Source: Candidatus Firestoneibacteriota bacterium
GTDB taxonomy: Bacteria > Oederibacteriota > D2-FULL-39-29 > JBBTED01
Length of the DNA: 64,000 bases
NCBI GenBank assembly: GCA_038042445.1
Contig: JBBTED010000021.1
Span: 68,085-132,084, forward strand
Direction: 5' to 3'
Shown here: piece by piece, positions 1-64,000 of the stretch
How positions within the stretch are numbered: position 1 is the stretch's first letter
How the letters are laid out: the number at the start of each line of letters is the position of its first letter
The notes under the pieces: generated by a model
Database searches by the model: none
Told to the model about the DNA's origin: nothing
Seen by the model: the letters and a program-made list of their open reading frames with translations, nothing else
Position numbers and translations under genes: made by a program

Positions 1-351
1 AGCTCTGCCATAACCTACTATATTCTGTTTTACCTGTATAGGAGTATATTCCTCTACATCTATACCTGAATTTGCAGCAGCAAGCATAATTACTCCTCTT
101 GCACAACTAACACTCATTGCAGTTTTTACATTTTGGCTAAAAAAAAGCTCTTCTATAGCCATTATTTCAGGCTTGTATTTTTTTATGAGTTTTTTAATAT
201 TGTCATAGATTTTTTTTAATCTGAGAGGCAGAGGTAAATCAGGCAAAGTTTTTATAACACCATACTCACAAAGTTTAAATTTATTATTTGTTGATTCTAT
301 TACTCCATATCCGGTAGTAGCAGTTCCAGGGTCTATTCCCAGAATAATCAT
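1..351 (-). CDS. ruvC: Crossover junction endodeoxyribonuclease RuvC (N-terminal 117 codons; gene runs off the window edge)
   Basis: Minus-strand translation from ATG at 351 gives MIILGIDPGTATTGYGVIES...IEELFFSQNVKTAMSVSCARG, typical RuvC. Not in the ORF track because it is truncated at position 1. Confidence 0.8.
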   Translation of the reverse strand, partial: MIILGIDPGTATTGYGVIESTNNKFKLCEYGVIKTLPDLPLPLRLKKIYDNIKKLIKKYKPEIMAIEELFFSQNVKTAMSVSCARGVIMLAAANSGIDVEEYTPIQVKQNIVGYGRA

Positions 352-1106
352 GCAGCAGTTTTTTCTCTCTCCTCAAGTATTTTCTCAGAAATATCAAAAT
401 TGCCGTATACTTGTTGAACATCATCATTTGCTTCTAAAGTATCTATTAAATTTAAAAGTTGATTAGCATCTTTACCTTCAACTGTTACATAGTTTTTTGG
501 AATCATTGTAATTTCAGATGTAGACATTTCAATCTTCTTTTCCTGTAATACTACTTTAACTTTGTCAAAATCTTCAGGTAAAGTTATTATTTCGTAAGAA
601 TCTTCCTCAATTTTCATATCTTCAGCACCTGCATCTAATACTATTGTCATCAATTCATCTTCAGCAATTTTATTCTTATCAACTGTTATATAACCTTTTC
701 TCTCAAACATCCAGGAAACACAACCGGATTCACCCATATTACCACCATTTTTTGAAAACATAGAACGAATTTCTGAAGCAGTTCTATTTTTATTATCAGT
801 TAAAGAATCAACCATAATTGCAATACCACCAGGACCATAGCCTTCATACCTGATTTCTTCATAATTTACTCCTTCAAGTTCTCCTGTCCCTTTTTGAATA
901 GCTCGCTTAATATTATCAGCAGGCATATTTACTTCTTTAGCTTTAGTTATTACCACCCGTAATCTGGCATTAGAATCTGGACTTCCTCCACCATTTTTTG
1001 CAGCAACAATTAATTCACGAACAAGTTTTGTAAAAATCCTACCTCTTTGTGAATCTATTAACCCTTTTTTCCTCTTAATAGTTGACCACTTTGAATGCCC
1101 CGACAT
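348..1106 (-). CDS. yebC: YebC/PmpR family DNA-binding transcriptional regulator
   Basis: 252 aa starting MSGHSKWSTIKRKKG...IRYEGYGPGG, diagnostic of the YebC family. Conserved yebC-ruvC arrangement; the stop overlaps the ruvC start. Confidence 0.9.
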   Translation of the reverse strand: MSGHSKWSTIKRKKGLIDSQRGRIFTKLVRELIVAAKNGGGSPDSNARLRVVITKAKEVNMPADNIKRAIQKGTGELEGVNYEEIRYEGYGPGGIAIMVDSLTDNKNRTASEIRSMFSKNGGNMGESGCVSWMFERKGYITVDKNKIAEDELMTIVLDAGAEDMKIEEDSYEIITLPEDFDKVKVVLQEKKIEMSTSEITMIPKNYVTVEGKDANQLLNLIDTLEANDDVQQVYGNFDISEKILEEREKTAA

Positions 1107-1175
1107 TTTTTTGCCTCCTCATAATCTTTATTTATGACTTCATACTATTTTTAGTTTGCTTCCCATCTGTAAATT

Positions 1176-1376
1176 TTAATGTCTACTCCTTCTCATTTCT
1201 TCCAAATCACCTTTCCAACAATTAACACCTTTTAGACTTATAATATCTTTTCTGTTTTTCCGTTTAACTAACTCTTCTAACGCAAAATTTATTAATTTCT
1301 TTTTGGTATTAAAACCTGTAATATTTAGTCCAATTTTTAATAATCTATCATCAATAACAATGTTAGTTATTCCCAT
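1176..1376 (-). CDS. VapB-like (DUF2191-type) type II antitoxin; no toxin gene adjacent
   Basis: 66 aa MGITNIVIDDRLLKIGLNITGFNTKKKLINFALEELVKRKNRKDIISLKG matches the VapB/DUF2191 antitoxin pattern. No PIN-domain or other toxin ORF between 1107 and 1175 or upstream. Confidence 0.55.
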   Translation of the reverse strand: MGITNIVIDDRLLKIGLNITGFNTKKKLINFALEELVKRKNRKDIISLKGVNCWKGDLEEMRRSRH

Positions 1377-1479
1377 ACATTTACCTCCTTTAACACATTA
1401 CACCAATTATTAACTTCTTTGTGTATTTTGTCAATTATTTTTTGTGTTTTTTGCCAATAAAATTATAAGAATTACAACA

Positions 1480-2244
<765 letters not shown>

Positions 2245-2427
2245 TGTCTAAAAATTTCACCTTAATTATCGCTTACGTACAACTATATTTCTGCGATTAT
2301 ATCCGTTTTACAATATTAACATAGACAATAAATATAAGTCATAATAAATTATTTACAAATATCAAGCATTACAATTATTTGCGAACATCCCCAGCTATTT
2401 GTGTTAACTTATGGTTCGCAAAATGCA
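2245..2427 (-). promoter_or_regulatory. CRISPR leader (AT-rich) between cas2 and the first repeat
   Basis: 183-nt AT-rich tract between the cas2 stop (2428) and the cas2-proximal repeat (ends 2244). Position and composition are typical of a leader. Confidence 0.6.
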
Positions 2428-2718
2428 TTAAATTATTAACGGCCCTTCTAAATCCACTATTTCTTTTGCTCCTATATGCTCTACCCTTCTTTTCCAATTT
2501 GAACCTAAAAAATAAAAACGAAGGCTGTCTTTCTTATCGTCAATTTCATCAATTAGTTTTTGCCGTAATACTGTCCATTGAGTAGGGTCAACGTTACATT
2601 CAAAAACTGAATACTGAACACGTTGCCCATAATTCAAACAAGTTTTAGCAACTCGACGTAAACGTTTCTGTCCGCCAACATCAGACGTCATAACATCATA
2701 ACTTACAATAACAAGCAT
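2428..2718 (-). CDS. cas2: CRISPR-associated endoribonuclease Cas2
   Basis: 96 aa MLVIVSYDV...RVQYSVFEC, Cas2 fold signature, directly downstream of cas1. Confidence 0.93.
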   Translation of the reverse strand: MLVIVSYDVMTSDVGGQKRLRRVAKTCLNYGQRVQYSVFECNVDPTQWTVLRQKLIDEIDDKKDSLRFYFLGSNWKRRVEHIGAKEIVDLEGPLII

Positions 2719-2730
2719 AATGTATACTCC

Positions 2731-3762
2731 TTATTTCCATATAAATACAGGATACCCATCTAAATCACCACGTAAAAATCGTGACAACAATAATGCCTGA
2801 ATATAAAACAATAAACCTACTGGAACCGTTTCTTTTATAAAGGGATGCATTATTTCCTCTTGTTTCCGTTTTTGATAAGCAACTAAAACGGTTTTACGAG
2901 TATCATCATCCATTAACACAGCCCCAGATTCTGATTTTTTGAATCCCTTCTTTTGAATTTGTTCACGATTAATCAAAGATAAAACTAAACGGTCAGCTAT
3001 AAATGGCCTAAATTCTTCCATTATGTCTAACGCTAATCCCGGACGTCCTGATCTATCTCTATGCATAAAACCAACATATGAATCTAAACCAACAGATTCT
3101 AATGCAGAACGTATATCATGCATTAAAAGTGTGTATAAAAAAGACAATAAACAGTTTACTTCATCTAATGGCGGTCGTCGATTTCTTTCTTCAAATTTAA
3201 AATCGTTTTTTTGGGCTACAATTAAATGGTCAAAAACATTAAAATACTTATGTGCAGCGTCTCCTTCAATTCCACGGAGGGTATCCAAATCTATTTTTCC
3301 TTCGAGCTGTCTCAAAGAAGATTTCAGAGATACAGATACGAAATTAATTTGATCTGAATTAATTTTATCGCTATGATCACGAAGTGCTCTTTCCAAAACA
3401 ACCCGGCTATTTGAAATTTTCCCGATTAAAATAGCTCTTGCTATCTCTGCAGAAAAATCCATATTATCCGCCTTGCGATAATGCTCACGTCTAAGTAAAA
3501 CATTCCCTGATGTTTTACCATGAACACGAGCTAAGAAATGTCCGTATTCTGTAAGAAAACTTATCGTTACATTATTTTCAGCACAAAAACCAAGTAAGAA
3601 AGGACTACACAGAACATTACCAAAACACACAATCCCGCCAAGTGTATGAACAGGAACCTGAAGCTTAACTTCTTTTTCAACTGAAACAACAACAGTCTCA
3701 CCTTCTTTGGAAAGATATGCACCCTGTGTTGTTATAAATAATGTGTTGAGATATTTTTTCAT
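2731..3762 (-). CDS. cas1: CRISPR-associated integrase Cas1 (type I-C)
   Basis: 343 aa with conserved Cas1 features (...GIEGDAAHKYF...; acidic/His active-site region); sits in the cas4-cas1-cas2 adaptation module. Confidence 0.93.
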   Translation of the reverse strand: MKKYLNTLFITTQGAYLSKEGETVVVSVEKEVKLQVPVHTLGGIVCFGNVLCSPFLLGFCAENNVTISFLTEYGHFLARVHGKTSGNVLLRREHYRKADNMDFSAEIARAILIGKISNSRVVLERALRDHSDKINSDQINFVSVSLKSSLRQLEGKIDLDTLRGIEGDAAHKYFNVFDHLIVAQKNDFKFEERNRRPPLDEVNCLLSFLYTLLMHDIRSALESVGLDSYVGFMHRDRSGRPGLALDIMEEFRPFIADRLVLSLINREQIQKKGFKKSESGAVLMDDDTRKTVLVAYQKRKQEEIMHPFIKETVPVGLLFYIQALLLSRFLRGDLDGYPVFIWK

Positions 3763-3913
3763 TTAGATTTCTCAAATTTATTCACACCTTCTATTTGCCT
3801 AAAGGACATTTTTAATTTGGCAGACAGTGTCTGCGAAATCTCTTTAGAAGATAAAGCTTTGCTCCCCTGTGTTTTTATAATAACAATTCTCCTCATTTAA
3901 TCCCCTACTAAAC

Positions 3914-4555
3914 CTATCCACCTTCAGAATTTTCAATTATTCCCTTAAGATAGTTACCCACCATTGTTCTTTTTCCACATACTTTTGGAAGACATATATT
4001 AACAAGTGAACATGAATCGCATTTGGAAGCATATAACGGTTTTGGAGTTTTGCCTTCTTTAATAAATTCATGCAAACGTAACGCTGTATCCTTTGTTTTC
4101 TGACGTAACAATTCATTAAATTCTATATCCAATCGATGTTTGGTTTTACCATAAAAAATTGCTCCAGACGGTATTTTTACATTCAGCATTTCCTCAAGAC
4201 ACAATGCTTGAGCACAAAGCTGAACTTTATCACAATCATCAGATTTAGGTTTTCCTCTTTTATATTCTATAGGAAATGGTATCCATCGTCCTTTTTCATC
4301 TTTTTGGAATTCCACAACATCTGCTTTCCCATTTAATCCAAACTCATTAGAACGCAGTGGAATACCTTGTTCAATTTTTACAGCTTTCCTTATCGCAATA
4401 TGCTCCTCATGAACCATATCATGCATAATCCTGCCTTCAGCTGTAAATAGATTTTCACCCCAAAGTTGCTCAATATGAATTAAAGCGCACTGCCTCCGGC
4501 AGAACACAAAATGCTGAAGCGCTGATAGTTGTAAAAAATCTTCTTCTTTAAACAT
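3914..4555 (-). CDS. cas4: CRISPR-associated exonuclease Cas4 (RecB-like nuclease, 4-Cys C-terminus)
   Basis: Start refined to ATG 4555, which overlaps the cas7 TAA. The track ORF extends to 4672, overlapping cas7. N-terminus [30 protein letters not shown] is the typical Cas4 start. C-terminal cysteines CDSC...C...C fit the Fe-S cluster. Confidence 0.88.
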
Positions 4556-5657
4556 TAACAATTTTAAAATTTTCATCGAGCTTTTTGCCATCAAGCTGAA
4601 CCTCATAATCAGAAAATTGGCGCGCTGGACCCTTTGTAGTTCGCTTACAATCAACTCTTCCAAATAACTCATTTGCAGGTTTATTTCCTAAAGCCGTATT
4701 ATGTTCAAATACAATAATATTACGAGTAGACATAAGCCCCCTCGCGGCTGAATGATCATGTTCAAACATTTCTTTTAATGCTTTCCAAAAAAGATCAAGA
4801 TCATCTTTAGAAAAACCTGTTTGCGCAGCCAGATGAGCGGAAATAAACCCGTGAGAACGATAGATACCATAGGGAATGGTAAACTTGCGCCCCATAGTAC
4901 GATTATCACCACTCTGCTTTTCGGCTTCGGCCTCTGTAGCTACTGCCATACGAGTAATACTATGTTCAAGAGCAACAACCGGCTCTACAGAACGCGCAAA
5001 AGTAAATTGAATGGGTCCGCGTACTTGCCCACAATTTGGTGCAGACTTCAATGACATAACTGCCCCAAATGTTCGCACGTCAAAGAAATTTTTGCACATC
5101 CAATCGCGTCCTTTTTCTACTTCATCCCCTTTAGGTTTCCTTGATTTGGCATCCTTCATTATTTTATTAATAAAATCTTTGATTTCTTTTGATGGCTTCG
5201 ACTCTTTGATATAAGTTTTTACCGCAGTCTTATCAACATCTGCGGCAACAACAAGATATTTTTTTCCAGTATCATCTTCGTCTATTATTAAACCTTCCGG
5301 TAAACTCCATTCTTCAAGTAAATCCACTAATTTTGAATCTGATATTTCTGCACGCGATTCTTGCCCCAAGGCAATCTTCAAATCATTAAATGCGGTAACA
5401 TGCGCCCTGCCAAGAACTGCTTTTTCTTTAATATAAATATCATAACCATTTTCTGGAATACCATCTTTAAATTTTGTTAATTGCACATAATTTCTTACTT
5501 TACGTTTTAAACATACATCAGTAACCAATCCCATACCAGTTTCCGCGTCAACACGCGGTAAATTTCCGGCATCTGGATCACCATTTGGATTTCCATCCTG
5601 AACATCAAAAAACAGAACAAAATCATAACGCTTATCAATCTTTTTATTGTCTTCCAT
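4548..5657 (-). CDS. cas7: Type I-C Cascade backbone protein Cas7c (Csd2)
   Basis: 369 aa [37 protein letters not shown], the hallmark Csd2/Cas7 N-terminus. Confidence 0.93.
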
Positions 5658-5683
5658 AAAATTTCTCCTTTTTTAAAGTTAAA

Positions 5684-7408
5684 TTATTGTTTATCTTTTT
5701 TTGTAAAATAATCCTGCCGCTCGTGATAATAACCCACAGCAAAACGAGCCTGTTCATCAAGCGTTAGATGCGACGGCAAATCATCCTTCAGGGCATCAAA
5801 AATTTCTCCGATTTCTTTTTCAAAATTCACTTTACGTCCAGGATTAAGTTTTGCCAGATGATGATTTTTCAGCTTAAGCAGTTGCGGAAAAACAGTTATA
5901 GGCGTCGCCGACACCGCGCCATAAAATCTATCGCGGATGGTCGCGTTAATCTTCGGGTTGGCTTCCTCCTGAATTTTTTCAAGCACAGCAAACAACCGCC
6001 CCAATCGATATGCCGTGTTTATGTTACTTCTGTCTAATGACATAAGCACCTCCTTTTCTGGTTTTTTATAAAATTTATTAAATCTGTTAATATAAGCTTT
6101 AAGAATCGCCGCGCGAACCCTTGTAACTTGTTGTTCAGCCCGAATACGACGGATACACTGCTGAAGCAATGTTTGCGGATACGGCGTTCCTTCAAGTATG
6201 CTGACAACAACCTGGCCAGCAAGATTTGGCGGGACATTATCCATTTTATAATCAAACGCTGTCGCGCTTAAAATTTTGAGTAACGGCATATATCTCTGAT
6301 ACTCTGGTTCATTATGCTCTAATTTCATCTCAAAATCTTCAAAATGTTGTTTTATTTTTTCTGCAAAATCGCGGATAGCACCGGTTTTCCAAAAACGCAC
6401 AGAAATACGCGCTGAGTTTGGCGCAAGCCCCAGAACATAAAAGCGATTGCCTTCGTCAAGAGGCAGTTTGCCGGAATGTAATGCCTCATATAAATTCTTA
6501 ACAGCCTTAACGCCTTTCTCAGGATCAGCTTTATCTGTTTTAAAATACCATCGGAAGTCAGCCTCAAAATCATATTTTTCAGATTGTTTTTGAGACCAGA
6601 AAAGCACTGTAGTGTCTGCAATTGATATTTTATTTTGTGAATCTTTTCCAAGTAACATATTTAAAGCAGTACTATAAGCAAATGCAACTTTTTCACTAAC
6701 AGGAGAATTATAACTTTGCTTCTTACCATAGGAATTAAACGCAGGAAGATTAAAAGAAACAATAGAAGCACCTTGAGTATTTGTTCCACGCACACCTTTT
6801 ATTGAAGAATGTAACCGTGCGATATTTGATATTTCCCCTGTCACACTGCAAATACTCTTTTGAACATTTTCATCAATGGAAAATTCTTTTTTTTCTTTTG
6901 GTAAAACATCGCAAATTGTTTGGAAATCGCTTCCTTCTATTTTAAAACTAACAAATGGATTAGATTCCAACATCTCTTTCCATGATTCACTTGAGCTATT
7001 TGATTTTTTTATCTGATCACTAGGTTGAGAATCAAGAAACTTAACAATAGCTTTAATATCACAATGATTAATTTTTGCATTTAAAATACGTTTTTTAAAA
7101 GCATCAAATCTTTCATGAACATCCTTACGATTTCTTGGATTGGCTCCCAATGCATACTCAATATTATCCCATAGTAAAAATGGTTTAATACCCGTTGTTC
7201 TTTTCTCTCCTTGCGGTACAAGAAATACATTTGCACGTTTCTTATTACCGTTTATTTGACGAGTGTCATTAATCCTTAAAAATTTACCCTCTTTATCAAT
7301 TACAACAAGAAATGGGATTTCTTTCCATTCCCAACCTTCAGGCGCTATTTTGCCTTCAGTATTAGCCGCTTTTCTTTGATAATATTCATACAATGCCTGT
7401 AAAATCAT
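5684..7408 (-). CDS. cas8c: Type I-C large subunit Cas8c (Csd1)
   Basis: 574 aa starting MILQALYEYYQRK, as in Csd1 family members. Its size and its position between cas5 and cas7 match I-C. Confidence 0.88.
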   Translation of the reverse strand: MILQALYEYYQRKAANTEGKIAPEGWEWKEIPFLVVIDKEGKFLRINDTRQINGNKKRANVFLVPQGEKRTTGIKPFLLWDNIEYALGANPRNRKDVHERFDAFKKRILNAKINHCDIKAIVKFLDSQPSDQIKKSNSSSESWKEMLESNPFVSFKIEGSDFQTICDVLPKEKKEFSIDENVQKSICSVTGEISNIARLHSSIKGVRGTNTQGASIVSFNLPAFNSYGKKQSYNSPVSEKVAFAYSTALNMLLGKDSQNKISIADTTVLFWSQKQSEKYDFEADFRWYFKTDKADPEKGVKAVKNLYEALHSGKLPLDEGNRFYVLGLAPNSARISVRFWKTGAIRDFAEKIKQHFEDFEMKLEHNEPEYQRYMPLLKILSATAFDYKMDNVPPNLAGQVVVSILEGTPYPQTLLQQCIRRIRAEQQVTRVRAAILKAYINRFNKFYKKPEKEVLMSLDRSNINTAYRLGRLFAVLEKIQEEANPKINATIRDRFYGAVSATPITVFPQLLKLKNHHLAKLNPGRKVNFEKEIGEIFDALKDDLPSHLTLDEQARFAVGYYHERQDYFTKKDKQ

Positions 7409-8595
7409 CGCCGCACCTCCTTATCCGTCTGGGGTTTTGGAATGGGTTGGTTCTGTTCCCAATAAGCGCGGTCGTTTTCAATTAAATGCTGGATTTCTTC
7501 AGGTTTGGGAAGCACAACCATATAGCGCGATACAAAAAGCTGATGATCCAAACCGCCGACTGCGTATTCAACTTTTGTCTGATCCTTATCCGTACACAGG
7601 ATTAATCCAATTGGCGGATTATCCCCTTCGGTCATCATTTGATCTTTCCAGTAATTAAGATAAAAATTCATCTGGCCGGCGTCGCCGTGCTGAAATCTTC
7701 TGATCTTCAGATCAATAAGCAGATGACAGCGAAGAATACGATGGTAAAAAACAAGGTCTATATAATCATTTTCATTACCAACTGTAATTCTCTTCTGCCG
7801 GGCTTCAAAACAAAATCCATTTCCCAGTTCAAGCAAAAATGATTGTAAGTGATTAAGAAGAGCATCTTCAAGCGTTGATTCATGATACTGTGATTTTTCC
7901 GCTAATCCGGTAAATTCCAGAACATACGGGTCGCGAATAATGTCTGCGATTGTCTGAGGCATTTCAATTGCCTGTTTTCTACCCGCTTCAATCACAGCTT
8001 TTTTATCTGTCGACAACCCCGTTCTTTCATAAAGAAGCGAACCAATTTGCCGCTGAAGCTGACGTTTGGACCAATTACCTTTTAAGCATTCATTTTCATA
8101 AAACGCGCGCTTCCATGGATCGTCAATAGATATCAGTTCTACAAAATGAGTCCATGATAAATTTATAAGAAATTTAACCGCAAGAGGTTTTGGTAATTTT
8201 AATTTTCCTGTGTCTAATTTGCTCACCGCTGGCGGGCATTTTGAAAACATATTTATATTTTTTGGCAAAACAAATAAGTTCACCGCTGGTGAGCATATTT
8301 GTTCAGCAATCTGCGGATACATCTGATAAAAAAGACGCATTCGTTGAAGCATCTGCCGGCTGCATCCGGCTATGTTCCGCTTTTGTAAATCAACGGATAA
8401 GCGTGACAACAAGCTCTCCCCATACTCAGCCCGGTCTTTACCTTTTTGTTCATACTCAATGATATATGCTCCAATAAGCCAGTTACGTAAAATAAGAAAG
8501 CGATTTACCGTTCCAGCCGCACCAGATTGAGCCTGCTTATGGACTTTGCTGATGGTATCTATCAATGCGGAATAATTCAATTTTTCAGATTTCAT
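7405..8595 (-). CDS. YhcG/DUF1016 family PD-(D/E)XK nuclease embedded in the cas operon
   Basis: About 396 aa. The N-terminal domain (RNWLIGAYIIEYEQKGKDRAEYGESLLSRLSVDLQ...RLFYQMYP) and middle domain (SWTHFVELISIDDPWKRAFYENECLKGNWSKRQLQRQI) match DUF1016_N. The C-terminal NDYIDLVFYHRILRCHLLIDLKIRRFQHGDAGQMNFYLNYW matches the YhcG nuclease core (DLLFYHR...IELK...GQ.NFYL). Start ATG 8595-8593 overlaps the cas5 TGA as ATGA. Stop TGA 7407-7405 overlaps the cas8c ATG as ATGA. Confidence 0.75.
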   Translation of the reverse strand: MKSEKLNYSALIDTISKVHKQAQSGAAGTVNRFLILRNWLIGAYIIEYEQKGKDRAEYGESLLSRLSVDLQKRNIAGCSRQMLQRMRLFYQMYPQIAEQICSPAVNLFVLPKNINMFSKCPPAVSKLDTGKLKLPKPLAVKFLINLSWTHFVELISIDDPWKRAFYENECLKGNWSKRQLQRQIGSLLYERTGLSTDKKAVIEAGRKQAIEMPQTIADIIRDPYVLEFTGLAEKSQYHESTLEDALLNHLQSFLLELGNGFCFEARQKRITVGNENDYIDLVFYHRILRCHLLIDLKIRRFQHGDAGQMNFYLNYWKDQMMTEGDNPPIGLILCTDKDQTKVEYAVGGLDHQLFVSRYMVVLPKPEEIQHLIENDRAYWEQNQPIPKPQTDKEVRR

Positions 8596-9344
8596 TTCCG
8601 CACCTCCTCGCTGTCCCATAAAGGAATAACTATTACACCATTATCTATCTTTGCCCGAAAAAATGCCGGCATTGGATTATTGATGTCTGTAAAATCCATG
8701 TCGTAAAGCATAAAACCGAGTTCTCTTGTTTCATCAATAGGCTTTTTTTCTTTTTTCGGTTCTTCAATCAGCCTGAACATACACGAAAATTCGCGGCAAC
8801 CCAAATAAGGACGATTGAAACATTGCCCTTTTCGCGCGCGGCGTTCAAACATCGCGTTATATTTTCCCGGATTTTCGTCTTTTGGATCCCCTTCAAACTC
8901 AGTTTTTTCTTCTTTATCAATCAAATACTCTGGAACAGGACTATAAGTTTTACTTCTTTTACCTAACGGTATAAATACAAGTTCCGCGTGTATTCGATAT
9001 TTAACATCCCTCAAAAAAAGCCCCGCGCGTTGTTGACGAACATCTTCGATGAAAAGTCCATCTGTTCGGTCGCTCATTACCGCGCCAACCTCATTGCGTC
9101 TTACAGATATCCATTTAATTGGATTTAACACTTCAATCTTTTTAACCTGCCATCTGATTGCCGGCTTCCAGAAAATCGCTTCAAAAATCGCCCGGCTGGC
9201 AGATGGCGTGATAACATCATAACTCACGCGTTCAACCTTCATCTCAGGCCGGGTAAAACAGGCGTAATCGCCCCAGACTTCAAGGCAAAAAGTTTTGTTA
9301 AAAAATGTAGACATATTTTCAATATCCTCCTTTCTAATAACCAT
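8592..9344 (-). CDS. cas5: Type I-C Cas5c (Cas5d) pre-crRNA processing subunit
   Basis: FCLEVWGDYACFTRPEMKVERVSYDVITPSA is the classic Cas5d N-terminal motif. An alternative start at M (9314) is possible. Confidence 0.9.
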   Translation of the reverse strand: MVIRKEDIENMSTFFNKTFCLEVWGDYACFTRPEMKVERVSYDVITPSASRAIFEAIFWKPAIRWQVKKIEVLNPIKWISVRRNEVGAVMSDRTDGLFIEDVRQQRAGLFLRDVKYRIHAELVFIPLGKRSKTYSPVPEYLIDKEEKTEFEGDPKDENPGKYNAMFERRARKGQCFNRPYLGCREFSCMFRLIEEPKKEKKPIDETRELGFMLYDMDFTDINNPMPAFFRAKIDNGVIVIPLWDSEEVRK

Positions 9345-9354
9345 ATTTTAGTAG

Positions 9355-11688
9355 TTAAAAAATAAATATTTCGCTGTCCCAATCCTTCGAATCCGGCAGA
9401 AGGCCTATACCTGGTTTGTAAAGCCCGGTTGCTTTCTGTACCCAGTAGCCGTGAATGTCTTCAATATAATCTCCACGCTTTAATTTTTCAAAAACCGGCA
9501 AAGGCACATTTACAATAAATCGCTGTAACTTTCTGATTATCCAACGTTCGGGTCCTTTGTTACGAAGATAATCGATAAAAGTCAGGCTGTTATTTCCCTT
9601 TCCTTGATACCAGACAATAATGCTTCTTTGAACTGTATCGTCTATAAGCCTTACATCCTGCGCAAAAGTGCGAAACTGGAATTTGAATTCTCCAGATTCT
9701 TTTACAAGTCTTTCTTGAAATTTTGGTTTGTCAAAATTATTTACATATCCATAAAAATTTTTAAAATATTCAGTATATAGAATTGGCTGTAAATCATGTA
9801 TAGGATAATTGCGTAAAACGCTTTTTGACGCATCCTCGCCCTTACGAAGAAGACCTGTAGGCGCTGACTTAGGCGGTTGAAAAACCACCATTTTACCCAT
9901 ACATCCCTCGTTATTTAATTTACCTTCACGATTACACCTGCCGGCCGCCTGAGCTATTGAATCCATGCCTGCTAAAGCACGATAAACAACTGGAAAATCA
10001 ATATCCACACCAGCTTCAACAAGCTGAGTGCTGACAACGCGGACAGGCTCACTATTTTTAAGTTTATGTTTAACTGACGATATAATTTCGCTTCGTTCTT
10101 CTCCGCACATATTTGCTGATAAATGTATCGTATCTTTCGGCATTAAAGCATGCAGATCGCGACAATCCTGACGTGTATTGACGATGCAAAGCACTTGTTC
10201 ATATTGCGCAAGCTGTTTCGCAACGTCAGGCCACTCCATACGTTCATCAAAATTTGGAGGTTCAATTTTAACTCTTTTGAATGACTTTGCAAGTTCCTCT
10301 GGATTGTCTATTATCTCAGTTACGTTTGACAGTCCTTCAAATACAGCCAGACCACTGCCGATTTTACCGCATAAAGCTGGCTGTGTAGCTGTACACAATA
10401 TAACCGTAACTCCAAAATATTTAACTAAACCGCGCAAAGTTGAAAGTATCGGTTCAAGATATTCCGGCGGCAACATTTGAGCTTCATCAAGAATAATAAC
10501 ACTATTAACAATATTATGTAATTTCCTGCATGACGATGTACGAAAAGCAAGCAATGATTCAAAAAGCTGGACATTAGTGGTAACTATTATAGGCACATCC
10601 CAGTTTTCAGAAGCAAGCCTGCTTTTATTATCTTCCTTATCCGGGTCAATATTACTGTGATGTTCAAGCACTGAATCCTCTCCAAATAATATATTTCCAC
10701 TTTTAATCGATTCAATAATTTTTTCTTCATCATCAGTTCCATATTTATAAACTTTTGCTGTTTGCTCAATTATACTTGTATATGGTATAGCCATAATAAT
10801 CCGCTGTTTACCATATTTTAACGCATGTTCCAAAGCAAAGGCCATTGAAGAAAGAGTTTTTCCCCCGCCAGTTGGAACAGTAAGAGAGAAAAATCCCGGA
10901 GATAATACTGCTTTTTTGCGACAAGTATCAAGTATAATGTTACGCTGTTTATTAATCTGTTCAGAAAAATCTTTTTTATTTTCCATAAACCGGTCAAAAC
11001 GTTCTTTTAAGGTTTTAATAGTTGGATAATTTCCACGAAGAGCAATTTTATTTTTATCCGATTCCATAAAAATTTCCGTATTAAGGAAATCCGCGTCTAC
11101 AAGGCATGAAAATAGCATTCGTATCCAGAGATGAAAAAATTCTTTACGATTTTCCATATCCTCCGGTTGTGATATATTAAGCGGTGTGGATTTTGGTAAA
11201 TTCTTATTAATAAACTCCTGCGATTGCTCAATTAAATTAATTTGGTCAAATTCTTTTTTATTTAAAATCCCTGAAAGCGGATCTGAATAAATACGATTAA
11301 TTAAATCACCACCTGCATTATCAGGACTCCAATCCGGCAATCCTGCATGATGACCAGCAACAATATAAGCAATAATCCGAGCAATAGCAGGATTTTTTAT
11401 GCGTGAAAATGCCAGAACTGCTCCAACGGTACTATGATTTGGACGCCATCCATAACCTTCTATATGTGCGTCTTCATCATATCCTGATGCTTTAGAAAGA
11501 TGTTTTTGCCAATCAGGAAGATATTTTCCCATATCATGCCAAAACCCCACAAGTTCAGCCCAATCTTGATTGCCAAATTCAGATGCGAATTCTTTTGCCT
11601 TTTTTGCTGTTTCATCAAGATGTTCTTTTATAGTCTGAGTTTCCCATTGTCCTAGTTCGTTTTTCTTTACATGTGCAAAATCTTTCAT
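9355..11688 (-). CDS. cas3: CRISPR-associated helicase/HD nuclease Cas3
   Basis: N-terminal HD domain (WHDMGKY...HSTVGA...AGHHAGL) followed by a DEAD/DEAH helicase (TGGGKT Walker A, DEAQ). Start taken at MKDFAHV (11688) to avoid overlap with the upstream gene; the track ORF extends to 11766. Confidence 0.9.
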   Translation of the reverse strand: MKDFAHVKKNELGQWETQTIKEHLDETAKKAKEFASEFGNQDWAELVGFWHDMGKYLPDWQKHLSKASGYDEDAHIEGYGWRPNHSTVGAVLAFSRIKNPAIARIIAYIVAGHHAGLPDWSPDNAGGDLINRIYSDPLSGILNKKEFDQINLIEQSQEFINKNLPKSTPLNISQPEDMENRKEFFHLWIRMLFSCLVDADFLNTEIFMESDKNKIALRGNYPTIKTLKERFDRFMENKKDFSEQINKQRNIILDTCRKKAVLSPGFFSLTVPTGGGKTLSSMAFALEHALKYGKQRIIMAIPYTSIIEQTAKVYKYGTDDEEKIIESIKSGNILFGEDSVLEHHSNIDPDKEDNKSRLASENWDVPIIVTTNVQLFESLLAFRTSSCRKLHNIVNSVIILDEAQMLPPEYLEPILSTLRGLVKYFGVTVILCTATQPALCGKIGSGLAVFEGLSNVTEIIDNPEELAKSFKRVKIEPPNFDERMEWPDVAKQLAQYEQVLCIVNTRQDCRDLHALMPKDTIHLSANMCGEERSEIISSVKHKLKNSEPVRVVSTQLVEAGVDIDFPVVYRALAGMDSIAQAAGRCNREGKLNNEGCMGKMVVFQPPKSAPTGLLRKGEDASKSVLRNYPIHDLQPILYTEYFKNFYGYVNNFDKPKFQERLVKESGEFKFQFRTFAQDVRLIDDTVQRSIIVWYQGKGNNSLTFIDYLRNKGPERWIIRKLQRFIVNVPLPVFEKLKRGDYIEDIHGYWVQKATGLYKPGIGLLPDSKDWDSEIFIF

Positions 11689-11699
11689 TTTAAACCTTT

Positions 11700-13070
11700 T
11701 TACCCTACGATGCCGTAGGTTCTTTGTTTGAAATCTACGGCTAATTCTTTGGCTATGTTCTTGCATTGTTCTATATCTACTGATGGTGCATCAACAGCAG
11801 TAACTACAACTTTTGGGATATGTTTTTTGCATTCCAGGATAAACTTTTTCATTTCATCATAAATAGAAACAGATTGCGCAAATTGACTCTGACAAAGTTT
11901 GTCATACTTGTCAGCAGTATCTGTATTTAAACTTATTGAAATTGTATCTATATACCTCGCAAGTTCTGGAACTATATTCCTATTATGTATCATATTTCCA
12001 TGACCATTAGTATTTATTCGCAAACGAATTCCTTTTGCCTTGAAAATTTTAGCGCTTTCCAAAATCAAATTCAAACGTATAAGAGGTTCTCCATATCCGC
12101 AATAAACTATTTCATCATAGTCATTTGGATTTTTCACCTCATTCATTATATCCTCAATTGTTGGTTCACGCTTTAATCTAAGATTATGACCTCGAACAAA
12201 ATCACTGTTATACCTCGCGCAAAATGTACAAGTATTTGAACAACGATTTGTTATATTTAAATATAATGAATTACGAATTTTATAAGATATTTTACTTGCT
12301 TCTTCAACACCAACTCTAAATAGATATTTCGCATTTATTGTTGTCCAATGTTCAACTTCAGCTAATTCTATGTTTTTAAGTTCTGCTATTTTTTGGGCTA
12401 CCTCTACAATATATGATGGCTCATTTCTCATACCTCTTTTAGATTGTGGAGGAAGATATGGAGCATCTGTTTCAAGTATTATCCTATAAATAGGTAATAG
12501 TTTTATTGTACTTTGCAATTTGACAGAATTAGGATAAGTGATTGTTCCTCCAATTGAGAAATAAAAACCCATATCCAAACATTCTTTCATCATCATCTCA
12601 TTGCCTGAAAAACAATGTAAAACTCCACCTATTTCCTGCGCATTTTCTTCTTTTAAGATTCTCAAAACATCGTTATGGGCATCTCTATCATGGACAACAA
12701 TTGGAAGTGCCAATTTATGCGCTAATTTTATCTGTGCCCTAAAATTTTTCTCCTGAGCTTCTTTTGAAGTAGTGCTTCTATAGTAATCCAACCCAGTTTC
12801 ACCAATTGCTACAACTTTTGGATTTTTGCCAAGAGCAAAAAACTTATCATAAGTTTCCTCTGACATAGTATTGGCATAATGCGGATGCACACCTATTGTT
12901 GTATAAATATTCTCGTATTTTTCAGATAAAGCAATGGATTGAATACTACTTTCAAGACAAGTGCCTATATTTACCAAATAATCTACACCTGATTCTTTTG
13001 CCCTGCGAATAACATCCTCGCGGTCAGAATCGTATTTTTTATCTTCTAAATGTATGTGTGTATCAATCAT
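11700..13070 (-). CDS. TatD-family metal-dependent DNase fused to a TatD-associated radical SAM domain
   Basis: N-terminus MIDTHIHLED...GETGLDYY...ETDAPYL is TatD hydrolase. The C-terminal half has the radical SAM motif CSNTCTFCAR and a glycine-rich SAM-binding region. Both fused in one 456-aa ORF. Confidence 0.75.
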   Translation of the reverse strand: MIDTHIHLEDKKYDSDREDVIRRAKESGVDYLVNIGTCLESSIQSIALSEKYENIYTTIGVHPHYANTMSEETYDKFFALGKNPKVVAIGETGLDYYRSTTSKEAQEKNFRAQIKLAHKLALPIVVHDRDAHNDVLRILKEENAQEIGGVLHCFSGNEMMMKECLDMGFYFSIGGTITYPNSVKLQSTIKLLPIYRIILETDAPYLPPQSKRGMRNEPSYIVEVAQKIAELKNIELAEVEHWTTINAKYLFRVGVEEASKISYKIRNSLYLNITNRCSNTCTFCARYNSDFVRGHNLRLKREPTIEDIMNEVKNPNDYDEIVYCGYGEPLIRLNLILESAKIFKAKGIRLRINTNGHGNMIHNRNIVPELARYIDTISISLNTDTADKYDKLCQSQFAQSVSIYDEMKKFILECKKHIPKVVVTAVDAPSVDIEQCKNIAKELAVDFKQRTYGIVG

Positions 13071-13072
13071 AA

Positions 13073-14374
13073 TTAAGATCCTGAAACAAGTTCAGGATGA
13101 CCTTCTCGGGTTATTTTTGAAATTGCGTCTGTGAAAAAATCTTCTGTTCCGAAGCCTCCTGATTTTAGCACTAATAACATCTCTTTTTCCATTGCTAAAC
13201 TTACAGGAACACCAGGTTGAATTTCTTTAAGAATTAAACTGCAAATTATTCCCAATTTTCTGCAAACAGTTACTGCTGTATCTCCACCTGCAATAATTAA
13301 TTTTGTTATATTGATTTTTTTAGACACTTTAAATACAGTTTCAGCCAAAACTTCTGATACTTTTTCGCATATAGTTTTTATATCTGCATCCAGTTCTTTA
13401 GTTTTTTCAATAATACCTTTATCTAAAGCTGAAGTTATCAAAACATTTTTACCTGACTTAATTAAATCTATTGTAGCATCAATTATTGTATTTATCTCAA
13501 TATTAAATTTGTCAGGATCAGACCATAACAGATTTGTATTTATCTGAAATACTTCTATATCATTTTTTTTTGCGAATAAAGTTTGTTTTCTACTTACTTC
13601 TGTAGCACTACCTACTACTATTAGAGTTCCTAAGGTGTCATTGCTAACTTGTTTCGGAATTTTACATATAGATTCTGAAACAAGTTCAGAATGACAAGGT
13701 AATTCTTCTGCTAATGCAGAACTACCTGCAAATACAGGCATATCAGAAACAACTTGCGCTATAATTTTCAAATCATCTTGCAACACTGTGTCTATTATTA
13801 CTATCTGAAATTTATTTTTAGCAGTTTCAATTGCTTCTTTTAGTTTTGCAACTCCATCCCTTACTATATCTAATGTTATTAAACCCACTTTTAATTGTGT
13901 TTGTGAGCTTATTATTTTTGGCAAATACGAATCTTTCATTGGATGAATTATATCTTTATTTCTTTCTGTGTTTTCTAATAATATTTCATTTATATAATGA
14001 TACCCGTTTTTAGTAGTTCTATTATTTTTAGGAAATGCAGGAACAAGAATAATAAATTTACAATTACATTCATTCATAACAGCTTCTATTTCTGAACCTA
14101 TGTTTCCTCTGAGTGTAGAATCTATTTTTTTATAAATAAATTTGCATCCCAATGATAATAATTTATTCGCAGCTTTCTTAACTTTTTCATAAGCAAGATT
14201 TTTATCATCATATCTGCTATTTGTATCAATTATTATAACATCAGTCTTATCAGTATACTCAACTATTTTGTCCATTGCTTCAAATAAAAACACTCTGGTT
14301 ATACACCCATTTTTTGCAAACATTGAACCAACATCATTTGCACCAGTTAAATCATCAGCAATAACACCAATCAT
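13073..14374 (-). CDS. Four-carbon acid sugar kinase family protein (DUF1537/OtnK-like)
   Basis: N-terminus MIGVIADDLTGANDVG matches the YgbK/OtnK family; two-domain length of 433 aa. Contains two in-frame palindromic repeat copies (see findings). Confidence 0.7.
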   Translation of the reverse strand: MIGVIADDLTGANDVGSMFAKNGCITRVFLFEAMDKIVEYTDKTDVIIIDTNSRYDDKNLAYEKVKKAANKLLSLGCKFIYKKIDSTLRGNIGSEIEAVMNECNCKFIILVPAFPKNNRTTKNGYHYINEILLENTERNKDIIHPMKDSYLPKIISSQTQLKVGLITLDIVRDGVAKLKEAIETAKNKFQIVIIDTVLQDDLKIIAQVVSDMPVFAGSSALAEELPCHSELVSESICKIPKQVSNDTLGTLIVVGSATEVSRKQTLFAKKNDIEVFQINTNLLWSDPDKFNIEINTIIDATIDLIKSGKNVLITSALDKGIIEKTKELDADIKTICEKVSEVLAETVFKVSKKINITKLIIAGGDTAVTVCRKLGIICSLILKEIQPGVPVSLAMEKEMLLVLKSGGFGTEDFFTDAISKITREGHPELVSGS

Positions 14375-14415
14375 AATTTTTTTATTGCCGATAAATCGGC
14401 AACTACATTACCTTT

Positions 14416-16875
14416 TTATTTACCTTCAAATTTTTGAATGCTTTGTATTGCAGGTGCATATTTTGGATCTATTTTTAATGTTTGTTTCCAGCAAGAAAGC
14501 GCCATATTTAAATTCCCAAGTTTTTGATATATTACTCCAAGATTATAATATCCTGCTATATACTTAGGGTTTATAGATATAACTTTTTTATACTCATTCA
14601 TTGCTTCCTGAAGTCCACCTTTTATTAAATACACATTACCTAAATTAAAATGAGCTTCTACAGAATCTGGCATAATTTCTATAGCTCTTTTATATTCCTG
14701 CATTGCCTCTTCTTTCAAACCTTTATTAAAATATGTTGTGCCTAAATTTATACGCGCCTCACCTGAATTTGAATTAAGAGTAAGAGCTCTTTTATATTCT
14801 TCTATTGCAGCATCCTGCAATTGCAAATTGTCATAAGCATTTCCCAAATTTATATGTGCCTCTACAGAATTAGGATTAATAGATAACGACTTGCAATATT
14901 CTTCCACTGCTTGCTTTAGTAAACCTTTAGTCATATATGCATTTCCAAGATTGAAATATGCGCTTGAATAATTAGTTTTCAACTCTATTGCTTTTTTATA
15001 TTCTGCTATTGCCTCTTCTATCATTCCTTTATTATCATAAGCAGTTCCAAGATTTAAATGCGCTTCAGCAGAACCGGGATTTATTCCAACTGCTTTCTTG
15101 CAACTTTCTATAGCCCCATCCGACATACCTTTATCCATAAGTAAAATTCCTAAATTACTCTGAACCCATTCATTATCATATCCTATTTCACCTGATATTC
15201 TAAAACTCTCATTTGCTTTATTTAATTCACCTTTCTTATAATAATAATCACCAAGTTGATATAAATATTGCGACACCATATTGCGTGTAATATAATCTTT
15301 CTGAATATTTTTATCATATATCCCACGAAATTTATATAGCTGCCAATAATCTTTTTTGTCCTTAAAATCACCTTTTTTCTCAACAACTCTATTCAGTAAA
15401 CCTACAGGCTCTAAAGTTATTCCTGCCATATCATGTTTTGTATTTTCAAGAGTATAATAAGCTGGCCGATTTAATTCATAAATTTTTTGCTTTTGAATCA
15501 ACACACGTTTTTTATCCTGTTCCATATCTGCCATTTTTATAAATCCATCTCCATAAATATTGGGAAATATATAACCACTATCATCATACGCTATTACATC
15601 TGGACGCATATTTTTAACCTGTAAAAGATAGGATAAAGAAAACATTGAATTATCGCCAGATGCAATAATAATTGAATTTTCAGGAAGTGCAGCCAAAAGA
15701 CAACCGCCATAATCATACGCCATATAATGTTTATGCCTATCATTTTCAAAATAGTTTAATTTAAGAGGAATCAAAGGAAAAAATAGAACAATTATAGCTG
15801 CAAAATTAAATATTCGTTTGTTTGATATTTTCTCAATTAAAAATTTAAGTCCTATACCAAACCATATTGCAAAAATAATATAAGATGCGGTAAAAAATTC
15901 AGAAACTGACATAACCGATGCAGCGGTAATTTTGAAATTCAAGAGGAAAATAAAACCTACACTTAAAATTAAAAATAGTGAAACAGTCAAAATAAAATAT
16001 TTTTTGTGTGTTTTATAAAGACAAATTATACCTGCTATAGAAATCAGACCCAAAAATGGTGAAAATTCTTTTCCAATAAGCTTTATGTATTCCCATATCT
16101 GTTGAAAAAATAAGCTGATTGTTCTTGAATCTTTAGAAAGTTTACCATATTGCCTACGTCGGACATGGTCTAAAAATCTTTCAAGATTATCTGGATTTCC
16201 CCAATTTACTTTTGGAGAAATAGATGCTCTTATTGGAAGATACAAATAAATCAGAAGCCCTAAAAGAAATAATACTGAAATCAATAATAAATTTTTACGT
16301 TCTTTTAATATTTGAGGTCTACACAATATTACCCAAACTACAATAACAGGTCCTAACAACATCATTGTATTGTGATTTCCCAAGCTTATGGCATAGAGAA
16401 AAGAAATAAGACAAAGGATATTGTTTTTAGATGTCTCATACCACTGAACAAGCAAATAAATTAAAATAGAAACAAAAAAAGTATTTAACGGATAAACTTC
16501 CGCTATTACTGCTTGCGACCAAAGTGTATTTGAAAAATTAAGACATAAACTTGCACATACAGCCGGTAAAACTGTAGTCATTAAACCTACTTTGCTAAAC
16601 TTCAAAATTTTTAAAAGAGCAAGATAAATAAACAAACCAGACATTGAACTTAGAAATGCATTCATAAGATTAACTCTAAAAGCAATATCACCCAGTGGAA
16701 TAAATGTAAAAAGTTTTCCAATAATACAAAATAATGGATAACCAGGAGGATGAGGAATACCAAGATTATACACCGCAGATATTAACTCACCTGCATCACC
16801 AACATATACAGAAGGACATATTGTCCTCAAATATACAAAAAACGAAACTAAAACAACAAAAATTCCACCTAACAT
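14416..16875 (-). CDS. DUF2723 (GT-C-like) polytopic membrane protein with C-terminal TPR repeats, paralog 1
   Basis: N-terminus ...FVYLRTICPSVYVGDAGELI...GIPHPPGYPLF is DUF2723-like. There are many TM segments, and the C-terminal third is canonical TPR repeats (AEAHLNLGTAYDNKG etc.). Confidence 0.7.
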   Translation of the reverse strand: MLGGIFVVLVSFFVYLRTICPSVYVGDAGELISAVYNLGIPHPPGYPLFCIIGKLFTFIPLGDIAFRVNLMNAFLSSMSGLFIYLALLKILKFSKVGLMTTVLPAVCASLCLNFSNTLWSQAVIAEVYPLNTFFVSILIYLLVQWYETSKNNILCLISFLYAISLGNHNTMMLLGPVIVVWVILCRPQILKERKNLLLISVLFLLGLLIYLYLPIRASISPKVNWGNPDNLERFLDHVRRRQYGKLSKDSRTISLFFQQIWEYIKLIGKEFSPFLGLISIAGIICLYKTHKKYFILTVSLFLILSVGFIFLLNFKITAASVMSVSEFFTASYIIFAIWFGIGLKFLIEKISNKRIFNFAAIIVLFFPLIPLKLNYFENDRHKHYMAYDYGGCLLAALPENSIIIASGDNSMFSLSYLLQVKNMRPDVIAYDDSGYIFPNIYGDGFIKMADMEQDKKRVLIQKQKIYELNRPAYYTLENTKHDMAGITLEPVGLLNRVVEKKGDFKDKKDYWQLYKFRGIYDKNIQKDYITRNMVSQYLYQLGDYYYKKGELNKANESFRISGEIGYDNEWVQSNLGILLMDKGMSDGAIESCKKAVGINPGSAEAHLNLGTAYDNKGMIEEAIAEYKKAIELKTNYSSAYFNLGNAYMTKGLLKQAVEEYCKSLSINPNSVEAHINLGNAYDNLQLQDAAIEEYKRALTLNSNSGEARINLGTTYFNKGLKEEAMQEYKRAIEIMPDSVEAHFNLGNVYLIKGGLQEAMNEYKKVISINPKYIAGYYNLGVIYQKLGNLNMALSCWKQTLKIDPKYAPAIQSIQKFEGK

Positions 16876-17045
16876 AATTTTTCTTTCCTAAATTTCCACT
16901 TTCAAAACTGTGTCATAATGAGAATATTACGCGTTTTGTCATGCTGAATTCATTTCAGCATCTAATAAATTTGTTTTTAGACCCTGAAACAAGTTCAGGG
17001 TGACAAAAAACCGCTTATGACACAGTCTATTTCGTAGAAATGACA

Positions 17046-19490
17046 TTATTTCAACATTGCTTTTGCTTTAATTATATTTTCTTTTGCGTCTTTATGGCTT
17101 GGATTAATTTGTAGCGCTTTCTCCCAGCAGGAAATTGCTGTTTTTAAATCGCCTTTTCGTCCATAGGCGCTTCCCAAATTATTATATGCATCTGGATTAT
17201 TTGAATCAAGTTTAATTGTTATACTAAACTCCCTGATAGCATCTTCAACTTTTCCCTTAGAATAATATATTATACCCAAATTACTATGCGCCTTTTTATG
17301 GTTTTGATTAAGCCCAAGGACACGTATATATTTCTCTTCCGCCAAATCTAATTTCCCCTGTTCCAAATACATATCTCCAATATTGCAATGTGCATCTGCC
17401 TGTTCAGGATTTAATTTAATTGCTACATTATACTCATCATACGCTTCTTTTCTCTGTCCTGTTTTATAATAAACATTCCCTAAATTATTATGCGCATCTG
17501 CATAATCTTGTTCAAGTCCTATTGCCTTTCTAAAATTAACCATTGCTCTATCAAATTCTTCTTTTTCTAAATACGCAACTCCAAGATTATTATACGCAAT
17601 TGCATTTTTAGGATTTGCTGCAACTATTCTTTCGTAGTCTTTTATAGCTTCGTCTTTATTTCCTCTTAAAACTGACAGTGAAGCTAAATTACTTTGCATC
17701 CATTCAATATTACGAGCAAGTTCCATAGCTTTCCTATAATTTTCATTGGATTTATCATTTTCTTTAGTGTAATGGTAATATTCACCTAAACCAAAATAAT
17801 ATCTTGCCACCATTTCTCGCGCCAAAAAATCTGACAATATTTCTGAATCATTTATGCCATTTAATTCATAATTTTTCCAGTAATTTTTATTTTTTACACT
17901 ATCCTCTTCCCAAGGTCTAATAACCCTGTATAAAACACCTGCAGGCATTGTAATTAAACCCTGTATTTTTTGCATATTACTTCCTAAAGTAAAAAATATT
18001 GGCTCTTTTCTTGAATTAATTATTTCTTTCTGCTTATCTCTCATTTTTTTATCACGTTCAGATTTATCCATAAAAAGCAAACCCTCACCATAAATATTTG
18101 TAAAAATACAACCGAAGTCATCATAAATAGTAACATCATTTCGGACACCTTCTGCCAATCTAAGGTATGAAAGTAGAAATACAGGATTATCACCTCTTGA
18201 AAATAATATGGAATTTGGTTCTAAAGTCCGCAAAATATTATTTGCAAAATTATATGCCACATAATTTTTACTCTTATCATTAACCGAATAATTATGTTTA
18301 AAAGACAGTATCAACAGAACAAAAAGAATACCCATTAAACCAATCCGTATAAATTTATAGTTTGTCTTCGAAATATCCCACAAATATTTGATTCCAAATG
18401 TTATCCATATTAAAATAATAACGTATGATGGAATAAAAAATATCTGAACCAAATAAAGATCCTTTTCTATTATTTTAAAGTTCAAAAGCAATATAAAACC
18501 TATACTCAAAAAAAGAAATGCGATTACAGAAAAAATCAAATATTTTTTGTCATAAACTATCTTCAGAAAACCAAAAATAATAAATACAAGCAAAAAAGGA
18601 TTAAACTGATCAAATAAAAAATTTGCATAAGCAAAGCATTGTTTTAAAAATAACGCTATAGACCTTGGCTCTTTAGCCAAAACCCCATATTGTTTCCGCA
18701 AAACGTGAAATATAAAATTATTAAATGAATCAGGATTCCCCCAATCCAATAACGGATTTGCCAAAGAACGAATTGGCAGATACATTTGTATACATATACC
18801 TAACAAAAAAAATCCGATTATTTTATAAATCCCCCTCGACCCATCTTTTAGATGGGTGCCCCGCCCTTTTTCAAAGGGGGAACTACTATTTTCTTTATTA
18901 TTAAGTAAAAGATACAGCACAAGAAGAGGCGCAAATAACGTCATTGTATGATGGGCAGCTAAACTAACACCATAGACTAATGAAAGCAAATAAAGATATT
19001 TATCCCCATCTACATTTCTTACTAAACTATTCTTCCATAACATTAAAATGTACAATTCAAGAATAACAAAAAATGTAGTTATTATATATACTTCAGAAAC
19101 CACTATTTGCGACCAAAAACTATTTGAAAACGCAAAATATAACGCTATTACTCCTGAAATAAAAACAATAGTATTGTCTATTGAAATTTTTAAAATTATT
19201 GTTAATGTTAGAATCAATAATTTATAGAATATAAAAACCGATACTGCTGCAAAAAATGCATTCATCAAATTGACTTGAAATGCAATACTGCCAAATGGCA
19301 AAAAAGTAAATATTTTTCCGAATATACAAAACAGTGGGTAGCCAGGAGGATGAGGAATACCGAGTGTATAAGCGCCAACAACAAGCTCACCATTATCACC
19401 AACAAAAACTGTCGGGCATATAGTTTTTAAAAACACGAAAAACGAGATGAGAAATATAAGAATTCCAAATATAAGAATTTTTGTTTTCAT
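17046..19490 (-). CDS. DUF2723 (GT-C-like) membrane protein with C-terminal TPR repeats, paralog 2
   Basis: 814 aa, collinear with the upstream paralog (TICPTVFVGDNGELV...GIPHPPGYPLF). Carries an extra 13-aa in-frame insert (~25 aa replacing ~12) encoded by a GC-rich palindrome (18831-18880). Confidence 0.7.
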   Translation of the reverse strand: MKTKILIFGILIFLISFFVFLKTICPTVFVGDNGELVVGAYTLGIPHPPGYPLFCIFGKIFTFLPFGSIAFQVNLMNAFFAAVSVFIFYKLLILTLTIILKISIDNTIVFISGVIALYFAFSNSFWSQIVVSEVYIITTFFVILELYILMLWKNSLVRNVDGDKYLYLLSLVYGVSLAAHHTMTLFAPLLVLYLLLNNKENSSSPFEKGRGTHLKDGSRGIYKIIGFFLLGICIQMYLPIRSLANPLLDWGNPDSFNNFIFHVLRKQYGVLAKEPRSIALFLKQCFAYANFLFDQFNPFLLVFIIFGFLKIVYDKKYLIFSVIAFLFLSIGFILLLNFKIIEKDLYLVQIFFIPSYVIILIWITFGIKYLWDISKTNYKFIRIGLMGILFVLLILSFKHNYSVNDKSKNYVAYNFANNILRTLEPNSILFSRGDNPVFLLSYLRLAEGVRNDVTIYDDFGCIFTNIYGEGLLFMDKSERDKKMRDKQKEIINSRKEPIFFTLGSNMQKIQGLITMPAGVLYRVIRPWEEDSVKNKNYWKNYELNGINDSEILSDFLAREMVARYYFGLGEYYHYTKENDKSNENYRKAMELARNIEWMQSNLASLSVLRGNKDEAIKDYERIVAANPKNAIAYNNLGVAYLEKEEFDRAMVNFRKAIGLEQDYADAHNNLGNVYYKTGQRKEAYDEYNVAIKLNPEQADAHCNIGDMYLEQGKLDLAEEKYIRVLGLNQNHKKAHSNLGIIYYSKGKVEDAIREFSITIKLDSNNPDAYNNLGSAYGRKGDLKTAISCWEKALQINPSHKDAKENIIKAKAMLK

Positions 19491-19596
19491 TTTTTATCAG
19501 AAACGGACAACATGTTTAACATCGTAGTTGCCGATTTATCGGCATTATTCAAAACAATGACCACAACGCCCATAAATGGGCAACTACATTGTCTAA

Positions 19597-20850
19597 TTAG
19601 GCAGTCTTTTCTTCGCGGTTTTTTTCAAATACTAAAACAGGTTCTTCTCTATTCGTAATAGTACGTTCAGTAATAACACACTCTTTAACATTAGTTAAAG
19701 ATGGCAATTCATACATTGCATTTAACATTACATCTTCAATTATAAAACGCAAACCTCTTGCTCCTGTTTTCCTTTTTAATGCCTCTTTAGCAACTACAGC
19801 TAATGCTTCATCAGTAATTTTAAGCTTAACGTTTTCCATAGCAAAAAACTTCTTATATTGTTTAATTAATGCATTTTTCGGTTCTACCAATATTTTAATT
19901 AAAGCTTTCTCATCTAAATTATGTAAACCTGCCATTATAGGAAGTCTGCCTACAAATTCCGGTATAAATCCAAAATTAAGTAAATCTTCAGGCTGAACAT
20001 TCATTAACATTTCTTTTTGATTTTTTTCTGACTTTGATTTGAGTTTTGCTGAAAATCCAAAACTTCCCTGACCTAATCTTTTTTCTACAATATTATCAAG
20101 ACCAACAAATGCACCACCACAAATAAACAAAATATTGGTTGTATTTACTTTTATATATTCCTGTTGTGGATGTTTTCGCCCACCTTGTGGAGGAACATTT
20201 GCTATTGTTCCTTCTAATATTTTTAGTAATGCCTGCTGCACTCCTTCTCCTGAAACATCCCGGGTAATTGAAGGATTTTCCGATTTTCTTGTAATCTTAT
20301 CTATTTCATCTATATAAATTATGCCACGCTGGGCATATTCAACATTATAATTTGCATTCTGAAGCAAACGCAAAATTATATTTTCCACATCTTCACCAAC
20401 ATATCCCGCTTCTGTAAGACTTGTAGCATCTACAATTGCAAATGGAACATTTAATAATTTTGCAAGTGTTTGTGCAAGCAAGGTCTTTCCTGTACCTGTA
20501 GGACCAATTAAAAGTATATTGCTTTTCTGTAGCTCAACATCTGATTTATTAGCATTTGCGAAAATTCTTTTATAATGATTATGAACAGCTACAGCTAATA
20601 TTTTTTTGGCATGTTCCTGATCAATACAATATTGATCAAGAAATTCTTTTATTTCTTTTGGCTTAGGTATATGTCCAAACTTGGAATGTTCTTCAGCTAT
20701 TAAATCTTCTGCCATTATTTCATTGCATAACAAAATACATTCATTGCAGACATACACTGAAGGGCCTGCTACAAGACGCTTCACTTCCATCTGGGTTTTG
20801 CCACAGAAAGAACATCTAATTAAACCTTTAACATTCGCTGAACTTACCAT
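19597..20850 (-). CDS. clpX: ATP-dependent Clp protease ATP-binding subunit ClpX
   Basis: N-terminal zinc-binding CSFCGK...CNEC, Walker [12 protein letters not shown]-like loop region; 417 aa. Confidence 0.95.
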
Positions 20851-20854
20851 AGGA

Positions 20855-21439
20855 TTATTTTCTTGTTACTATTACCTCATCCACTATTCCATACAATTTT
20901 GCTTCGTCAGCAGTCATAAAAAAATCCCTTTCAGTATTCTTTTGTATTATTTCAAGAGTCTGACCTGTATGTTTCACAAGAAGACCATTTAATTCTGATC
21001 TCATCCTGAGTATTTCTTTTGCCTGAATATCAATATCTGTTGCCTGTCCCTGAACTCCACCAAGAGGCTGATGAATCAATATACGAGAATGTGGCAGTGA
21101 AAAACGCCTGCCTTTACACCCAGCACATAGAAGTAACGCTCCCATACTTGCTGCCTGACCAATACATATTGTAGATATAGGAGATTTTATATATTGCATT
21201 GTATCATAAATTGCAAGACCTGCAGTAACAATACCACCAGGACTATTTATATACATAGATATTTCTTTTTCTGGCTCTTCACCTTCAAGAAATAAAAGCT
21301 GAGCAATAATTAAATCTGCGATTTGGTCATCAATTGCTGTTCCAATAAATACTATTCTTTCTTTTAATAAACGAGAAAAAATATCGTACGCTCTTTCACC
21401 ACGAGTAGTTTGTTCCACAACCATTGGTATAAGTGCCAT
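20855..21439 (-). CDS. clpP: ATP-dependent Clp protease proteolytic subunit ClpP
   Basis: 194 aa with ...[21 protein letters not shown]...[11 protein letters not shown]..., the ClpP catalytic Ser region. Confidence 0.95.
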
Positions 21440-21474
21440 TTTAAAACCCTCCCCTTTTTAAATTTTTTTGAAAA

Positions 21475-22833
21475 CTATTTTGATGCTAACTCTTTTTGAA
21501 GTTCTGAAATTGTATTAATTTTTACACTTGAAAATAAAAGCTCTCTTACCTTTTCAATCAGCAAATCTTCTTTTACAGTTTCTCTTCCTCTGGAAGAATG
21601 CAAATATCCTGATGCATTATCTAAACGTTCTTTATTTCTTGAAAAATGCGTTAGAATATTTTCAATTTCCTTATTTATTTCATCTTCGGCAACTGTGATA
21701 TTTTCAATTTTTGCAATTTCAAATAATATAAAACTTCCACGAACTCTTTTTTCTGCCATTACCTTCCATTTTTCTTTTAATTCCTCTTCAGTAGTTTTTA
21801 AAGTTTCAAATGTAAACTTTTCTCTTTCCATTCTTTCTTTCAAATTTGAAATCATATTCTCAAGTTCCTGCAAAACAAAAGGTTCTGGAATTTCAAATAC
21901 ATTTTCATCTATAAGAACATCCAATATTTTATTCTTTGCTTCTTGCTTAAATTTTGTCTCTTTCTCTCCAAGAATATCTTTTTCTATTTTTTTGGTAAGC
22001 TCCTCTATGCTTTTATAATCGCCTAAATCCTTAGCAAATTCATCATCTAAATTAGGCAATTTCTTTTCCCGTATCGATTTAATTTTAACCTTAAAAGTAC
22101 ACTGTTTTCCAGCTAACTCTTTATTTGCAAAATCCTCAGGAAATTTAGTAGAAACTTCACGTTCTTCATTTATTTTAGCGCCAATTAAACCTTCTTCAAA
22201 ATCCGGCATAAATTTTCCAGTGCCGGTTTCAAGAAAATAATCTTTCGCCTGAAGATCTTTTAACTGTTTACCATCTATATAACCCGTAAAATCAATCACC
22301 ACACAATCATTTAGTTTTAATTCCCTATCTTCAACTGGAACAAATTCAGCACCCTGTTGCTGTAAATATTTCAAAACATTATCTATTTCTTTAGAATCAA
22401 TTTCTGCTTTTGGCATATCTATATTTATTTCTTTATATTTTTTTATCTTAAACTCTGACAAAACATATACAGTCACTGTAAAAAACAATGATTTGCCTTC
22501 TTCATATTTTAAATCGGCAATACTTGGAACCACTATAGGTGTATATTTTAACTTTTCCAATGCTTCACCACAAATTTCAGGAATAACTTTATCTAACATT
22601 TCTTGTCTTGCTGTTTCCTTAAAATGAGTCACAACCATTTCTTTAGGAACTTTTCCAGGCCTAAAACCCGGCAAAGATGCAACAGTCTGCAATTTATCAA
22701 AAGTATTTTTAAGTTCCTTCTCTACCTCTTCAGCAGGCATTTCAACTGTAAAAACCTTTTTCGTTGGCTTGTCTTCTACTACATTAGTTTTAAATTTTTC
22801 CATATATATGGTTTCACCATTCCCTTCGGTCAA
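21475..22833 (-). CDS. tig: Trigger factor (ribosome-associated chaperone)
   Basis: Position upstream of clpP-clpX. PPIase-like central domain and length about 440 aa. Probable true start is MEKFKTN (22803). Stop codon is TAG. Confidence 0.85.
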   Translation of the reverse strand: MTEGNGETIYMEKFKTNVVEDKPTKKVFTVEMPAEEVEKELKNTFDKLQTVASLPGFRPGKVPKEMVVTHFKETARQEMLDKVIPEICGEALEKLKYTPIVVPSIADLKYEEGKSLFFTVTVYVLSEFKIKKYKEINIDMPKAEIDSKEIDNVLKYLQQQGAEFVPVEDRELKLNDCVVIDFTGYIDGKQLKDLQAKDYFLETGTGKFMPDFEEGLIGAKINEEREVSTKFPEDFANKELAGKQCTFKVKIKSIREKKLPNLDDEFAKDLGDYKSIEELTKKIEKDILGEKETKFKQEAKNKILDVLIDENVFEIPEPFVLQELENMISNLKERMEREKFTFETLKTTEEELKEKWKVMAEKRVRGSFILFEIAKIENITVAEDEINKEIENILTHFSRNKERLDNASGYLHSSRGRETVKEDLLIEKVRELLFSSVKINTISELQKELASK

Positions 22834-22890
22834 TTTTTAAAACATCACTATACCTGCAATAAATACCGTTGTCAACAGAAATCCCTTTGG

Positions 22891-24414
22891 TTATTGTAAT
22901 TGTTTGAATTCACTATTTTGAAAAGTCAAGATAGTAATTTGTCTTTGCAACTCACCATTTCCAGTATATGACGTAATTCCTGTAATGCCACCAAAATCTT
23001 TAATATTACAAATTGCATTTCTAATTAGCTCTTTTTCTCTATTTCCTTCAGCAAAACATTTAATAAATATTCCTGCTGTATCATAGCCATAAGCTGAAAG
23101 TGAATCTGGTTCGTATGCATATTTTTTTATAAACATTTTAACAAATTTTTTTACATTTTCAGATTCACTATTTTCAAAAAAACTCAAGCTGAAAGTTGAC
23201 CTTTCTAAAATATCCGATATCTGTTTCAGAGCAATTTTATCATACCACCTGCTACATCCAAGAAAAATTAGTTTCATATCAAAAAATACAAGTTGTGGCA
23301 AAATCAAAATTACATCTTCCGCTTTTGCAGGTATATAAATTGCCTCTACAGATTTTTCATTAACTACTTGTTTTGGCTTACGCTCAAAAAGTTTGAATTT
23401 TAAATCCTTCGTTTTGCCAGAACTAACATTTATAACAGAAATTTTTAATGAAAAATTCATACTTATGGGGACATCATTCCCTTTAGTCGTTTGCGTATCT
23501 TCAAAAACTTCACCAGAAATTATAAATTCTGAATTTTTATTATTATCTTCGACTAAATCAATAGTTTTTTCTCTACCAAGCATATATCTGAATTTTGAAA
23601 AAATATTGCGGTGTAAATCTCCTATATCATCTCCTGTTCCAACAAAATTAGCTAATAGCACTTGAATAGGTTTATCTTTAATATCTAAAATTGACAGTAT
23701 ATTTTTAGTAGCTTCTTCAACTTTTCCTTGTATGATATTACGCTCTTTATCAGCTTCAGACTTCATAATTTTAGGATCAATTCCACCTATTACAAGTATT
23801 TGCTCTCTAAAATCAGTAGTTCCCTGCTCATAAGTTTCTACCTGTGAATACTCTATATCCAAATTTATAGTTTCATTTATAAATGCCTGAGTAAGTCTTT
23901 TGCCTAAAAAATCATCAGGTGAAATAACTGCAACTTTTTTTACTCCCAATGTTTTAACTGCATAATCAGCTATCAGTTTCCCTTCACACTCTGGAGTCAG
24001 AGAGTTTCTAAACACATAAGCTCTATTATTTGTAAATTCTGCTAATTGAACTGTAGGAGAAATAGCTGAAATCTTTGCATTTTCAATTATTTCAGCAGCT
24101 TCAAGTGAATAAGAATTTAGAATAGGACCAATTATACCTATCACAGACTTTTCTAAAATTATTTCATTTAGCGCTTGTTTAATAGACTCTTTATCATCCT
24201 TAGTATCTTTAACAAGTAATCCTATTTTTTCCACATCAGGTAATAAATTATATTCTTCCAATGCAAGCTGAACACCTCTTAATACTCTACTACCACTTTC
24301 TCCAAAATCACCACTTAATGGCCCTATATATGCCAAATTATAATCTTGAGCAAACATTGAATCTCCAATAAAAACTATACTTAAAAATACTACTATCTTA
24401 ATTTTCTCAAACAT
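22891..24414 (-). CDS. Periplasmic substrate-binding protein (type 1 PBP, Liv-like) with an extra C-terminal domain
   Basis: Signal peptide from MFEKIKIVVFLSIVF. AYIGPLSGDFGESG...IIGPILNSYSLEAA...KKVAVISPDD is typical of branched-chain amino-acid/LpoA-like binding proteins. The track ORF begins at 24486. Confidence 0.6.
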   Translation of the reverse strand: MFEKIKIVVFLSIVFIGDSMFAQDYNLAYIGPLSGDFGESGSRVLRGVQLALEEYNLLPDVEKIGLLVKDTKDDKESIKQALNEIILEKSVIGIIGPILNSYSLEAAEIIENAKISAISPTVQLAEFTNNRAYVFRNSLTPECEGKLIADYAVKTLGVKKVAVISPDDFLGKRLTQAFINETINLDIEYSQVETYEQGTTDFREQILVIGGIDPKIMKSEADKERNIIQGKVEEATKNILSILDIKDKPIQVLLANFVGTGDDIGDLHRNIFSKFRYMLGREKTIDLVEDNNKNSEFIISGEVFEDTQTTKGNDVPISMNFSLKISVINVSSGKTKDLKFKLFERKPKQVVNEKSVEAIYIPAKAEDVILILPQLVFFDMKLIFLGCSRWYDKIALKQISDILERSTFSLSFFENSESENVKKFVKMFIKKYAYEPDSLSAYGYDTAGIFIKCFAEGNREKELIRNAICNIKDFGGITGITSYTGNGELQRQITILTFQNSEFKQLQ

Positions 24415-24473
24415 ATTTAAGTTAGTTAAAACGCCGATAAATCGGCAACTACATAATTCGTTTTGCGTTTTAT

Positions 24474-26654
24474 TCATACATGCCACATTATTGCTTCATA
24501 TTCAACAGTTGGAACTAATACATCTATTACACCTTTCAACGGCCACCGTTCAATTTCATCATCACCTTTTTTAATACTCAACAAAATTCTGATTTTATCT
24601 TCAGGTTTCACAAGAAGAGCAGCAAATGGAATTTTTATTTCAATTATTTTCTTTATTGCACAATGAATAGAAGAATTTTCTATATCCTGCCAGACATCAT
24701 TAACCAATCTAAAAAAACAAAACTGACAGGATTGTTCTTTTTCTGATGGAATTTTTAATCTCAATTTTTGCACAACAGGTTCAACAAAATTAATTTCAAA
24801 AACAAAATCCTGCATAAATTTATCAGATAATTTTAAATTAGTATCTATCCGTAAAAACAACATATCCAAATTAAATCCATAATAAATTCCTTTGGTAATG
24901 GTCTCTGCCCTGTGCATTGTACCACCAATTTTACTAACATCATAGAATCCTGCTGAAGACCACTCATAAAAATTAGAAATTCCACCATCAATTATTGGAT
25001 TTATCAACCCCGCTGGCATTAAAGTTGGAGATATTACTTTTTCTTCAAGTATTGGAACAAATAACTGTGCTGGTATATCCAAATCTAAAAACTCATAAAC
25101 ATTCATAAGATGTTTTCTGTATAAGCTGTCAAACTCCTCATCATTTGCAGAACTATGATCATCGCCAAACCACCAACACCAATCACTTCCTTCTGCAATA
25201 TAAATTTCCTCCCATGCAAGTTTCGACTTTTCATTTTTTTGAGTTTTCTCATATTCAACTAAAGCATCTCTTGTTTCTTTCAAATACCTCCATGCCTGCT
25301 GATCTTCATGATGCCCAATCCAAATATGAAAATTACTATTTATCCATGAACCTGGGAATAATTGAGTTAAAGTATCACGATACGGCACTGCATTTAAAAA
25401 TTCACTTACTGTTACAAGTTTAAATTCCGGATTATTATTTAATTTAGAATATAATGACATAAGAAAATCCCTGCCATCATTTTTATAATATTCCCACGCG
25501 TTTTCACCATCTAAAGCAATACAAACTAAATGTTCATTTTGCTCGCCTGCAACATTATTTCTAATTTCACGAAGTTTAGAAATAAAATGTTCTGATGCCA
25601 CATTTGGGTCCCATTTTGAATACACAAAACCTATTGCATCTGAAAGATTATGGTCACGAAAAATAATGTCTAATTTATTTCCATCTTTTACTATACGATA
25701 TGGCTTATATAAAGGATATCCCTGTAATTTAGATTGCGAAATAGATCTAAACAATATTTCTTCATCTGTTGCAATCCATTTTATCCCTGCTTTTGCAAGA
25801 ATAGGAACAATGCTATCACTTACACTTCCCTCTGAAGGCCACATTCCTTTTGGTTCAATTCCAAAATGCTCTTTATGAAAAGAAATTGCTTTTTTTACTT
25901 GCGATTGTGCATCCTCAGGATGTGAAAATTTTAAGTCATCAATATTTAAATTTGGCTGTGAAACCTTAGCAATATTTGTATCACACAAAAGCGGAAGTAT
26001 CGGGTGATAAAATGGAGAAGTAGTTAATTCTATTTGTCCTATATCAGATAATTTTTTATATTCCAAAACTATTTTAGATAAAACTTCCCTTTGTTTTTGT
26101 ATTACAATTTCTTTATCTTTTTCCTTGTAATTTTTTCCTTTTGTTGCCAATTCCTTAAGAGCAGAATCTGTATTTAAAAAAACTGGGTCAAACCATGCTA
26201 AATTAAACCAAACCTGCAAATCTAAAAAATCCTGAGTTGTAAAATTTTTATGTTCTCTTGCAAGTTCTTTTTCTGAAAAATAATATCCCCGTTTTTCCAA
26301 TAAATCTGCATAACGTGGATGAATTTTTATCATAGTATCCCAATTTACCATAAAGAAATTTTTTAAAATAAATATTTTTTCTTCATTTGCTAAATCTTTA
26401 GCAGGTTTAATTGTTAAATCAAGAAAAATATCTGTGGCGGTATTATTTACATAATCTTCAATCTGCGAAATCAAAGATGGAACTAAATTAAAAGTTTGAT
26501 GAATATTGGGAAATTCTTCAAGAATTGCCACCATATCATAATAATCTTTTATTCCATGAAGTCTAACCCATGGCATTAGTAATTTGTTGCTTAATAAATC
26601 TTTATAATATGGCTGATGCATATGCCATAAAAATGCAACATATAAAGGTTTCAT
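24474..26654 (-). CDS. Glycoside hydrolase family 57 protein (alpha-glucan acting; amylopullulanase or branching-enzyme-like)
   Basis: N-terminal AFLWHMHQPYY and the downstream catalytic region are typical of GH57; 726 aa. Confidence 0.75.
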   Translation of the reverse strand: MKPLYVAFLWHMHQPYYKDLLSNKLLMPWVRLHGIKDYYDMVAILEEFPNIHQTFNLVPSLISQIEDYVNNTATDIFLDLTIKPAKDLANEEKIFILKNFFMVNWDTMIKIHPRYADLLEKRGYYFSEKELAREHKNFTTQDFLDLQVWFNLAWFDPVFLNTDSALKELATKGKNYKEKDKEIVIQKQREVLSKIVLEYKKLSDIGQIELTTSPFYHPILPLLCDTNIAKVSQPNLNIDDLKFSHPEDAQSQVKKAISFHKEHFGIEPKGMWPSEGSVSDSIVPILAKAGIKWIATDEEILFRSISQSKLQGYPLYKPYRIVKDGNKLDIIFRDHNLSDAIGFVYSKWDPNVASEHFISKLREIRNNVAGEQNEHLVCIALDGENAWEYYKNDGRDFLMSLYSKLNNNPEFKLVTVSEFLNAVPYRDTLTQLFPGSWINSNFHIWIGHHEDQQAWRYLKETRDALVEYEKTQKNEKSKLAWEEIYIAEGSDWCWWFGDDHSSANDEEFDSLYRKHLMNVYEFLDLDIPAQLFVPILEEKVISPTLMPAGLINPIIDGGISNFYEWSSAGFYDVSKIGGTMHRAETITKGIYYGFNLDMLFLRIDTNLKLSDKFMQDFVFEINFVEPVVQKLRLKIPSEKEQSCQFCFFRLVNDVWQDIENSSIHCAIKKIIEIKIPFAALLVKPEDKIRILLSIKKGDDEIERWPLKGVIDVLVPTVEYEAIMWHV

Positions 26655-27310
26655 TTTGGAAGTTTAACTTGTGCCTTTGTTGCCCATAGAGATTTGGGAT
26701 ATCTCTGTGCTATTTCACGATAAGTATCAATTGCCTCATTTTGTTTTCCTGATTTTTCAAAACAACGGGCAATATTTATTGATATTTCTCCATTTCTATA
26801 CTCCATATTTTTTATTTTGGATGCTTTACGATAAAAATCTATTGCAGAATCCATGTTTCCTTTTTCTTCTTCTACAAAACCAATACCTTCCAATACATAC
26901 GATTTAGTTAATCTATCAGGAGATTTTGTTAAAGATTTATTGTAACATTCCAAAGCTTTATCATATCTACCTGCCACATAGTAACAATTTCCTGCACGAT
27001 ATAATGCTAAAGCGTTATATTTACTTGATGGATAAGTTTCCACTAGCTTTTCATACTGTAATACTGCATCCTGAATATTGCCTGCAAGGTAATTTTGATC
27101 TGCTTGTGCAAAAACAATAAGTGATTTTTTGTTTGTATTTACTTTATTAATTAGATAAAAACCCAAACAAATAACAACTATTCCTAAAGTTATACCAACT
27201 TTTACAAGTTTGTCTTTGTTTTCTTTAAAAAATCCTTTTGAAAATTGATATACATCAGAAATAACAGCAAAAAGTCCATCCTTTTTTAAAATACTTTTTT
27301 CCATATTCAC
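26651..27310 (-). CDS. TPR repeat protein with N-terminal membrane anchor
   Basis: TM segment then TPR motifs (ALYRAGNCYYVAGRYDKALECYNKSL). Confidence 0.6.
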   Translation of the reverse strand: MNMEKSILKKDGLFAVISDVYQFSKGFFKENKDKLVKVGITLGIVVICLGFYLINKVNTNKKSLIVFAQADQNYLAGNIQDAVLQYEKLVETYPSSKYNALALYRAGNCYYVAGRYDKALECYNKSLTKSPDRLTKSYVLEGIGFVEEEKGNMDSAIDFYRKASKIKNMEYRNGEISINIARCFEKSGKQNEAIDTYREIAQRYPKSLWATKAQVKLPK

Positions 27311-27960
27311 TCCAATCTTTTAATTAACTTCTGCATATTAGAAAATATTTTTTTAATTTCATTTTTTGACAATCCAGCACCGATAAATATATTATGCAAA
27401 CTTAATTTTGTTACTAAATTAGAAGGCGAATGGGTATCAGAACCAAAAGACAGATTTGCTCCAATTTTTTTTGCCAATTTCGCAACATGCCCATTTGTAA
27501 GTGAATGTCCGGCTTTACCGGATATCTCCAAAAAGATATTTTTCTTTTTCGCCAATTTTACTTCTTCTTCTGTTATTAAACCTGGATGCGCCAATATATT
27601 TATATCAGATTGCAACGCACAAATATTCGTTCCTTTGGCAACTGGTTCAACAATAGTTTCACCATGAACAAGTATAATTTTCGCACCTAAATTTCTTATT
27701 TCTTTTGCTAATTTCTGTATTGCTTGTGGTGGAACATGAGTTATTTCAGCACCCGGAATTAATTTCATTCCAAAATATTTTTGGTAATTACTGCAAAATT
27801 TTATTATTGCCGGAACTACTATACTAAAATTAGACACATCCACATGGTCAGTAATCCCAAGAACTTTATACCCCAAAATATCAGCTCTTCGTGCTAACTC
27901 AGAAGGCAACAAAGCACCATCACTAAAAACCGTATGTGAATGAAAATCAATTATCTCCAT
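27307..27960 (-). CDS. PHP-domain (histidinol phosphatase family) metal-dependent phosphoesterase
   Basis: MEIIDFHSHTVFSDGALLP...GITDHVD, PHP motifs I-III; 217 aa. Confidence 0.75.
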   Translation of the reverse strand: MEIIDFHSHTVFSDGALLPSELARRADILGYKVLGITDHVDVSNFSIVVPAIIKFCSNYQKYFGMKLIPGAEITHVPPQAIQKLAKEIRNLGAKIILVHGETIVEPVAKGTNICALQSDINILAHPGLITEEEVKLAKKKNIFLEISGKAGHSLTNGHVAKLAKKIGANLSFGSDTHSPSNLVTKLSLHNIFIGAGLSKNEIKKIFSNMQKLIKRLE

Positions 27961-28047
27961 AAATATCTCCTTCTTCTACTATATCATAAGTGCTACAGAC
28001 TATCCACTATTATTGACAGACGAAACGTCCGTCCTACGATTTATAAA

Positions 28048-28124
28048 TGGTGCGCCTGAGAGGAGTTGAACCTCCGGCACGCGGTTTAGGAAACCGCTGC
28101 TCTATCCAACTGAGCTACAGGCGC
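28048..28124 (-). tRNA. tRNA-Arg(CCT): tRNA-Arg (anticodon CCT)
   Basis: Minus-strand sequence GCGCCTGTAGCTCAGTTGGATAGAGCAGCGGTTTCCTAAACCGCGTGCCGGAGGTTCAACTCCTCTCAGGCGCACCA. It folds as a cloverleaf with anticodon loop TTCCTAA and the CCA end is encoded. Confidence 0.9.
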
Positions 28125-28271
28125 AAAAAATCATTACCTTTCTACAAGTATAAACGCATTTGTTTGCCTATAGTATAAAATACAATGATTTTCCTGTAAA
28201 GAAGAAAAATTTTATTAATTACCTTGTAAATTGATAAACAGAATAAATCGCTTGAATAGAATTATTAAATT

Positions 28272-29330
28272 TTATCTTTTTATTAGATGAATTGCTGTGG
28301 CTTTAAAAGAAATAAAAACTTCATCTTTTTCCTTTAATTTCAGGCTTTTCATAGATTGCTTGGTTATAAAGGCAAGTAGGTCAAATCCACAATCAAGTCT
28401 TACTTTATATTCCAAACCCCACGATTCAATATGAATTATTATTGCTTTAAAAACATTTCTGGCACTTGTTTTTTCTTTGTGTTTTGAAACAACTACATCC
28501 TGTGGTCGTATAAGAACAATTACTTCTTCATTAACATTTAATTCAGATATTACCTGTATTACTTTGCTTTTCACACGCACACTACAAAGATTATCTTCTT
28601 TCTTAAAAATTATACCTTCGGCAACTGTTTCAATACCTATAAAATCAGCTGCTTCCTTTGAACTCGGAGATGTAAACACCTGTTCTGGTGTACCAATTTC
28701 AAGGATTTTGCCTTCTTTCATCACAGCAATCCTATCAGACAAGCATAATGCCTCATTTTGATCCTGACTTACAAATAAAGCGGTAATTCCTCTATTCTTA
28801 ATAATTTTACGAATCTCAGTCATTAGCTGTTCTTTGTAAAGCCGTTCTAAACTTAAGAACGGTTCATCCAAAAAAACTAATTCAGGCTCACTTACAAAAG
28901 CCCTAGCTAATGAAACCCTATGCATCTGCCCTTGAGAAAGTTTCAAAGCATTATTATGTTTCAAATCCTCTATCTTAAATAACTTTAACATTTCATTTAC
29001 CTTTGATTCGCTATTCTTTCCACGCAAACGTAAAGGCATAGCTACATTATTTTCCACTGTATTATTAAACAAATAAGGTCTTGAAAAAACATAAGAAATC
29101 CTGCGTCTGTAAGATAAAACATCATTTTGTTTAAGAATATCCTTGCCAAAAATAATGACCCTTCCAGTTTCCGGGTTTTCAAACAAACTTAAAATATTTA
29201 AAAGAGTTGTTTTGCCTGCACCATTTGGACCAATTACTGAAAATATTTCCTTGTCCTGTATATGCAAAGATTTTATATCCAAGCAAAAACTTTTGCTAAG
29301 ATTTAATGTAAGATTATTTATTTCAATCAT
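28272..29330 (-). CDS. ABC transporter ATP-binding protein with C-terminal TOBE domain (molybdate/tungstate type)
   Basis: Walker A GPNGAGKTT, LSQGQ signature, Walker B LDEPF. The C-terminal ~120 aa resemble a TOBE Mo/W-binding domain. Operon with a permease, a binding protein and a ModE-like regulator. Confidence 0.75.
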   Translation of the reverse strand: MIEINNLTLNLSKSFCLDIKSLHIQDKEIFSVIGPNGAGKTTLLNILSLFENPETGRVIIFGKDILKQNDVLSYRRRISYVFSRPYLFNNTVENNVAMPLRLRGKNSESKVNEMLKLFKIEDLKHNNALKLSQGQMHRVSLARAFVSEPELVFLDEPFLSLERLYKEQLMTEIRKIIKNRGITALFVSQDQNEALCLSDRIAVMKEGKILEIGTPEQVFTSPSSKEAADFIGIETVAEGIIFKKEDNLCSVRVKSKVIQVISELNVNEEVIVLIRPQDVVVSKHKEKTSARNVFKAIIIHIESWGLEYKVRLDCGFDLLAFITKQSMKSLKLKEKDEVFISFKATAIHLIKR

Positions 29331-30028
29331 TAGTCTCTTCTGTTTTTTTGTTGAATATATGTAAGTGTTAAATTTACAATAAAACTCATAACCAATAAGA
29401 TTAAACCAATAGCTATGGCAAAATCAAAATTCCCCTTATTTGTTTCAAGCACTATTGCAGTAGTTAATACCCTTGTTTGACTCTTAATATTTCCACCAAC
29501 CATCATTACAGCCCCAACTTCAGAAATTATACTACCAAACCCAGCTATAATTGCAGCTAAAACAGACAAACGAATCTCTTTAAGTAGTATAATAATAGAT
29601 TGTGAAGTATTTGCGCCTAAAGCTATAATTTGCAGATACATTTTCTTGTCAACACTTTGAAAAGCAGCAACTGTTAATCCTATAATAATGGGTAATGCAA
29701 TTATTACTTGCGCTAAAATCATACCTTTTACTGTATATAACCACTGCAAGAAACCAAAAGGACCGTTTCTAAACAAAAACAGACTTATAACAAGACCAAT
29801 AACTACAGGCGGTAATCCCATTCCAGTATTAATCAATGAAATTAGTATCTTTTTTAGAGGGAATTTTTTAATTGCAATAATGGCTCCTGATGGCACACCT
29901 ATCAAAACAGCAATAGCAGTTGCAGAAATAGAAACAAGTAAAGATACTCTAAGAATATCCAGAATATCTCTATCCAGAGAAAATATTAATTCAATAGCTT
30001 TTTTAATACCATCGAATATAAAATCCAC
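29330..30028 (-). CDS. ABC transporter permease (ModB/TupB-like)
   Basis: 232 aa, about six TM segments. EAA-like loop (ALGANTSQSIIILLKEIRLS). Overlaps the ATPase gene start. Confidence 0.7.
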   Translation of the reverse strand: MDFIFDGIKKAIELIFSLDRDILDILRVSLLVSISATAIAVLIGVPSGAIIAIKKFPLKKILISLINTGMGLPPVVIGLVISLFLFRNGPFGFLQWLYTVKGMILAQVIIALPIIIGLTVAAFQSVDKKMYLQIIALGANTSQSIIILLKEIRLSVLAAIIAGFGSIISEVGAVMMVGGNIKSQTRVLTTAIVLETNKGNFDFAIAIGLILLVMSFIVNLTLTYIQQKNRRD

Positions 30029-30032
30029 TTAT

Positions 30033-30854
30033 CTACTTTTTCACCTCGTAGTCATAGAAAAACAACTGCTGACCGTATTTTTCTCTTCCGAAATTTTCAA
30101 CTATTTCCTTTGTTTTTGCAGAAAGCAAAAAATCAAGAAGTATTTTCGCACCCTTTTCATTTACTTTTGAAAATTTTTGCGTATTAACAGGTATTAAACT
30201 ATATAAATTTAACAAATTTTTGTCGTTTTCGAACAAAATGGTTAGACTCAAATTTTTCTTCAAAGAAAGATATGAAGAACGATCAGCCAAACAGTATGCT
30301 TGTTTTTCATCTGCAATTCTTACAGTAGCCGCCATTCCCTGGCCTACTTCAACATACTTTTCTTTATTTGGAGTCCTTTCAGCAATTTTCCAGATTTTTA
30401 GTTCCTTCTTATGTGTTCCAGACTGATCACCGCGAGATACGAACAAAACTGCTTTTTCAGAAATAATTTTAAAAGCATTAGTAATACTCTTTGCAGTCTT
30501 AACTCCTGCAGGATCATTTGCAGGTCCCAAAAGCACAAAATCGTTATGCATAAAAGTTGTACGACTTATTCCATAACCTTCTTCAACAAATTTTTTTTCA
30601 TCGTCAGGACTATGCACCCATAAAATATCTGCTTCTCCATTCATTCCAAGTTTTATTGCCTGTCCTGTTCCAACAGCAATAGGCTTAACTGTATAACCAG
30701 TTTCTGTAGTAAATTTTTCCAGCAAAACATCAAGTAATCCTGTATCCTGCACACTTGTAGTAGTAGCAAGAATGATTATTTTGTTCTCCTGTGCTATTAA
30801 CGGTATTGCTATCAGCATTAAACCCAAAAAAAACAGCATTATTTTCTTAAGCAT
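30033..30854 (-). CDS. Periplasmic oxyanion-binding protein (TupA-like tungstate/molybdate binding protein)
   Basis: Signal peptide. TTTSVQDTGLLDVL...FEKETG and the PBP fold resemble TupA/WtpA-type binding proteins; 273 aa. Confidence 0.6.
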   Translation of the reverse strand: MLKKIMLFFLGLMLIAIPLIAQENKIIILATTTSVQDTGLLDVLLEKFTTETGYTVKPIAVGTGQAIKLGMNGEADILWVHSPDDEKKFVEEGYGISRTTFMHNDFVLLGPANDPAGVKTAKSITNAFKIISEKAVLFVSRGDQSGTHKKELKIWKIAERTPNKEKYVEVGQGMAATVRIADEKQAYCLADRSSYLSLKKNLSLTILFENDKNLLNLYSLIPVNTQKFSKVNEKGAKILLDFLLSAKTKEIVENFGREKYGQQLFFYDYEVKK

Positions 30855-30933
30855 AGCTTTCTCCTATTCAAATCCCCCTATTTCCCCCTTTTTCAAAGGG
30901 GGACTAAAGAGGATCCTTAAATTATATAATTTA

Positions 30934-32040
30934 TTAATAGTTTATCTGTACCATCGCGTTAAACTTATTGTTATTTAAAATATTGTCATCCTTCACAAGA
31001 TAATCCACCAAAAATCTCACAGATTTGTCTGCATAAATATTTACTCCTACAGTATAATAGGATAAATATTTACCATCCCAAATATTTTCATCCCATCTTT
31101 CAAGTCTCACTACAGGAGCAATTAACGACAAATCAGAAGATAGCAATCCAAATGGCTTACCTTCCAGAGTAATTATTGCATCCATAACATCAGAAACTCC
31201 AGTTGAGTTTTTGCCTGCTATATACTCAAGAGTAAAAAACACCATATCTGTCTCATATTTCCCTGACACTCCGTAATGGGTCTCATATTTGCTTCCTGTT
31301 GCTATATAACGATTATAATCAGAAACACTAAATTCCAAATCATTCATAGGTTTTGTAATAAGATACGCGGAGAAATCCTTCATACCATCTGTTTCTGACG
31401 CATAAGTAGTACCATTTATTACCGCAATTCTCCACGAAAGAAGATTTTTGAGACTCTCTCCAGGAAGATTGCCATATAACTGAACGCCATAATCATATTT
31501 TGATGTAATCACCTTAGACATAGATTGCGGTGTATCAAAAACTTTTGATTTTGATGCAGGATAATTGTTCTCAAAACTAAACGGAATTATATATTGCCCT
31601 ATCTTCACCTTTAGCAAGTTTTTATCAGCAACAAAATCTGCCCATAACTCCTTAAATGTAACTGTAGACAAAGATATTGCTGATGATGAAAATTCAGGTT
31701 GTATTTTAAATTCTGTCCATTCATTTAATTTCCAGCTAAATCCCACTCTCGCTGTTTTTATTGCAAACGGTTCCTTTCCTCCAAGAGTAGGATCACTTGT
31801 ATATGAAAATTGAGAATACCCTGAAATTTTATAAACTGGGGATGATTTTTTTATTGCTTCATCAGTTTTATTCTTTTCTGCCTGAACCAAAAGTTCATTT
31901 GCAGTCTTAATATCTTTGCCCTCCAATTCAGTAAGCTGACCTTTTTCAACAAGTTTATCTACAAGAATGTCACATTGTCCTGCAAAAAGATTTGTACTAC
32001 AAATTACTATTACCGCTACTAAAACCATAAACTCCTTCAT
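30934..32040 (-). CDS. Putative outer-membrane beta-barrel porin
   Basis: Signal peptide MKEFMVLVAVIVICSTNLFA, alternating amphipathic beta-strand pattern, C-terminal ...MVQINY aromatic terminus. Confidence 0.45.
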   Translation of the reverse strand: MKEFMVLVAVIVICSTNLFAGQCDILVDKLVEKGQLTELEGKDIKTANELLVQAEKNKTDEAIKKSSPVYKISGYSQFSYTSDPTLGGKEPFAIKTARVGFSWKLNEWTEFKIQPEFSSSAISLSTVTFKELWADFVADKNLLKVKIGQYIIPFSFENNYPASKSKVFDTPQSMSKVITSKYDYGVQLYGNLPGESLKNLLSWRIAVINGTTYASETDGMKDFSAYLITKPMNDLEFSVSDYNRYIATGSKYETHYGVSGKYETDMVFFTLEYIAGKNSTGVSDVMDAIITLEGKPFGLLSSDLSLIAPVVRLERWDENIWDGKYLSYYTVGVNIYADKSVRFLVDYLVKDDNILNNNKFNAMVQINY

Positions 32041-32139
32041 ATCTTACTCCTCCCACTTTTATTTTTGCGATACTATCAAAAATGCTTTTGACAGTTTTTT
32101 ATGAATATGTATTACATCCTACATTTTTCAGTTGTAGTG

Positions 32140-32193
32140 ATAGTCGCAAGCTTTAGCTTGCGGTTTTTCCCGCAGGCTAAAGCCTGCGACTAC
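32140..32193. repeat. MITE-like palindromic element (family D), copy 1
   Basis: TAGTCGCAAGCTTTAGCTTGCGG-N8-CCGCAGGCTAAAGCCTGCGACTAC. The two 24-nt arms are inverted copies, each a local hairpin. A second copy is at 39751-39820 and a half copy at 44247-44269. Confidence 0.7.
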
Positions 32194-32217
32194 CTTTTAT
32201 TTGCTTCTCCTTTCTAT

Positions 32218-32544
32218 CTACAAAATTTCTTTATAGCGTTTATTCACAGATGCTGTTATTTTAGTCTCAATCTTTTCAAATTTTTTCAACAAACCTTTTG
32301 CATAATCAGTCAATACTGCCCCTCCACCTCCTTTCCCTCCTCTGTTTTTAACAAGCAAAATTTTCCCCAATCTTTTTTCTGCTGAATGAATATAACTCCA
32401 TGTATGGCGATACGACATATTTAACTTCTCTGCAGCTTTTTTTATAGAATTTGTTTCAGAAACAGCTTTCAAGATAGCATACCTACCCGGACCAAAAACA
32501 AGATTACCGTCTTTTTCAAACCAGACTTTTACTTTTATTTGCAT
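32218..32544 (-). CDS. ModE-like N-terminal domain (winged HTH) molybdate/tungstate-responsive regulator
   Basis: 108 aa with GRYAILKAVSETNSIKKAAEKLNMSYRHTWSYI...NRGGKGGGGAVLT, which matches the ModE N-terminal domain signature (GGKGGGGA). Confidence 0.75.
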   Translation of the reverse strand: MQIKVKVWFEKDGNLVFGPGRYAILKAVSETNSIKKAAEKLNMSYRHTWSYIHSAEKRLGKILLVKNRGGKGGGGAVLTDYAKGLLKKFEKIETKITASVNKRYKEIL

Positions 32545-32641
32545 AGATTAATAATTCCCGATGTGCGTATTACGCATATCGGGAATTATTTTACCACGTC
32601 CTTTTATATTGGTCAAGTTTTTTTAGTAAAATAGATACTGC

Positions 32642-34039
32642 TTATAGATATGAAATTTTGACACGTTTCTTCTTTTTATCGGTTGGTTCATTGCTTTCTT
32701 CTACTTCTTCTGTATCTTTACCTTTATCTTTTTCTACAATTTCTTCTTCTTTCTGTGCAAGTAAAATATATGCATTGTGTAGTTTTTGCCGAATATCAGT
32801 ATTCTTAGGATCTTTTTTTAGAATTGTTCTATATAATTCTATCGCTTTTTCAATAAAACCATTTTTAATGCTTTCCTCTGCTTTGAAGTGCAAAAAATCT
32901 ATATCATCTGTAGAACTAATAGTTTCTTTAGGCGATTCAACTTCAGATACAACAGAAGTATTTTCTACAACAGGTGCTTTAGGAATTGTTCTCTGCACAT
33001 CTTGCTTTGCTGAAGAAACTGTTTGAGTAATTCCTCCTCCTGATTCTAATGCGTATAACTTTGTTTTAGCATCTTCACAATTAGGATCTAAATTTAATAT
33101 CTTTTGATATATTTGCTTTGCAGAATCAACATTCTTATTTTTAACATATATACCGGCTAATGCTAAATACTGGGTAACAGCACTATCAAGTTTGCCAAGT
33201 GTTTCATAGAAATTTGCGCATTTAGTTCTACCATCTACATTTTCTGGAGATAATTTTATAATTTTATTATATATTTCTTCTGCTTTGTCAGGACTATTCT
33301 GTTTTATAAAAATATTTATAATATTAAGATAGGCAGGAACAGCTTCCCGCATAGAACCTCTTTTTGCATAAACATCTGCCAATCCTTCCAATGCATCTAT
33401 ATCATCAGGTTTTGTTTTTAATATCTTCTCAAATACAGAAGTCGCATCTGGGAATTTACCAATTCTAAGATAAACCGTTCCAAGTTTTGAAAGCGCTTCT
33501 AAATGAGACGGTTTAAATTTTAAAAGATATTCAAATGCATTTATTGCTTCTTGCCATAATTCATGTTTAAATGTAACCATTCCAAGAACAAATTGAGCTT
33601 CAATACTTTTTAGTTCTATTGCTTTTTTAGCATACTCTTCTGCTTTATTTAAATCGTCTTTTTTAAGATATGCCTCTGCAATATTTAAAAATTCTATTTT
33701 AGCTTCCCGTTGCATACCCTCTTTAGCATATAAATCAACCAACTTAACTCTTGTATCCAAAGCTTCAGAATCAAACTCTAAAACCTTTTGATAAAATTTT
33801 ACTGCTCCTTTGTTAAGCTTGCTATCATAATAAGCATTAGCAATAAAAAGATATTGTTCTGCTGCTTTGGAATTTAAACCTTTAGCAGCATAACATTCAG
33901 CCAATTTTAAAACTACATTAGCATTTTGTGGATCAAGTTTCAAAGCTTCTTCAAAAAGAGAAATGGCTTTATCCATATCTCCACTTTGAAAACAGGCACT
34001 TCCATCATCCAATAATTTCTTAATATCTTCCTGTGACAT
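32642..34039 (-). CDS. TPR repeat protein with acidic/basic C-terminal tail
   Basis: Multiple TPR motifs over 465 aa. The C-terminus is EE/KK-rich low complexity. Confidence 0.6.
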   Translation of the reverse strand: MSQEDIKKLLDDGSACFQSGDMDKAISLFEEALKLDPQNANVVLKLAECYAAKGLNSKAAEQYLFIANAYYDSKLNKGAVKFYQKVLEFDSEALDTRVKLVDLYAKEGMQREAKIEFLNIAEAYLKKDDLNKAEEYAKKAIELKSIEAQFVLGMVTFKHELWQEAINAFEYLLKFKPSHLEALSKLGTVYLRIGKFPDATSVFEKILKTKPDDIDALEGLADVYAKRGSMREAVPAYLNIINIFIKQNSPDKAEEIYNKIIKLSPENVDGRTKCANFYETLGKLDSAVTQYLALAGIYVKNKNVDSAKQIYQKILNLDPNCEDAKTKLYALESGGGITQTVSSAKQDVQRTIPKAPVVENTSVVSEVESPKETISSTDDIDFLHFKAEESIKNGFIEKAIELYRTILKKDPKNTDIRQKLHNAYILLAQKEEEIVEKDKGKDTEEVEESNEPTDKKKKRVKISYL

Positions 34040-34138
34040 AATTTTTTAAATATGGTCTGTGTTTTTCCACCAGACCATATTTATCTGGTAATATATATCT
34101 TGTTTTGTGAAAAGTCAAGCTCATAAATAAATCCCCCC

Positions 34139-35191
34139 TTAATCCCCCTTTAACAAAGGGGGTATGGGAGATTTATTAAACCATTGAATAAATTTGCCTA
34201 CTCGCTCTTTAATTATAGAATTAGCTTTTTCAAGCTCCTGCTCTCTATCAGCTATATTCTCATTCACTATTTTTTGCAAATCATCAATATTATACAAATA
34301 AACATTTTCTATTTTATTAACTTCTTCATCTATATCTCTTGGCACAGCAAGATCTATAAAAAATATTGGTCTGTATTTTCTTAAAGGCATTATGGTTTTT
34401 ATATCAGATTTATGAATTATATAATTTTGGGCACTCGTAGAACTTATAACAATGTCAATCTCTCTGATCTTTACAAACTTATCTTCAAATCCAACTGATT
34501 CACCATTAAACTTTTGCGCAAGTTCATCTGCACGAGATATCGTCCTATTGGCAATATAGACTTTTTCAACTCCACGCTCCTGCAAATATTTAAGTGCTAA
34601 TTCACTCATTTCGCCTGCGCCAATTACCATAACTTTTTTGCCTATTAATTCTCCAAATATACGTTCTGCCATATCAACAGCAACAGAACTAAGAGATAAT
34701 GCTCCTTTATTTATACCAGTATTTGCACGAACATATTTACCCGCACCTATAGCATTCTGAAACAAAACATTCAAATATTTAGACGTAAATTTATTAGCCT
34801 GCGCTATAGAATATGCTTTTTTAACCTGACCAAGAACTTCATTTTCACCAATTACCATAGAATCAAGACCACTTGTAACTTTAAAAAGGTGTTCTACTGA
34901 ATAAGGGATTGAATGATAAAAAAATATCTTTTCCAGTTCTGCAATATCTAATTTACCTACTTCAGAAAAAAATTGCTTTGTTTTTTTTATAGTGTCATTT
35001 AAATCCAAAGTTGTACAATATATCTCTGCTCTATTACATGTAGAAAGAACAACACATTCTCCCAAAGAAACTTCTGATTTAATCTTTTCAAGAAAATATA
35101 TTAGTTTATCTTCCTGTATAGAAAATTTTTCTCTTATTTCTACTGGAGCCGTCTTGTGATTTACACCAAAAACCATTATATTTGGATTCAT
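34139..35191 (-). CDS. hemA: Glutamyl-tRNA reductase
   Basis: VLSTCNRAEIYC active-site Cys motif, NAD(P)-binding GAGEM; 350 aa. The last 7 codons (PPLLKGD) are encoded by a GC-rich palindromic repeat. Confidence 0.9.
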   Translation of the reverse strand: MNPNIMVFGVNHKTAPVEIREKFSIQEDKLIYFLEKIKSEVSLGECVVLSTCNRAEIYCTTLDLNDTIKKTKQFFSEVGKLDIAELEKIFFYHSIPYSVEHLFKVTSGLDSMVIGENEVLGQVKKAYSIAQANKFTSKYLNVLFQNAIGAGKYVRANTGINKGALSLSSVAVDMAERIFGELIGKKVMVIGAGEMSELALKYLQERGVEKVYIANRTISRADELAQKFNGESVGFEDKFVKIREIDIVISSTSAQNYIIHKSDIKTIMPLRKYRPIFFIDLAVPRDIDEEVNKIENVYLYNIDDLQKIVNENIADREQELEKANSIIKERVGKFIQWFNKSPIPPLLKGD

Positions 35192-35998
35192 TTAATTATG
35201 AAAATTTGTAGGAAATAATAAATTTATTCCGATAAAAGAAAATATCATAAATACAAAAGATGCTATTATTATCCATGCTATTTTTTTCCCTCTAAAAAAA
35301 CCAAATATATGCAAATGCAATAATATTGCATACGTAAACCATGTTATAACTGAAAAAATTTCTTTAAAACTTCCAGACCAATAAACCCCTTCCAAGTTCC
35401 CAAGCCAAAATGCACCAACTATCATTCCTCCAGTTAAAAATAAAAATCCGATTTTAATAGACTGATAACCTAAATTATCCACAATCTGAAGTGCTGGAAC
35501 AGTTTTTGAAGAAAGTATGTCTGATGCATGCTTCTTGATTTTTCTTTCCTGCCATAGATATAAAATTGCACAAACAAATCCTGCTGTAAAGCCTGCGTAT
35601 CCCAAAAAAGTTAAGGTTGTGTGTACCAACAACCACAAATTTGAGAAATAAATCTCTTGTGGCTGGACTTCTTTTAAAAATATCTTAACCACAAGTAAAA
35701 TCATCGCTATTGGCAACAAAATAAAATTCAATGTTTTTACTTTATATTTCAGAGTTATAACTCCAGTTAAAAACACAAGCATCCACGCATAAAATGGCAA
35801 TGCATTAACTATAGAATTTACTGAAAAACATCCTTCTTTGGAATACTTTAGGACAAAATAGGAAGTATGCAAAATAAATGCAATCCATAGCGTGAATTGT
35901 CCATAGAAATTCAACTCACGTTTATTTATAATTGATTTTATATAACTTGCAAAACTTGCAAGGTAAAACAGCAAACTTATTAAAATAATATTTTCCAT
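35192..35998 (-). CDS. HemX/CcsA-family cytochrome c assembly membrane protein
   Basis: 268-aa polytopic membrane protein directly downstream of hemA, as B. subtilis hemX is. Trp-rich segment GVYWSGSFKEI resembles the CcsA WWD region. Confidence 0.55.
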   Translation of the reverse strand: MENIILISLLFYLASFASYIKSIINKRELNFYGQFTLWIAFILHTSYFVLKYSKEGCFSVNSIVNALPFYAWMLVFLTGVITLKYKVKTLNFILLPIAMILLVVKIFLKEVQPQEIYFSNLWLLVHTTLTFLGYAGFTAGFVCAILYLWQERKIKKHASDILSSKTVPALQIVDNLGYQSIKIGFLFLTGGMIVGAFWLGNLEGVYWSGSFKEIFSVITWFTYAILLHLHIFGFFRGKKIAWIIIASFVFMIFSFIGINLLFPTNFHN

Positions 35999-36081
35999 AA
36001 AGATTTTTAAAACCCAAGAATAGAGCAGACAAGTCTGCCCCTACGGGTCCAATTTGAGTATTATAAAATACATTGAACTTT

Positions 36082-36190
36082 ATGTAAAGAATAAAAAAAC
36101 CACACCTATATAAGTGTGGTTTTTTTAAAACTCCAAACTAACGTGTAATTATCTGCGGATGTGCGGAGAGGTATATTAAACACACCGCAG
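36082..36190 (-). terminator. Bidirectional rho-independent terminator (36100-36127) plus about 65 nt conserved 3-prime UTR module, copy 1
   Basis: AAAAAAACCACACCTATATAAGTGTGGTTTTTTT hairpin flanked by A- and T-runs. The flanking ATGTAAAGAATAAAAAAACC and the AAACTA..CGT..GCGGAGAGGT..AAAC.CACC block recur at 42901-43010. Confidence 0.6.
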
Positions 36191-36233
36191 AAGTATTAAA
36201 ATTTCATCACTATACCGACATAAACACTAATAT

Positions 36234-38519
36234 TTACCAGTTATATTTTAAACCGATGTAGCCAACATGTGCCGTAAAATCCCTAAGGCTGTCGCCCAAA
36301 AAAATTGCGTTGGGACTAGAAACACCGGCTGCTGTTAAACCTGCGACAACAGGGACATTCTCAACGGCAAAATCCTCAACATCAAAAATAGTCAGAATGT
36401 AACCTCCCACCAAAACCAATCCTTCACCAATCGTATATTCCGGACGAATAGCTAATTCCTGGAGTGCGCTCTTGGTATCTGCTGGATCAGTTTCAACCAC
36501 AGTAGTTGTTCCTGGAATATCGCTGACTGTTATTTTTCCCTTGCCTATGGAATAATTGTATCCCACCATAAGACCTAATTTGGACAAAGGAGAAAAATTC
36601 ATATCAACACCGATAGTATGAAAAATATCATTATTTGTAGCTGTCCAATCATTTGCTGCATCTTGAGTAAGCACTGCGCCTGAGACATTAGACCGTTCTG
36701 TTGACTTAACATTTTGGATGTCATAAAGTAAAGAAATATCGAAAGTTTCATCTAACATCCAATCTGCACTTACTGTTCCACCCTGAGCACTGGATTCCAG
36801 AATACCGTACATATAATTGGTATTAGTAGCAATACCACCAGTTAAATCACCTATACCTGGTTTATATTTATCATCACGGTTAAATGCAGCAAGAGAGAGT
36901 CCAATACCGCCAAGGTCTGTCCATTGAACAGTACCCTTAACTTCGTTTCGGTCCCTGTCTGCCACATCCACCCGACGCAATCCAGGAAGCTCAATCAAAT
37001 CGCCTGCAGAGTTTTTATAGTCACTAATCTCAAAATCATCCATTCGCCTTAATCCCAAAATATAACCAGCTCGGACAGAAAACGAGGAAACAGGTCTATA
37101 GACCAGAGTTCCACGCAAAACACTTTCCTTTGTCTTTTCCACCTCACGTTTTGTTCTTTCCATAATCTCAAGACCACCACCAGCCGAAGCAGTCACATTG
37201 GAAAATACATCCATATCAATATCCACATCCAGATTTTGTCTATGAGGACTATAAACCTTGCTAGTATAAATGCTTGAACTCCAGTTCTGGTCAGCGGTTG
37301 CTTTTCCAGGAAAAACGATTTCCACGGTCTTGTTGCTGACTACTTCGGAACGATAACCAACCCTTGTACCCAAAGAATCCCACGGTCTACTGCTTAAAAT
37401 ATAGGATTGATTAAAAATTCCCCTATTACCATTTAGGCTTGAAACAGGCAATGCAGTCGGATCATAGGCATTAACCGTAGGATTGGCATAAGATCCCGGA
37501 ACAATGGCTGTATTAATAGTATAAGGAAGAAAAATTGCGTTTTGTGTCAAAAGAGCATAACTCAAAGTGGTATGAAAATAACTGTTTAATGGAAGATCGA
37601 GCATATTCACGTTAAATGTAGCCATATGCTGAGTATTGTCTGGATAAAGTGAAGTCCGTCCGGATTTTGAATTCGTACCACCACTATAACCAGAGGCAGA
37701 AGCTTGATCAGTCAATCTTTTGGGATTATCCCAAGTCATTTCTGTTACCTTATTGTGAAATAAAGAATATTCGTAAGCAAGATCCACATTCCAATTTTTT
37801 TGCGTCAAAGATGTGTCCAAAGAAAACTTGGTTGTTTCATAATCAACAGGTTCAGGCAACTCAATTGTGAAAAAGCCCAAAGTTCCTCCAATTGCCTTGG
37901 TTCCGGATTTATTCTCACGATTTGCGCTAATTTTGAAGCCAACATCACCCAAACTGGGAAGACCAATATCAAACCCATAGGAATCTCTAAGCAACTTGAG
38001 GGGTACCGCATTTGTATTTTTGGCTAAATCCAACAACAGATCATTGGTTGTGGGAGACGTGGTAGTTGTGGATGCCTGTAGTTTCCGCTGTATCTCATCG
38101 GATAGAGTAAAAACTCCAGCACTGATTTCCGAAAAAGGCGTCCTTGAAATAAGACTAAGAGAATGAGGTGTCTTGTCCCACCATGCGCTAAAGGACAACC
38201 CATTTTCTCGTTTATAAAGAAACCTGGCGAACTGATCATCTCTCATCACGTTTTTAGCAGTGAAAGAAATACCATAATCTGGGCTTTCAAAATCAAGCCT
38301 GTATTTGTTAATAGAAAGCCCTTTAGGAATAACCCGGTATTCTTCAAATTTAGCTTCTTGAACGTCAAGGTTTTTATAGTTAAAACCAAACTCAATCTCC
38401 TGCTTGACGTTTTCCGCGGCAAAAAGAGACCCCGTCATAATTACGAGTGCACACAAAAACAGTATTCGCATTTGTTTTCCCCTCCTCATTAGATTTATAA
38501 CTTCTTCTTCAATTTCCAT
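36234..38519 (-). CDS. MtrB/PioB-like large outer-membrane beta-barrel (porin-cytochrome conduit sheath)
   Basis: 761 aa. Signal peptide (MRILFLCALVIMTGSLFAA), beta-strand periodicity throughout, C-terminal ...GYIGLKYNW. Immediately downstream of a decaheme cytochrome in the same operon. Confidence 0.5.
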   Translation of the reverse strand: MEIEEEVINLMRRGKQMRILFLCALVIMTGSLFAAENVKQEIEFGFNYKNLDVQEAKFEEYRVIPKGLSINKYRLDFESPDYGISFTAKNVMRDDQFARFLYKRENGLSFSAWWDKTPHSLSLISRTPFSEISAGVFTLSDEIQRKLQASTTTTSPTTNDLLLDLAKNTNAVPLKLLRDSYGFDIGLPSLGDVGFKISANRENKSGTKAIGGTLGFFTIELPEPVDYETTKFSLDTSLTQKNWNVDLAYEYSLFHNKVTEMTWDNPKRLTDQASASGYSGGTNSKSGRTSLYPDNTQHMATFNVNMLDLPLNSYFHTTLSYALLTQNAIFLPYTINTAIVPGSYANPTVNAYDPTALPVSSLNGNRGIFNQSYILSSRPWDSLGTRVGYRSEVVSNKTVEIVFPGKATADQNWSSSIYTSKVYSPHRQNLDVDIDMDVFSNVTASAGGGLEIMERTKREVEKTKESVLRGTLVYRPVSSFSVRAGYILGLRRMDDFEISDYKNSAGDLIELPGLRRVDVADRDRNEVKGTVQWTDLGGIGLSLAAFNRDDKYKPGIGDLTGGIATNTNYMYGILESSAQGGTVSADWMLDETFDISLLYDIQNVKSTERSNVSGAVLTQDAANDWTATNNDIFHTIGVDMNFSPLSKLGLMVGYNYSIGKGKITVSDIPGTTTVVETDPADTKSALQELAIRPEYTIGEGLVLVGGYILTIFDVEDFAVENVPVVAGLTAAGVSSPNAIFLGDSLRDFTAHVGYIGLKYNW

Positions 38520-38547
38520 TATTTATATTAGTTTTTTAAAATCTCAA

Positions 38548-39492
38548 TTACCGCATAAAATAAACACCCGATGGATGATTTGATCCATGTATATTCACAT
38601 GACAATTTTGGCAAGAACGATTAATAATGCGAGAGTTTTGTTGTTTCACAGCCGAATCATCATAAAGTGTGCTCGGGTGCCTAGTCCCCACATGACACCG
38701 CTGACATAAAAGAAACGGACTTTTGGCTATGAGCATCTTGTCCTGCAAAGAACCATGAGCATCGTGACAAGTCAAACAATTTTCCTGAACAGGAGCATGC
38801 TCCCAAAGAAAAGGACCACGCTTTTCCGCATGACAGGTAAGACAAAGCTCCCTTGTAGAAGCAGTTTTTAAATTTTTGGCATATGGGGATCCATGAGGGT
38901 CGTGGCAAGTAACACAGGAAAGTTTTCCCTCCTTAGTCGGCATATGAGAAGCTTTAGACATATGAGCCTTTTTATCTTTATGACATTGAAAACAATTTTC
39001 AGTCGACGTTTTCTTTTTCAGCAATTTCCCCTGATCCGGTCCCGGCACAGAAGATTTATGAGAATTGTGACAAGAATTACAGGTTAAACCTTGACGCGAA
39101 TGTGTGCTCCCCTTCCAATTAGGATGGGTGTTGCCATGACATTGCAAACAAGAATTTGCTAATTCTTTTGGATTTGTCTTTGGTCCAAGAATAGTGGCAT
39201 AACCAGCCGCATTTTTATCTCCTGCAGCTTCCGCATGAAGCGAACCTGCACCATGACAAGTTTCACAATGTTCAGCTTGATTCAATTGCTTTTCTTTAAC
39301 AAACGTTTTCGCATGAAAACTTTTTTGAAATTCCTTTCCATGGTCATCATGACAAGTCATACATTTCTCAGAACCAATATGTCCAGCTTTTTCCTCTGAG
39401 TACGTAACTCGCACAAGAGTAAAAAAACATACAATGCTTACAATACAAAATATATTTACTATATATTTCATTTTACCCATATTATCCTCCAT
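38548..39492 (-). CDS. MtrA/PioA/DmsE-family periplasmic decaheme cytochrome c
   Basis: 314 aa with a signal peptide and ten CxxCH motifs: CMTCH, CETCH, CLQCH, CNSCH, CFQCH, CVTCH, CLTCH, CLTCH, CQRCH, CQNCH. Confidence 0.75.
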   Translation of the reverse strand: MEDNMGKMKYIVNIFCIVSIVCFFTLVRVTYSEEKAGHIGSEKCMTCHDDHGKEFQKSFHAKTFVKEKQLNQAEHCETCHGAGSLHAEAAGDKNAAGYATILGPKTNPKELANSCLQCHGNTHPNWKGSTHSRQGLTCNSCHNSHKSSVPGPDQGKLLKKKTSTENCFQCHKDKKAHMSKASHMPTKEGKLSCVTCHDPHGSPYAKNLKTASTRELCLTCHAEKRGPFLWEHAPVQENCLTCHDAHGSLQDKMLIAKSPFLLCQRCHVGTRHPSTLYDDSAVKQQNSRIINRSCQNCHVNIHGSNHPSGVYFMR

Positions 39493-39556
39493 TTCTCTAA
39501 TTCTATAAATTATTTCCTAATATATAAGTTTATAACTATACTTGAGTTATTATATA

Positions 39557-39573
39557 TGCAATTTTCGTGCCAA
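39557..39573 (-). promoter_or_regulatory. Sigma-54 (-24/-12) promoter upstream of the decaheme cytochrome operon
   Basis: The minus strand reads TTGGCACGAAAATTGCA, a perfect TGGCACG-N4-TTGCA. It lies about 65-80 nt upstream of the start codon at 39492. Confidence 0.7.
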
Positions 39574-39661
39574 CTTTTTAAAATATTTACGATTTTTTTG
39601 TGTAGGTTTTATCAATAGATTTACAAGGACAATTTATAATCTTAAAACTTGTATAGATTTA

Positions 39662-39697
39662 TGTGTATTTTTACACACAACTGTGTAAAAATACACA
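39662..39697. promoter_or_regulatory. Inverted-repeat candidate enhancer (UAS) for the sigma-54 promoter
   Basis: TGTGTATTTTTACACA-CAAC-TGTGTAAAAATACACA is a perfect 16-bp inverted repeat about 100 bp upstream of the -24 element. Confidence 0.5.
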
Positions 39698-39750
39698 GTT
39701 TAGATTAGAGATTGTGAGATAATTCTATTTTCTAGCTTTTTTCTGTACTG

Positions 39751-39820
39751 GTAGTCGCAAGCTTTAGCTTGCGGTATTATAGCTTTTACCATTTTTCCGC
39801 AGGCTAAAGCCTGCGACTAC
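39751..39820. repeat. MITE-like palindromic element (family D), copy 2
   Basis: GTAGTCGCAAGCTTTAGCTTGCGG-N22-CCGCAGGCTAAAGCCTGCGACTAC; same 24-nt inverted arms as at 32140. Confidence 0.7.
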
Positions 39821-39867
39821 CATATATAATATAACACAGTCTAAATGGCAGTTATAGAACAATCTCT

Positions 39868-41277
39868 TTATTCTTTTGATTCAAGAATTCCTAACTTTAT
39901 TGCTCTATATCTCAAAGAATCACGACTAATTCCAAGAATTTTTGCGGCCCGCACTTGATTCCCATTCGTTTTATGCAATGCCTGCAAAATAAGTTCTTTT
40001 TCAAATTCTTTGAGTGTAGATTTTTCTTTGGCTGTTTTGTTAAATTCTGGCATTTCTCCTTCATAACTTCTTAATTCTAAAGGCAAATGAGTAAGATTAA
40101 TATTCTCTACCGCTCCGATTATAATTGCACGTTCTATAATATTTTTTAATTCTCTTATATTCCCAGGCCAGTGATACCGCAAAAAAACATTTTTTACTTC
40201 CTTAGACAAAACAGGTGGATTTTTTTTCTTCAATTCATAGCTATATTGTTTCAAAAAATGCTCTGTGAGTAAAATAATATCTTCCATCCGTTCTCTAAGT
40301 GGAGATAATTTTAAAGTAAAAGCATTTAATCGATAATATAAATCATTACGGAATTCGCCTATTTTAATTGCCTTGGTTAAATCTTTATTTGTTGCTGCAA
40401 TAATTCCAACATTAACTTCTATATCTGAAACAGCACCCAGTGGTCTAAAAGATTTATTTTCAATTAATTGCAAAATTTTTGCCTGAAGACTTAGACCCAT
40501 ATCACCTATTTCATTTAAAAATAATGTTCCTTCATCTGCACTATGCACAAGACCTTTTTTTGCTTGTTTTGCATCTGTAAACGCGCCCTTTTCATAACCA
40601 AACAATTCACTTTCAAGCAAATTATCCGGTATAGCAGCACAATTTATCTCAACGAATGGCTTCTTTATCCTTTTACTTTCGTAATGTATTGCTTTTGCAA
40701 GAATATCCTTACCTGTGCCACTCTCCCCACAAATTAAAATTGGAGATGCACTGCTATTTACTAATTTTTTTGCAAATTCCACTACTTCCAGTATTGACTT
40801 GTTTTTCCCTACAATACTAGAAAAACTATATTGCCTTAATTGTTGATTCCTTAACGATTTTGCTTCCACATAAACACTTGCATTTTCAATAACTTTATCA
40901 ATAAGCAATCTTAACTCATCTAAATCAAATGGTTTATTAATATAATCATTCGCTCCTCTTTTCATAGCCTCTATAGCAGTAGAAATGTCTCCAAAAGCTG
41001 TAATCATTATCACAGGAATTTCTAAATCGGATTCTTTTATTTTTTTCAAAATTTCCAAACCATCAATTCCAGGGAGCTTAATATCACATAAAACCAAATG
41101 AGGATGAAAATTTATAAATTTTTCAAAACCATCTTCGCCAGTTTCTGCCACTACTATATCATAACCATATTTAAATAAATTTTCCTTCAAAGACCACCTT
41201 ATTAATTCCTCGTCATCAATTACTAAAATTTTCTTTTTAATCATAATTTTTTCCCTTATGGTTGATATTCTTTTCAC
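39868..41277 (-). CDS. Sigma-54-dependent response regulator (NtrC family: REC-AAA+-HTH)
   Basis: REC domain (ILVIDDEELIRWSL...D), sigma-54 interaction domain (GESGTGKD...GAFTDA...ESELFGYEKGAFT) and C-terminal Fis-type HTH. Confidence 0.9.
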   Translation of the reverse strand: MKRISTIREKIMIKKKILVIDDEELIRWSLKENLFKYGYDIVVAETGEDGFEKFINFHPHLVLCDIKLPGIDGLEILKKIKESDLEIPVIMITAFGDISTAIEAMKRGANDYINKPFDLDELRLLIDKVIENASVYVEAKSLRNQQLRQYSFSSIVGKNKSILEVVEFAKKLVNSSASPILICGESGTGKDILAKAIHYESKRIKKPFVEINCAAIPDNLLESELFGYEKGAFTDAKQAKKGLVHSADEGTLFLNEIGDMGLSLQAKILQLIENKSFRPLGAVSDIEVNVGIIAATNKDLTKAIKIGEFRNDLYYRLNAFTLKLSPLRERMEDIILLTEHFLKQYSYELKKKNPPVLSKEVKNVFLRYHWPGNIRELKNIIERAIIIGAVENINLTHLPLELRSYEGEMPEFNKTAKEKSTLKEFEKELILQALHKTNGNQVRAAKILGISRDSLRYRAIKLGILESKE

Positions 41278-41287
41278 CAGACCATAT

Positions 41288-42778
41288 TCAATTTTTATTC
41301 ACAGGAAGTTTTATAACAAAACAGGTTTTTTTCACTTCCTCACTTGTAAATTCAATTATTCCATTATGCATTTTAACAATATTCTGGCTGGTAAAAAGCC
41401 CTAAACCTGTACCACCAGGCTTTGTTGTAAAAAAAGGCTGAAAAATTTTGTCTACATATTTACTTGGTATTCCTTTTCCAGTATCACAAATTGAAATTAT
41501 CACAAAATCATCTAAAAGTGAAGTGTTTATAGCTAACACTCCACCTTTAGGCATTGCACTGATTGCATTCAAAAAAATATTTACAAAAACCTGAAGTATT
41601 AATTCTGCGTCTAAATTTAAATCAGGAATTTCCTTACTGTACTGTTTTTCTACTTTTATTTGATGATCAGTAATATGTTTATGGACAAAGAAAAAAGCTT
41701 TTTCAATAATCTCCTGAATGTTAACACTTTTTATTTCTAATGTTATTGGCTTAGAATAATTTAACAAATTTTCAACAGTTTTTGCTAATCTATTCACCTG
41801 AATATTTATTTTTTCATATATTTCTTTTTGTATCGGTATTTTTGCAGATTGCTCTAATGTCTGAAAAGCAGCTTTTATACCTGCCAATGGATTTTTAATC
41901 TCATGAGCTAAACTTGCGTAAAGTTTTCCTAAAGATGCAAGTCTATCTGCATGGGCAATCTGTTCCTGATGATATTTCTATATTGATTCTTTAGATTGTT
42001 TCAGATTATCCACCATTTTATTGAAATTTTCAGCTAAAACATCCAATTCATTATTTTCTTTAATATCCACATTTACATTCAAATCACCCTGACTTACTTT
42101 ATTAAATGCTAAAAGCAATTTTTGTATAGGACGATTCACTACCTTTTTCATAAAAAATACAAGTACAAGTGATATAACTAATAAAATAGCAAGAGTCATT
42201 ATAATATGCATTTTAGCATTATCCATTATATTATCCATAAGAGATTTCCATGAAATGGATATTTCCAAAAAACCTATTATACTTTCATTTGACTTATGAC
42301 AACCATAACATTTCTTTTTATTTACAATTTGCTGTTTAAATACATAAATAGGTTCTCCATTTTTATAAGTCAGTTCTGCGGATTTATTATTTTTTGATAC
42401 AGACTCAACTTTTAATATTCTAACACCAGACAAATGTTGTCCTTCATTTAAATTTTTTAGTACACTATCCAATTTTTTCTGTTTGCCAGATAACATAATA
42501 TCTTCAATACTTTTAAGGATAGTATCTGCTATAACTTTTGCATGTTCTGATTCAGCTTTCAACCATTCTTTTTTTTGAAATTTTATATCAAAATAACCGG
42601 CAATTAAACTTACAATAGAAAATACCAAAATAATAACAAAAACCAATTGGAAACTTAAATTACGATGAACTTTTCGCATATTTTTTATACACCACACAAA
42701 ATTCACAGGTTTTATGAGTTCCAAGCACTTCATCACACATTGTATTTTTAATTTCCCAGCATGGTAATTTATGGCCAA
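41288..42778 (-). pseudogene. Sensor histidine kinase with periplasmic CxxCH heme motif, split by an in-frame TAG (41978-41980) just upstream of the H-box
   Basis: The upstream part (41978-42778) has TM segments, periplasmic CYGCHK and HAMP (...NFNKMVDNLKQSKESI*). In the same frame after the TAG comes KYHQEQIAHADRLASLGKLYASLAHEIKNPL (DHp H-box), then the HATPase_c domain (41288-41887; the track ORF starts at TTG). Confidence 0.65.
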
Positions 42779-42872
42779 AGTAAGAAGGACAAGTTTTATA
42801 AACAGAACAATCTTTCATTTTCCAACAAGGTATTTTGTCTGTCCAAAAACTTTTGGTTTCATTCATAGGCAA
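42660..42872 (-). CDS. Small Cys-rich protein (9 Cys; duplicated PCW-x3/4-C motif)
   Basis: 70 aa MPMNETKSFWTDKIPCWKMKDCSVYKTCPSYFGHKLPCWEIKNTMCDEVLGTHKTCEFC. Immediately upstream of, and overlapping, the sensor kinase; a coding call is plausible but unverified. Confidence 0.4.
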   Translation of the reverse strand: MPMNETKSFWTDKIPCWKMKDCSVYKTCPSYFGHKLPCWEIKNTMCDEVLGTHKTCEFCVVYKKYAKSSS

Positions 42873-42900
42873 GAGGTATTATAAAATAGAAACAACTATT

Positions 42901-43010
42901 ATGTAAAGAATAAAAAAACCCATGCCTATAATAGACATGGGTTTTTTACAAACTACACGTATTTTGTCATACGGCACGCGGGAGGTGTAACAAACGCACC
43001 ATTATCATAG
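42901..43010 (-). terminator. Bidirectional terminator (42918-42947) plus conserved 3-prime UTR module, copy 2
   Basis: ATGTAAAGAATAAAAAAACCCATGCCTATAATAGACATGGGTTTTTT, then a block homologous to 36126-36190. Confidence 0.6.
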
Positions 43011-43046
43011 TGTAATTTGAAAACAAATGTAAAACATTTTTTCCTT

Positions 43047-44201
43047 TTAGAACATATATTGAGCTTCTATAGAAAATTTGTTTGTGTTTTTGGCACTCGC
43101 CTGACTAAGTGTATATTCGCCTACGAATCTGCCATACATATATGGTCTCCAGACCAAACCCATTACAGGTCCCTGTGTTTCATCAACAGTTTTTTCTGTA
43201 TTAGAATCAAAATAGTCATACCTCACATAAGGAGTCACTACATCTGAAAGCAGTTTATACCCTACTTCAAGATAACCACCAAGACTATACTGTTTGTCAG
43301 CACCTGCATTTTTTGTATTTCTTCCTGACAATAAAAGTCCTGTTAATGTCCAGGTTGAAGTAAAATAATTGAACATAGGGCCAACTTGATAGAAATTGTC
43401 ATCAAAACCAGTCATTGGAGCTTGTCCTATGTATCCATACATTCCAACTATACTTCCATCACTATCTAATTCATAATCAGCAGTAACATATACGTCTTTA
43501 AAATTATTATTATCTACTACGTTAAAATTACTAGCACCTGTGCCATTAACTACACCCAAAGAAGCCATAACATTCCAACTACATTTATGGCTTAATTCTA
43601 TGCCATAATTTCTTTGGAATGGTTTATACGGATTGCTTCCAACAACACTTGTAAGAGCTAATGATCTGTCCTTCCCTAATCTTCCACCTGTTCCATGAAT
43701 ATATAGAAGCTGTGAAAGAATCTGACCGAATCTAACTGTTGTATAACTCTTTTCATCTCCTGTGGTATACTGAATAAATGCTTCTGCTAATTTGCTACGG
43801 GCAAAATCATTAAAATCACTTGTTCCAGAATTTTTGCCTGAATTTTCATGAAAATACATTTCTGCAAAATATGAAAATCCACTACCCAATGCACCTCCTG
43901 TATACAAAGAAAATGCATGCTGTTCAAAGCTGCTTATTTTTTTATCTTCAGCATTAAATCTGACTTTCCCAGTAAAACTTGCATAATCACTCAAATTCTT
44001 TCCTGCTTCTTCATTTGCCATCATATGGCCCATTCTTAAAAAATCCTGACCTGTTTTGTTAAGCTTATTTACATTCCAATGACACATAGTGCAATCAGCA
44101 CCATATTTTCTCGCCCATGCTGCAATTGCAAAAGAATCTTTTGCAACTACACCTAAAGCAAAAGTAATTATTGCAATTACTAACAACATTTTTGCTTTCA
44201 T
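43047..44201 (-). CDS. Cyc2-like fused monoheme cytochrome c / outer-membrane beta-barrel (candidate Fe(II) oxidase or EET porin-cytochrome)
   Basis: 384 aa. Signal peptide MKAKMLLVIAIITFALGVVA, then a single CxxCH (CTMCHW) about 15 aa after the predicted cleavage site. The remainder has beta-barrel-like alternating strands and ends ...IEAQYMF. Confidence 0.5.
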   Translation of the reverse strand: MKAKMLLVIAIITFALGVVAKDSFAIAAWARKYGADCTMCHWNVNKLNKTGQDFLRMGHMMANEEAGKNLSDYASFTGKVRFNAEDKKISSFEQHAFSLYTGGALGSGFSYFAEMYFHENSGKNSGTSDFNDFARSKLAEAFIQYTTGDEKSYTTVRFGQILSQLLYIHGTGGRLGKDRSLALTSVVGSNPYKPFQRNYGIELSHKCSWNVMASLGVVNGTGASNFNVVDNNNFKDVYVTADYELDSDGSIVGMYGYIGQAPMTGFDDNFYQVGPMFNYFTSTWTLTGLLLSGRNTKNAGADKQYSLGGYLEVGYKLLSDVVTPYVRYDYFDSNTEKTVDETQGPVMGLVWRPYMYGRFVGEYTLSQASAKNTNKFSIEAQYMF

Positions 44202-44246
44202 TTCTTTTACCCTCCTATTTTGTAATCTTTTAATACTCTCAAAACT

Positions 44247-44269
44247 CGCAGGCTAAAGCCTGCGTCTAC
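44247..44269. repeat. Family D half element (single arm)
   Basis: CGCAGGCTAAAGCCTGCGTCTAC matches the right arm of the 32140 and 39751 elements. Confidence 0.55.
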
Positions 44270-44317
44270 AATGTAATAAATATTTCTACTTATTTACTTA
44301 TCACCTCCTTTATCTAT

Positions 44318-44713
44318 TCAACATTTTTCTATTTTACAAATTTTTATTTTGTCAGAATTGATATTTTTTTTCAAACAATTTATAAGATTTTTATTAATTA
44401 TTTCTTTTATCTTAAAAATTTTCTCAGAAGTTAATGTTGCTCCTTTATCTTTCATTAATAAAAAACCGAGTAAAGACTCAGACATGTCTTTAACTAATTC
44501 GGGTATTATCTTTTTATGTTTTTCCGAAATACATTCCGCACTTAAATATTCATTAGTAGTATTTTCTATTGCTTCATCTATTAAAAATGATATTTCTCTC
44601 AGTCCACTTCCCTGATACTTAATATCTTTAAAAGATTTGTATATAGCATCTTTGAAATCACTACAAATTTTGTCCTTATCATTTAGGCATAATAACGCTT
44701 TATATTTTTTCAT
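44318..44713 (-). CDS. Hypothetical protein (probable start MKKYKALL; the track ORF extends to 44791 through 5-prime UTR hairpins)
   Basis: Open frame of 131-157 aa with no recognisable domain. The upstream portion contains two perfect hairpins (GCAGAGCAAAGCTCTGC; CAGCAAAGCTTTCGCTTTGCTG), so a shorter start is more plausible. Confidence 0.35.
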   Translation of the reverse strand: MKKYKALLCLNDKDKICSDFKDAIYKSFKDIKYQGSGLREISFLIDEAIENTTNEYLSAECISEKHKKIIPELVKDMSESLLGFLLMKDKGATLTSEKIFKIKEIINKNLINCLKKNINSDKIKICKIEKC

Positions 44714-44979
44714 ATATATTATATAGCTGCAGAGCAAAGCTCTGCTAAAAAACAGCAAAGCTTTCGCTTTGCTGCTACATAAACCATACAAAATCCATTA
44801 AATATTAGAATGGTTAATCTATTATACATTATTTATGCAAGAACTATGCCAATTTTTTAATGTATTATAAAATGTATTGAAATTACTGTAGTTATATTGA
44901 TAAATTTAATAGTTAATAGAAGAATATTACCATAGATAATTGTATTGTTTTAGGACAATATTTGAATAGTTGTATTATT

Positions 44980-46350
44980 TTAAGACAAATCTTTAGATAT
45001 TGAATATTGCTGGATTTTCCTATAAAGAGTATCTCTGGATATTCTTAATATTTCAGCAGCTTTTAATTTATTTCCATTTGTAGATTTAAGAACTGAAATT
45101 ATAGCAGATTTTTCTGATTCCTCAAGGGAACATACTTTTACAGTATCAGAATTATTAGTTTCTAATACTCGCATATGCGAAGGTAAATCCTGTTCAACAA
45201 AAATATTTTTATTCACTTTAATTGCGAATAAACCTTCTATTAAATTTTCCAATTCACGAACATTGCCTGGCCAGTTGTATTTTACTAAAACATCCAATGC
45301 TTCACGTTCAAAACCCTCTACTTTCTTTTTGTATTTATCATTAAATTTATCAATAAAATATTTCACAAGAAGTGGAATATCTTCTTTTCTTTCTCTAAGT
45401 AGAGGAATTGTGATAGTAATAGTGCTTAATCTATAGTACAGTTCCTTTCTTATGCCACTTTTATTTCCATCAGAAATTATATTATGCGATGATGCAGCAA
45501 GAATTCTTACATTTACAGCTATTTCTTTTATATCACCTACAGGCCTTATTTTTTTGTCCTGAAGGACTCTTAAAAGTTTTGCCTGACTTTCCTTTGGCAT
45601 TTCACTAATTTCATCAAGCAATATTGTCCCTCCTTCACTTGCTCTGAATATACCTATATAATCCGAATTCGCACCTGTAAAACTTCCTTTTTTATAACCA
45701 AAAAGTTCACTCTCAACAAGATTTGAAGGAATACCTCCACAATTTATCGGCATAAATGTATTATTTTTTCTATTACTTAAATTATGTATTGCTCTTGCAA
45801 CAAGTTCTTTTCCAACACCAGTTTCTCCAAGTATCAAAACAGGACAATCTACAGATGCCGATGCCCTTATTCTATCAAAAACATTTTTCATTAATTTACT
45901 TTCTCCAATAATATTTTCGATGCTATATTTCGAATTAAGCTGGCTCTGTAAATGAGCAACATCAGTCTCAAGTTTCATTATTTTAAATAAGCGATTAATA
46001 CAAATCATAATCTGATCTTTAGTAAAAGGTTTAATTATATAATCAGAAGCTCCCATTTTTATTGCTGTAACTGCATCCTGAATTGTTCCATAACCAGTCA
46101 TCATAATAACTTCAATAGCAGGACTATGTTCTTTGATTTTTTTCAAAAGCTCAAATCCATTCATTTGACCCATTCTAATATCGGTTATAATAATTTTAAC
46201 GTCCTGCTCAATCTTGATTTTCTCAATAGCTTCCTCACCAGAATATGCCTTAACAGTAGAAAATCCCTGTCTTAAAAAAAGTTTTGCGCAGGTCTCTACC
46301 ATACCCTTATCATCATCAACAATTAAAATTTTTATCATATCATGTATCAT
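44980..46350 (-). CDS. Sigma-54-dependent response regulator (NtrC family), paralog 2
   Basis: REC, AAA+ sigma-54 activator (GETGVGKE...ESELFGYKKGSFTGA) and HTH domains; 456 aa. Confidence 0.9.
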   Translation of the reverse strand: MIHDMIKILIVDDDKGMVETCAKLFLRQGFSTVKAYSGEEAIEKIKIEQDVKIIITDIRMGQMNGFELLKKIKEHSPAIEVIMMTGYGTIQDAVTAIKMGASDYIIKPFTKDQIMICINRLFKIMKLETDVAHLQSQLNSKYSIENIIGESKLMKNVFDRIRASASVDCPVLILGETGVGKELVARAIHNLSNRKNNTFMPINCGGIPSNLVESELFGYKKGSFTGANSDYIGIFRASEGGTILLDEISEMPKESQAKLLRVLQDKKIRPVGDIKEIAVNVRILAASSHNIISDGNKSGIRKELYYRLSTITITIPLLRERKEDIPLLVKYFIDKFNDKYKKKVEGFEREALDVLVKYNWPGNVRELENLIEGLFAIKVNKNIFVEQDLPSHMRVLETNNSDTVKVCSLEESEKSAIISVLKSTNGNKLKAAEILRISRDTLYRKIQQYSISKDLS

Positions 46351-46403
46351 GCTGAATTTATTTCAGCATCTCTTTTAGACCCTGAAACAAGTTCAGGGTG
46401 ACA
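46348..46403. repeat. Family A two-hairpin palindromic repeat, intergenic copy 2
   Basis: CATGCTGAATTTATTTCAGCATC ... GACCCTGAAACAAGTTCAGGGTGACA. Near-identical to 16938-17005. Confidence 0.75.
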
Positions 46404-46423
46404 ATTCAAAGCTTGTCCTGAAT

Positions 46424-47809
46424 TCACTTCAATATTGGAAAACTTATTGTAAAAGTTGTATATTTATTTACTTCACTTGCAACAGTAATTGTTCCTCTGA
46501 GTTCTTCTATTAGTTTCCTACATATCGCTAAACCAAGACCTGTTCCATTCTTTGCTTCTTTTGTAGTAAAAAATGGCTCAAATATTTCGTTGAGGTTTTC
46601 TTTAGATATACCAGAACCATCATCTGTAAAATCAACCTCTATAAAATTATTATCAATAACTTTTGTTTTCACACTAATAGTTCCACCCTTTTCAATAGCA
46701 TCAAAGGAATTAGAAAAAAGGTTTAAAAAAATCTGTTCAAGTTGATCACAAGATGCAAGCACTTTCACTTTATCAGTTTCAGCAACGTCTATTTTCAAAG
46801 AGACATCATTCTTTCTAAAAATGTGGCTAAGTATTTCTATTATATCAGTTAAAACTTTATTGAAGTTACATTCCTGCAATTTTTCTTTTGCTTTAGTAGA
46901 ACGAGAAAAACCCAACAAATGTTCAACTATTTCTTTGCACCGTTGTAATTGATGATTTATAAATTTTAATTCTCCAAGATAACTTTTGTTTTTTATATCT
47001 TCCATCAACATTTCTGCACGTAACATTGCAGAAGCTAATGGAGTTTTCATTTGATGTGCGATTCCAGCCGCAATTTGTCCAACCAATACCATTTTATCAA
47101 CCCTATTTATTTTTTCTTCCTGAAGCCTTACAATTTCTTCCTGTGAATTCTCCAAAGCATTTAACATTGAATTGAATTGTTTTGAAATAACTCCAAATTC
47201 ATCATTTCTGGATACAGATAAACGTTTTTTTGTAACACCCTTTTCTACCTGCTTCATCGCATCCAATAATACTTTTATAGGCGTATTTACTATAAAAAAT
47301 ATTGCTAAGCCAATCAAAAGTGAAGTGATTATTACAATAGCAAAAAAAGAGTATATATGTATTTTTAACTCTTTTTTTACACGTAATAAAGCAGGAGTAA
47401 TAGATTTAGAAATACGTATATATCCTAATACAGGTTTTGTATTTTTATGACATTTAAAACACTCTTTTTTGTTAAAAATTGGAACAAAATAAACAAAATT
47501 ATCCCTTAAATCTATATTTACACCCTTTGCTATTATCTTAACCTCTTGATTGCTATTCAAAATCGTAATTTCATTAAAACCAATATTTAATACGAGTTTT
47601 TTTATAAATTTTTCTATTTCACCAATTTTTTTATCCAACATTGAATTTTCAATCTGTTGATGAATTGTTTTACAAAAAAGATTTAGCCGACGTGTTTCAT
47701 CATCAATAACCCATTCATTTGTGTGAGATATCTCTACATATAAATATAACCCAAGCAATACAAACAGAATAAATGTTATTGCAATAATTAATTTAAAAGC
47801 TATTTTCAT
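46424..47809 (-). CDS. Sensor histidine kinase with periplasmic CxxCH heme-binding motif (intact paralog)
   Basis: TM, periplasmic domain with NKKECFKCHKNTKP, second TM, HAMP, H-box GIAHQMKTPL, HATPase_c (GTGLGLAICRKL); 461 aa. Confidence 0.85.
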   Translation of the reverse strand: MKIAFKLIIAITFILFVLLGLYLYVEISHTNEWVIDDETRRLNLFCKTIHQQIENSMLDKKIGEIEKFIKKLVLNIGFNEITILNSNQEVKIIAKGVNIDLRDNFVYFVPIFNKKECFKCHKNTKPVLGYIRISKSITPALLRVKKELKIHIYSFFAIVIITSLLIGLAIFFIVNTPIKVLLDAMKQVEKGVTKKRLSVSRNDEFGVISKQFNSMLNALENSQEEIVRLQEEKINRVDKMVLVGQIAAGIAHQMKTPLASAMLRAEMLMEDIKNKSYLGELKFINHQLQRCKEIVEHLLGFSRSTKAKEKLQECNFNKVLTDIIEILSHIFRKNDVSLKIDVAETDKVKVLASCDQLEQIFLNLFSNSFDAIEKGGTISVKTKVIDNNFIEVDFTDDGSGISKENLNEIFEPFFTTKEAKNGTGLGLAICRKLIEELRGTITVASEVNKYTTFTISFPILK

Positions 47810-47875
47810 ATTTTAATTGTTGGGATTGCTTCGCTTTCGCTCGCAATGACGTGATTCATTAATATTGATAATAGC

Positions 47876-48361
47876 TTATTTAATTTGGGTAGCTCGGGAT
47901 AAAGCAACTGTTCCAGTTCGCACCATTTCTTTTATTCCAAATCCTTTTAAAATATTTATTAATGCATTTACTTTGTCTTCGGAACCAGTAGCTTCTATTG
48001 TGAAAGTTTTTGGACTAATATCAACTATTTTTGCCCTAAAAATATTTACTATTTGCATTATTTCAGATCTATCTGCAGATGCTGCAGTAACCTTAATTAA
48101 TGCCAATTCTCTGTTTATAAAATTTTCTTTGGTTAAATCAATAACTTTTATAGTATCAATAAGTTTATTCAGCTGCTTGGTTATCTGCTCAAGTATTATA
48201 TCATCACCCGCCACTACAATAGTCATTCTGGAAACAGTAGGATCTTCAGTTTCACCAACTGTTAAACTTTCAATATTAAATCCGCGACCACTAAAAAGAC
48301 CAGAAACTCTGGATAATACACCTGCTTTATTTTCCACTAAAACCGAAATAGTATGTCTCAT
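47876..48361 (-). CDS. ilvN: Acetolactate synthase small (regulatory) subunit
   Basis: MRHTISVLVENKAGVLSRVSGLFSGRGFNIESLTVGETEDPTVSRMTIV matches IlvH/IlvN ACT-domain proteins. The track ORF N-terminal extension to 48451 covers a repeat element. Confidence 0.88.
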   Translation of the reverse strand: MRHTISVLVENKAGVLSRVSGLFSGRGFNIESLTVGETEDPTVSRMTIVVAGDDIILEQITKQLNKLIDTIKVIDLTKENFINRELALIKVTAASADRSEIMQIVNIFRAKIVDISPKTFTIEATGSEDKVNALINILKGFGIKEMVRTGTVALSRATQIK

Positions 48362-48394
48362 AATTTTATTGCACCCATTCAATAAACATATTTG

Positions 48395-48455
48395 TGTCAT
48401 CCCGAACTTGTTTCGGGATCTCAAAAAGAGATGCTGAACCAAGTTCAGCATGACA
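48395..48455. repeat. Family A-related two-hairpin repeat (variant, stems with compensatory changes)
   Basis: TGTCATCCCGAACTTGTTTCGGGATC ... GATGCTGAACCAAGTTCAGCATGACA. Sits between ilvB and ilvN. Confidence 0.6.
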
Positions 48456-48496
48456 ATTCATTTTAGCAGAGCTTACGCCTCTGCCGCTACAATTAT

Positions 48497-50176
48497 TTAC
48501 GCTAATTCTATATCTATTGCTTCGTTAATAGGGGCACCTGCAGGAACCATTGGAAAAACATTCTCCTCTCTATCAACCTGAAAATCAATTATAACAGGTT
48601 TATCTATTGAAAACGCTTTTTCTAAAGTTTTCCTAACTTCTTGTGACTCAGTAACCCTTAAACCCACAGCTCCATAAGCTTCTGCAAGTTTAACAAAATC
48701 AGGCTGGCTACAAATATCTGAACAAGAATATCTGCGATTATAAAAAAGTTCCTGCCATTGCCTAACCATGCCAAGATACCTATTATTTAAAATTGCCACT
48801 TTAACAGGCACTTTATAAGAAACAGCAGTTATTAATTCCTGAATGTTCATCTGGAAACTACCATCCCCTGCAATATCTATAACAAGCTTATCAGGACATC
48901 CTATTTTAGCGCCTATTGCAGCAGGAAAGCCATACCCCATTGTTCCAAGACCACCTGAAGACAACAACGAGCGTGGATTGATAAATTTATAAAATTGTGC
49001 TGTCCACATTTGATTCTGACCAACTTCAGTAGTTATTATAGCATCACCTTTTGTTAATTCACAAATCTGTTCAATAACAAACTGGGGTTTTAAACTTTTA
49101 CTATTTTTATTGTAAGTCAATGGATATTTTTTCTTCCATTCCTCAATTTTCTTTTTCCATTCAATATGCTTTTTGGATTCAATAAATCCATTCAATTCCT
49201 GCAATATTATCTTTGCATCACCAACTATCGGAATATCAACTCTGACGTTTTTACTTATAGCAGATGGATCTATATCTATATGAATTATTTTTGCATTAGG
49301 CGCAAATCTATCTAATTTCCCTGTAACACGGTCATCAAATCTTGCGCCAACCGCAATTATCAAATCAGAATCCATTATTGCAGCATTTGCATATCTAGTT
49401 CCATGCATACCAAACATTCCTAGATATAACGGATGATTTGCAGGAAATCCTCCAAGCCCTAATAACGTTAAACCAACCGGAATATCAGCCTTCTCAGCAA
49501 GAATTTTAATGCATTTTGAAGCGCCAGAACTAATAACACCTCCACCCGCATAAATTATTGGTTGTATCGCAGAATTAATCATTTCTGCAGCTTTTTTTAT
49601 TTGAACAGGATGTCCTTCATAAACAGGCTTATAACTCCTTAACTCAACCTTTTCAGGAATATTAGCTGAAGTAGTTTCAGCTCTGCTTATATCAACCGGT
49701 ATATCAACAACTACGGGCCCTTTTCTCCCTGTAGAAGCAATATAAAATGCTTCCCTTATAACTCTTCCAAGATCTTTAATGTTTTTTACAAGGTAATTGT
49801 GCTTTGTAATTGGACGTGTTATTCCAGTAAAATCTGCTTCCTGAAACGCATCATTTCCTATAAGATTTGTAGCAACCTGCGCAGTAAACGCAACCATTGG
49901 AATGGAATCCATATAAGCTGTAGCTATTCCAGTTGTCAAATTTGTTGCACCAGGACCTGAAGTTGCCAGACAAACTCCAACTTTTCCAGTAGCGCGCGCA
50001 TATCCATCAGCAGCGTGTGCAGCACCTTGTTCGTGCCGTGTCAATATAACCTTTATCTTGGAATCATAAAGAGCATCAAATAAAGGTAATGCAACTCCGC
50101 CCGGTATTCCGAACATTACCTCAACACCCTCTTTAACAAGAGTATCAACAAATATTTCAGCACCTTTTTTCTTCAT
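48497..50176 (-). CDS. ilvB: Acetolactate synthase large (catalytic) subunit
   Basis: 559 aa; TPP-binding motifs ([12 protein letters not shown]...), FAD-binding region, typical AHAS N-terminus. Confidence 0.92.
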
Positions 50177-50201
50177 ATGGATATTTATTCTACTATATTA
50201 A

Positions 50202-51887
50202 TTATAATTCTGTCAATATTCTTAAACTAAATTTTAACACTGCACCCTTGCTTGCGGAACTAACCATACTTGAATATCGCGCAAGATAACCTGATTTAAT
50301 TTTTGGCTGAGGCTTATGCCATTTTGAAAGTCTTGATTTAATTTCATTGTCAGACAACTTAACATTTAATTTTCTATTTGGAATATCAATTTCAATAATA
50401 TCACCATCTTTTAAAATAGCAATTGGTCCACCATCTGCTGCCTCAGGACATATATGGCCAATTGCAGCACCTCTTGTGCCTCCTGAAAATCTTCCATCTG
50501 TAATTAGTGCAACATCTTTTATTCCCATACCGGAAACTGCAGCTGTAAGACTTAACATTTCCTGCATTCCAGGACCACCTTTTGGTCCTTCGTATCTAAC
50601 TACAATCACATCACCCTTTTTAATTTTTCCACCAAGAATAGCTTTTATCGTTTCTCCTTCAGAATCAAAAACTTTTGCAGCACCTGAATGTTTTAGCATA
50701 TTCTGAGCAATTGCAGATTGTTTTACAACTGCACCATCTTTTACTAAATTTCCATAAAGTATTGCCAGACCACCTTGTTTTGCATAAGGACTATTCCAAG
50801 GTTTTATTACATCTTCTCGTTTCACAAATACACCTTTAAGATTATCTCTAACTTTTTTTCCGGTAACTGTTAATTCATTTAAATTAATCTTACCATTCTT
50901 ACTTAAAACACTCATCAATGCCTGAATACCACCTGCCCAATATAAATCTTCAAGAAAATGTGGACCACCAGGGCTTAAACTACAAAGGTAATGAGTCCCT
51001 CTGCTTATTTTCTCAAAGTCATCTAAAGTTAGTTTCACTTTTGTTTCATTAGCAATTGCAAGAAAATGCAATGTAGTATTTGAAGAACCTCCAAAAGCCA
51101 TATCTACAGTTATAGCATTTTCAAATGCAGATTTTGTCATTATGTTATGAGGCCTTATATTTTTTTTAACTAATTCCATTATTTTCATTCCTGTGTGTTT
51201 TGCAAGACGAATTCTTTCAGCATACACAGCAGGAATTGTTCCACATCCCGGTAATCCCATTCCAAGCGCTTCTGTCATACAATTCATTGAATTTGCAGTA
51301 AACATTCCAGCACAAGAACCACAACTAGGACACGCAACATCTTCCATTTCATTTAATTCTTTTAAAGTAAGTGTCCCAGCTTTAACTTTTCCAACTCCTT
51401 CAAACATACCAGTTACTAAATCCATTTTTTTGCCATTATATTCACCTGTAAGCATAGGACCACCAGAAACAAATATAGAAGGAATATCAAGCCTTGCAGA
51501 TGCCATAAGCATTCCCGGCACGATTTTGTCACAACTTGGGATTAACACTAACCCATCAAATGGATGCGCATTTGCCATAGACTCCACAGAATCAGCAATA
51601 AGCTCACGACTTGGCAAAGAAAATTTCATACCATTATGATTCATAGCTATACCATCACATATTCCAATTGTAGAAAATTCCACAGGTGTTCCACCAGCCA
51701 TTCGAACTCCAGCTTTTACAGCCTCTGCAATTTTATCTAAATGGATATGTCCAGGAACTATCTCATTCTGAGAATTTACAATACCAATAATGGGCCTGGC
51801 TAATTCTTCATTTATATACCCCATTGCCTTAAAAAGTGAACGATGAGGTGCTTTTTCCAAACCTTTTTTCATAGCATCACTACGCAT
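50202..51887 (-). CDS. ilvD: Dihydroxy-acid dehydratase
   Basis: 561 aa; CPGCGSC-like Fe-S ligand region (CPSCGSCAG), ILVD/EDD family signature. Confidence 0.92.
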
Positions 51888-51935
51888 AATATCTCCTTTA
51901 ATTGACAGACGAGACGTCTGTCCTACAATAAATAA

Positions 51936-52013
51936 TGGTGGGTCCCAGAGGGTTCGGACCTCTGACCTCTGCCTTGTAAGGGCAGCGCTCTAACCAGCTG
52001 AGCTAGGGACCCC
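51936..52013 (-). tRNA. tRNA-Val(TAC): tRNA-Val (anticodon TAC)
   Basis: The minus strand reads GGGGTCCCTAGCTCAGCTGGTTAGAGCGCTGCCCTTACAAGGCAGAGGTCAGAGGTCCGAACCCTCTGGGACCCACCA. Cloverleaf with anticodon loop CTTACAA, CCA encoded. Confidence 0.88.
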
Positions 52014-52066
52014 AAAAACTATGGCAATTATACAATTTTTATTTATTAACCTCAAGAACAATTTAA

Positions 52067-52540
52067 TTATTTGGCGACTAAGATTACTTTTGGGCCGGAA
52101 TTTTCTATCTGATTTTTTATTTTTACAGGAAGCATATCATCGGATATTAAACACTTTAATGCTGATATTGGAGAAACATAGGCAAACAATTCTTTTCCAA
52201 ATTTAGATGAATCTGCAAGACCAATTGTCTCTTTACTGTTTTCAATTACAATTTGTTTCAATTTAGCTATTTCTATTTCTCCTACAGTTATATCTTTAGC
52301 TGTAAAACTACTCAAACCAATAAATGCTTTATCTAATTTTAGCTTCTTTAAATCTTCCTCTGCTATTTGTCCATAACTTTCTCTTATTTCTTTTTTCCAC
52401 TTTCCACCAATTATATACAATTCAACTGTTGGATGATTTGTGTATTCATACTTTTTTACCAATTGTTCAAATGAAGCATCATCGCCATTTACAACATTTG
52501 CAATTAAAACTTCATCAGGAGTATTTTCTAAATCCATCAA
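52067..52540 (-). CDS. DeoR-family regulator C-terminal sensor-domain fragment (no HTH; probable gene remnant)
   Basis: 157 aa covering only the distal half of a DeoR C-terminal sugar-binding domain (AFIGLSSF...IGLADSSKFG...FAYVSPISALKCLISD). The N-terminal HTH and the first half of the sensor domain are absent. Confidence 0.5.
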   Translation of the reverse strand: MMDLENTPDEVLIANVVNGDDASFEQLVKKYEYTNHPTVELYIIGGKWKKEIRESYGQIAEEDLKKLKLDKAFIGLSSFTAKDITVGEIEIAKLKQIVIENSKETIGLADSSKFGKELFAYVSPISALKCLISDDMLPVKIKNQIENSGPKVILVAK

Positions 52541-52640
52541 TTCTCCCAGCTGTAGGGAACAAAAATTTTTGTTCCCTACTTACAATAACAACTGTCTAAA
52601 ATGGCTCACTTATTATTTTAATTAATATTGCGAATTAAAG

Positions 52641-53618
52641 TTATTTGCTGTTTTTTTGCAGAAAATCCTCTACGAATTGGACAAAATCTATATCCAACTT
52701 ATTTTCCTGTGCTTCTTTTTTTAATATAAAAATTGCTTCTGTATTAGTTTTGGACACACGATAAGGTCTATCAGTTGTCAATGCATCAAAAATATCCGCT
52801 ATAGTAACAATTCTAACTAATCTACTAATTTCTTCTGCTGGCAAACCATCAGGATAACCGCTACCATCTAATTTCTCATGATGATGATGAATTATATCAA
52901 GTATCTGTGGCACAAGTCTAAGATTACTACATATATCTACACCCAAAACAGGATGCTTTTTAATAAAATCAAATTCTTCATTTGTCAACGAACCTTGTTT
53001 ATTAAGGATTTGATCTGGAATTCCCATTTTACCAATATCATGTAATAAAGAACTCTTATTAAGTATTTCTACTTCCTCTTCAGAAACTCCAATTTCTTTA
53101 CCAATATTTACAGACATATCCGCTACTCTACGGGAATGACCTGCAGTATAAAAATCTCTGGCTTCAATTGATTTAACTAAAGAAAAAACCGTGTTTTCCA
53201 ATGTTTCAACTTGTGCTATTAATTTTTTTATTTTTAGCAAATTAGTAATCCTGGTCAATAATTCAAGTGGCTCAAAAGGTTTGCGTATATAATCATCAGC
53301 GCCTAATTCTAATCCTGCTATCACACTCTCTTCTAATAACAGTCCACTCAAAAATATTATAGGAATATAGTGGACACCACTTCGTTTTTCCCTGATAATC
53401 TGACATGCTTTAAAACCATTCATAACAGGCATTTCAACATCTAAAATAACTAAATCAGGCCGCAAATTTTCTTCTGTTTCTACTGCTTCCTGACCATTTG
53501 AAGCAGTTATCACTTCAAATCCATAAGTTTTACAATATCTCGCTATAGTATCTCTAATTAATTTGTCATCATCCGCAATAAGTATTCTTGATTTACTCAT
53601 ACACCCTCCTAAAAACAA
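52641..53618 (-). CDS. Response regulator with HD-GYP phosphodiesterase output domain
   Basis: REC (ILIADDDKLIRD...DLVILDVEMP) followed by HD-GYP (HSRRVA...HHHHEKLDGSGYPDGL). Confidence 0.85.
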   Translation of the reverse strand: MFLGGCMSKSRILIADDDKLIRDTIARYCKTYGFEVITASNGQEAVETEENLRPDLVILDVEMPVMNGFKACQIIREKRSGVHYIPIIFLSGLLLEESVIAGLELGADDYIRKPFEPLELLTRITNLLKIKKLIAQVETLENTVFSLVKSIEARDFYTAGHSRRVADMSVNIGKEIGVSEEEVEILNKSSLLHDIGKMGIPDQILNKQGSLTNEEFDFIKKHPVLGVDICSNLRLVPQILDIIHHHHEKLDGSGYPDGLPAEEISRLVRIVTIADIFDALTTDRPYRVSKTNTEAIFILKKEAQENKLDIDFVQFVEDFLQKNSK

Positions 53619-53649
53619 ACATCAGACAAAAATTCAGACTATAATTATA

Positions 53650-54405
53650 TCATATTCTCATATTTACTTTATGTTTTCTAAGATAAGATTTTACCTGTCG
53701 TACAGTAAATTGTCTGTAATGAAATACTGATGCTGCTAAAGCGGCATCTGCACAACCGTATGTGAGAATGTTGTAAAAATGAATTAATTCACCGGCACCA
53801 CCTGATGCAATTATAGGAATTGAAACTTCTTTCGCAATTTTCTTAGTAAGTTCTATATCATATCCATTTTTTGTGCCATCAGCATCCATGCTCGTTAATA
53901 AAATTTCACCGGCACCAGATTTTTCAACTCTTTTTGCCCATTTTACTGCATCTATACTTGTTGGAGTTCTGCCACCATGTATATATACTTCCCAACTTCT
54001 TCCTTTTCTCTTTGCATCAATAGCAACAACTATACACTGGCTTCCAAATTTTTTAGATGCTTTAATAATCAAATCCGGATTTTTTACTGCTGATGTATTT
54101 ATTGAAATTTTGTCTGCACCTGCTTTAAGCAAATTTCTAATATCATCCAGATTTCGTATACCACCGCCAACTGTGAGAGGAATAAAAACTTTTTCCGCAG
54201 TTCTTTTTACAACATCAATCATTATGTTTCTTTTTTCATAGGAGGCAGTTATATCAAGAAAAATCAATTCATCAGCTCCTTCCCTGTCATAAAAAGATGC
54301 TGATTTAACAGGGTCTCCCGCATCTTTCAAATTGAGAAATTTTATTCCTTTTACAACTCTTCCCTCTTTAACATCAAGACAGGGAATTATTCTTTTGGAA
54401 AGCAT
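53650..54405 (-). CDS. hisF: Imidazole glycerol phosphate synthase cyclase subunit
   Basis: 251 aa; [16 protein letters not shown]... TIM-barrel HisF signature. Confidence 0.93.
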
Positions 54406-55226
54406 TATTTTTTATCCTTAGGACTTTTATTCTTTTTGTATTTTCGTTTACGATGTTTTTTATTAGCCGGCACTGGAGAAGCAGAAGTTTTAATTGCCTC
54501 TTTTAAATCAATTGCACCTGTATATATTGCTTTTCCAATTATCATACCTGTGACTCCATATTTTTCCATTGCATTTATGTTTTCCACATTAGCAAGAGTT
54601 GATATACCTCCAGCTGCTATTATATTTATATCTACAGCAGTTGCTATATCTTTTATACTCTTAAAATTAGGGCCACAAAGCATTCCATCACGTTTTATAT
54701 CTGTAAAAATTATAGTCTTAATACCAATCTCTATAATTTCTTTAGCCAAAGTTATTGCCTTTTTATTCGTTACATCTCTCCATCCTTTAATAGCAACATA
54801 TCCATCTTTTGCATCAATACTTACCAAAATTTTATCTTTATAAGATTTATAAGCCTCTTTTACCAATTCAATTGAATTATATGCAGATGTACCAAGGATA
54901 ATTTTATCGACACCTTTTTTGAAAACTTCTTCTATGATTTCAAGAGAACGCACACCACCACCAAATTGTATAGGGATACGAACAGCTTTAACAATCTGTG
55001 AAACTACATCTAAATTTTTAGGTTTACCGGTAATTGCCCCATCTAAATCAACTATGTGTAAAAGTTTAGCACCTCTTAGCTGCCACAATTTAGCTATAGA
55101 AACAGGCTCACGTGAATAAACCGTTTCATCACGAGTATTTCCCTGTGCTAAACGCACACAACGACCTTTCCGTAAATCAATAGCAGGAATAATTAACATT
55201 GATATATGTTTATCACAACAAAACAA
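54405..55226 (-). CDS. hisA: ProFAR isomerase HisA with unusual K/R-rich C-terminal tail
   Basis: [16 protein letters not shown]...GGGVRS HisA signature (probable start MLIIPAIDL at 55199). C-terminal [21 protein letters not shown] extension. Confidence 0.88.
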
Positions 55227-55258
55227 CTCAAGTCAATAAAAATTAAGATTGTGAAACT

Positions 55259-56986
55259 TCACATTTTAAATTGCATTTCATAAAGTTTTTTATAAAGGCC
55301 ACCTTTTGTCATCAACTCTTCATGTTTTCCAACATCTGCTATTTTACCATCGTCAATCACAACTATTTTATCTGCCTTCATAACAGTAGAAAGTCTGTGA
55401 GCAATTACAAATGTAGTCCTATTTTTCATCAAATTATTCAAAGCGTCTTGAACTAACTTCTCTGATTCATTATCAAGGGCTGATGTAGCTTCATCTAAAA
55501 TTAATATTGGAGGATTTTTTAATATTGCACGTGCAATTGCTATTCTCTGTTTTTCTCCACCTGAAATTTTAGCTCCACGTTCACCAATAAATGTATCATA
55601 TCCATAAGTTGTTTCTATTATGAAATCATGCGCATTAGCAGCACAAGCTGCAAACTCTACAGCTGAATCAGTAGTTATAGGATTACCATAAGCAATATTA
55701 TTCCTAAAAGTATCATTAAATAAAATAGTCTCCTGTGTTACAATACCCATTTGTGCACGCAAACTTTTCAATGTAACTTTCTGGACATCAATATCATCAA
55801 TTTTTATACTACCTTTGGTTGGATTATAGAACCTAAGCAATAAATTCACCAAAGTGGTTTTGCCAGAGCCACTTGGGCCTACAATTGCTATTACTTCCCC
55901 TGCATTTATTGATAAATTTATACTTTCAAGCACATCTTTTTTACCGTCATAAGAAAAATTCACATTTTCAAAAATTATGCTATTTTTCACTGGCTCTATA
56001 TTAATTGTTCCGTTATCTTCTTCAGGTGGAACATCCATTAAATTAAAAACTCTTTCAGCAGCAGCAAGTGACTGTTGAAGTGTTTGATTTATTCCATTTA
56101 GATTATGAAGTGGTTTATATAATGATAGTAATGTAGCAACAAAAGCTGTAAACCCTCCTATTGAAAGTTGTCCACTTACAACCTGTCTTCCTGAAAAAGC
56201 TATTAAAAAAGAAATTCCAAGCCCTCCAATAAATTCCATTATCGGGCTGGACATAGCTGTTATTTTTAATGATTTCATAGATATATCAAAAAAATTTCTG
56301 TTTTCTTTTTTGAATTTATCAATCTCTGCTTTTTCCATACCAAAACCTTTAACCACTCTTATACCACTTATCGTTTCATATAAAATAGCAGAAATATCTG
56401 CAGTTTTGGCCTGACTTTTAGAACTTATCTTGCGTATTTTTGCTCCAAATTTATATAGAGGATAAATGGCTATAGGAAATACAAATAAAGCTATTATTGC
56501 CATTTGCCAGTTCAATTTAAATATCAAAATAATAAGCCCTATTAGAGTCAAGCCATTGCTTGCTACACTACCTACAATTCCACTAACAGCATTTTGCATA
56601 ATAGAAACATCATTTGTTATTCTGGATATCAAATGGCCTGTTTTCTGATTATGATAAAAACTAATACTCATATATTGCAAATGTTCATACAGCAGATTTC
56701 TTATATCCATTATTACTCTCTGTCCTGTATTATTTATCAGATAATCCTGTGCATAATATGCAAGCCCTTTTATAAAAAAAAGTCCTAATAACGCAAGCGG
56801 TATTATTTTGATAAACATTAACGCTTCTTCTTTATTGGGATTAGCAAATATTTTGTCAAAAACAGGTTTTAATATATACATTAGTCCAACTGTACAACTG
56901 GAAACTATTGTCATACAAACTAATGCAATAATTATTCTTTTAGTATAAGGTCGGACATATTTTAATAATCTCAAATATAATTTCAT
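55259..56986 (-). CDS. msbA: Lipid A export ABC transporter permease/ATPase
   Basis: Six-TM domain plus NBD (GPSGSGKTT, ISGGEKQRIAIARA, ILILDEATSALD); adjacent to lpxB. Confidence 0.75.
   Translation of the reverse strand: MKLYLRLLKYVRPYTKRIIIALVCMTIVSSCTVGLMYILKPVFDKIFANPNKEEALMFIKIIPLALLGLFFIKGLAYYAQDYLINNTGQRVIMDIRNLLYEHLQYMSISFYHNQKTGHLISRITNDVSIMQNAVSGIVGSVASNGLTLIGLIILIFKLNWQMAIIALFVFPIAIYPLYKFGAKIRKISSKSQAKTADISAILYETISGIRVVKGFGMEKAEIDKFKKENRNFFDISMKSLKITAMSSPIMEFIGGLGISFLIAFSGRQVVSGQLSIGGFTAFVATLLSLYKPLHNLNGINQTLQQSLAAAERVFNLMDVPPEEDNGTINIEPVKNSIIFENVNFSYDGKKDVLESINLSINAGEVIAIVGPSGSGKTTLVNLLLRFYNPTKGSIKIDDIDVQKVTLKSLRAQMGIVTQETILFNDTFRNNIAYGNPITTDSAVEFAACAANAHDFIIETTYGYDTFIGERGAKISGGEKQRIAIARAILKNPPILILDEATSALDNESEKLVQDALNNLMKNRTTFVIAHRLSTVMKADKIVVIDDGKIADVGKHEELMTKGGLYKKLYEMQFKM

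Positions 56987-64000: not shown

What the first reader, a model, noticed from the sequence alone, without database searches (positions are those of the whole stretch)
36234..39492. MtrAB/PioAB-type porin-cytochrome conduit: decaheme cytochrome plus 761-aa outer-membrane barrel
A 314-aa secreted protein with exactly ten CxxCH motifs sits immediately upstream of a very large beta-barrel protein with an aromatic C-terminus, in the same operon. This matches the MtrA-MtrB / PioA-PioB / MtoA-MtoB organisation for trans-outer-membrane electron transfer (metal reduction or Fe(II) oxidation). Together with the Cyc2-like gene and heme-sensor kinases nearby, it defines an extracellular-electron-transfer island in this lineage.
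Basis: partly seen in the sequence, partly recalled or inferred. Interest (0 to 1): 0.6.

Follow-up and report, generated by a model that had tools for sequence, protein, structure and literature searches.

The report
Two-gene outer-membrane electron conduit (MtrAB type)
An uncultured Firestonebacteria genome carries an ordinary two-gene "molecular wire" for moving electrons across the outer membrane: a ten-haem cytochrome threaded through a 26-strand barrel. It is correctly identified and already auto-annotated, and is new only for this phylum and for its sigma-54 and haem-sensor control.

Summary

- **Cytochrome.** Window 38548-39492(-) encodes a secreted cytochrome with exactly ten CxxCH motifs. 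It passes the curated DmsE/MtrA-family model and aligns end to end with crystallised MtrA (6R2Q_A, E 1.7e-49, 42% identity).
- **Barrel.** Window 36234-38519(-) encodes an MtrB/PioB-family protein (Pfam 248 bits). Its model has 26 long strands, and its only strong PDB match is MtrB (6R2Q_B, E 9e-38, TM 0.87). LptD/BamA and TonB-receptor readings are excluded.
- **Operon.** The two genes lie between a perfect sigma-54 promoter (39557-39572) and an intrinsic terminator (36092-36127). Upstream sit a sigma-54 response regulator and a kinase with a periplasmic CxxCH.
- **Second module.** A paralogous kinase and regulator precede a 384-aa single-haem 16-strand porin. It is Cyc2-like in architecture but fails the published Cyc2 motif.
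- **Missing partners.** No MtrC/OmcA partner or quinol dehydrogenase lies in the 64 kb. The system is therefore MtoAB/PioAB-like, and the direction of electron flow is unresolved.
- **Status.** The organism is a Candidatus Firestonebacteria MAG. PGAP already gives both names. The family is large (at least 1368 50%-identity clusters).

Verdict: new member of a known kind, modest interest.

The parts
38548..39492 (-). mtrA/mtoA/pioA-like decahaem c-type cytochrome. The ORF is 314 aa; the likely start is at 39480, giving 310 aa.
   Evidence: Ten CxxCH. NCBIfam TIGR03508, 236 bits against cut-off 192.2. 6R2Q_A E 1.7e-49 over residues 34-312, 42% identity. Ten further invariant His in the 17-sequence alignment A3. 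The Shine-Dalgarno sequence supports the start at 39480.
36234..38519 (-). mtrB/mtoB/pioB-like 26-strand outer-membrane barrel. The ORF is 761 aa; the likely start is at 38471, giving 745 aa.
   Evidence: Pfam PF11854, 247.9 bits, full length. TIGR03509, 197 bits, below cut-off 240. AlphaFold model pLDDT 85.7 with 26 long strands. Foldseek top hit 6r2q_B, E 9.2e-38, TM 0.87. Start-site evidence.
39557..39572 (-). Sigma-54 (-24/-12) promoter TGGCACGAAAATTGCA, 65 nt upstream of the first ATG of the cytochrome gene.
   Evidence: It is the only zero-mismatch match to TGGCAC-N5-TTGCW in the 64 kb. It lies downstream of a sigma-54 enhancer-binding response regulator gene.
39662..39697 (.). 16-bp inverted repeat TGTGTATTTTTACACA / TGTGTAAAAATACACA, about 100 nt upstream of the sigma-54 promoter. 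It is a candidate enhancer (UAS) for the response regulator.
   Evidence: Sequence read. Detected as a 16-pair inverted repeat. Its function is inferred from position only.
36092..36127 (-). Intrinsic terminator closing the two-gene operon.
   Evidence: 16-pair stem followed by a T-run, 107 nt after the barrel gene's stop. A sigma-70-like promoter (36088-36060) for the next genes follows it.
39868..41277 (-). Sigma-54-dependent response regulator (receiver, AAA+ sigma-54 activator and Fis-type HTH domains), directly upstream of the conduit operon.
   Evidence: Pfam domains. It is 38% identical to the second regulator at 44980-46350.
41288..42679 (-). Sensor histidine kinase with a periplasmic domain carrying one CxxCH. 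In this window it is interrupted by a TAG at 41978-41980.
   Evidence: HAMP, HisKA and HATPase domains. CxxCH. The gene is intact at 463 aa in the near-identical assembly L001; the single difference is GAG to TAG.
43047..44201 (-). 384-aa single-haem 16-strand porin. It is Cyc2-like in architecture; a neighbouring module, not part of the mtrAB operon.
   Evidence: One CxxCH near the N-terminus. Model pLDDT 89.6 with 16 strands. Best PDB matches are 16-strand porins, including OprO. No Pfam or NCBIfam hit. Its motif is AIAAWARKYGADCTMCH, against the Cyc2 AXPXFAR[Q/K][T/Y].
44836..44851 (-). Sigma-54 promoter-like site TGGCATAGTTCTTGCA, upstream of a 131-aa ORF (44318-44713) and the single-haem porin gene.
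   Evidence: It is the only one-mismatch match in the window. Two TTGT-N11-ACAA repeats lie 100-140 nt upstream.
44980..47809 (-). Paralogous module: haem-sensor histidine kinase (46424-47809) and sigma-54 response regulator (44980-46350).
   Evidence: Pfam domains. The two kinases are 28% identical over their full length, with CxxCH at the same place.

Best explanation
This is a two-gene porin-cytochrome electron conduit of the MtrAB/MtoAB/PioAB family.

**Mechanism (inferred by homology to the solved Mtr complex).**
- The roughly 310-aa cytochrome is exported and receives ten covalently bound bis-His haems.
- It is threaded through the lumen of the 26-strand barrel.
- Its haem chain then forms an insulated wire across the outer membrane, linking periplasmic redox carriers to substrates outside the cell.

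**Organisation.**
- No MtrC/OmcA-type surface cytochrome is encoded nearby. The organisation therefore matches the MtoAB/PioAB type, in which the cytochrome itself meets the external substrate (Fe(II)/Fe(III), minerals, humics or a partner cell).
- Transcription starts at a sigma-54 promoter. It is presumably switched on by the adjacent response regulator, under a kinase whose periplasmic sensor domain carries a c-type haem site. This suggests redox or ligand sensing.

**What is shown and what is inferred.**
- Shown: family membership, fold, operon boundaries and promoter sequence.
- Inferred: complex formation, regulation and physiological role.
- Direction of electron flow cannot be read from sequence. 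I rate inward flow (Fe(II) oxidation or electron uptake) at about 0.5, outward flow (reduction of extracellular acceptors) at about 0.4, and other or none at 0.1.
For: **Cytochrome**
- Ten CxxCH motifs.
- TIGR03508 above its curated cut-off.
- Full-length alignment to crystallised MtrA, E 1.7e-49, 42% identity.
- About 50% identity to the homologue in the iron oxidiser Ca. Ferrigenium straubiae KS.
- All ten motifs, ten further His and the Trp of the LWEH segment are invariant in 17 relatives. That Trp aligns with the LWEH Trp of S. baltica MtrA and is probably the conserved MtrA Trp204 described in PMC7198977; the residue numbering was not checked.

**Barrel**
- PF11854, 247.9 bits.
- Model with 26 long strands.
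- Foldseek top hit MtrB 6r2q_B, E 9e-38, TM 0.87. The next hit is 27 orders of magnitude weaker.

**Synteny**
- The cytochrome gene is immediately followed by an MtrB/PioB gene in 79 of 80 genome loci from many phyla.

**Regulation**
- Perfect sigma-54 promoter and sigma-54 regulator.
- The same order, haem-sensor kinase, then sigma-54 regulator, then cytochrome, then barrel, occurs in L017. L068 has the same order with two trihaem cytochrome ORFs and about 2.4 kb between the regulator and the pair. L004 has a sigma-54 regulator and a promoter-like site.

**Operon end**
- Terminator after the barrel gene.
Against: - The barrel scores below NCBIfam's curated TIGR03509 cut-off (197 against 240). 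By sequence it matches crystallised MtrB only weakly (E 4e-7).
- The window holds no periplasmic carrier, quinol dehydrogenase (CymA/NapC, CbcL, ImcH) or terminal reductase/oxidase, so the rest of the pathway is unseen.
- In this assembly the cognate kinase carries a premature stop, so the circuit may be off in part of the population.
- There are no expression or biochemical data, and the organism is an uncultured MAG.
- Phylogeny cannot give direction. MtoA/PioA do not form function-specific clades (PMC8805035).
Confidence: 0.85

Rival explanations
1. Inward conduit. It acts as an MtoAB/PioAB-like Fe(II)-oxidising or electron-uptake system alongside the neighbouring single-haem porin. This would resemble Sideroxydans, where Cyc2 and MtoAB are proposed as parallel iron-oxidation pathways and MtoAB is linked to oxidation of solid minerals.
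For: - There is no MtrC/OmcA gene in 64 kb.
- The two-gene organisation is as in MtoAB/PioAB.
- A Cyc2-like single-haem 16-strand porin lies 3.5 kb away under a paralogous regulator.
- Relatives include Ca. Ferrigenium straubiae and purple sulfur bacteria.
- Papers on Sideroxydans describe dual Cyc2 and Mto use (abstracts listed).
Against: - The porin fails the published Cyc2 motif: W replaces F, and there is no PXL.
- No electron sink (oxidase, nitrate reductase, photosystem) or MtoD/PioC/CymA-type carrier is seen in the window.
- Nothing is published on respiration in Firestonebacteria.
Confidence: 0.45
2. Outward conduit. It exports respiratory or fermentative electrons to Fe(III)/Mn(IV) minerals, humics or a syntrophic partner. 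The surface cytochrome would be encoded elsewhere, or absent.
For: - The cytochrome is 42% identical to Shewanella MtrA of the metal-reducing complex.
- Mtr-type conduits are described as bidirectional (PMC6295460).
- The related locus L004 carries several extra multihaem cytochromes downstream.
- Low-GC groundwater MAGs of this kind are usually anaerobes (my own general knowledge, not tested).
Against: - There is no MtrC/OmcA/DmsAB-type gene nearby.
- The barrel lacks the N-terminal CXXC motif that I recall as typical of metal-reducing gammaproteobacterial MtrB. Its only Cys is in the signal peptide.
Confidence: 0.35
3. Silent or decaying acquisition. The pair was recently acquired by horizontal transfer and is poorly expressed or non-functional in this host.
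For: - GC3 of the two genes (0.29 and 0.33) is the highest in the window outside the cas genes. Most host genes, including the adjacent regulators, have 0.14-0.25.
- The cognate kinase has a nonsense codon in this assembly.
- The closest barrel homologue among 1.84 billion representatives is only 46% identical, and it sits in a different gene context.
Against: - Both ORFs are intact, with all ten haem motifs and all distal His.
- Shine-Dalgarno sequences, promoter and terminator are all in place.
- The kinase is intact in a near-identical assembly.
- The elevated GC3 could reflect codon bias rather than foreign origin.
Confidence: 0.1
4. The barrel is not an electron-conduit sheath but another large outer-membrane protein (LptD, BamA or a TonB-dependent receptor), and the cytochrome is a periplasmic reductase subunit.
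For: - The barrel falls below the TIGR03509 cut-off.
- Foldseek also lists 22-strand TonB-dependent receptors.
Against: - Those receptor hits have TM of about 0.4 and E of about 1e-10, against TM 0.87 and E 9e-38 for MtrB.
- The Pfam MtrB_PioB match covers the full length.
- The cytochrome scores far below the cut-offs for NrfH, the octahaem tetrathionate reductase and the GSU2203 family.
Confidence: 0.02

Closest known systems
MtoAB (Sideroxydans lithotrophicus ES-1, Gallionellaceae) and PioAB (Rhodopseudomonas palustris TIE-1)
   Same: - The organisation is two genes, decahaem then barrel, with no MtrC.
- The cytochrome has ten CxxCH and is about 310 aa, like MtoA.
- It is about 50% identical to the homologue of the Gallionellaceae iron oxidiser Ca. 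Ferrigenium straubiae KS.
- A single-haem porin is encoded nearby, as Cyc2 co-occurs with Mto in Sideroxydans.
   Different: - No mtoD, cymA/mtoC or pioC (HiPIP) gene is adjacent.
- There is no long PioA-type N-terminal extension.
- The host is a low-GC candidate phylum of unknown physiology.
- Control is by sigma-54 and a haem-sensor kinase.
MtrAB core of the MtrCAB complex (Shewanella baltica OS185, PDB 6R2Q)
   Same: - The cytochrome aligns over the full mature length, with all haem motifs and distal His conserved.
- The barrel model is a 26-strand sheath with TM 0.87 to MtrB.
   Different: - There is no mtrC/omcA.
- The barrel is only about 18% identical in the structural alignment.
- The barrel lacks the N-terminal CXXC that I recall for Shewanella-type MtrB.
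DmsEF (extracellular DMSO respiration in Shewanella)
   Same: The cytochrome is named by the same NCBIfam model (DmsE family, TIGR03508), and its gene is paired with an MtrB-type barrel gene.
   Different: No dmsAB-type molybdoenzyme genes lie next to the pair.
Geobacter porin-cytochrome complexes (OmbB-OmaB-OmcB; GSU2203/2204 family)
   Same: The concept is the same: a periplasmic multihaem cytochrome plus an outer-membrane barrel.
   Different: The family is different. GSU2203 scores 215 bits against a cut-off of 325, and GSU2204 scores 30 bits against 350.
Cyc2 fused cytochrome-porin (compared with the neighbouring 384-aa gene only)
   Same: Signal peptide, one N-terminal CxxCH, a 16-strand porin resembling OprO/OprP, and a length over 365 aa (PMC8406198).
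   Different: - The signature AXPXFAR[Q/K][T/Y] reads AIAAWARKY here, and AIPAWxRKY in the family consensus.
- The PXL motif is absent.
- All 74 relatives found are unnamed or labelled 'hypothetical'.

Membership tests
DmsE/MtrA/MtoA/PioA decahaem cytochrome family (NCBIfam TIGR03508) | Score at or above the curated family cut-off. | tested here: met
   236 bits against a cut-off of 192.2, covering profile positions 1-258 of 258.
DmsE/MtrA/MtoA/PioA decahaem cytochrome family (NCBIfam TIGR03508) | Ten CxxCH haem-binding motifs and ten distal His ligands (bis-His haems). | tested here: met
   Ten CxxCH. Ten further invariant His: H86, H131, H145, H183, H200, H232, H246, H272, H302 and H306. Their role as ligands is inferred from the MtrA structure (PMC7198977).
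DmsE/MtrA/MtoA/PioA decahaem cytochrome family (NCBIfam TIGR03508) | Full-length similarity to a structurally characterised member. | tested here: met
   6R2Q_A E 1.7e-49, query residues 34-312 against chain residues 57-331. 42% identity.
DmsE/MtrA/MtoA/PioA decahaem cytochrome family (NCBIfam TIGR03508) | The gene lies immediately upstream of an MtrB/PioB-type barrel gene. | tested here: met
   Seen in the window and in 79 of 80 related genome loci.
DmsE/MtrA/MtoA/PioA decahaem cytochrome family (NCBIfam TIGR03508) | Covalent haem attachment, redox activity and insertion into the barrel. | not testable with these tools
   This needs haem staining, spectroscopy, co-purification or a structure.
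MtrB/PioB outer-membrane barrel family | Pfam PF11854 gathering threshold. | tested here: met
   247.9 bits against 23, E 3.1e-73, residues 76-761 on profile positions 27-635 of 635.
MtrB/PioB outer-membrane barrel family | NCBIfam TIGR03509 curated cut-off. | tested here: not met
   197.1 bits against a cut-off of 240.05. This marks a divergent member; PGAP nevertheless names it MtrB/PioB family.
MtrB/PioB outer-membrane barrel family | 26-strand antiparallel beta-barrel resembling MtrB. | tested here: met
   Model pLDDT 85.7, pTM 0.79, 26 long strands. 6r2q_B E 9.2e-38, TM 0.87 by target and 0.75 by query. The 26-strand count for MtrB is from PMC7198977.
MtrB/PioB outer-membrane barrel family | N-terminal CXXC motif of metal-reducing gammaproteobacterial MtrB (a subfamily trait, recalled from my own knowledge). 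| tested here: not met
   The only Cys is residue 23, inside the signal peptide.
MtrCAB three-component system | An MtrC/OmcA-type extracellular decahaem cytochrome clustered with mtrAB. | tested here: not met
   No other multihaem ORF occurs in the 64-kb window. The only other CxxCH are single sites in two kinases, the 384-aa porin and a 91-aa plus-strand ORF at 4779-5051 inside the cas region. The rest of the genome was not available.
Cyc2 fused cytochrome-porin (neighbouring gene 43047-44201) | Single N-terminal CxxCH fused to a 16-strand porin, at least 365 aa long. | tested here: met
   384 aa. CxxCH at residues 37-41. 16 strands. Porin matches include OprO 4rjw.
Cyc2 fused cytochrome-porin (neighbouring gene 43047-44201) | AXPXFAR[Q/K][T/Y] upstream of CxxCH and PXL downstream (PMC8406198). 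| tested here: not met
   The window reads AIAAWARKYGADCTMCHWNVNKLN. The family consensus is AIPAWxRKYGxDCxxCHxxxxKL. W replaces F, and there is no Pro in the downstream motif.

The most novel reading that the evidence does not exclude
The kinases with a periplasmic c-haem site, together with their sigma-54 regulators, could form a dedicated redox-sensing switch for outer-membrane electron conduits.

- The same cassette order (haem-sensor kinase, sigma-54 regulator, decahaem cytochrome, barrel) recurs in at least one distant lineage (L017), and more loosely in a second (L068).
- In this genome the module is duplicated, with one copy in front of the conduit operon and one in front of a divergent Cyc2-like porin.
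- If this reading is correct, it would be the first evidence of extracellular electron transfer in the phylum Firestonebacteria, and a previously undescribed way of regulating such conduits.
Probability: 0.3. Interest if true: 0.5.

Novelty: new member of a known kind. Interest (0 to 1): 0.3.

Why it matters
- **Phylum.** It extends MtrAB-type conduits to Candidatus Firestonebacteria, a candidate phylum with no described energy metabolism. None of the 17 papers in the library that mention the phylum has a title or abstract about such conduits or extracellular electron transfer, and the two I searched do not mention them.
- **Testable unit.** It is a compact, cleanly bounded unit: sigma-54 promoter, two genes and a terminator, with a candidate haem-based sensor. 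It could be tested heterologously.
- **Annotation.** The identification itself is routine. NCBI's pipeline already assigns both names.
- **Family size.** The family has thousands of members across many phyla.

Tried and rejected
- **Genome scan with the barrel alignment (A1).** It failed because no stretch was conserved enough. I used the cytochrome alignment A3 instead.
- **AlphaFold-database fold search.** Not available, so the 384-aa porin could not be compared with predicted Cyc2 models.
- **Cyc2 reference sequences.** A search of the Cyc2 paper's supplements for them found nothing.
- **Kinase sensor domain against PDB sequences.** No meaningful match.
- **Is sigma-54 control general for the family?** It is not. 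A sigma-54 regulator lies directly upstream in 8 of 86 cytochrome genes, and a promoter-like site in 5 of 86.
- **Is the Cyc2-like gene generally linked to mtrAB?** It is not. It appears only in this locus and one other of the 80 genome loci, plus one probable Elusimicrobia contig. In a 63%-identical relative it sits beside molybdenum-cofactor genes.
- **GC3 as evidence of horizontal transfer.** Suggestive but not decisive.
- **ccsA-like/hemA genes as part of the operon.** Rejected, because a terminator and a separate promoter intervene.
- **Direction of electron flow from phylogeny.** Rejected as uninformative, following PMC8805035.


Full report
**Observation.**
Both ORFs lie on the minus strand at the stated coordinates. 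The 314-aa product has exactly ten CxxCH motifs. The whole window holds only 14 CxxCH in six-frame ORFs of at least 60 aa; the other four are single sites. The 761-aa product ends in KYNW.

Reading the DNA refines both starts.
- GGAGG at 39486-39490 precedes the ATG at 39480. This gives 310 aa, the length of the PGAP-named 310-aa protein.
- AGGAGGGG plus 7 nt precedes the ATG at 38471. This gives a 745-aa precursor with a classical signal peptide, MRILFLCALVIMTGSLFA/AENV.

The locus matches two other public assemblies. It differs by one base in 22,286 from L001 and by none in 6,752 from L002, so it is not an artefact.

**Identity of the cytochrome.**
- NCBIfam TIGR03508 (DmsE-family decahaem) scores 236 bits against a curated cut-off of 192.2, over the whole profile.
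- The GSU2203, NrfH, OmcA/MtrC and octahaem models all fall far below their cut-offs.
- Against all PDB sequences the best hit is chain A of 6R2Q, the MtrA of the Shewanella baltica Mtr complex. It scores E 1.7e-49 over residues 34-312 and is 42% identical.
- In an alignment with 16 relatives of 45-59% identity, several features are invariant: all ten CxxCH, exactly ten further histidines, and the Trp of the LWEH segment.
- This fits ten bis-His haems. The Trp aligns with the LWEH Trp of S. baltica MtrA and is probably the conserved MtrA Trp204 described for the crystal structure (PMC7198977); I did not check the residue numbering.

**Identity of the barrel.**
- Pfam PF11854 (MtrB_PioB) matches over the full length at 247.9 bits, E 3.1e-73.
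- NCBIfam TIGR03509 scores 197 bits, below its strict cut-off of 240. Plain sequence similarity to crystallised MtrB is weak (E 4e-7). It is therefore a divergent member.
- An AlphaFold model built on 35 homologues has pLDDT 85.7, pTM 0.79 and 26 long strands.
- Foldseek against the PDB puts MtrB (6r2q_B) first, at E 9.2e-38 and TM 0.87. Everything else is a 22-strand TonB-dependent receptor at about E 1e-10 and TM 0.4.
- The protein has no Cys outside its signal peptide. It therefore lacks the N-terminal CXXC that I recall as typical of metal-reducing gammaproteobacterial MtrB.

**Operon anatomy.**
- A perfect sigma-54 promoter, TGGCACGAAAATTGCA, lies at 39557-39572. It is the only zero-mismatch match in 64 kb.
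- About 100 nt further upstream is a 16-bp inverted repeat (39662-39697), in the position expected for an enhancer site.
- A 16-pair stem with a T-run at 36127-36092 terminates transcription after the barrel gene.
- A sigma-70-like promoter follows at once for the ccsA-like and hemA genes. Those genes are neighbours, not part of the operon.

**Regulators and the second module.**
- Directly upstream of the operon are a sigma-54 response regulator (39868-41277) and a histidine kinase. The kinase's periplasmic domain carries one CxxCH.
- In this window the kinase is cut by a TAG at 41978-41980. The near-identical assembly L001 has GAG there and an intact 463-aa gene.
- Further upstream the pattern repeats. 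A paralogous kinase is 28% identical over its full length, with CxxCH at the same place. A paralogous regulator is 38% identical.
- After these come a one-mismatch sigma-54 promoter (44836-44851), a 131-aa ORF and a 384-aa protein. A terminator lies at 42947-42913.

**The 384-aa protein.**
- It has no Pfam or NCBIfam match.
- It models confidently (pLDDT 89.6) as a short N-terminal haem segment plus a 16-strand porin. Its best PDB matches are PorB, Omp32 and OprO.
- That is the Cyc2 architecture. However, the published Cyc2 signature (AXPXFAR[Q/K][T/Y] ... CXXCH ... PXL; PMC8406198) is not met. The window reads AIAAWARKYGADCTMCHWNVNKL, and the family consensus is AIPAWxRKY.
- I call it Cyc2-like, not Cyc2.

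**Organism and distribution.**
- Exact-sequence look-up names the source as a Candidatus Firestonebacteria MAG. PGAP already labels the two proteins 'DmsE family decaheme c-type cytochrome' and 'MtrB/PioB family outer membrane beta-barrel protein'.
- The cytochrome family is very large. 7849 of 8000 scored candidates reach E 1e-10 or better.
- A scan of one genome per species found at least 598 loci. The best 80 come from Elusimicrobia, Eisenbacteria, Acidobacteriota, Aminicenantes, Gallionellaceae (Ca. Ferrigenium straubiae KS), purple sulfur bacteria and others.
- In 79 of those 80, an MtrB/PioB gene follows the cytochrome gene directly.
- An exhaustive HMMER search of 1.84 billion representatives found 1368 barrel relatives at E 0.001 or better, and 188 at 1e-30 or better. 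The nearest is 46% identical and sits in an unrelated context.

**How much of the neighbourhood is conserved.**
- No other multihaem cytochrome, MtrC/OmcA, NapC/CymA or HiPIP gene lies in the window.
- The order haem-sensor kinase, sigma-54 regulator, cytochrome, barrel recurs in L017. In L068 the same order holds, but two trihaem cytochrome ORFs and about 2.4 kb separate the regulator from the pair.
- L004 has a sigma-54 regulator plus a promoter-like site.
- Sigma-54 control is not general, though. A regulator lies directly upstream of 8 of 86 cytochrome genes, and a promoter-like site of 5 of 86.
- The Cyc2-like gene is rarely linked to mtrAB. In a 63%-identical relative it lies beside molybdenum-cofactor genes.
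- GC3 of the two conduit genes (0.29 and 0.33) exceeds that of most host genes, including the adjacent regulators (0.14-0.25). This hints at horizontal acquisition but does not prove it.

**Mechanism and direction.**
By homology with the solved Mtr complex, the cytochrome should sit inside the barrel and carry electrons across the outer membrane. The missing MtrC makes it MtoAB/PioAB-like in organisation.

Direction cannot be inferred from sequence.
- Mtr-type systems are described as bidirectional (PMC6295460).
- MtoA/PioA do not form function-specific clades (PMC8805035).
- The Cyc2-like neighbour and the lack of a surface cytochrome tilt slightly toward electron uptake or Fe(II) oxidation.
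- The likely anaerobic lifestyle and the missing electron sink tilt the other way.

**Literature.**
Seventeen papers in the library mention Firestonebacteria. None has a title or abstract about Mtr-type conduits or extracellular electron transfer, and the two I searched do not mention them.

**Verdict.**
The finding is correct but ordinary. It is a new member of a well-known family, already named by automatic annotation. Its modest added interest lies in the phylum and in the sigma-54 and haem-sensor regulatory cassette.

Noticed in passing
window 41978-41980 (- strand): The haem-sensor kinase upstream of the conduit operon has a TAG stop in this window. The otherwise identical assembly GCA_964358285.1 has GAG and an intact 463-aa gene. 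This is the only difference in 22,286 bp. It is either a population nonsense polymorphism or a sequencing error.
   Followed up: yes
window 43047-44201 (- strand): A 384-aa single-haem 16-strand porin. It belongs to a family of at least 74 proteins, all unnamed or labelled 'hypothetical', found in Elusimicrobia, Eisenbacteria, Holophagaceae, Geothrix and Bdellovibrio. Its consensus is AIPAWxRKYGxDCxxCH, a variant of the Cyc2 signature with W in place of F. In a 63%-identical relative (L089) it lies next to molybdenum-cofactor biosynthesis genes.
   Followed up: partly
window 46424-47809 and 41288-42679 (- strand): Two paralogous histidine kinases share a periplasmic sensor domain with one CxxCH just before the second membrane helix. 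The domain has no Pfam model and no PDB relative. Homologous haem-site kinases precede mtrAB in L017 and L068.
   Followed up: partly
window 1547-2178 and 2731-11766: A type I-C CRISPR-Cas locus (Cas3, Cas5d, Csd1/Cas8c, Cas7, Cas4, Cas1), with an array of 32-nt repeats, GTTTCAATCCACGCGCCCACGCGGGGCGCGAC. A YhcG/DUF1016 PD-(D/E)XK nuclease gene (7405-8619) is inserted between cas5 and cas8c. GC3 is elevated across the locus.
   Followed up: no
window 32145-32188, 39756-39815, 44247-44264: A REP-like palindromic element, CGCAGGCTTTAGCCTGCG, sometimes paired with CGCAAGCTTTAGCTTGCG. It recurs in three intergenic regions. There are 8 matches, against 0 expected by chance.
   Followed up: partly
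window 28272-32544 (- strand): A tungstate/molybdate-type ABC transporter (binding protein, permease, and ATPase with TOBE domain). It is preceded by a haem-less Porin_O_P-like 368-aa outer-membrane protein and a small ModE-like HTH protein.
   Followed up: no
window 34139-35998 (- strand): A CcsA/HemX-like 'cytochrome c assembly' membrane protein (below the ccsB cut-off). It directly abuts hemA (glutamyl-tRNA reductase), immediately downstream of the conduit operon, but has its own promoter.
   Followed up: partly
window 14416-19490 (- strand): Two tandem paralogous proteins of about 815 aa. Each combines an N-terminal TMEM260-like (protein O-mannosyltransferase-like) membrane domain with long TPR arrays.
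   Followed up: no
window 11700-13070 (- strand): A single ORF fuses a TatD-type DNase domain to a radical-SAM domain.
   Followed up: no

What the first reader, a model, noticed from the sequence alone, without database searches (positions are those of the whole stretch)
39557..39697. Perfect sigma-54 promoter with an upstream 16-bp inverted-repeat enhancer driving the decaheme operon
The minus strand reads TTGGCACGAAAATTGCA (TGGCACG-N4-TTGCA) about 70 nt upstream of the cytochrome start. About 100 nt further upstream is TGTGTATTTTTACACA-N4-TGTGTAAAAATACACA, ideal geometry for a bacterial enhancer-binding protein. The adjacent gene (39868-41277) encodes an NtrC-type sigma-54 activator whose partner kinase carries a heme-c sensor motif. 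This gives a complete, testable regulatory circuit: redox/heme sensing, then NtrC-like activator, then sigma-54 promoter, then porin-cytochrome conduit.
Basis: partly seen in the sequence, partly recalled or inferred. Interest (0 to 1): 0.55.

Follow-up and report, generated by a model that had tools for sequence, protein, structure and literature searches.

The report
Sigma-54 promoter with AtoC-like enhancer
In front of an outer-membrane electron-conduit operon (MtrA/MtrB) of an uncultured groundwater bacterium lie a perfect sigma-54 promoter and a perfect 36-bp palindromic activator site, laid out almost exactly like the E. coli AtoC/atoDAEB control region: a sound but ordinary regulatory prediction that gives a testable handle on how such conduits are switched on.

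Summary
TGGCACGAAAATTGCA (39572..39557, minus strand) is the only perfect sigma-54 consensus match in 64 kb (0.04 expected). The 16+4+16 inverted repeat (39662-39697) is the only perfect repeat of that size in the window; none occurred in 200 shuffles.

Each arm is itself a TGTGTA-N4-TACACA palindrome, so there are two dimer sites 20 bp apart. With C of the GC at -12 they span -151..-116. That matches the experimentally verified AtoC enhancer of E. coli (-149..-109), which has the same gene order: kinase, regulator, repeat, promoter, operon.

The downstream genes are a ten-heme MtrA/DmsE cytochrome and an MtrB/PioB porin. The upstream regulator has REC, AAA+ and HTH_8 domains. Its kinase has a periplasmic CXXCH domain whose model best matches the Geobacter heme-c sensors GSU0935/GSU0582.

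A parallel kinase/regulator/sigma-54 module sits in front of a Cyc2-like gene.

Caveats:
- This genotype's kinase carries a TAG nonsense SNP; four of five sister assemblies have GAG.
- The regulator's Walker B is Asn-Glu, not Asp-Glu.
- rpoN was not seen.
- No orthologous promoter exists for footprinting.
- The repeat is absent from the second promoter.

Verdict: a new member of a known kind, of modest interest.

The parts
39557..39572 (-). Sigma-54 promoter P1. TGGCAC (-24 element, GG at 39571-39570), N5, TTGCA (-12 element, GC at 39559-39558). The predicted TSS is about 39546.
   Evidence: Only perfect consensus match in 64 kb, 0.04 expected. Scores 12/12. It is intergenic and on the same strand as mtrA.
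39662..39677 (.). Promoter-proximal 16-bp palindrome TGTGTA-N4-TACACA. Its centre is 99 bp upstream of the GG, about -123.5. Putative RR1 dimer site.
39682..39697 (.). Distal 16-bp palindrome, with symmetry extending to 22 bp (AACTGTGTA-TTTT-TACACAGTT, 39700..39679). Its centre is about -143.5 and it lies 20 bp centre-to-centre from the proximal site.
39868..41244 (-). RR1, an NtrC/AtoC-class enhancer-binding response regulator with REC (Asp54), an AAA+ sigma-54 interaction domain and HTH_8. It has a GAFTDA loop and the Walker B sequence LFLNEI (Asn244).
   Evidence: Pfam. NCBIfam best match is AtoC, below its cut-off. 41% identical to E. coli AtoC. Motifs. Called as 458 aa in sister assemblies.
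41288..42679 (-). HK1, a sensor histidine kinase with two TM helices, a periplasmic CXXCH (CYGCH) PAS/Cache-like domain, HAMP, HisKA and HATPase_c. In this window it is interrupted by TAG at 41980-41978.
   Evidence: The SNP is T here versus G in four of five other assemblies. The sensor fold best matches 3B42/3B47.
38548..39480 (-). mtrA-like periplasmic decaheme cytochrome (ten CXXCH, signal peptide). GGAGG lies 5 nt before the ATG.
   Evidence: TIGR03508 scores 236 bits against a cut-off of 192. Pfam, motif count, sequence.
36234..38519 (-). mtrB/pioB-like outer-membrane beta-barrel porin, starting 28 nt after mtrA.
   Evidence: PF11854 scores 247.9 bits. TIGR03509 scores 197 bits, below its 240 cut-off.
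36092..36127 (.). Bidirectional intrinsic terminator that ends the mtrAB transcript: a G+C stem flanked by A7/T7 runs.
   Evidence: I4.
39749..39822 (.). REP-like 74-nt hairpin made of two inverted 23-nt units, lying between the RR1 stop and the enhancer. It probably marks the 3' end of the HK1-RR1 transcript and is not specific to this promoter.
   Evidence: Fold z = -10. The same units occur at 32141-32192 and 44246-44268. No Rfam family matched.
44836..44851 (-). Second sigma-54-like promoter P2 (TGGCATAGTTCTTGCA), 128 nt after the RR2 stop and upstream of a 131-aa ORF and the Cyc2-like gene.
44943..44960 (.). 18-bp palindrome TATTGTCCTAAAACAATA, the only perfect 6+6 dyad upstream of P2. 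Its centre is 102 bp upstream of the P2 GG. Weak candidate RR2 site.
   Evidence: It is not statistically significant on its own.
44980..46338 (-). RR2, a paralogous NtrC-class activator, 38% identical to RR1, with a GSFTGA loop and a Walker B Asp-Glu.
46424..47809 (-). HK2, a paralogous kinase with CFKCH at the same place in its periplasmic domain. It is intact.
43047..44201 (-). Cyc2-like gene: signal peptide, a single CTMCH, then about 340 aa ending ...AQYMF (barrel-like). It is followed by a terminator at 42913-42947.
   Evidence: No Pfam or NCBIfam hit. 'Cyc2-like' rests on architecture only.

Best explanation
P1 is a sigma-54 (RpoN) promoter for a two-gene mtrA-mtrB operon, and the 36-bp repeat is its enhancer (UAS).

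Proposed steps, all inferred:
1. Two dimers of the adjacent response regulator RR1 bind, through their Fis-type HTH_8 domains, to the two TGTGTA-N4-TACACA palindromes centred near -123.5 and -143.5. The 20-bp spacing puts them on roughly the same face of the helix.
2. The partner kinase HK1 perceives a periplasmic signal through a covalently bound heme c in its PAS/Cache-like domain. The signal could be redox state or a small ligand such as NO or O2; it is unknown.
3. HK1 phosphorylates RR1 on Asp54.
4. RR1 assembles into an AAA+ ring on the enhancer.
5. The 81% A+T spacer loops, and ATP hydrolysis opens the closed sigma-54 holoenzyme complex.
6. Transcription starts near 39546, giving a 66-nt leader and a GGAGG RBS, and ends at the terminator at 36092-36127.

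Shown here: the sequence elements, their statistics, the gene content, the domain architectures and the geometry match to AtoC. Inferred: binding, sigma-54 dependence, the TSS, the signal, and the ATPase competence of RR1.
For: Promoter and repeat:
- Perfect, unique sigma-54 consensus.
- Unique perfect 16+4+16 repeat made of two palindromes.
- No credible sigma-70 promoter in the intergenic region.

Local parallel:
- The window's only two bEBP genes are each followed on the same strand by the window's only two sigma-54 sites scoring at least 10/12.
- Each of those sites faces an outer-membrane cytochrome gene.

Match to the AtoC system:
- RR1 has REC, Sigma54_activat and HTH_8.
- All 120 top homologs carry a G[AS][FY]TDA loop; 112 have GAFTDA.
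- RR1 is 41% identical to AtoC.
- The E. coli atoS-atoC-[41-bp inverted repeat]-[TGGCAC-N5-TTGCT]-atoD region has the same gene order. Its repeat spans -149..-109, against -151..-116 here.
- That repeat is the experimentally verified AtoC site (PMC3118216).

The repeat does not look like a local terminator:
- The two nearby terminators are G+C stems flanked by A7/T7 runs. The repeat has no T-run.

The kinase/regulator family and cytochromes:
- The closest RR1 homolog (L127) is paired with a PF21563-type kinase and is followed 89 bp later by TGGCATGATTTTTGCA.
- Homologous kinase/regulator pairs sit next to a 45-heme cytochrome (L131), next to ResB/CcsA (L128), and next to mtoD-mtoA-mtoB in seven gammaproteobacterial loci.

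Precedent:
- In Geobacter, the response-regulator bEBP BccR drives the cbcBA cytochrome operon from a sigma-54 promoter.
Against: - No comparative support was obtainable. Five other assemblies of this region are at least 99.8% identical to the window, and the three that span the RR1-mtrA intergenic region match it exactly. No ortholog is closer than 53% for RR1 or 44% for MtrA.
- rpoN is absent from the window and from about 18 kb of flanks.
- RR1's Walker B Asp is Asn, where 118 of 120 homologs have Asp-Glu. By my recollection of NtrC D239 and PspF D107 mutant work, that change impairs ATP hydrolysis. The Asn is shared by the closest homolog, so it may be a tolerated clade trait.
- HK1 is truncated by TAG in this genotype.
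- The repeat is not found at the second sigma-54 promoter or anywhere else in 82 kb. The only other perfect 16-mer is inside cas3.
- There is no strict IHF consensus in the spacer, only one site with one mismatch.
- Of 46 distant mtrA loci, only one (L002) has a bEBP plus a sigma-54-like site upstream.
- The double palindrome occurs 70 times in JGI metagenomes, always in unrelated contexts.
Confidence: 0.6

Rival explanations
1. The promoter is a real sigma-54 promoter, but the repeat is the operator of a different DNA-binding protein. One candidate is a CRP/FNR-type dimer, since TGTGT-N6-ACACA resembles TGTGA-N6-TCACA. In that case the repeat either modulates P1 or activates an overlapping sigma-70 promoter: the TATAAA at 39638..39633 would place the proximal site near -43.5, a class II position.
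For: Each 16-mer matches 8 of the 10 core positions of the CRP consensus (sequence; the consensus is from my own knowledge). A -10-like TATAAA lies about 35 bp downstream of the proximal site. Shewanella mtr genes are known to be CRP-dependent (my own knowledge).
Against: The sigma-70 scan found no candidate there. TATAAA-like hexamers are common in DNA that is 81% A+T. Two sites spaced 20 bp apart and centred more than 100 bp from a perfect sigma-54 promoter, next to a bEBP gene, reproduce the AtoC layout. No CRP/FNR-family gene was seen in the locus.
Confidence: 0.1
2. The repeat acts at the RNA level. It would be a 16-bp hairpin at the 3' end of the HK1-RR1 transcript, serving as a terminator, a processing site or a stability element rather than a protein-binding enhancer.
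For: It folds as a perfect hairpin in the predicted structure of the read-through RNA. The terminator scan flagged it weakly on the plus strand. It lies 171 nt downstream of the RR1 stop codon.
Against: The sense strand has no U-run after the stem, and only 4 of 16 pairs are G-C. The two bona fide local terminators look different: G+C stems flanked by A7/T7 runs. A much stronger REP-like hairpin already sits between RR1 and the repeat. An RNA hairpin does not need each arm to be internally palindromic.
Confidence: 0.1
3. P1 is activated by the paralogous RR2, or by mixed RR1/RR2 rings. RR1 would then be a hydrolysis-poor (Walker B Asn) partner or an occupant that tunes or represses the enhancer.
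For: RR1 has Asn in Walker B whereas RR2 has Asp-Glu. The two modules are adjacent and paralogous: the regulators are 38% identical, and the kinases share the CXXCH sensor. Both candidate sites share a TGT-N6-ACA core.
Against: The flanking bases of the two palindromes differ. The Asn-Glu variant is shared with RR1's closest homolog, which also precedes a sigma-54 site. That argues for a functional clade trait rather than a dead protein.
Confidence: 0.1
4. Both elements are chance matches or non-functional relics.
For: A third perfect TGTGTA-N4-TACACA lies inside cas3 with no obvious function. Sigma-54 motifs can be bound without driving transcription (abstract of PMC4591121, seen).
Against: Expected counts are 0.04 for the promoter and 0 in 200 shuffles for the repeat. 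Position, orientation and the neighbouring genes all fit.
Confidence: 0.03

Closest known systems
E. coli AtoS-AtoC / atoDAEB control region
   Same: - Gene order is the same: kinase, NtrC-class regulator, inverted-repeat enhancer, TGGCAC-N5-TTGC promoter, target operon, all on one strand.
- The enhancer is an inverted repeat of two sites just downstream of the regulator gene.
- It spans about -150 to -110: -149..-109 in E. coli, -151..-116 here.
- The AtoC repeat is experimentally verified (PMC3118216).
- RR1 is 41% identical to AtoC over its full length, and AtoC is its best NCBIfam match.
   Different: - RR1 scores 452 bits against a 714-bit equivalog cut-off, so it is not an AtoC ortholog.
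- The half-site sequences differ (GCTATGCAGAAATTTGCACA against TGTGTATTTTTACACA).
- Here each arm is itself a palindrome.
- The target is an electron conduit, not fatty-acid catabolism.
- The kinase sensor is a periplasmic heme-c domain.
- The loop is GAFTDA, and Walker B is Asn-Glu.
NtrB-NtrC / glnAp2 (archetypal enhancer-dependent sigma-54 promoter)
   Same: Two dyad-symmetric dimer sites more than 100 bp upstream nucleate an AAA+ ring that contacts sigma-54 holoenzyme by DNA looping (review PMC7175178). The regulator is a REC-AAA+-HTH_8 protein.
   Different: The site sequence, the signal and the target all differ. TIGR01818 scores 389 bits against a 559-bit cut-off.
Geobacter sulfurreducens BccR (GSU0598) / cbcBA
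   Same: A REC-AAA+-HTH response regulator is required for sigma-54-dependent, redox-potential-linked induction of a respiratory multiheme cytochrome operon (bioRxiv 10.1101/2021.04.15.440034).
   Different: BccR is transcribed divergently from its target. The target is an inner-membrane bc-type complex, not an outer-membrane porin-cytochrome. No enhancer sequence is described in the passages I read.
Periplasmic heme-c sensor domains of Geobacter GSU0935/GSU0582 (PDB 3B42, 3B47; Pfam PF21563)
   Same: - The HK1 periplasmic domain model (pLDDT 90.8) has these as its top three PDB matches, best E = 2.6e-5.
- A single CXXCH lies near the C-terminal end of the domain.
- 106 of 107 family representatives keep that motif.
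   Different: - The Pfam score is below gathering (20.6 against 27 bits).
- TM-scores are only about 0.4.
- The output domain here is a histidine kinase, not a chemoreceptor.
- Heme attachment is untested.
MtoAB / PioAB / MtrAB porin-cytochrome conduits
   Same: A decaheme DmsE/MtrA-family cytochrome is immediately followed by an MtrB/PioB barrel. As in Mto/Pio-type clusters, there is no MtrC.
   Different: The host is a Candidatus Firestonebacteria MAG. MtrA is at most 44% identical to any species-representative genome searched. A search of the paper library for sigma-54 together with MtoA, MtrA or PioA showed no such link among the papers listed.

Membership tests
Sigma-54 (RpoN)-dependent promoter | -24 GG and -12 GC elements at fixed spacing, matching TGGCAC-N5-TTGCW | tested here: met
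   Matches 12 of 12 specified positions. It is the only perfect match in 64 kb, with 0.04 expected. The consensus TGGCACN5-7TTGCT is quoted in PMC12316311.
Sigma-54 (RpoN)-dependent promoter | Intergenic position, oriented toward a gene, at a plausible leader distance | tested here: met
   Lies 76 nt upstream of the mtrA ATG on the same strand, within a 387-bp intergenic region.
Sigma-54 (RpoN)-dependent promoter | The organism encodes sigma-54 (rpoN) | not testable with these tools
   No RpoN box in any of the six frames of the window. No Sigma54 domain among the genes called in about 18 kb of flanks. The other contigs of the MAG could not be fetched. Two bEBP genes imply that rpoN is present.
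Sigma-54 (RpoN)-dependent promoter | A TSS about 12 nt downstream of the GC, and transcription abolished without rpoN or the bEBP | not testable with these tools
   Requires 5' RACE, dRNA-seq or reporter assays.
bEBP upstream activating sequence (enhancer) | Dyad-symmetric site or sites roughly 80-150 bp upstream of the -24/-12 elements | tested here: met
   Two 16-bp palindromes centred 99 and 119 bp upstream of the GG. The verified AtoC repeat is centred 104.5 bp upstream of its GG.
bEBP upstream activating sequence (enhancer) | Conserved in orthologous promoters | tested here: inconclusive
   Five other assemblies of the region are at least 99.8% identical to the window, so the identical intergenic region in the three that span it is uninformative. 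No closer relatives exist in the collections searched.
bEBP upstream activating sequence (enhancer) | Recurs at other targets of the same regulator | tested here: not met
   Absent from P2 and from 82 kb of the contig. The only other perfect 16-mer is inside the cas3 CDS. A single-target regulator, as AtoC was first thought to be, would explain this.
bEBP upstream activating sequence (enhancer) | Bound by the cognate bEBP | not testable with these tools
   Requires EMSA, a footprint or ChIP.
NtrC-class response-regulator bEBP | [quoted passage not shown] | tested here: met
   PF00072 (106 bits), PF00158 (218 bits) and PF02954 (52 bits). Asp54 lies in LVLCDIKLP.
NtrC-class response-regulator bEBP | GAFTGA sigma-54 contact loop | tested here: met
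   RR1 has GAFTDA. All 120 closest homologs have G[AS][FY]TDA, 112 of them GAFTDA, so this is the subfamily norm.
NtrC-class response-regulator bEBP | Intact Walker A and Walker B (hhhhDE) ATPase motifs | tested here: not met
   Walker A (GESGTGK) is intact. Walker B is LFLNEI, with Asn244 in place of Asp. 118 of 120 homologs have Asp-Glu; only P0001 and P0054 share Asn-Glu. The functional consequence is unknown.
AtoC (equivalog NF008469) | Score at or above the curated cut-off | tested here: not met
   452 bits against a 714-bit cut-off. RR1 works like AtoC but is not an AtoC ortholog.
Periplasmic heme-c PAS/Cache sensor domain (PF21563 / GSU0582-GSU0935 type) | Conserved CXXCH at the C-terminal end of the periplasmic domain | tested here: met
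   CYGCH in HK1 and CFKCH in HK2. 106 of 107 profile hits carry CXXCH at the equivalent place. Caveat: the two-sequence profile itself rewards the motif.
Periplasmic heme-c PAS/Cache sensor domain (PF21563 / GSU0582-GSU0935 type) | Pfam gathering score | tested here: not met
   PF21563 scores 20.6 and 21.6 bits against a cut-off of 27. PF11845 scores 13 and 19 bits against 24.
Periplasmic heme-c PAS/Cache sensor domain (PF21563 / GSU0582-GSU0935 type) | Fold similarity to the solved domains | tested here: met
   The model has pLDDT 90.8. The top three PDB hits are 3B42_B, 3B42_A and 3B47, with E-values from 2.6e-5 to 2.9e-3 and probability 1.0. TM-scores are only about 0.4.
Periplasmic heme-c PAS/Cache sensor domain (PF21563 / GSU0582-GSU0935 type) | Covalently bound heme c | not testable with these tools
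   Requires heme staining or spectroscopy of the expressed domain.
MtrAB/MtoAB/PioAB porin-cytochrome conduit | Periplasmic decaheme cytochrome of the DmsE/MtrA family | tested here: met
   TIGR03508 scores 236 bits against a cut-off of 192.2. Ten CXXCH motifs.
MtrAB/MtoAB/PioAB porin-cytochrome conduit | Adjacent MtrB/PioB beta-barrel | tested here: met
   PF11854 scores 247.9 bits against a cut-off of 23. The NCBIfam subfamily model TIGR03509 is not reached (197 against 240 bits). The gene starts 28 nt after mtrA.

The most novel reading that the evidence does not exclude
The locus may hold two tandem, insulated modules. Each would consist of a periplasmic heme-c sensor kinase, a GAFTDA/GSFTGA-type enhancer-binding regulator and a sigma-54 promoter, and each would switch a different outer-membrane electron conduit: a Cyc2-like fused cytochrome-porin and MtrAB.

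The same kinase/regulator family sits next to multiheme cytochromes or cytochrome-c biogenesis genes in several phyla:
- a 45-heme protein in L131
- ResB/CcsA in L128
- mtoD-mtoA-mtoB in Gammaproteobacteria

If this association is real, it would be a widespread, dedicated 'periplasmic heme state controls extracellular-electron-transfer gene expression' system, and the first regulatory circuit proposed for Mto/Cyc2-type conduits. The small clade with Asn in Walker B (RR1, P0001, P0054) might use an unusual ATPase mechanism or work in mixed rings.
Probability: 0.25. Interest if true: 0.6.

Novelty: new member of a known kind. Interest (0 to 1): 0.38.

Why it matters
The literature searches run here found no regulator described for MtoAB/PioAB/Cyc2-type outer-membrane electron conduits in iron-oxidising or electron-uptake bacteria. 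Known cases use other logic: CRP in Shewanella and FixK in Rhodopseudomonas (both from my own knowledge), and BccR for an inner-membrane complex in Geobacter.

This locus offers a compact hypothesis that can be tested by synthesis. It comprises a 36-bp enhancer, a perfect sigma-54 promoter, a defined regulator and a heme-c sensor kinase, in an uncultured phylum (Firestonebacteria) not previously linked to extracellular electron transfer. All parts can be tested heterologously without cultivating the organism.

The recurring link between this kinase/regulator family and multiheme cytochromes suggests the logic may be general. As a regulatory architecture, however, it is textbook.

Tried and rejected
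1. **Phylogenetic footprinting.** Other assemblies of the locus (L047-L052) are 99.8-100% identical to the window, and the three that span the RR1-mtrA intergenic region match it exactly, so they carry no information. Searches of 5.8 billion proteins with RR1 and of GTDB species genomes with MtrA found nothing closer than 53% and 44%.

2. **Sigma-54 control across MtrAB loci.** Of 46 distant loci, only L002 (Myxococcales) has a bEBP plus TGGCACGTATCTGGCT upstream. Seven gammaproteobacterial loci have HK1/RR1 homologs but sigma-70-like promoters. Sigma-54 control is therefore not a conserved feature of MtrAB.

3. **JGI metagenome scan for TGTGTA-N4-TACACA-N2-8-TGTGTA-N4-TACACA.** It gave 70 hits. 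All were tandem or low-complexity repeats or contigs of about 20% G+C that looked like giant viruses. None was near a bEBP, kinase or MtrA gene. This was uninformative.

4. **Same repeat upstream of the Cyc2-like gene or elsewhere in 82 kb.** Absent.

5. **A cascade in which P2 reads through into HK1-RR1.** Rejected, because a terminator lies at 42913-42947.

6. **The big hairpin at 39749-39822 as part of the control region or a known RNA.** Rejected. It is a dispersed REP-like unit with no Rfam family.

7. **The TAG in HK1 as recoding.** Rejected. It is a G-to-T SNP relative to four of five sister assemblies.

8. **IHF site.** No strict consensus, only one site with one mismatch.

9. **Word-based search with the HK1 sensor.** It found only HAMP matches. 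The exhaustive profile search was needed.

10. **phmmer of the sensor domain against PDB sequences.** No hits. The fold search was needed.

11. **rpoN.** Not found in the available sequence.
Full report
**Observation**

Reading the minus strand confirms both elements at the stated coordinates:
- TTGGCACGAAAATTGCA at 39573..39557.
- TGTGTATTTTTACACA-GTTG-TGTGTAAAAATACACA at 39697..39662.

The consensus TGGCAC-N5-TTGCW has exactly one perfect match in the 64-kb window, against 0.04 expected from dinucleotide-preserving shuffles. I then required the invariant GG and GC and at least 10 of 12 specified positions. Only two sites exist on either strand: this one (12/12) and TGGCATAGTTCTTGCA at 44851..44836.

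The repeat has 16-nt arms, 100% complementarity and a 4-nt spacer. It is the only perfect inverted repeat with arms of at least 16 nt and a loop of at most 10 nt in the window. None appeared in 200 shuffles.

Each arm is itself a palindrome, TGTGTA-N4-TACACA. The element is therefore two 16-bp dyad sites 20 bp apart centre to centre. The distal site's symmetry extends to 22 bp. The perfect 16-mer occurs three times in the window against 0.00 expected. The third copy (10382-10397) is inside the cas3 coding sequence and has no evident function.

**Genes**

The source is a Candidatus Firestonebacteria MAG from Hainich groundwater well H52.

Downstream of the promoter:
- A 310-aa DmsE/MtrA-family cytochrome (39480..38548). 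TIGR03508 scores 236 bits against a cut-off of 192. It has ten CXXCH motifs and GGAGG 5 nt before the ATG.
- 28 nt later, a 761-aa MtrB/PioB porin (38519..36234).
- A typical bidirectional terminator at 36092-36127 ends the operon.

Upstream of the promoter:
- RR1 (41244..39868) has REC, Sigma54_activat, AAA_lid and HTH_8 domains.
- HK1 (42679..41288) has two TM segments, a periplasmic domain with CYGCH, then HAMP, HisKA and HATPase_c.

**A second, parallel module**

The window holds only two enhancer-binding protein (bEBP) genes. The other one, RR2 (46338..44980), has its own kinase, HK2, with CFKCH in the equivalent position. It is followed 128 nt later, on the same strand, by the second sigma-54-like site. 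That site faces a 131-aa ORF and a 384-aa Cyc2-like protein (signal peptide, one CTMCH, barrel-like C-terminus).

So the only two sigma-54 sites scoring at least 10/12 in 128 kb of scanned strand both lie in the short spacers just downstream of the only two bEBP genes. Both have the right orientation, and each faces an outer-membrane cytochrome gene. At one mismatch the count of the second site is unremarkable (2.17 expected). Its position is what counts.

The two modules are insulated by a terminator at 42913-42947.

The only perfect 6+6 dyad upstream of P2 is TATTGTCCTAAAACAATA. It is centred 102 bp from the P2 GG. The proximal P1 palindrome is centred 99 bp from its GG.

**What the repeat is**

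The sigma-70 scan found no candidate in the intergenic region apart from two weak hits overlapping the RBS; shuffles gave 4.1.

As RNA the repeat would form a hairpin. However, it has no U-run and only 4 G-C pairs, unlike the two genuine terminators nearby.

A much stronger 74-nt hairpin (39749-39822; z = -10) lies between the RR1 stop and the repeat. It consists of two inverted copies of a 23-nt unit, TAGTCGCARGCTTTAGCYTGCGG. The same unit recurs at 32141-32192 and 44246-44268. It is therefore a dispersed REP-like element and not part of the control logic. Rfam gives only sub-threshold miRNA-type hairpin matches.

**Closest known system**

RR1's best NCBIfam match is AtoC (452 bits, below the 714 cut-off), and RR1 is 41% identical to E. 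coli AtoC. I fetched the E. coli atoS-atoC-atoD region:
- Thirteen nt after the atoC stop lies the 41-bp inverted repeat GCTATGCAGAAATTTGCACA-G-TGCGCAATTTTCTGCATAGC.
- 104.5 bp downstream of its centre is the GG of TGGCACTCCCCTTGCT.
- With C of the GC at -12, the ato repeat spans -149..-109 and the repeat here spans -151..-116.

[quoted passage not shown] Gene order, strand, repeat type and distance are thus the same.

General bEBP behaviour fits this: pairs of DNA-binding domains bound to one or more UAS sites, DNA looping, and a GAFTGA loop that contacts sigma-54 (PMC7175178).

A precedent for a response-regulator bEBP driving a respiratory cytochrome operon is Geobacter BccR/cbcBA. A search of the paper library for sigma-54 together with MtoA, MtrA, PioA or Cyc2 showed no such link among the papers listed.

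**The sensor**

Pfam gives only sub-threshold hits for the HK1 and HK2 periplasmic domains: PF21563 (the Geobacter Mcp40H-20 sensor) and PF11845 (Tll0287, also called Cache_heme).

An exhaustive profile search built from HK1 and HK2 found 107 cluster representatives. Of these, 106 carry CXXCH at the equivalent position, and many have a kinase H-box. The two-sequence profile itself favours the motif, which is a caveat.

An AlphaFold model built on 27 sequences has pLDDT 90.8. Its top three PDB matches are the periplasmic heme-c sensor domains of GSU0935 and GSU0582, with E-values from 2.6e-5 to 2.9e-3. The WalK extracellular PAS/Cache domain comes next. The 'heme-c sensor' reading is therefore supported by fold and by conservation. 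Heme attachment and the sensed signal remain untested.

**The family elsewhere**

- The closest RR1 homolog (P0001, 52% identical, contig L127 at 30% G+C) is paired with a PF21563-type kinase. It is followed 89 bp later by TGGCATGATTTTTGCA.
- P0002 lies in a ResB-CcsA-HK-RR cluster.
- P0054 sits next to a 1128-aa protein with 45 CXXCH motifs and a CXXCH-sensor kinase.
- Seven gammaproteobacterial mtoD-mtoA-mtoB loci have a homologous kinase/regulator pair transcribed divergently. In the five kinases aligned, CLACH plus a C-X4-CH motif aligns with the HK1 motif. Their promoters look sigma-70-like.

The link between this two-component family and cytochromes therefore recurs. The use of sigma-54 for MtrAB does not: only one of 46 loci, L002, shows it.

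1. In this window HK1 carries an in-frame TAG (41980-41978) between HAMP and the H-box. Four of five other assemblies of the same population have GAG there, and one Logan assembly shares the T. It is a segregating nonsense SNP or a consensus error, so the circuit is not complete in this genotype.
2. RR1's Walker B is LFLNEI. 118 of the 120 closest homologs have Asp-Glu, and only P0001 and P0054 share Asn-Glu. From my recollection of NtrC D239 and PspF D107 work, this Asp is needed for Mg-ATP hydrolysis. Its presence in RR1's nearest relatives suggests a tolerated clade trait, but ATPase competence is uncertain.
3. The GAFTDA loop is not a defect. All 120 homologs have G[AS][FY]TDA.
4. rpoN is not in the window or in about 18 kb of flanks.
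5. No comparative conservation test was possible. The metagenome scan for the double palindrome returned only unrelated contexts.

**Verdict**

The elements are real and far from chance. The best explanation is an AtoC-like enhancer plus a sigma-54 promoter that drives mtrAB under a heme-c-sensing two-component system (confidence about 0.6).

It is a new member of a known kind of regulatory architecture. It is worth recording because it gives a synthesisable, testable circuit for an Mto/Pio-type conduit in an uncultured phylum, and because a second parallel module controls a Cyc2-like gene. It is not surprising to a sigma-54 specialist.

Noticed in passing
window 41978-41980 (minus strand): HK1 carries an in-frame TAG between HAMP and the H-box. 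It is a G-to-T SNP: four of five other assemblies of the same groundwater population have GAG (Glu), and one Logan assembly shares the TAG. It is either a segregating loss-of-function allele of the sensor kinase or a consensus error.
   Followed up: yes
window 40513-40515 (minus strand; RR1 residue 244): The Walker B Asp of RR1 is Asn (LFLNEI). 118 of 120 closest homologs have Asp-Glu. The two others with Asn-Glu are its nearest homolog (L127) and P0054 (L131). All three are paired with kinases of the CXXCH-sensor type: a CXXCH motif was checked directly in HK1 and the L131 kinase, while the L127 kinase has only a faint PF21563 hit.
   Followed up: partly
window 42913-47809: A second parallel module: HK2 (CFKCH sensor), RR2, the sigma-54-like site 44851..44836, a 131-aa ORF, a Cyc2-like monoheme barrel protein (44201..43047), then a terminator at 42913-42947. 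The candidate RR2 site is TATTGTCCTAAAACAATA at 44960..44943.
   Followed up: partly
window 32141-32192, 39749-39822, 44246-44268: A dispersed REP-like 23-nt G+C-rich hairpin unit, TAGTCGCARGCTTTAGCYTGCGG. There are five copies: two inverted pairs forming long hairpins and one solo copy, all intergenic. A differently sequenced double hairpin lies in the P2 leader (about 44735-44790; z = -5.5).
   Followed up: partly
window 42660-42866 (minus strand): A 68-aa Cys-rich ORF (repeated C-W and CxxC motifs) overlaps the HK1 start by 20 nt. It has no Pfam or NCBIfam family. In L131, the HK upstream of P0054 is split into a 100-aa and a 415-aa ORF in a comparable position.
   Followed up: no
window 1547-2178 and 7405-11766: A CRISPR array (32-nt repeat GTTTCAATCCACGCGCCCACGCGGGGCGCGAC, spacers of about 34 nt) lies near cas3 (9355..11766) and a cas5-like gene (8592..9344), in a stretch of higher G+C (36-38%). 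A perfect TGTGTAGCTGTACACA lies inside cas3.
   Followed up: no
L131 627-4013: A 1128-aa protein with 45 CXXCH motifs lies immediately upstream of a CXXCH-sensor kinase and an RR1 homolog, in a JGI metagenome contig.
   Followed up: no
L011, L018, L025, L029, L045 (also L023, L028): Gammaproteobacterial/Lysobacterales loci have a 460-aa FAD-type oxidoreductase, an HK and an RR on one strand, divergent from a monoheme lipoprotein, mtoA and mtoB. In the five loci with a complete kinase, the sensor has CLACH plus a C-X4-CH motif that aligns with the HK1 CXXCH.
   Followed up: partly
window 52552-52579: A 28-bp perfect palindrome, GTAGGGAACAAAAATTTTTGTTCCCTAC, lies in the spacer between a DeoR-C-like ORF and a REC-HD gene.
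   Followed up: no
L123 1-7710 (beyond the high end of the window): A sister assembly continues past the window into an integrase, AlpA and HTH gene cluster, probably an integrated mobile element.
   Followed up: no

What the first reader, a model, noticed from the sequence alone, without database searches (positions are those of the whole stretch)
41288..42778. Heme-c sensor histidine kinase interrupted by a single in-frame TAG immediately before its H-box
The sensor half ends ...NLKQSKESI-TAG. The same frame continues KYHQEQIAHADRLASLGKLYASLAHEIKNPL..., a textbook DHp domain, into an intact HATPase. The track second ORF only begins at a TTG. TAG is a genuine stop elsewhere here (for example tig), so this is not an alternative genetic code. 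It is either a recent nonsense mutation (nascent pseudogene), a sequencing/assembly error, or a split that yields a kinase-less sensor plus a sensor-less kinase. The intact paralog (46424-47809) has the same CxxCH periplasmic motif.
Basis: seen in the sequence. Interest (0 to 1): 0.5.

Follow-up and report, generated by a model that had tools for sequence, protein, structure and literature searches.

The report
One-base stop in sensor kinase gene
A normal sensor kinase gene of an uncultured groundwater bacterium carries a stop codon caused by a single G-to-T difference that appears in only one of several near-identical public assemblies, so it is either a very recent non-fixed mutation or a sequencing artefact.

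Summary
On the minus strand, a 463-codon histidine kinase gene (42679..41288) has one in-frame TAG at codon 234 (41980..41978). The codon lies in the linker helix between HAMP and the H-box. The domain order is TM, periplasmic CxxCH PAS-like sensor, TM, HAMP, HisKA, HATPase_c.

The window is a 140-kb contig of a Candidatus Firestonebacteria MAG from Hainich groundwater well H52. Four other public assemblies of the same clonal population carry an uninterrupted 463-aa gene. One of them shows a single internal mismatch (this codon) across 44.5 kb shared with the window. Their gene matches the window's at every residue except this codon, which is GAG (Glu). The TAG allele is on record only in the window's own contig and in the Logan assembly of run ERR3858129, which probably uses the same reads.

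TAG ends four other genes normally, so recoding is excluded.

The TAG is a private G-to-T single-base variant. It is either a real, non-fixed nonsense allele (about 0.5) or a technical artefact (about 0.4). Each replicate assembly carries its own private variants, mostly G:C-to-T:A. Only the raw reads can decide.

In context, the kinase and its NtrC-type regulator sit upstream of a perfect sigma-54 promoter that precedes a multihaem cytochrome and an MtrB/PioB porin. The finding is ordinary and of low interest.

The parts
41288..42679 (-). Sensor histidine kinase gene of 463 codons. Domain order: TM1, periplasmic CxxCH PAS-like domain, TM2, HAMP, S-helix, HisKA, HATPase_c. Interrupted by TAG at codon 234 in this window only.
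   Evidence: Translation. Pfam and NCBIfam matches, AtoS/ZraS-like. Called as an intact 463-aa gene in L015, L016, L032 and L033.
41978..41980 (-). In-frame TAG at codon 234. The single differing base is window position 41980: T on the coding strand here, G (GAG, Glu) in all other assemblies.
   Evidence: This alignment column is variable in homologues, which have E/Q/K/A/S/D/R/V/H.
41981..42679 (-). N-terminal fragment CDS of 233 aa (TM, sensor, TM, HAMP) as annotated in the NCBI record (MEK6645551.1, 'HAMP domain-containing protein').
   Evidence: AF2 model with pLDDT 89.4.
42296..42310 (-). CYGCH haem-c attachment motif (C124, C127, H128) in the periplasmic domain.
   Evidence: Invariant in alignments of 21 and 50 sequences.
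41288..41959 (-). C-terminal fragment as annotated by NCBI: 223 aa, 'ATP-binding protein' MEK6645550.1. It starts at ATT, seven codons after the TAG, and an AGGA lies 4 nt upstream. It contains the H-box and the ATPase domain.
   Evidence: DNA context.
41288..41887 (-). The alternative 199-aa ORF starting at TTG (the Prodigal-type call). It lacks the phospho-acceptor His259 (CAT 41905..41903).
42660..42866 (-). 68-aa Cys-rich ORF with two PCW motifs. It overlaps the kinase start by 20 nt and is the first gene of the unit.
   Evidence: Called in all assemblies. No Pfam or NCBIfam match.
39868..41244 (-). Cognate NtrC-family sigma-54-dependent response regulator of 458 aa. Intact.
39557..39572 (-). 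Perfect sigma-54 -24/-12 element, TGGCACGAAAATTGCA, between the regulator and the cytochrome gene. It is the only zero-mismatch match in the window.
36234..39492 (-). Likely target genes: a multihaem cytochrome (38548..39492, Paired_CXXCH_1) and an MtrB/PioB outer-membrane porin (36234..38519).
44980..47809 (-). Paralogous intact two-component pair. The CxxCH sensor kinase is at 46424..47809 (27% identical) and the NtrC-type regulator at 44980..46350. A one-mismatch sigma-54 site follows at 44836..44851.

Best explanation
The gene is an ordinary two-component sensor kinase. Its periplasmic c-haem PAS-like sensor feeds through HAMP into HisKA and HATPase_c. It probably signals through the adjacent NtrC-type regulator to a sigma-54 promoter in front of a multihaem-cytochrome and MtrB/PioB porin module.

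The gene is intact in the population (codon 234 = GAG, Glu). The window's TAG is a single G-to-T substitution carried only by the data of one replicate sample. I take it as most likely a real, very recent, non-fixed nonsense allele of the sub-lineage that dominated that sample. Translation then ends after HAMP and yields a 233-aa sensor stub without H-box or ATPase, which is a loss-of-function allele. No further decay has occurred.

Shown: the one-base difference, the intact gene in sister assemblies, and the domain content. Inferred: that the base is real in the DNA, the loss of function, and the regulatory target.
For: GAG and an intact 463-aa gene occur in ERZ1292620 (R1), ERZ1292622 (R2), Logan ERR3858128 and GCA_964358285.1. 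The protein is otherwise identical.

The GCA_964358285.1 contig matches window 4416-48944 with only this difference plus one 17 nt from its end.

The TAG allele is reproduced in an independently built Logan assembly of run ERR3858129, which is 100% identical to the window over four contigs. It is therefore the majority base in those reads and not a quirk of one assembler.

Sister contigs carry k-mer coverage of about 7 (names), and the window contig is 140 kb. Independent random read errors should not win a consensus at that depth (my inference).

A private variant of R2 (LpxB S169I) is likewise reproduced in a Logan assembly.

About 12% of all possible G>T/C>A changes in this window's genes create a stop, so a nonsense outcome is unremarkable.

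There is no second lesion in the gene.
Against: No reads were available. The window contig and the Logan ERR3858129 contigs probably derive from the same reads, so the TAG may rest on a single read set.

The samples are replicate filters from one well in one campaign (PMC8672522), yet each replicate assembly has its own private variants. Six of the eight internal ones are G:C-to-T:A. They include a Ser-to-Tyr change in the MsbA Walker A motif and an adjacent double substitution.

That unselected-looking spectrum is what oxidative DNA damage or a channel-specific sequencing error would produce. A well-mixed population should not give different majority alleles in replicates.
Confidence: 0.5

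Rival explanations
1. Technical artefact. The organism's DNA has GAG. The T at 41980 comes from damaged template (8-oxoG type) or from a systematic or low-depth sequencing error that reached the consensus of one roughly 7x metagenome assembly.
For: The TAG is private to one read set, while four other assemblies have GAG.

All three replicate assemblies of the same well carry private single-base differences, and six of the eight internal ones are G:C-to-T:A. These are one synonymous, four missense and one nonsense change, close to the unselected expectation of 8% synonymous and 12% nonsense for that class.

One of them hits the MsbA Walker A motif.

DNA was phenol/chloroform extracted and sequenced on a two-colour NextSeq 500 (PMC8672522). 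In that chemistry both G-to-T and C-to-A correspond to a spurious signal in the same channel (my own knowledge, not tested here).
Against: Two different assemblers give TAG for run ERR3858129, so T is the majority base there. At k-mer coverage of about 7, which implies read depth above 10, independent errors should not form a majority. One R2 private variant is also reproduced by a second assembler.
Confidence: 0.4
2. Functional split. The allele is real and yields two working products: a membrane sensor-HAMP protein, and a soluble kinase core re-initiated at the ATT seven codons after the TAG. The core would be uncoupled from the sensor and possibly constitutively active on the regulator.
For: NCBI's annotation calls a 223-aa CDS from that ATT which keeps His259 and the whole ATPase domain. 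An AGGA lies 4 nt upstream of the ATT and only 18 nt separate stop and start.
Against: ATT starts are rare. The first canonical start (TTG 41887) lies after the phospho-acceptor His. No relative shows a split: all 120 listed homologues at or below 40% identity, and all sister assemblies, are single polypeptides. The allele is not fixed. There is no expression data.
Confidence: 0.05
3. Recoding. TAG is read as an amino acid here, through pyrrolysine, a suppressor tRNA or a reassigned code.
For: None beyond the intact downstream frame.
Against: Sister assemblies encode Glu (GAG) at this exact codon with identical flanks. TAG terminates four other genes at the ends of their Pfam profiles: Cas4, Tig, PBP_like_2 and HATPase_c_2. 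No tRNA with a CUA anticodon is in the window and Rfam finds nothing there. The aligned column is variable in homologues.
Confidence: 0.01

Closest known systems
Periplasmic c-haem PAS-like sensor domains of Geobacter sulfurreducens chemoreceptors GSU0935 and GSU0582 (PDB 3B42, 3B47; Pfam PF21563 Mcp40H-20_sensor)
   Same: A single CxxCH motif sits in a domain of about 130 residues between two TM helices and is followed by HAMP. The best solved sensor-domain fold matches are 3b42 (E 8.7e-5) and 3b47 (E 5.5e-3). PF21563 is precomputed on many homologues and matches the paralog weakly.
   Different: The output here is a HisKA/HATPase kinase and not an MCP signalling domain. There is no sequence-level match to any PDB chain. 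Haem attachment is untested.
AtoS/ZraS/NtrB-type HisKA histidine kinases paired with NtrC-family sigma-54 activators
   Same: The HAMP-HisKA-HATPase_c core scores best against the AtoS and ZraS models. The adjacent regulator scores best against AtoC, NtrC and ZraR. A consensus sigma-54 promoter lies downstream.
   Different: All scores fall far below the equivalog cut-offs (234 versus 646 bits for AtoS), so this is not an ortholog of any named system. The sensor domain is different. The nearest database relative outside its own population is only 38-40% identical.
Nonsense-interrupted genes (nascent pseudogenes or strain-level loss-of-function alleles) annotated as two adjacent CDS
   Same: A single premature stop with no other lesion. 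Both halves were deposited as separate proteins (MEK6645551.1 and MEK6645550.1).
   Different: It is not fixed. Other assemblies of the same population, near-identical over tens of kilobases, carry the sense codon. Its reality in the DNA is unproven.

Membership tests
HisKA-type transmembrane sensor histidine kinase | DHp/HisKA domain with a phospho-acceptor His in an H-box | tested here: met
   PF00512 with E 7.8e-13 at residues 250-310. H259 in AHEIKNPL is invariant across 21 sequences.
HisKA-type transmembrane sensor histidine kinase | HATPase_c catalytic domain with N, G1, F and G2 boxes | tested here: met
   PF02518 with E 1e-21. N367/N371, D399-G401-G403, F413-P415-F416 and G423-L428 are all invariant and present.
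HisKA-type transmembrane sensor histidine kinase | Sensor and kinase encoded in one uninterrupted reading frame | tested here: not met
   There is a TAG at codon 234 in the window. The feature is met in the four sister assemblies.
HisKA-type transmembrane sensor histidine kinase | Cognate response regulator encoded alongside | tested here: met
   A protein with Response_reg, Sigma54_activat and HTH_8 domains lies immediately downstream.
GSU0935/GSU0582-type periplasmic haem-c PAS-like sensor | Conserved CxxCH motif in the periplasmic domain | tested here: met
   C124, C127 and H128 are invariant in 50 sequences.
GSU0935/GSU0582-type periplasmic haem-c PAS-like sensor | PAS-like fold matching the solved domains | tested here: inconclusive
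   The AF2 model has pLDDT 89.4. Foldseek gives 3b42 at E 8.7e-5 with probability 1.0, but TM-score (target) is only 0.43-0.45 and rmsd is high. The Pfam PF21563 match is below its cut-off for the paralog and absent for this protein.
GSU0935/GSU0582-type periplasmic haem-c PAS-like sensor | Covalently bound c-type haem | not testable with these tools
   This needs protein chemistry.
Pyrrolysine or stop-codon recoding site | TAG conserved at the site in orthologues, and TAG avoided as a terminator | tested here: not met
   Orthologues have GAG. TAG ends four other genes properly.
Pyrrolysine or stop-codon recoding site | tRNA-Pyl or suppressor tRNA, and pyl genes | tested here: not met
   The window holds only tRNA-Arg(CCT) and tRNA-Val(TAC). 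The rest of the genome was not available.
Fixed pseudogene | Lesion shared by the lineage and accompanied by further decay | tested here: not met
   There is a single lesion, it is absent from sister assemblies, and all motifs are intact.

The most novel reading that the evidence does not exclude
The TAG allele is real and segregates in the natural population. Re-initiation at the ATT 18 nt downstream releases a soluble, sensor-less kinase core that keeps the NtrC-type regulator phosphorylated. This would be a natural one-base 'uncoupling' mutation that switches the adjacent sigma-54-driven cytochrome and MtrB/PioB electron-transfer module on constitutively in a sub-lineage.
Probability: 0.04. 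Interest if true: 0.4.

Novelty: already known. Interest (0 to 1): 0.1.

Why it matters
It matters little as biology. A single private nonsense base in an otherwise intact and ordinary sensor kinase is a routine event in low-coverage metagenome-assembled genomes.

It has some practical value. The public record annotates the two halves as separate proteins (MEK6645551.1 and MEK6645550.1) when they should be one kinase or a flagged pseudogene. The G:C-to-T:A-skewed private differences between replicate assemblies also warn that single-base 'pseudogenes' in these MAGs need read-level confirmation.

The surrounding locus is mildly interesting for the physiology of Candidatus Firestonebacteria. It holds two haem-sensor two-component systems with sigma-54 promoters in front of a porin-cytochrome module.

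Tried and rejected
- **Genome scan by exact DNA pattern.** I scanned GTDB species genomes for an exact pattern around the site with NNN at the stop codon and found no match.
- **Protein-seeded scans.** Scans of genome contigs and metagenome contigs returned only relatives at or below 34-51% identity, none usable for this codon.
- **First homologue search.** It returned nothing above 40% identity and did not show the organism's own alleles.
- **Exact look-up of IlvB.** It failed. later showed that this allele exists only on the window's own contig.
- **What worked.** An exact look-up of the neighbouring paralog located the sister assemblies.
- **PDB sequence search.** The periplasmic domain matched nothing.
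- **Recoding or pyrrolysine.** Considered and rejected.
- **Run-to-replicate mapping.** I could not establish which ENA replicate corresponds to which run. The pairing R2 = ERR3858128 and window = ERR3858129 is an inference from allele sharing.

Full report
**Observation**

The feature lies on the minus strand. Translating 42778..41288 in one frame gives a single internal stop, with the context ...NLKQSKESI*KYHQEQIAHADRLASLGKLYASLAHEIKNPL... The TAG occupies 41980..41978.

The mechanical ORF list shows a 266-aa ORF (41978..42778, TTG) and a 199-aa ORF (41288..41887, TTG). The true start is ATG 42679 (MRKVH...), as called in every public assembly. This gives 463 codons with the stop at codon 234.

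Pfam places HAMP at 179-228, HisKA at 250-310 and HATPase_c at 357-461. NCBIfam scores the core best against AtoS and ZraS, but far below their cut-offs.

In an alignment with 19 database homologues and the paralog, every invariant kinase residue downstream of the stop is present. These include H259, N367, N371, D399/G401/G403, F413/P415/F416 and G423-L428. The stop falls in a variable column of the HAMP-to-DHp linker helix, where homologues have E, Q, K, A, S, D, R, V or H.

At 32.7% GC, a 229-codon open frame after the stop has a chance probability of about 2e-8 (my arithmetic). This is one gene with one lesion.

**Genetic code**

Of 47 other long minus-strand ORFs, 30 end in TAA, 13 in TGA and 4 in TAG. 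The four TAG-terminated proteins are Cas4, trigger factor, a PBP_like_2 binding protein and a SpoIIE/HATPase_c_2 protein. Each reaches the end of its Pfam profile just before the stop.

The window holds only tRNA-Arg(CCT) and tRNA-Val(TAC), and Rfam finds nothing else. TAG is an ordinary terminator here.

**Relatives**

An exact-pattern scan and protein-seeded scans of genome and metagenome collections found nothing close. The large protein search found at best 38-40% identity.

An exact look-up of the neighbouring paralogous kinase succeeded. It returned collinear contigs from ENA assembly ERZ1292622 (Hain_H52_02um_R2, cov 7) and NCBI GCA_964358285.1. In both, the kinase is an uninterrupted 463-aa gene. 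Their translations match the window's read-through at every residue except codon 234, which is Glu.

Base-by-base comparison shows GAG versus TAG, a G-to-T change on the coding strand at window position 41980.

A look-up of the intact protein added two more GAG carriers: ERZ1292620 (Hain_H52_02um_R1) and the Logan assembly of run ERR3858128.

The 233-aa and 199-aa fragments are on record in only two places:
- the Logan assembly of run ERR3858129;
- a 140,023-bp contig held by both ENA and NCBI, which is the window's own contig. It belongs to a MAG named Candidatus Firestonebacteria bacterium.

NCBI annotates the halves as MEK6645551.1 (233 aa, HAMP domain-containing protein) and MEK6645550.1 (223 aa, ATP-binding protein). 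The second starts at an ATT seven codons after the TAG.

**How clonal the population is**

The GCA_964358285.1 contig matches window 4416-48944 (44.5 kb) with two differences. One is position 41980. The other lies 17 nt from its contig end.

The four Logan contigs from ERR3858129 are 100% identical to the window over 17.5 kb. Other assemblies cover 59.6 kb of the window, and 41980 is the only site where the window is the outlier against two or more of them.

The other replicate assemblies have private differences of their own.
- R2: 57677 (LpxB S169I), 55866 (MsbA Walker A GPSG[S]GKT Ser-to-Tyr), 50071 (IlvB L36I) and 23392 (synonymous).
- R1: 53460 (synonymous) and the adjacent pair 53373/53372 (synonymous, plus His-to-Asn).

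Six of the eight internal private differences, including the TAG, are G:C-to-T:A transversions. R2's LpxB allele is also present in a Logan assembly.

According to the data paper, the H52 samples are triplicate filters from one campaign. DNA was phenol/chloroform extracted, libraries were NEBNext Ultra FS, sequencing was on a NextSeq 500, and each replicate was assembled separately with metaSPAdes (PMC8672522).

**Interpretation of the stop**

The population's gene is intact. The TAG is a private single-base variant of one read set. Two readings remain.

*Real, very recent, non-fixed nonsense allele.* Two assemblers agree for ERR3858129. Depth is not trivially low: sister contigs have k-mer coverage of about 7, and the window contig is much longer. 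Independent read errors should therefore not win the consensus. About 12% of possible G>T/C>A changes in these genes create stops, so a nonsense outcome is unremarkable.

*Technical artefact.* Replicates of the same water should not differ in majority allele. The private variants look unselected and are dominated by the class that oxidised guanine or a single-channel miscall would give. One of them hits a Walker A motif.

I put these at about 0.5 and 0.4. Only the reads can decide.

A designed split has only the ATT/AGGA context and NCBI's gene call in its favour. The first canonical start after the stop lies beyond His259. No relative is split.

**What the gene does**

This part is inferred. 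The N-terminal 233 residues model confidently (pLDDT 89.4) as TM helix, alpha/beta sensor, TM helix and HAMP.

Among solved structures, the best sensor-domain matches are the c-haem PAS-like periplasmic domains of Geobacter GSU0935 and GSU0582: 3b42 at E 8.7e-5 and 3b47 at E 5.5e-3. The TM-scores are modest. CxxCH is invariant in 50 homologues. There is no sequence-level PDB match.

The gene order on the minus strand is:
1. a 68-aa Cys-rich ORF;
2. the kinase;
3. an NtrC-type regulator;
4. a perfect sigma-54 element, TGGCACGAAAATTGCA (39572..39557), the only exact match in the window;
5. a multihaem cytochrome;
6. an MtrB/PioB porin;
7. a CcsA-like protein;
8. HemA.

The likely circuit is therefore a periplasmic redox or ligand signal sensed at the haem, passed through the kinase and regulator to sigma-54 transcription of a porin-cytochrome module. 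The TAG allele would remove the kinase from that circuit.

A paralogous intact pair lies just upstream (46424..47809 and 44980..46350). It is followed by a one-mismatch sigma-54 site and a 384-aa protein that carries a haem motif.

**Verdict**

The phenomenon is ordinary: a private nonsense SNV or consensus error in a low-coverage MAG. It is not recoding, and there is no evidence that it is a functional split. Interest is low.

Noticed in passing
window 1547-11766: A type I-C CRISPR-Cas locus: cas3, cas5d, csd1/cas8c, cas7 and cas4. A DUF1016/YhcG PD-(D/E)XK nuclease gene (7405..8619) is inserted between cas5d and csd1. The CRISPR array at 1547-2178 has a GC-rich 32-nt repeat, GTTTCAATCCACGCGCCCACGCGGGGCGCGAC, in a genome of 33% GC.
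   Followed up: partly
window 43047-44201 (-): A 384-aa protein with an N-terminal CTMCH haem-c motif and a C-terminal part that looks like a beta-barrel and ends in Phe. It has no Pfam or NCBIfam match. It lies downstream of the paralogous two-component pair and of a one-mismatch sigma-54 site at 44836..44851. It may be a haem-bearing outer-membrane protein.
   Followed up: no
window 42660-42866 (-): A 68-aa Cys-rich ORF with two PCW motifs. It overlaps the kinase start by 20 nt and is called in every assembly, but matches no family. It may be a small partner of the sensor.
   Followed up: no
window 34139-39572 (-): A porin-cytochrome module in a Candidatus Firestonebacteria MAG: a multihaem cytochrome, an MtrB/PioB porin, a CcsA-like haem-handling protein and HemA. 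It sits behind a perfect sigma-54 promoter.
   Followed up: partly
window 57677, 55866, 53460, 53373/53372, 50071, 41980, 23392: Replicate assemblies of the same well differ only by private single-base variants, and six of the eight internal ones are G:C-to-T:A. They include a Ser-to-Tyr change in the MsbA Walker A motif. This suggests either library damage or sequencing bias, or an oxidative-type mutational spectrum in the population.
   Followed up: partly
L039 1-7942 (beyond the window's 64000 end): In the R2 contig, the region just past the window's end carries a phage-type integrase, an AlpA-like excisionase and several small HTH genes. It looks like an integrated mobile element.
   Followed up: no

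What the first reader, a model, noticed from the sequence alone, without database searches (positions are those of the whole stretch)
43047..44201. Cyc2-like fused cytochrome-porin: single CxxCH right after the signal peptide plus beta-barrel body
The architecture is a signal peptide, then a lone CTMCHW heme motif about 15 residues after the predicted cleavage site, then a roughly 340-aa beta-barrel ending in aromatic residues. The length is 384 aa. This matches the defining architecture of Cyc2 iron oxidases of neutrophilic and acidophilic Fe(II) oxidisers. Finding it beside an MtrAB-like module and redox-sensing two-component systems suggests the organism can exchange electrons with extracellular iron or other insoluble substrates.
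Basis: partly seen in the sequence, partly recalled or inferred. Interest (0 to 1): 0.65.

Follow-up and report, generated by a model that had tools for sequence, protein, structure and literature searches.

The report
Divergent Cyc2-like fused cytochrome-porin gene
This gene from an uncultured Firestonebacteria genome encodes an outer-membrane pore fused to a single-heme cytochrome; it is a real but divergent relative of the Cyc2 iron oxidases, and it suggests that this little-known phylum exchanges electrons with its surroundings.

Summary

A profile of its clade aligns end to end with proteins carrying the published Cyc2 motif (hhalign probability 100%, E 3e-63). It is therefore a true homolog in the Cyc2 superfamily.

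It is not a textbook Cyc2. The defining AxPxFAR[QK][TY] motif reads AIAAWARKY, the PxL proline is missing, and a clade-specific His59 appears. These traits mark a coherent clade found in Firestonebacteria, WOR-3, Eisenbacteria, Elusimicrobia and Holophagaceae MAGs. The published Cyc2 pipeline filters such sequences out by motif.

In two Elusimicrobia MAGs, clade members sit in same-strand clusters with periplasmic cytochromes c, a Rieske/cytochrome b complex, FeoAB or MtrAB. Here the gene lies behind a sigma-54 promoter. That promoter is served by an adjacent activator and a heme-c sensor kinase. A paralogous module sits upstream of the nearby MtrAB genes.

Iron oxidation is inferred, not shown. 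No reference Cyc2 sequence or FeGenie HMM could be obtained. I rate it a new variant of a known kind, of moderate interest.

The parts
43047..44201 (-). Gene for the 384-aa Cyc2-like fused monoheme cytochrome-porin. It is NCBI MEK6645553.1, annotated 'hypothetical protein', from a Candidatus Firestonebacteria MAG.
   Evidence: ORF; identity to the NCBI record; no Pfam or NCBIfam match; homology.
44127..44201 (-). Predicted Sec signal peptide, residues 1-25, with cleavage after SFA.
   Evidence: Read from the sequence; helix at residues 2-19 in the model; Ala25 is 96% conserved. No signal-peptide predictor was run.
43983..44126 (-). Small cytochrome region, residues 26-73. It holds the variant Cyc2 motif A25-IAAWARKY, CTMCH at 37-41 (window 44079-44093), NKL in place of PxL, and the clade-specific FLRMGH ending in His59.
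   Evidence: published motif definition.
43050..43982 (-). 16-strand OprP-like beta-barrel, residues 74-384. It has a long loop between strands 5 and 6 (residues 162-197), a clade-specific low-confidence loop at 121-135, and a C-terminal YMF.
44836..44851 (-). Sigma-54 type -24/-12 promoter, TGGCATAGTTCTTGCA, upstream of the small ORF and the target.
   Evidence: One of only two matches in 64 kb, against 0.21 expected by chance.
44940..44988 (-). Two direct repeats TTGTCyTAAAAyAATACAA (of the form TGT-N11-ACA) about 90-140 bp upstream of the sigma-54 promoter. They are candidate binding sites for the activator.
   Evidence: Unique to this site in the window, against 0.01 expected by chance; sequence read. 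Binding is inferred.
44318..44713 (-). Small ORF of 131 aa (from the ATG) between the promoter and the target. It has no signal peptide and no family match, and may be co-transcribed with the target.
   Evidence: not conserved next to homologs. Whether it is a real gene is uncertain.
42913..42947 (-). Intrinsic terminator (hairpin plus T-run) about 100 nt after the target's stop codon.
44980..46350 (-). NtrC-type sigma-54 activator (receiver, AAA+ and Fis HTH domains), called RR2 here. It lies directly upstream of the target's promoter.
46424..47809 (-). Sensor histidine kinase HK2. A periplasmic loop between two transmembrane helices carries one CxxCH (CFKCH at residue 117), followed by HAMP, HisKA and HATPase domains.
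36234..39572 (-). Neighbouring module: the second sigma-54 promoter (39557-39572), a DmsE/MtrA-family decaheme cytochrome (38548-39492) and an MtrB/PioB barrel (36234-38519). No MtrC-type outer cytochrome follows.
39868..42679 (-). Paralogous regulatory pair for the MtrAB module: RR1 (39868-41277) and heme-c sensor kinase HK1 (41288-42679). HK1 is interrupted by an in-frame TAG at 41978-41980.
   Evidence: RR1/RR2 38% identical, HK1/HK2 28% identical over full length.

Best explanation
The gene encodes an outer-membrane, single-heme c-type cytochrome fused to a 16-strand OprP-like porin. It belongs to the Cyc2 superfamily but to a separate clade. After Sec export and covalent heme attachment at C37/C40/H41, the roughly 48-residue cytochrome region sits at or in the periplasmic mouth of its own barrel. 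A small dissolved redox species, most probably Fe2+, enters the pore and gives an electron to the heme. The heme passes it to periplasmic c-type cytochromes and on to the respiratory chain. In this genome the gene is switched on from a sigma-54 promoter by the adjacent NtrC-type activator. A sensor kinase with a periplasmic heme-c domain controls that activator. A paralogous kinase/activator/sigma-54 unit sits directly upstream of the neighbouring MtrAB conduit and most likely controls it. What is shown: the ORF, the invariant heme motif, the barrel fold, the homology, the promoter and repeat sequences, and the gene neighbourhoods. What is inferred: heme attachment, the position of the cytochrome relative to the barrel, the substrate, the direction of electron flow, and the regulatory wiring.
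Against: The strict Cyc2 motif is not met (P to A and F to W; PxL becomes NKL). The clade also has a near-invariant extra His59, so the heme environment, and hence its potential and substrate, may differ from the characterised Cyc2 proteins. No characterised Cyc2 sequence or FeGenie HMM could be compared directly. The window has no terminal oxidase or reductase and no small periplasmic cytochrome c. Most of the 13 contexts show the gene alone beside regulators, not in a respiratory operon. The closest homolog lies among anaerobe oxidative-stress genes. Several conserved basic residues (K79, R81, R135, K137, R174, R179, R197, R358) could favour anions over Fe2+.
Confidence: 0.55

Rival explanations
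1. The architecture is the same, but the function is different. In this clade His59 is the sixth heme ligand, giving a bis-His, low-potential heme. The protein then moves electrons outward, reducing soluble extracellular acceptors such as chelated Fe(III) or humic and flavin shuttles, or it works reversibly at low potential in anaerobes.
For: His59 is 92% conserved inside the clade and 1% outside. The PxL proline is 93% conserved outside and absent inside. 87 of the 89 G-H sequences fall in one 95-tip clade. The clade occurs in Holophagaceae/Geothrix-like, Elusimicrobia, WOR-3 and Firestonebacteria MAGs, and sits next to anaerobe marker genes such as PFOR, rubrerythrin and desulfoferrodoxin. 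It is linked to MtrAB here and in L095.
Against: No structure with heme is available, so ligation by His59 is a guess based on its position 18 residues after H41. Clustering with Rieske/cytochrome b and with NosZ fits inward electron flow at least as well. Canonical Cyc2 has no conserved Met or His ligand in my alignment either, so its ligand cannot be read from sequence for comparison.
Confidence: 0.2
2. It is mainly a solute porin: an OprP-like anion channel or an Fe2+ uptake channel. The heme then gates, senses or conditions the substrate instead of feeding respiration.
For: The best fold match is the phosphate porin OprP. Some homologs have precomputed Porin_O_P hits. The clade has many conserved basic residues. 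Metal transporters lie nearby in some contexts: Nramp and MgtE in L084, FeoAB in L091.
Against: The target itself has no Porin_O_P match even at E<=10. The heme motif is invariant across thousands of clusters. Two Elusimicrobia MAGs place clade members in operon-like clusters with cytochromes c and a bc-type complex. The window already has a separate heme-less Porin_O_P-like gene beside a Mod-type ABC transporter, and it is unrelated in sequence.
Confidence: 0.12
3. It is a protective protein of the envelope. It would oxidise incoming Fe2+ or consume oxidants at the outer membrane to limit Fenton chemistry, without conserving energy.
For: The closest homolog (73% identical) follows rubredoxin, desulfoferrodoxin and rubrerythrin/ferritin genes. 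OsmC and Usp genes flank other members, and Rrf2 regulators are adjacent in two contexts.
Against: These neighbours are not conserved, and none is shown to be co-transcribed. Dedicated sigma-54/sensor-kinase control and links to MtrAB and bc-complex genes point to respiration-type electron transfer.
Confidence: 0.08
4. It is an ordinary porin whose CxxCH is fortuitous and does not bind heme.
For: Heme attachment was not measured.
Against: C37, C40 and H41 are invariant in every full-length family member examined, with a conserved flanking motif. A cytochrome c maturation gene is in the window.
Confidence: 0.02

Closest known systems
Cyc2 fused cytochrome-porins (A. ferrooxidans Cyc2, Mariprofundus Cyc2PV-1, Leptospirillum Cyt572; Clusters 1-3 of McAllister 2020 and Keffer 2021)
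   Same: A signal peptide, then a single CxxCH within about 12 residues of the mature N-terminus, then a 16-strand OprO/OprP-like barrel, with length above 365 aa. The heme flank is recognisably the same (A-x-x-x-aromatic-A-R-K-Y-x3-CxxCH-x5-L-N-x2-G-x2-F). Profile homology to canonical-motif proteins covers the full length.
   Different: Pro to Ala and Phe to Trp in the AxPxFAR[QK][TY] motif. The PxL proline is lost. A clade-specific G-His59 replaces G-Phe/Tyr. There is a clade-specific loop insertion at residues 121-135, and at 384 aa the protein is at the short end. The hosts are uncultured, largely anaerobic phyla not known to oxidise iron. The published pipeline removes sequences lacking PxFAR[QK][TY], so this clade is outside the published tree by construction.
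OprP/OprO phosphate-selective porins (Pfam Porin_O_P, PF07396)
   Different: Sequence identity is 13%, and there is no Pfam match even at E<=10. OprP has no heme domain.
MtrAB / MtoAB / PioAB porin-cytochrome complexes
   Same: Both are outer-membrane devices pairing a barrel with c-type heme to carry electrons across the membrane. One is encoded 3.5 kb away here and in the same cluster as a clade member in L095.
   Different: Those are two separate proteins, a roughly 26-strand barrel sheathing a decaheme wire that can reach solids. This is one polypeptide with 16 strands and one heme, which is predicted to need a dissolved substrate to enter the pore.
Dual Cyc2 + MtoAB arrangement of Sideroxydans lithotrophicus ES-1
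   Same: One organism carries both a monoheme fused cytochrome-porin and a decaheme porin-cytochrome pair. In that organism the two are reported as parallel iron-oxidation routes (titles and abstracts of PMC9731265 and PMC11429942, listed).
   Different: Here the host is an uncultured Firestonebacteria MAG with no demonstrated iron metabolism. Each module sits behind its own heme-sensor kinase, sigma-54 activator and promoter unit, a layout I did not find described in the papers searched.

Membership tests
Cyc2 (sensu Keffer et al. 2021 / FeGenie) | N-terminal signal peptide | tested here: met
   MKAK + hydrophobic residues 5-19 + KDSFA|I. Ala at -1 is 96% conserved. This was judged by inspection; no predictor was available.
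Cyc2 (sensu Keffer et al. 2021 / FeGenie) | Exactly one CxxCH heme-binding motif near the N-terminus | tested here: met
   CTMCH at residues 37-41 is the only CxxCH, and it is invariant in the family.
Cyc2 (sensu Keffer et al. 2021 / FeGenie) | Length of at least 365 aa | tested here: met
   384 aa; threshold quoted.
Cyc2 (sensu Keffer et al. 2021 / FeGenie) | AxPxFAR[Q/K][T/Y] (screen: PxFAR[Q/K][T/Y]) just upstream of CxxCH, described as unique to Cyc2 | tested here: not met
   The target reads A-I-A-A-W-A-R-K-Y, so Pro is replaced by Ala and Phe by Trp. Register and spacing to CxxCH (3 residues) are the same as in canonical-motif proteins. None of P0001-P0072 passes the strict pattern.
Cyc2 (sensu Keffer et al. 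2021 / FeGenie) | PxL motif 4 residues after CxxCH | tested here: not met
   The target has N45-K-L47. Leu is kept (95%), but the Pro is absent throughout the clade and 93% conserved outside it.
Cyc2 (sensu Keffer et al. 2021 / FeGenie) | 16-strand barrel structurally like OprO/OprP | tested here: met
Cyc2 (sensu Keffer et al. 2021 / FeGenie) | Sequence homology to recognised Cyc2 (blastp E<=1e-5 to a cluster query, or a FeGenie Cluster 1-3 HMM above its cut-off) | not testable with these tools
   No reference Cyc2 sequence or FeGenie HMM could be obtained. As a proxy, profile homology to proteins meeting all published sequence criteria is unambiguous (hhalign E 3.3e-63).
Cyc2 (sensu Keffer et al. 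2021 / FeGenie) | Fe(II)-oxidising activity and a suitable heme potential (about +208 mV for Cyc2PV-1) | not testable with these tools
   This needs biochemistry.
OprO/OprP phosphate porins (PF07396) | Match to the Porin_O_P profile | tested here: not met
   No Pfam family matched at E<=10. Only the fold is similar.
MtrB/PioB porin of porin-cytochrome complexes (PF11854) | Large (about 26-strand) barrel matching MtrB_PioB, partnered with a separate decaheme cytochrome | tested here: not met

The most novel reading that the evidence does not exclude
The Trp / Gly-His / no-PxL clade is a functionally distinct branch of fused cytochrome-porins used by anaerobic, mostly uncultured phyla. His59 supplies a second axial ligand and gives a low-potential heme. 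The protein then serves anaerobic electron exchange, either outward reduction of soluble acceptors or Fe(II) oxidation coupled to nitrogen-oxide respiration, rather than the microaerobic Fe(II) oxidation of classical Cyc2. In this genome, two paralogous heme-sensing kinase / sigma-54 units would choose separately between a conduit for dissolved substrates (this gene) and a conduit for solids (MtrAB).
Probability: 0.2. Interest if true: 0.7.

Novelty: new variant of a known kind. Interest (0 to 1): 0.45.

Why it matters
Cyc2 is the main genetic marker used to infer microbial iron oxidation from genomes and metagenomes. This result shows a sizeable sister clade: about 160 representative clusters at E<=1e-30, inside a superfamily of about 5,300 clusters. 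The clade shares the whole architecture, but the motif-based screen removes it, and neither Pfam nor NCBIfam names it. It lives in candidate phyla with no known iron metabolism. If the clade is active in iron or other extracellular redox chemistry, surveys based on the strict motif undercount such organisms. If its remodelled heme pocket changes the potential, it would be a natural experiment in how fused cytochrome-porins are tuned. The paired sensor, activator and promoter units also offer a testable model for how a cell regulates two different outer-membrane electron conduits.

Tried and rejected
Attempts to obtain a characterised Cyc2 reference or model all failed.
- Pfam and NCBIfam hold no Cyc2 model, and neither the target nor the bridge proteins give a hit.
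- A PDB sequence search found nothing useful.
- The afdb50 fold library was not installed.
- Supplements of the Cyc2 papers hold no sequences.
- A full-text search for the motif strings found nothing.
- tblastn against plasmids found nothing.
- The genome-collection scan returned only uncultured Acidobacteriota, Ignavibacteria, Bacteroidota and similar groups as its best 80 loci, with no model iron oxidiser.
- Cluster look-ups gave no useful names for canonical-motif proteins.
- The last large protein search, with a 40-residue cytochrome-region profile, drew only 14 short fragments and was wasted.

Ideas considered and rejected:
- The heme-less Porin_O_P-like gene at 30934-32040 is not a paralog of the target's barrel (BLASTP E 0.22).
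- The small upstream ORF is not a conserved partner (no similarity near homologs).
- The sigma-54 promoter is not a conserved feature of the clade (only L084 has a near-match).
- The window holds no second Cyc2-like gene and no small periplasmic cytochrome c.
The mtrA-upstream palindromes are reported only from reading the sequence.

Full report
THE OBSERVATION
The ORF at 43047-44201 on the minus strand is real. It is 384 aa long, starts at ATG and has an AGGAGG ribosome-binding site 8 nt upstream. It begins with a typical export signal: MKAK, a hydrophobic stretch at residues 5-19, then KDSFA. The cleavage site was read from the sequence, because no signal-peptide predictor was available. The protein has exactly one CxxCH, CTMCH at residues 37-41, which starts 12 residues after the predicted cleavage site. 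It ends in ...QYMF. C37, C40 and H41 are invariant in 38 aligned homologs and in a wider alignment of 229 sequences, so the motif is not a chance occurrence. The protein is identical to NCBI MEK6645553.1, a 'hypothetical protein' from a Candidatus Firestonebacteria MAG. Neither Pfam nor NCBIfam matches it, even at E<=10.

FOLD

WHAT DEFINES CYC2, AND HOW THE TARGET COMPARES
Keffer et al. (PMC8406198) define Cyc2 by six features:
- a signal peptide;
- one CxxCH;
- an AxPxFAR[Q/K][T/Y] motif just upstream, which they call unique to Cyc2;
- a PxL motif just downstream;
- a 16-strand OprO/P-like barrel;
- a length of at least 365 aa.

Their tree-building pipeline explicitly removed sequences lacking PxFAR[Q/K][T/Y].

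The target reads A25-I-A-A-W-A-R-K-Y33, then GAD, then CTMCH, then WNV, then N-K-L. The register and spacing match canonical-motif proteins, but Pro is Ala, Phe is Trp, and the PxL proline is Asn. Four of the six features are met. The two strict motifs are not.

HOMOLOGY
- The first database search gave 74 relatives, all unnamed. They come from Eisenbacteria, Elusimicrobia, Holophagaceae/Geothrix, Bdellovibrio-like and WOR-3 MAGs.
- The two most distant hits (P0073 and P0074, E about 1e-9, 25% identity) carry a perfect AIPAFARKT...CxxCH...PQL signature, as do about 100 of their own relatives.
- A search with the family profile that scored every one of the 1.84 billion representative proteins found 5,310 clusters at E<=1e-3, 1,388 at E<=1e-10 and 162 at E<=1e-30. 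The top 150 are all monoheme proteins of about 360-450 aa, a mix of Trp-type and canonical Phe/PxL-type.
- Profile-profile comparison of the target's clade with 30 canonical-motif proteins gave probability 100%, E 3.3e-63, over 386 aligned columns. The match covers both cytochrome and barrel.
- An HMM of the clade alone recognises the canonical-motif gene in all 80 named genomes fetched from the genome collection, and the target alone recognises 79 of them. Those E-values refer to a small local set.
- Published identities between Cyc2 clusters are only 15-23%, so the target's distance from canonical-motif proteins is within the family's own range.

Homology to the Cyc2 superfamily is therefore secure. 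What could not be tested is a direct score against a characterised Cyc2 (A. ferrooxidans, PV-1 or Cyt572) or the FeGenie HMMs. Every route to those sequences failed, as listed under 'tried and rejected'.

A DISTINCT CLADE WITH A REMODELLED HEME POCKET
In a neighbour-joining tree of 229 full-length sequences, the target falls in a 95-tip clade. In that clade 80 tips have Trp at the motif's aromatic position, 87 have Gly-His at the position of His59, and none has PxL. Only 2 of the 89 Gly-His sequences lie outside it.

Column by column, His59 is 92% conserved inside the clade and 1% outside. The PxL proline is 93% conserved outside and absent inside. The clade also has its own loop insertion (residues 121-135, low pLDDT) and a set of conserved basic residues.

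These reciprocal changes next to the heme suggest a different heme environment. His59, 18 residues after the proximal His41 in a cytochrome region of only about 48 residues, is a candidate sixth ligand. This is an inference.

GENOMIC CONTEXT IN THE WINDOW
All the relevant genes are on the minus strand. In transcription order they are:
- heme-sensor kinase HK2 (46424-47809);
- sigma-54 activator RR2 (44980-46350);
- two unique direct repeats (44940-44988);
- a sigma-54 promoter (44836-44851);
- a 131-aa ORF of unknown function;
- a REP-like hairpin;
- the target gene;
- a terminator (42913-42947).

A second set follows:
- kinase HK1 (41288-42679, with an in-frame TAG);
- activator RR1 (39868-41277);
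- a pair of palindromes;
- the second sigma-54 promoter (39557-39572);
- decaheme MtrA/DmsE-family cytochrome;
- MtrB/PioB barrel;
- CcsB-like cytochrome assembly gene;
- HemA.

The evidence for this layout is as follows.
- The sigma-54 pattern matches only these two sites in 64 kb, against 0.21 expected by chance.
- The two kinases share one architecture, with a single CxxCH in the periplasmic loop. They are 28% identical to each other, and the two activators are 38% identical.
- The layout therefore consists of two paralogous sensor, activator and promoter units. One is in front of the monoheme fused conduit and one is in front of the decaheme conduit.
- The wiring is inferred from position and sequence only.
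- The rest of the window holds type I-C CRISPR-Cas, housekeeping genes and a Mod-type transporter. It has no oxidase, no reductase and no small cytochrome c that would indicate the direction of electron flow.

CONTEXT OF CLADE MEMBERS ELSEWHERE
I examined 13 contexts. Most members are single genes beside regulators: two-component systems, sigma-54 activators, Crp/Fnr or Rrf2. Three contexts are informative.
- In Elusimicrobia MAG L091 the same-strand order is tetraheme cytochrome c, clade member (46-nt gap), Rieske, cytochrome b, diheme cytochrome b-C/c, FeoB, FeoA/DtxR.
- In Elusimicrobia MAG L095 the order is Crp, decaheme MtrA, MtrB, monoheme cytochrome c, clade member, with gaps of 25-72 nt.
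- In Eisenbacteria MAG L096 the gene lies beside Crp/Fnr and a hemerythrin, cytochrome c, NosZ, NosD cluster.

These contexts tie the clade to periplasmic cytochromes, a bc-type complex, ferrous iron transport and anaerobic respiration. That parallels the Cyc2 to periplasmic cytochrome c to respiratory chain scheme proposed for iron oxidisers. MtrAB linkage recurs in a second phylum, but in only 2 of the 13 contexts. The closest homolog instead sits among rubredoxin, desulfoferrodoxin and rubrerythrin genes, so a protective role cannot be dismissed.

MOST LIKELY MECHANISM
The protein is an outer-membrane fused monoheme cytochrome-porin. A dissolved redox species, most probably Fe2+, enters the pore and reduces the heme. 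The heme passes the electron to periplasmic cytochromes. Expression is controlled by a heme-based sensor kinase through a sigma-54 activator. I put this at about 0.55.

The main rival (0.2) keeps the architecture but gives the clade a bis-His, low-potential heme and outward or low-potential electron transfer suited to anaerobes. Minor rivals are a solute porin with an accessory heme (0.12), a protective iron or oxidant-handling role (0.08), and a non-heme porin (0.02).

The Cyc2 authors themselves state that function is unverified for distant homologs and that other functions are possible.

VERDICT
The protein should not be filed as a Cyc2 sensu stricto, because two defining sequence motifs were tested and not met. 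It is best described as a member of a previously unnamed sister clade of the Cyc2 superfamily. No paper in the searchable library links Firestonebacteria to Cyc2. I rate it a new variant of a known kind and of moderate interest. Cyc2 homologs are already known to be widespread, so a specialist would not be greatly surprised. The coherent change in the heme pocket, the host phyla and the twin regulatory units are still worth following up.

Noticed in passing
window 39557-39572 and 44836-44851 (-), with 39868-42679 and 44980-47809: Two paralogous units lie 5 kb apart. Each has a sensor kinase with a periplasmic CxxCH, an NtrC-type activator and a sigma-54 promoter. One precedes mtrAB and the other precedes the Cyc2-like gene. 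These are the only two sigma-54 consensus matches in 64 kb.
   Followed up: partly
window 41978-41980 (-): Sensor kinase HK1 is interrupted by an in-frame TAG between its HAMP domain and the H-box (..QSKESI*KYHQEQIAHADRLASLG..). This could be a pseudogene, an assembly error or a split gene.
   Followed up: partly
window 32145-32188, 39756-39815, 44247-44264: A REP-like palindrome, CGCAGGCTTTAGCCTGCG, and its variant CGCAAGCTTTAGCTTGCG recur in three intergenic regions (0 expected by chance). One copy lies between the small ORF and the target's ribosome-binding site.
   Followed up: partly
window 39655-39700 (-): Two adjacent palindromes (cTGTGTAtttttACACAg and TGTGTGTAaaaaTACACA) lie about 100 bp upstream of the mtrA sigma-54 promoter. 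They are probably sites for RR1, and they differ from the repeats upstream of the target's promoter.
   Followed up: no
window 42660-42872 (-): A 70-aa cysteine-rich ORF with repeated C-W and C-x-x-C spacing (..IPCWKMKDCSVYKTCP..LPCWEIKNTMCDE..CEFC..) lies just upstream of HK1 and overlaps its start. It has no Pfam or NCBIfam match.
   Followed up: partly
window 35192-39492 (-): The MtrA/DmsE-family decaheme cytochrome and the MtrB/PioB barrel have no MtrC-type outer cytochrome, like MtoAB and PioAB. They are followed directly by a CcsB-like cytochrome c assembly gene and hemA. MtrB scores below the NCBIfam cut-off but well above the Pfam cut-off.
   Followed up: partly
window 2731-11766 (-): A type I-C CRISPR-Cas operon (Cas1, Cas7, Cas8c/Csd1, Cas3) has a YhcG/DUF1016 PDDEXK nuclease gene (7405-8619) lying inside the cas gene row.
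   Followed up: no
window 28272-32544 (-): A molybdate-type ABC transporter (periplasmic binding protein, permease, and ATPase with a TOBE domain) is preceded by its own heme-less Porin_O_P-like barrel (30934-32040) and a small HTH regulator. The barrel is unrelated in sequence to the target.
   Followed up: partly
window 11700-13070 (-): A single ORF combines a complete TatD DNase domain with a radical SAM domain, which is an unusual fusion.
   Followed up: no
L091 5265-12404 and L095 670-6419: Two Elusimicrobia MAGs hold compact same-strand clusters. L091 has tetraheme cytochrome c, clade member, Rieske, cytochrome b, diheme b-C/c, FeoB and FeoA. L095 has Crp, MtrA, MtrB, monoheme cytochrome c and clade member. 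Both are candidate complete iron-linked electron-transfer operons in a phylum not known for iron metabolism.
   Followed up: partly
The best 80 are nearly all uncultured Acidobacteriota, Ignavibacteria, Bacteroidota, Calditrichota, Gemmatimonadota and Nitrospirota. Canonical-motif Cyc2-type genes are therefore very common outside the recognised iron oxidisers.
   Followed up: no
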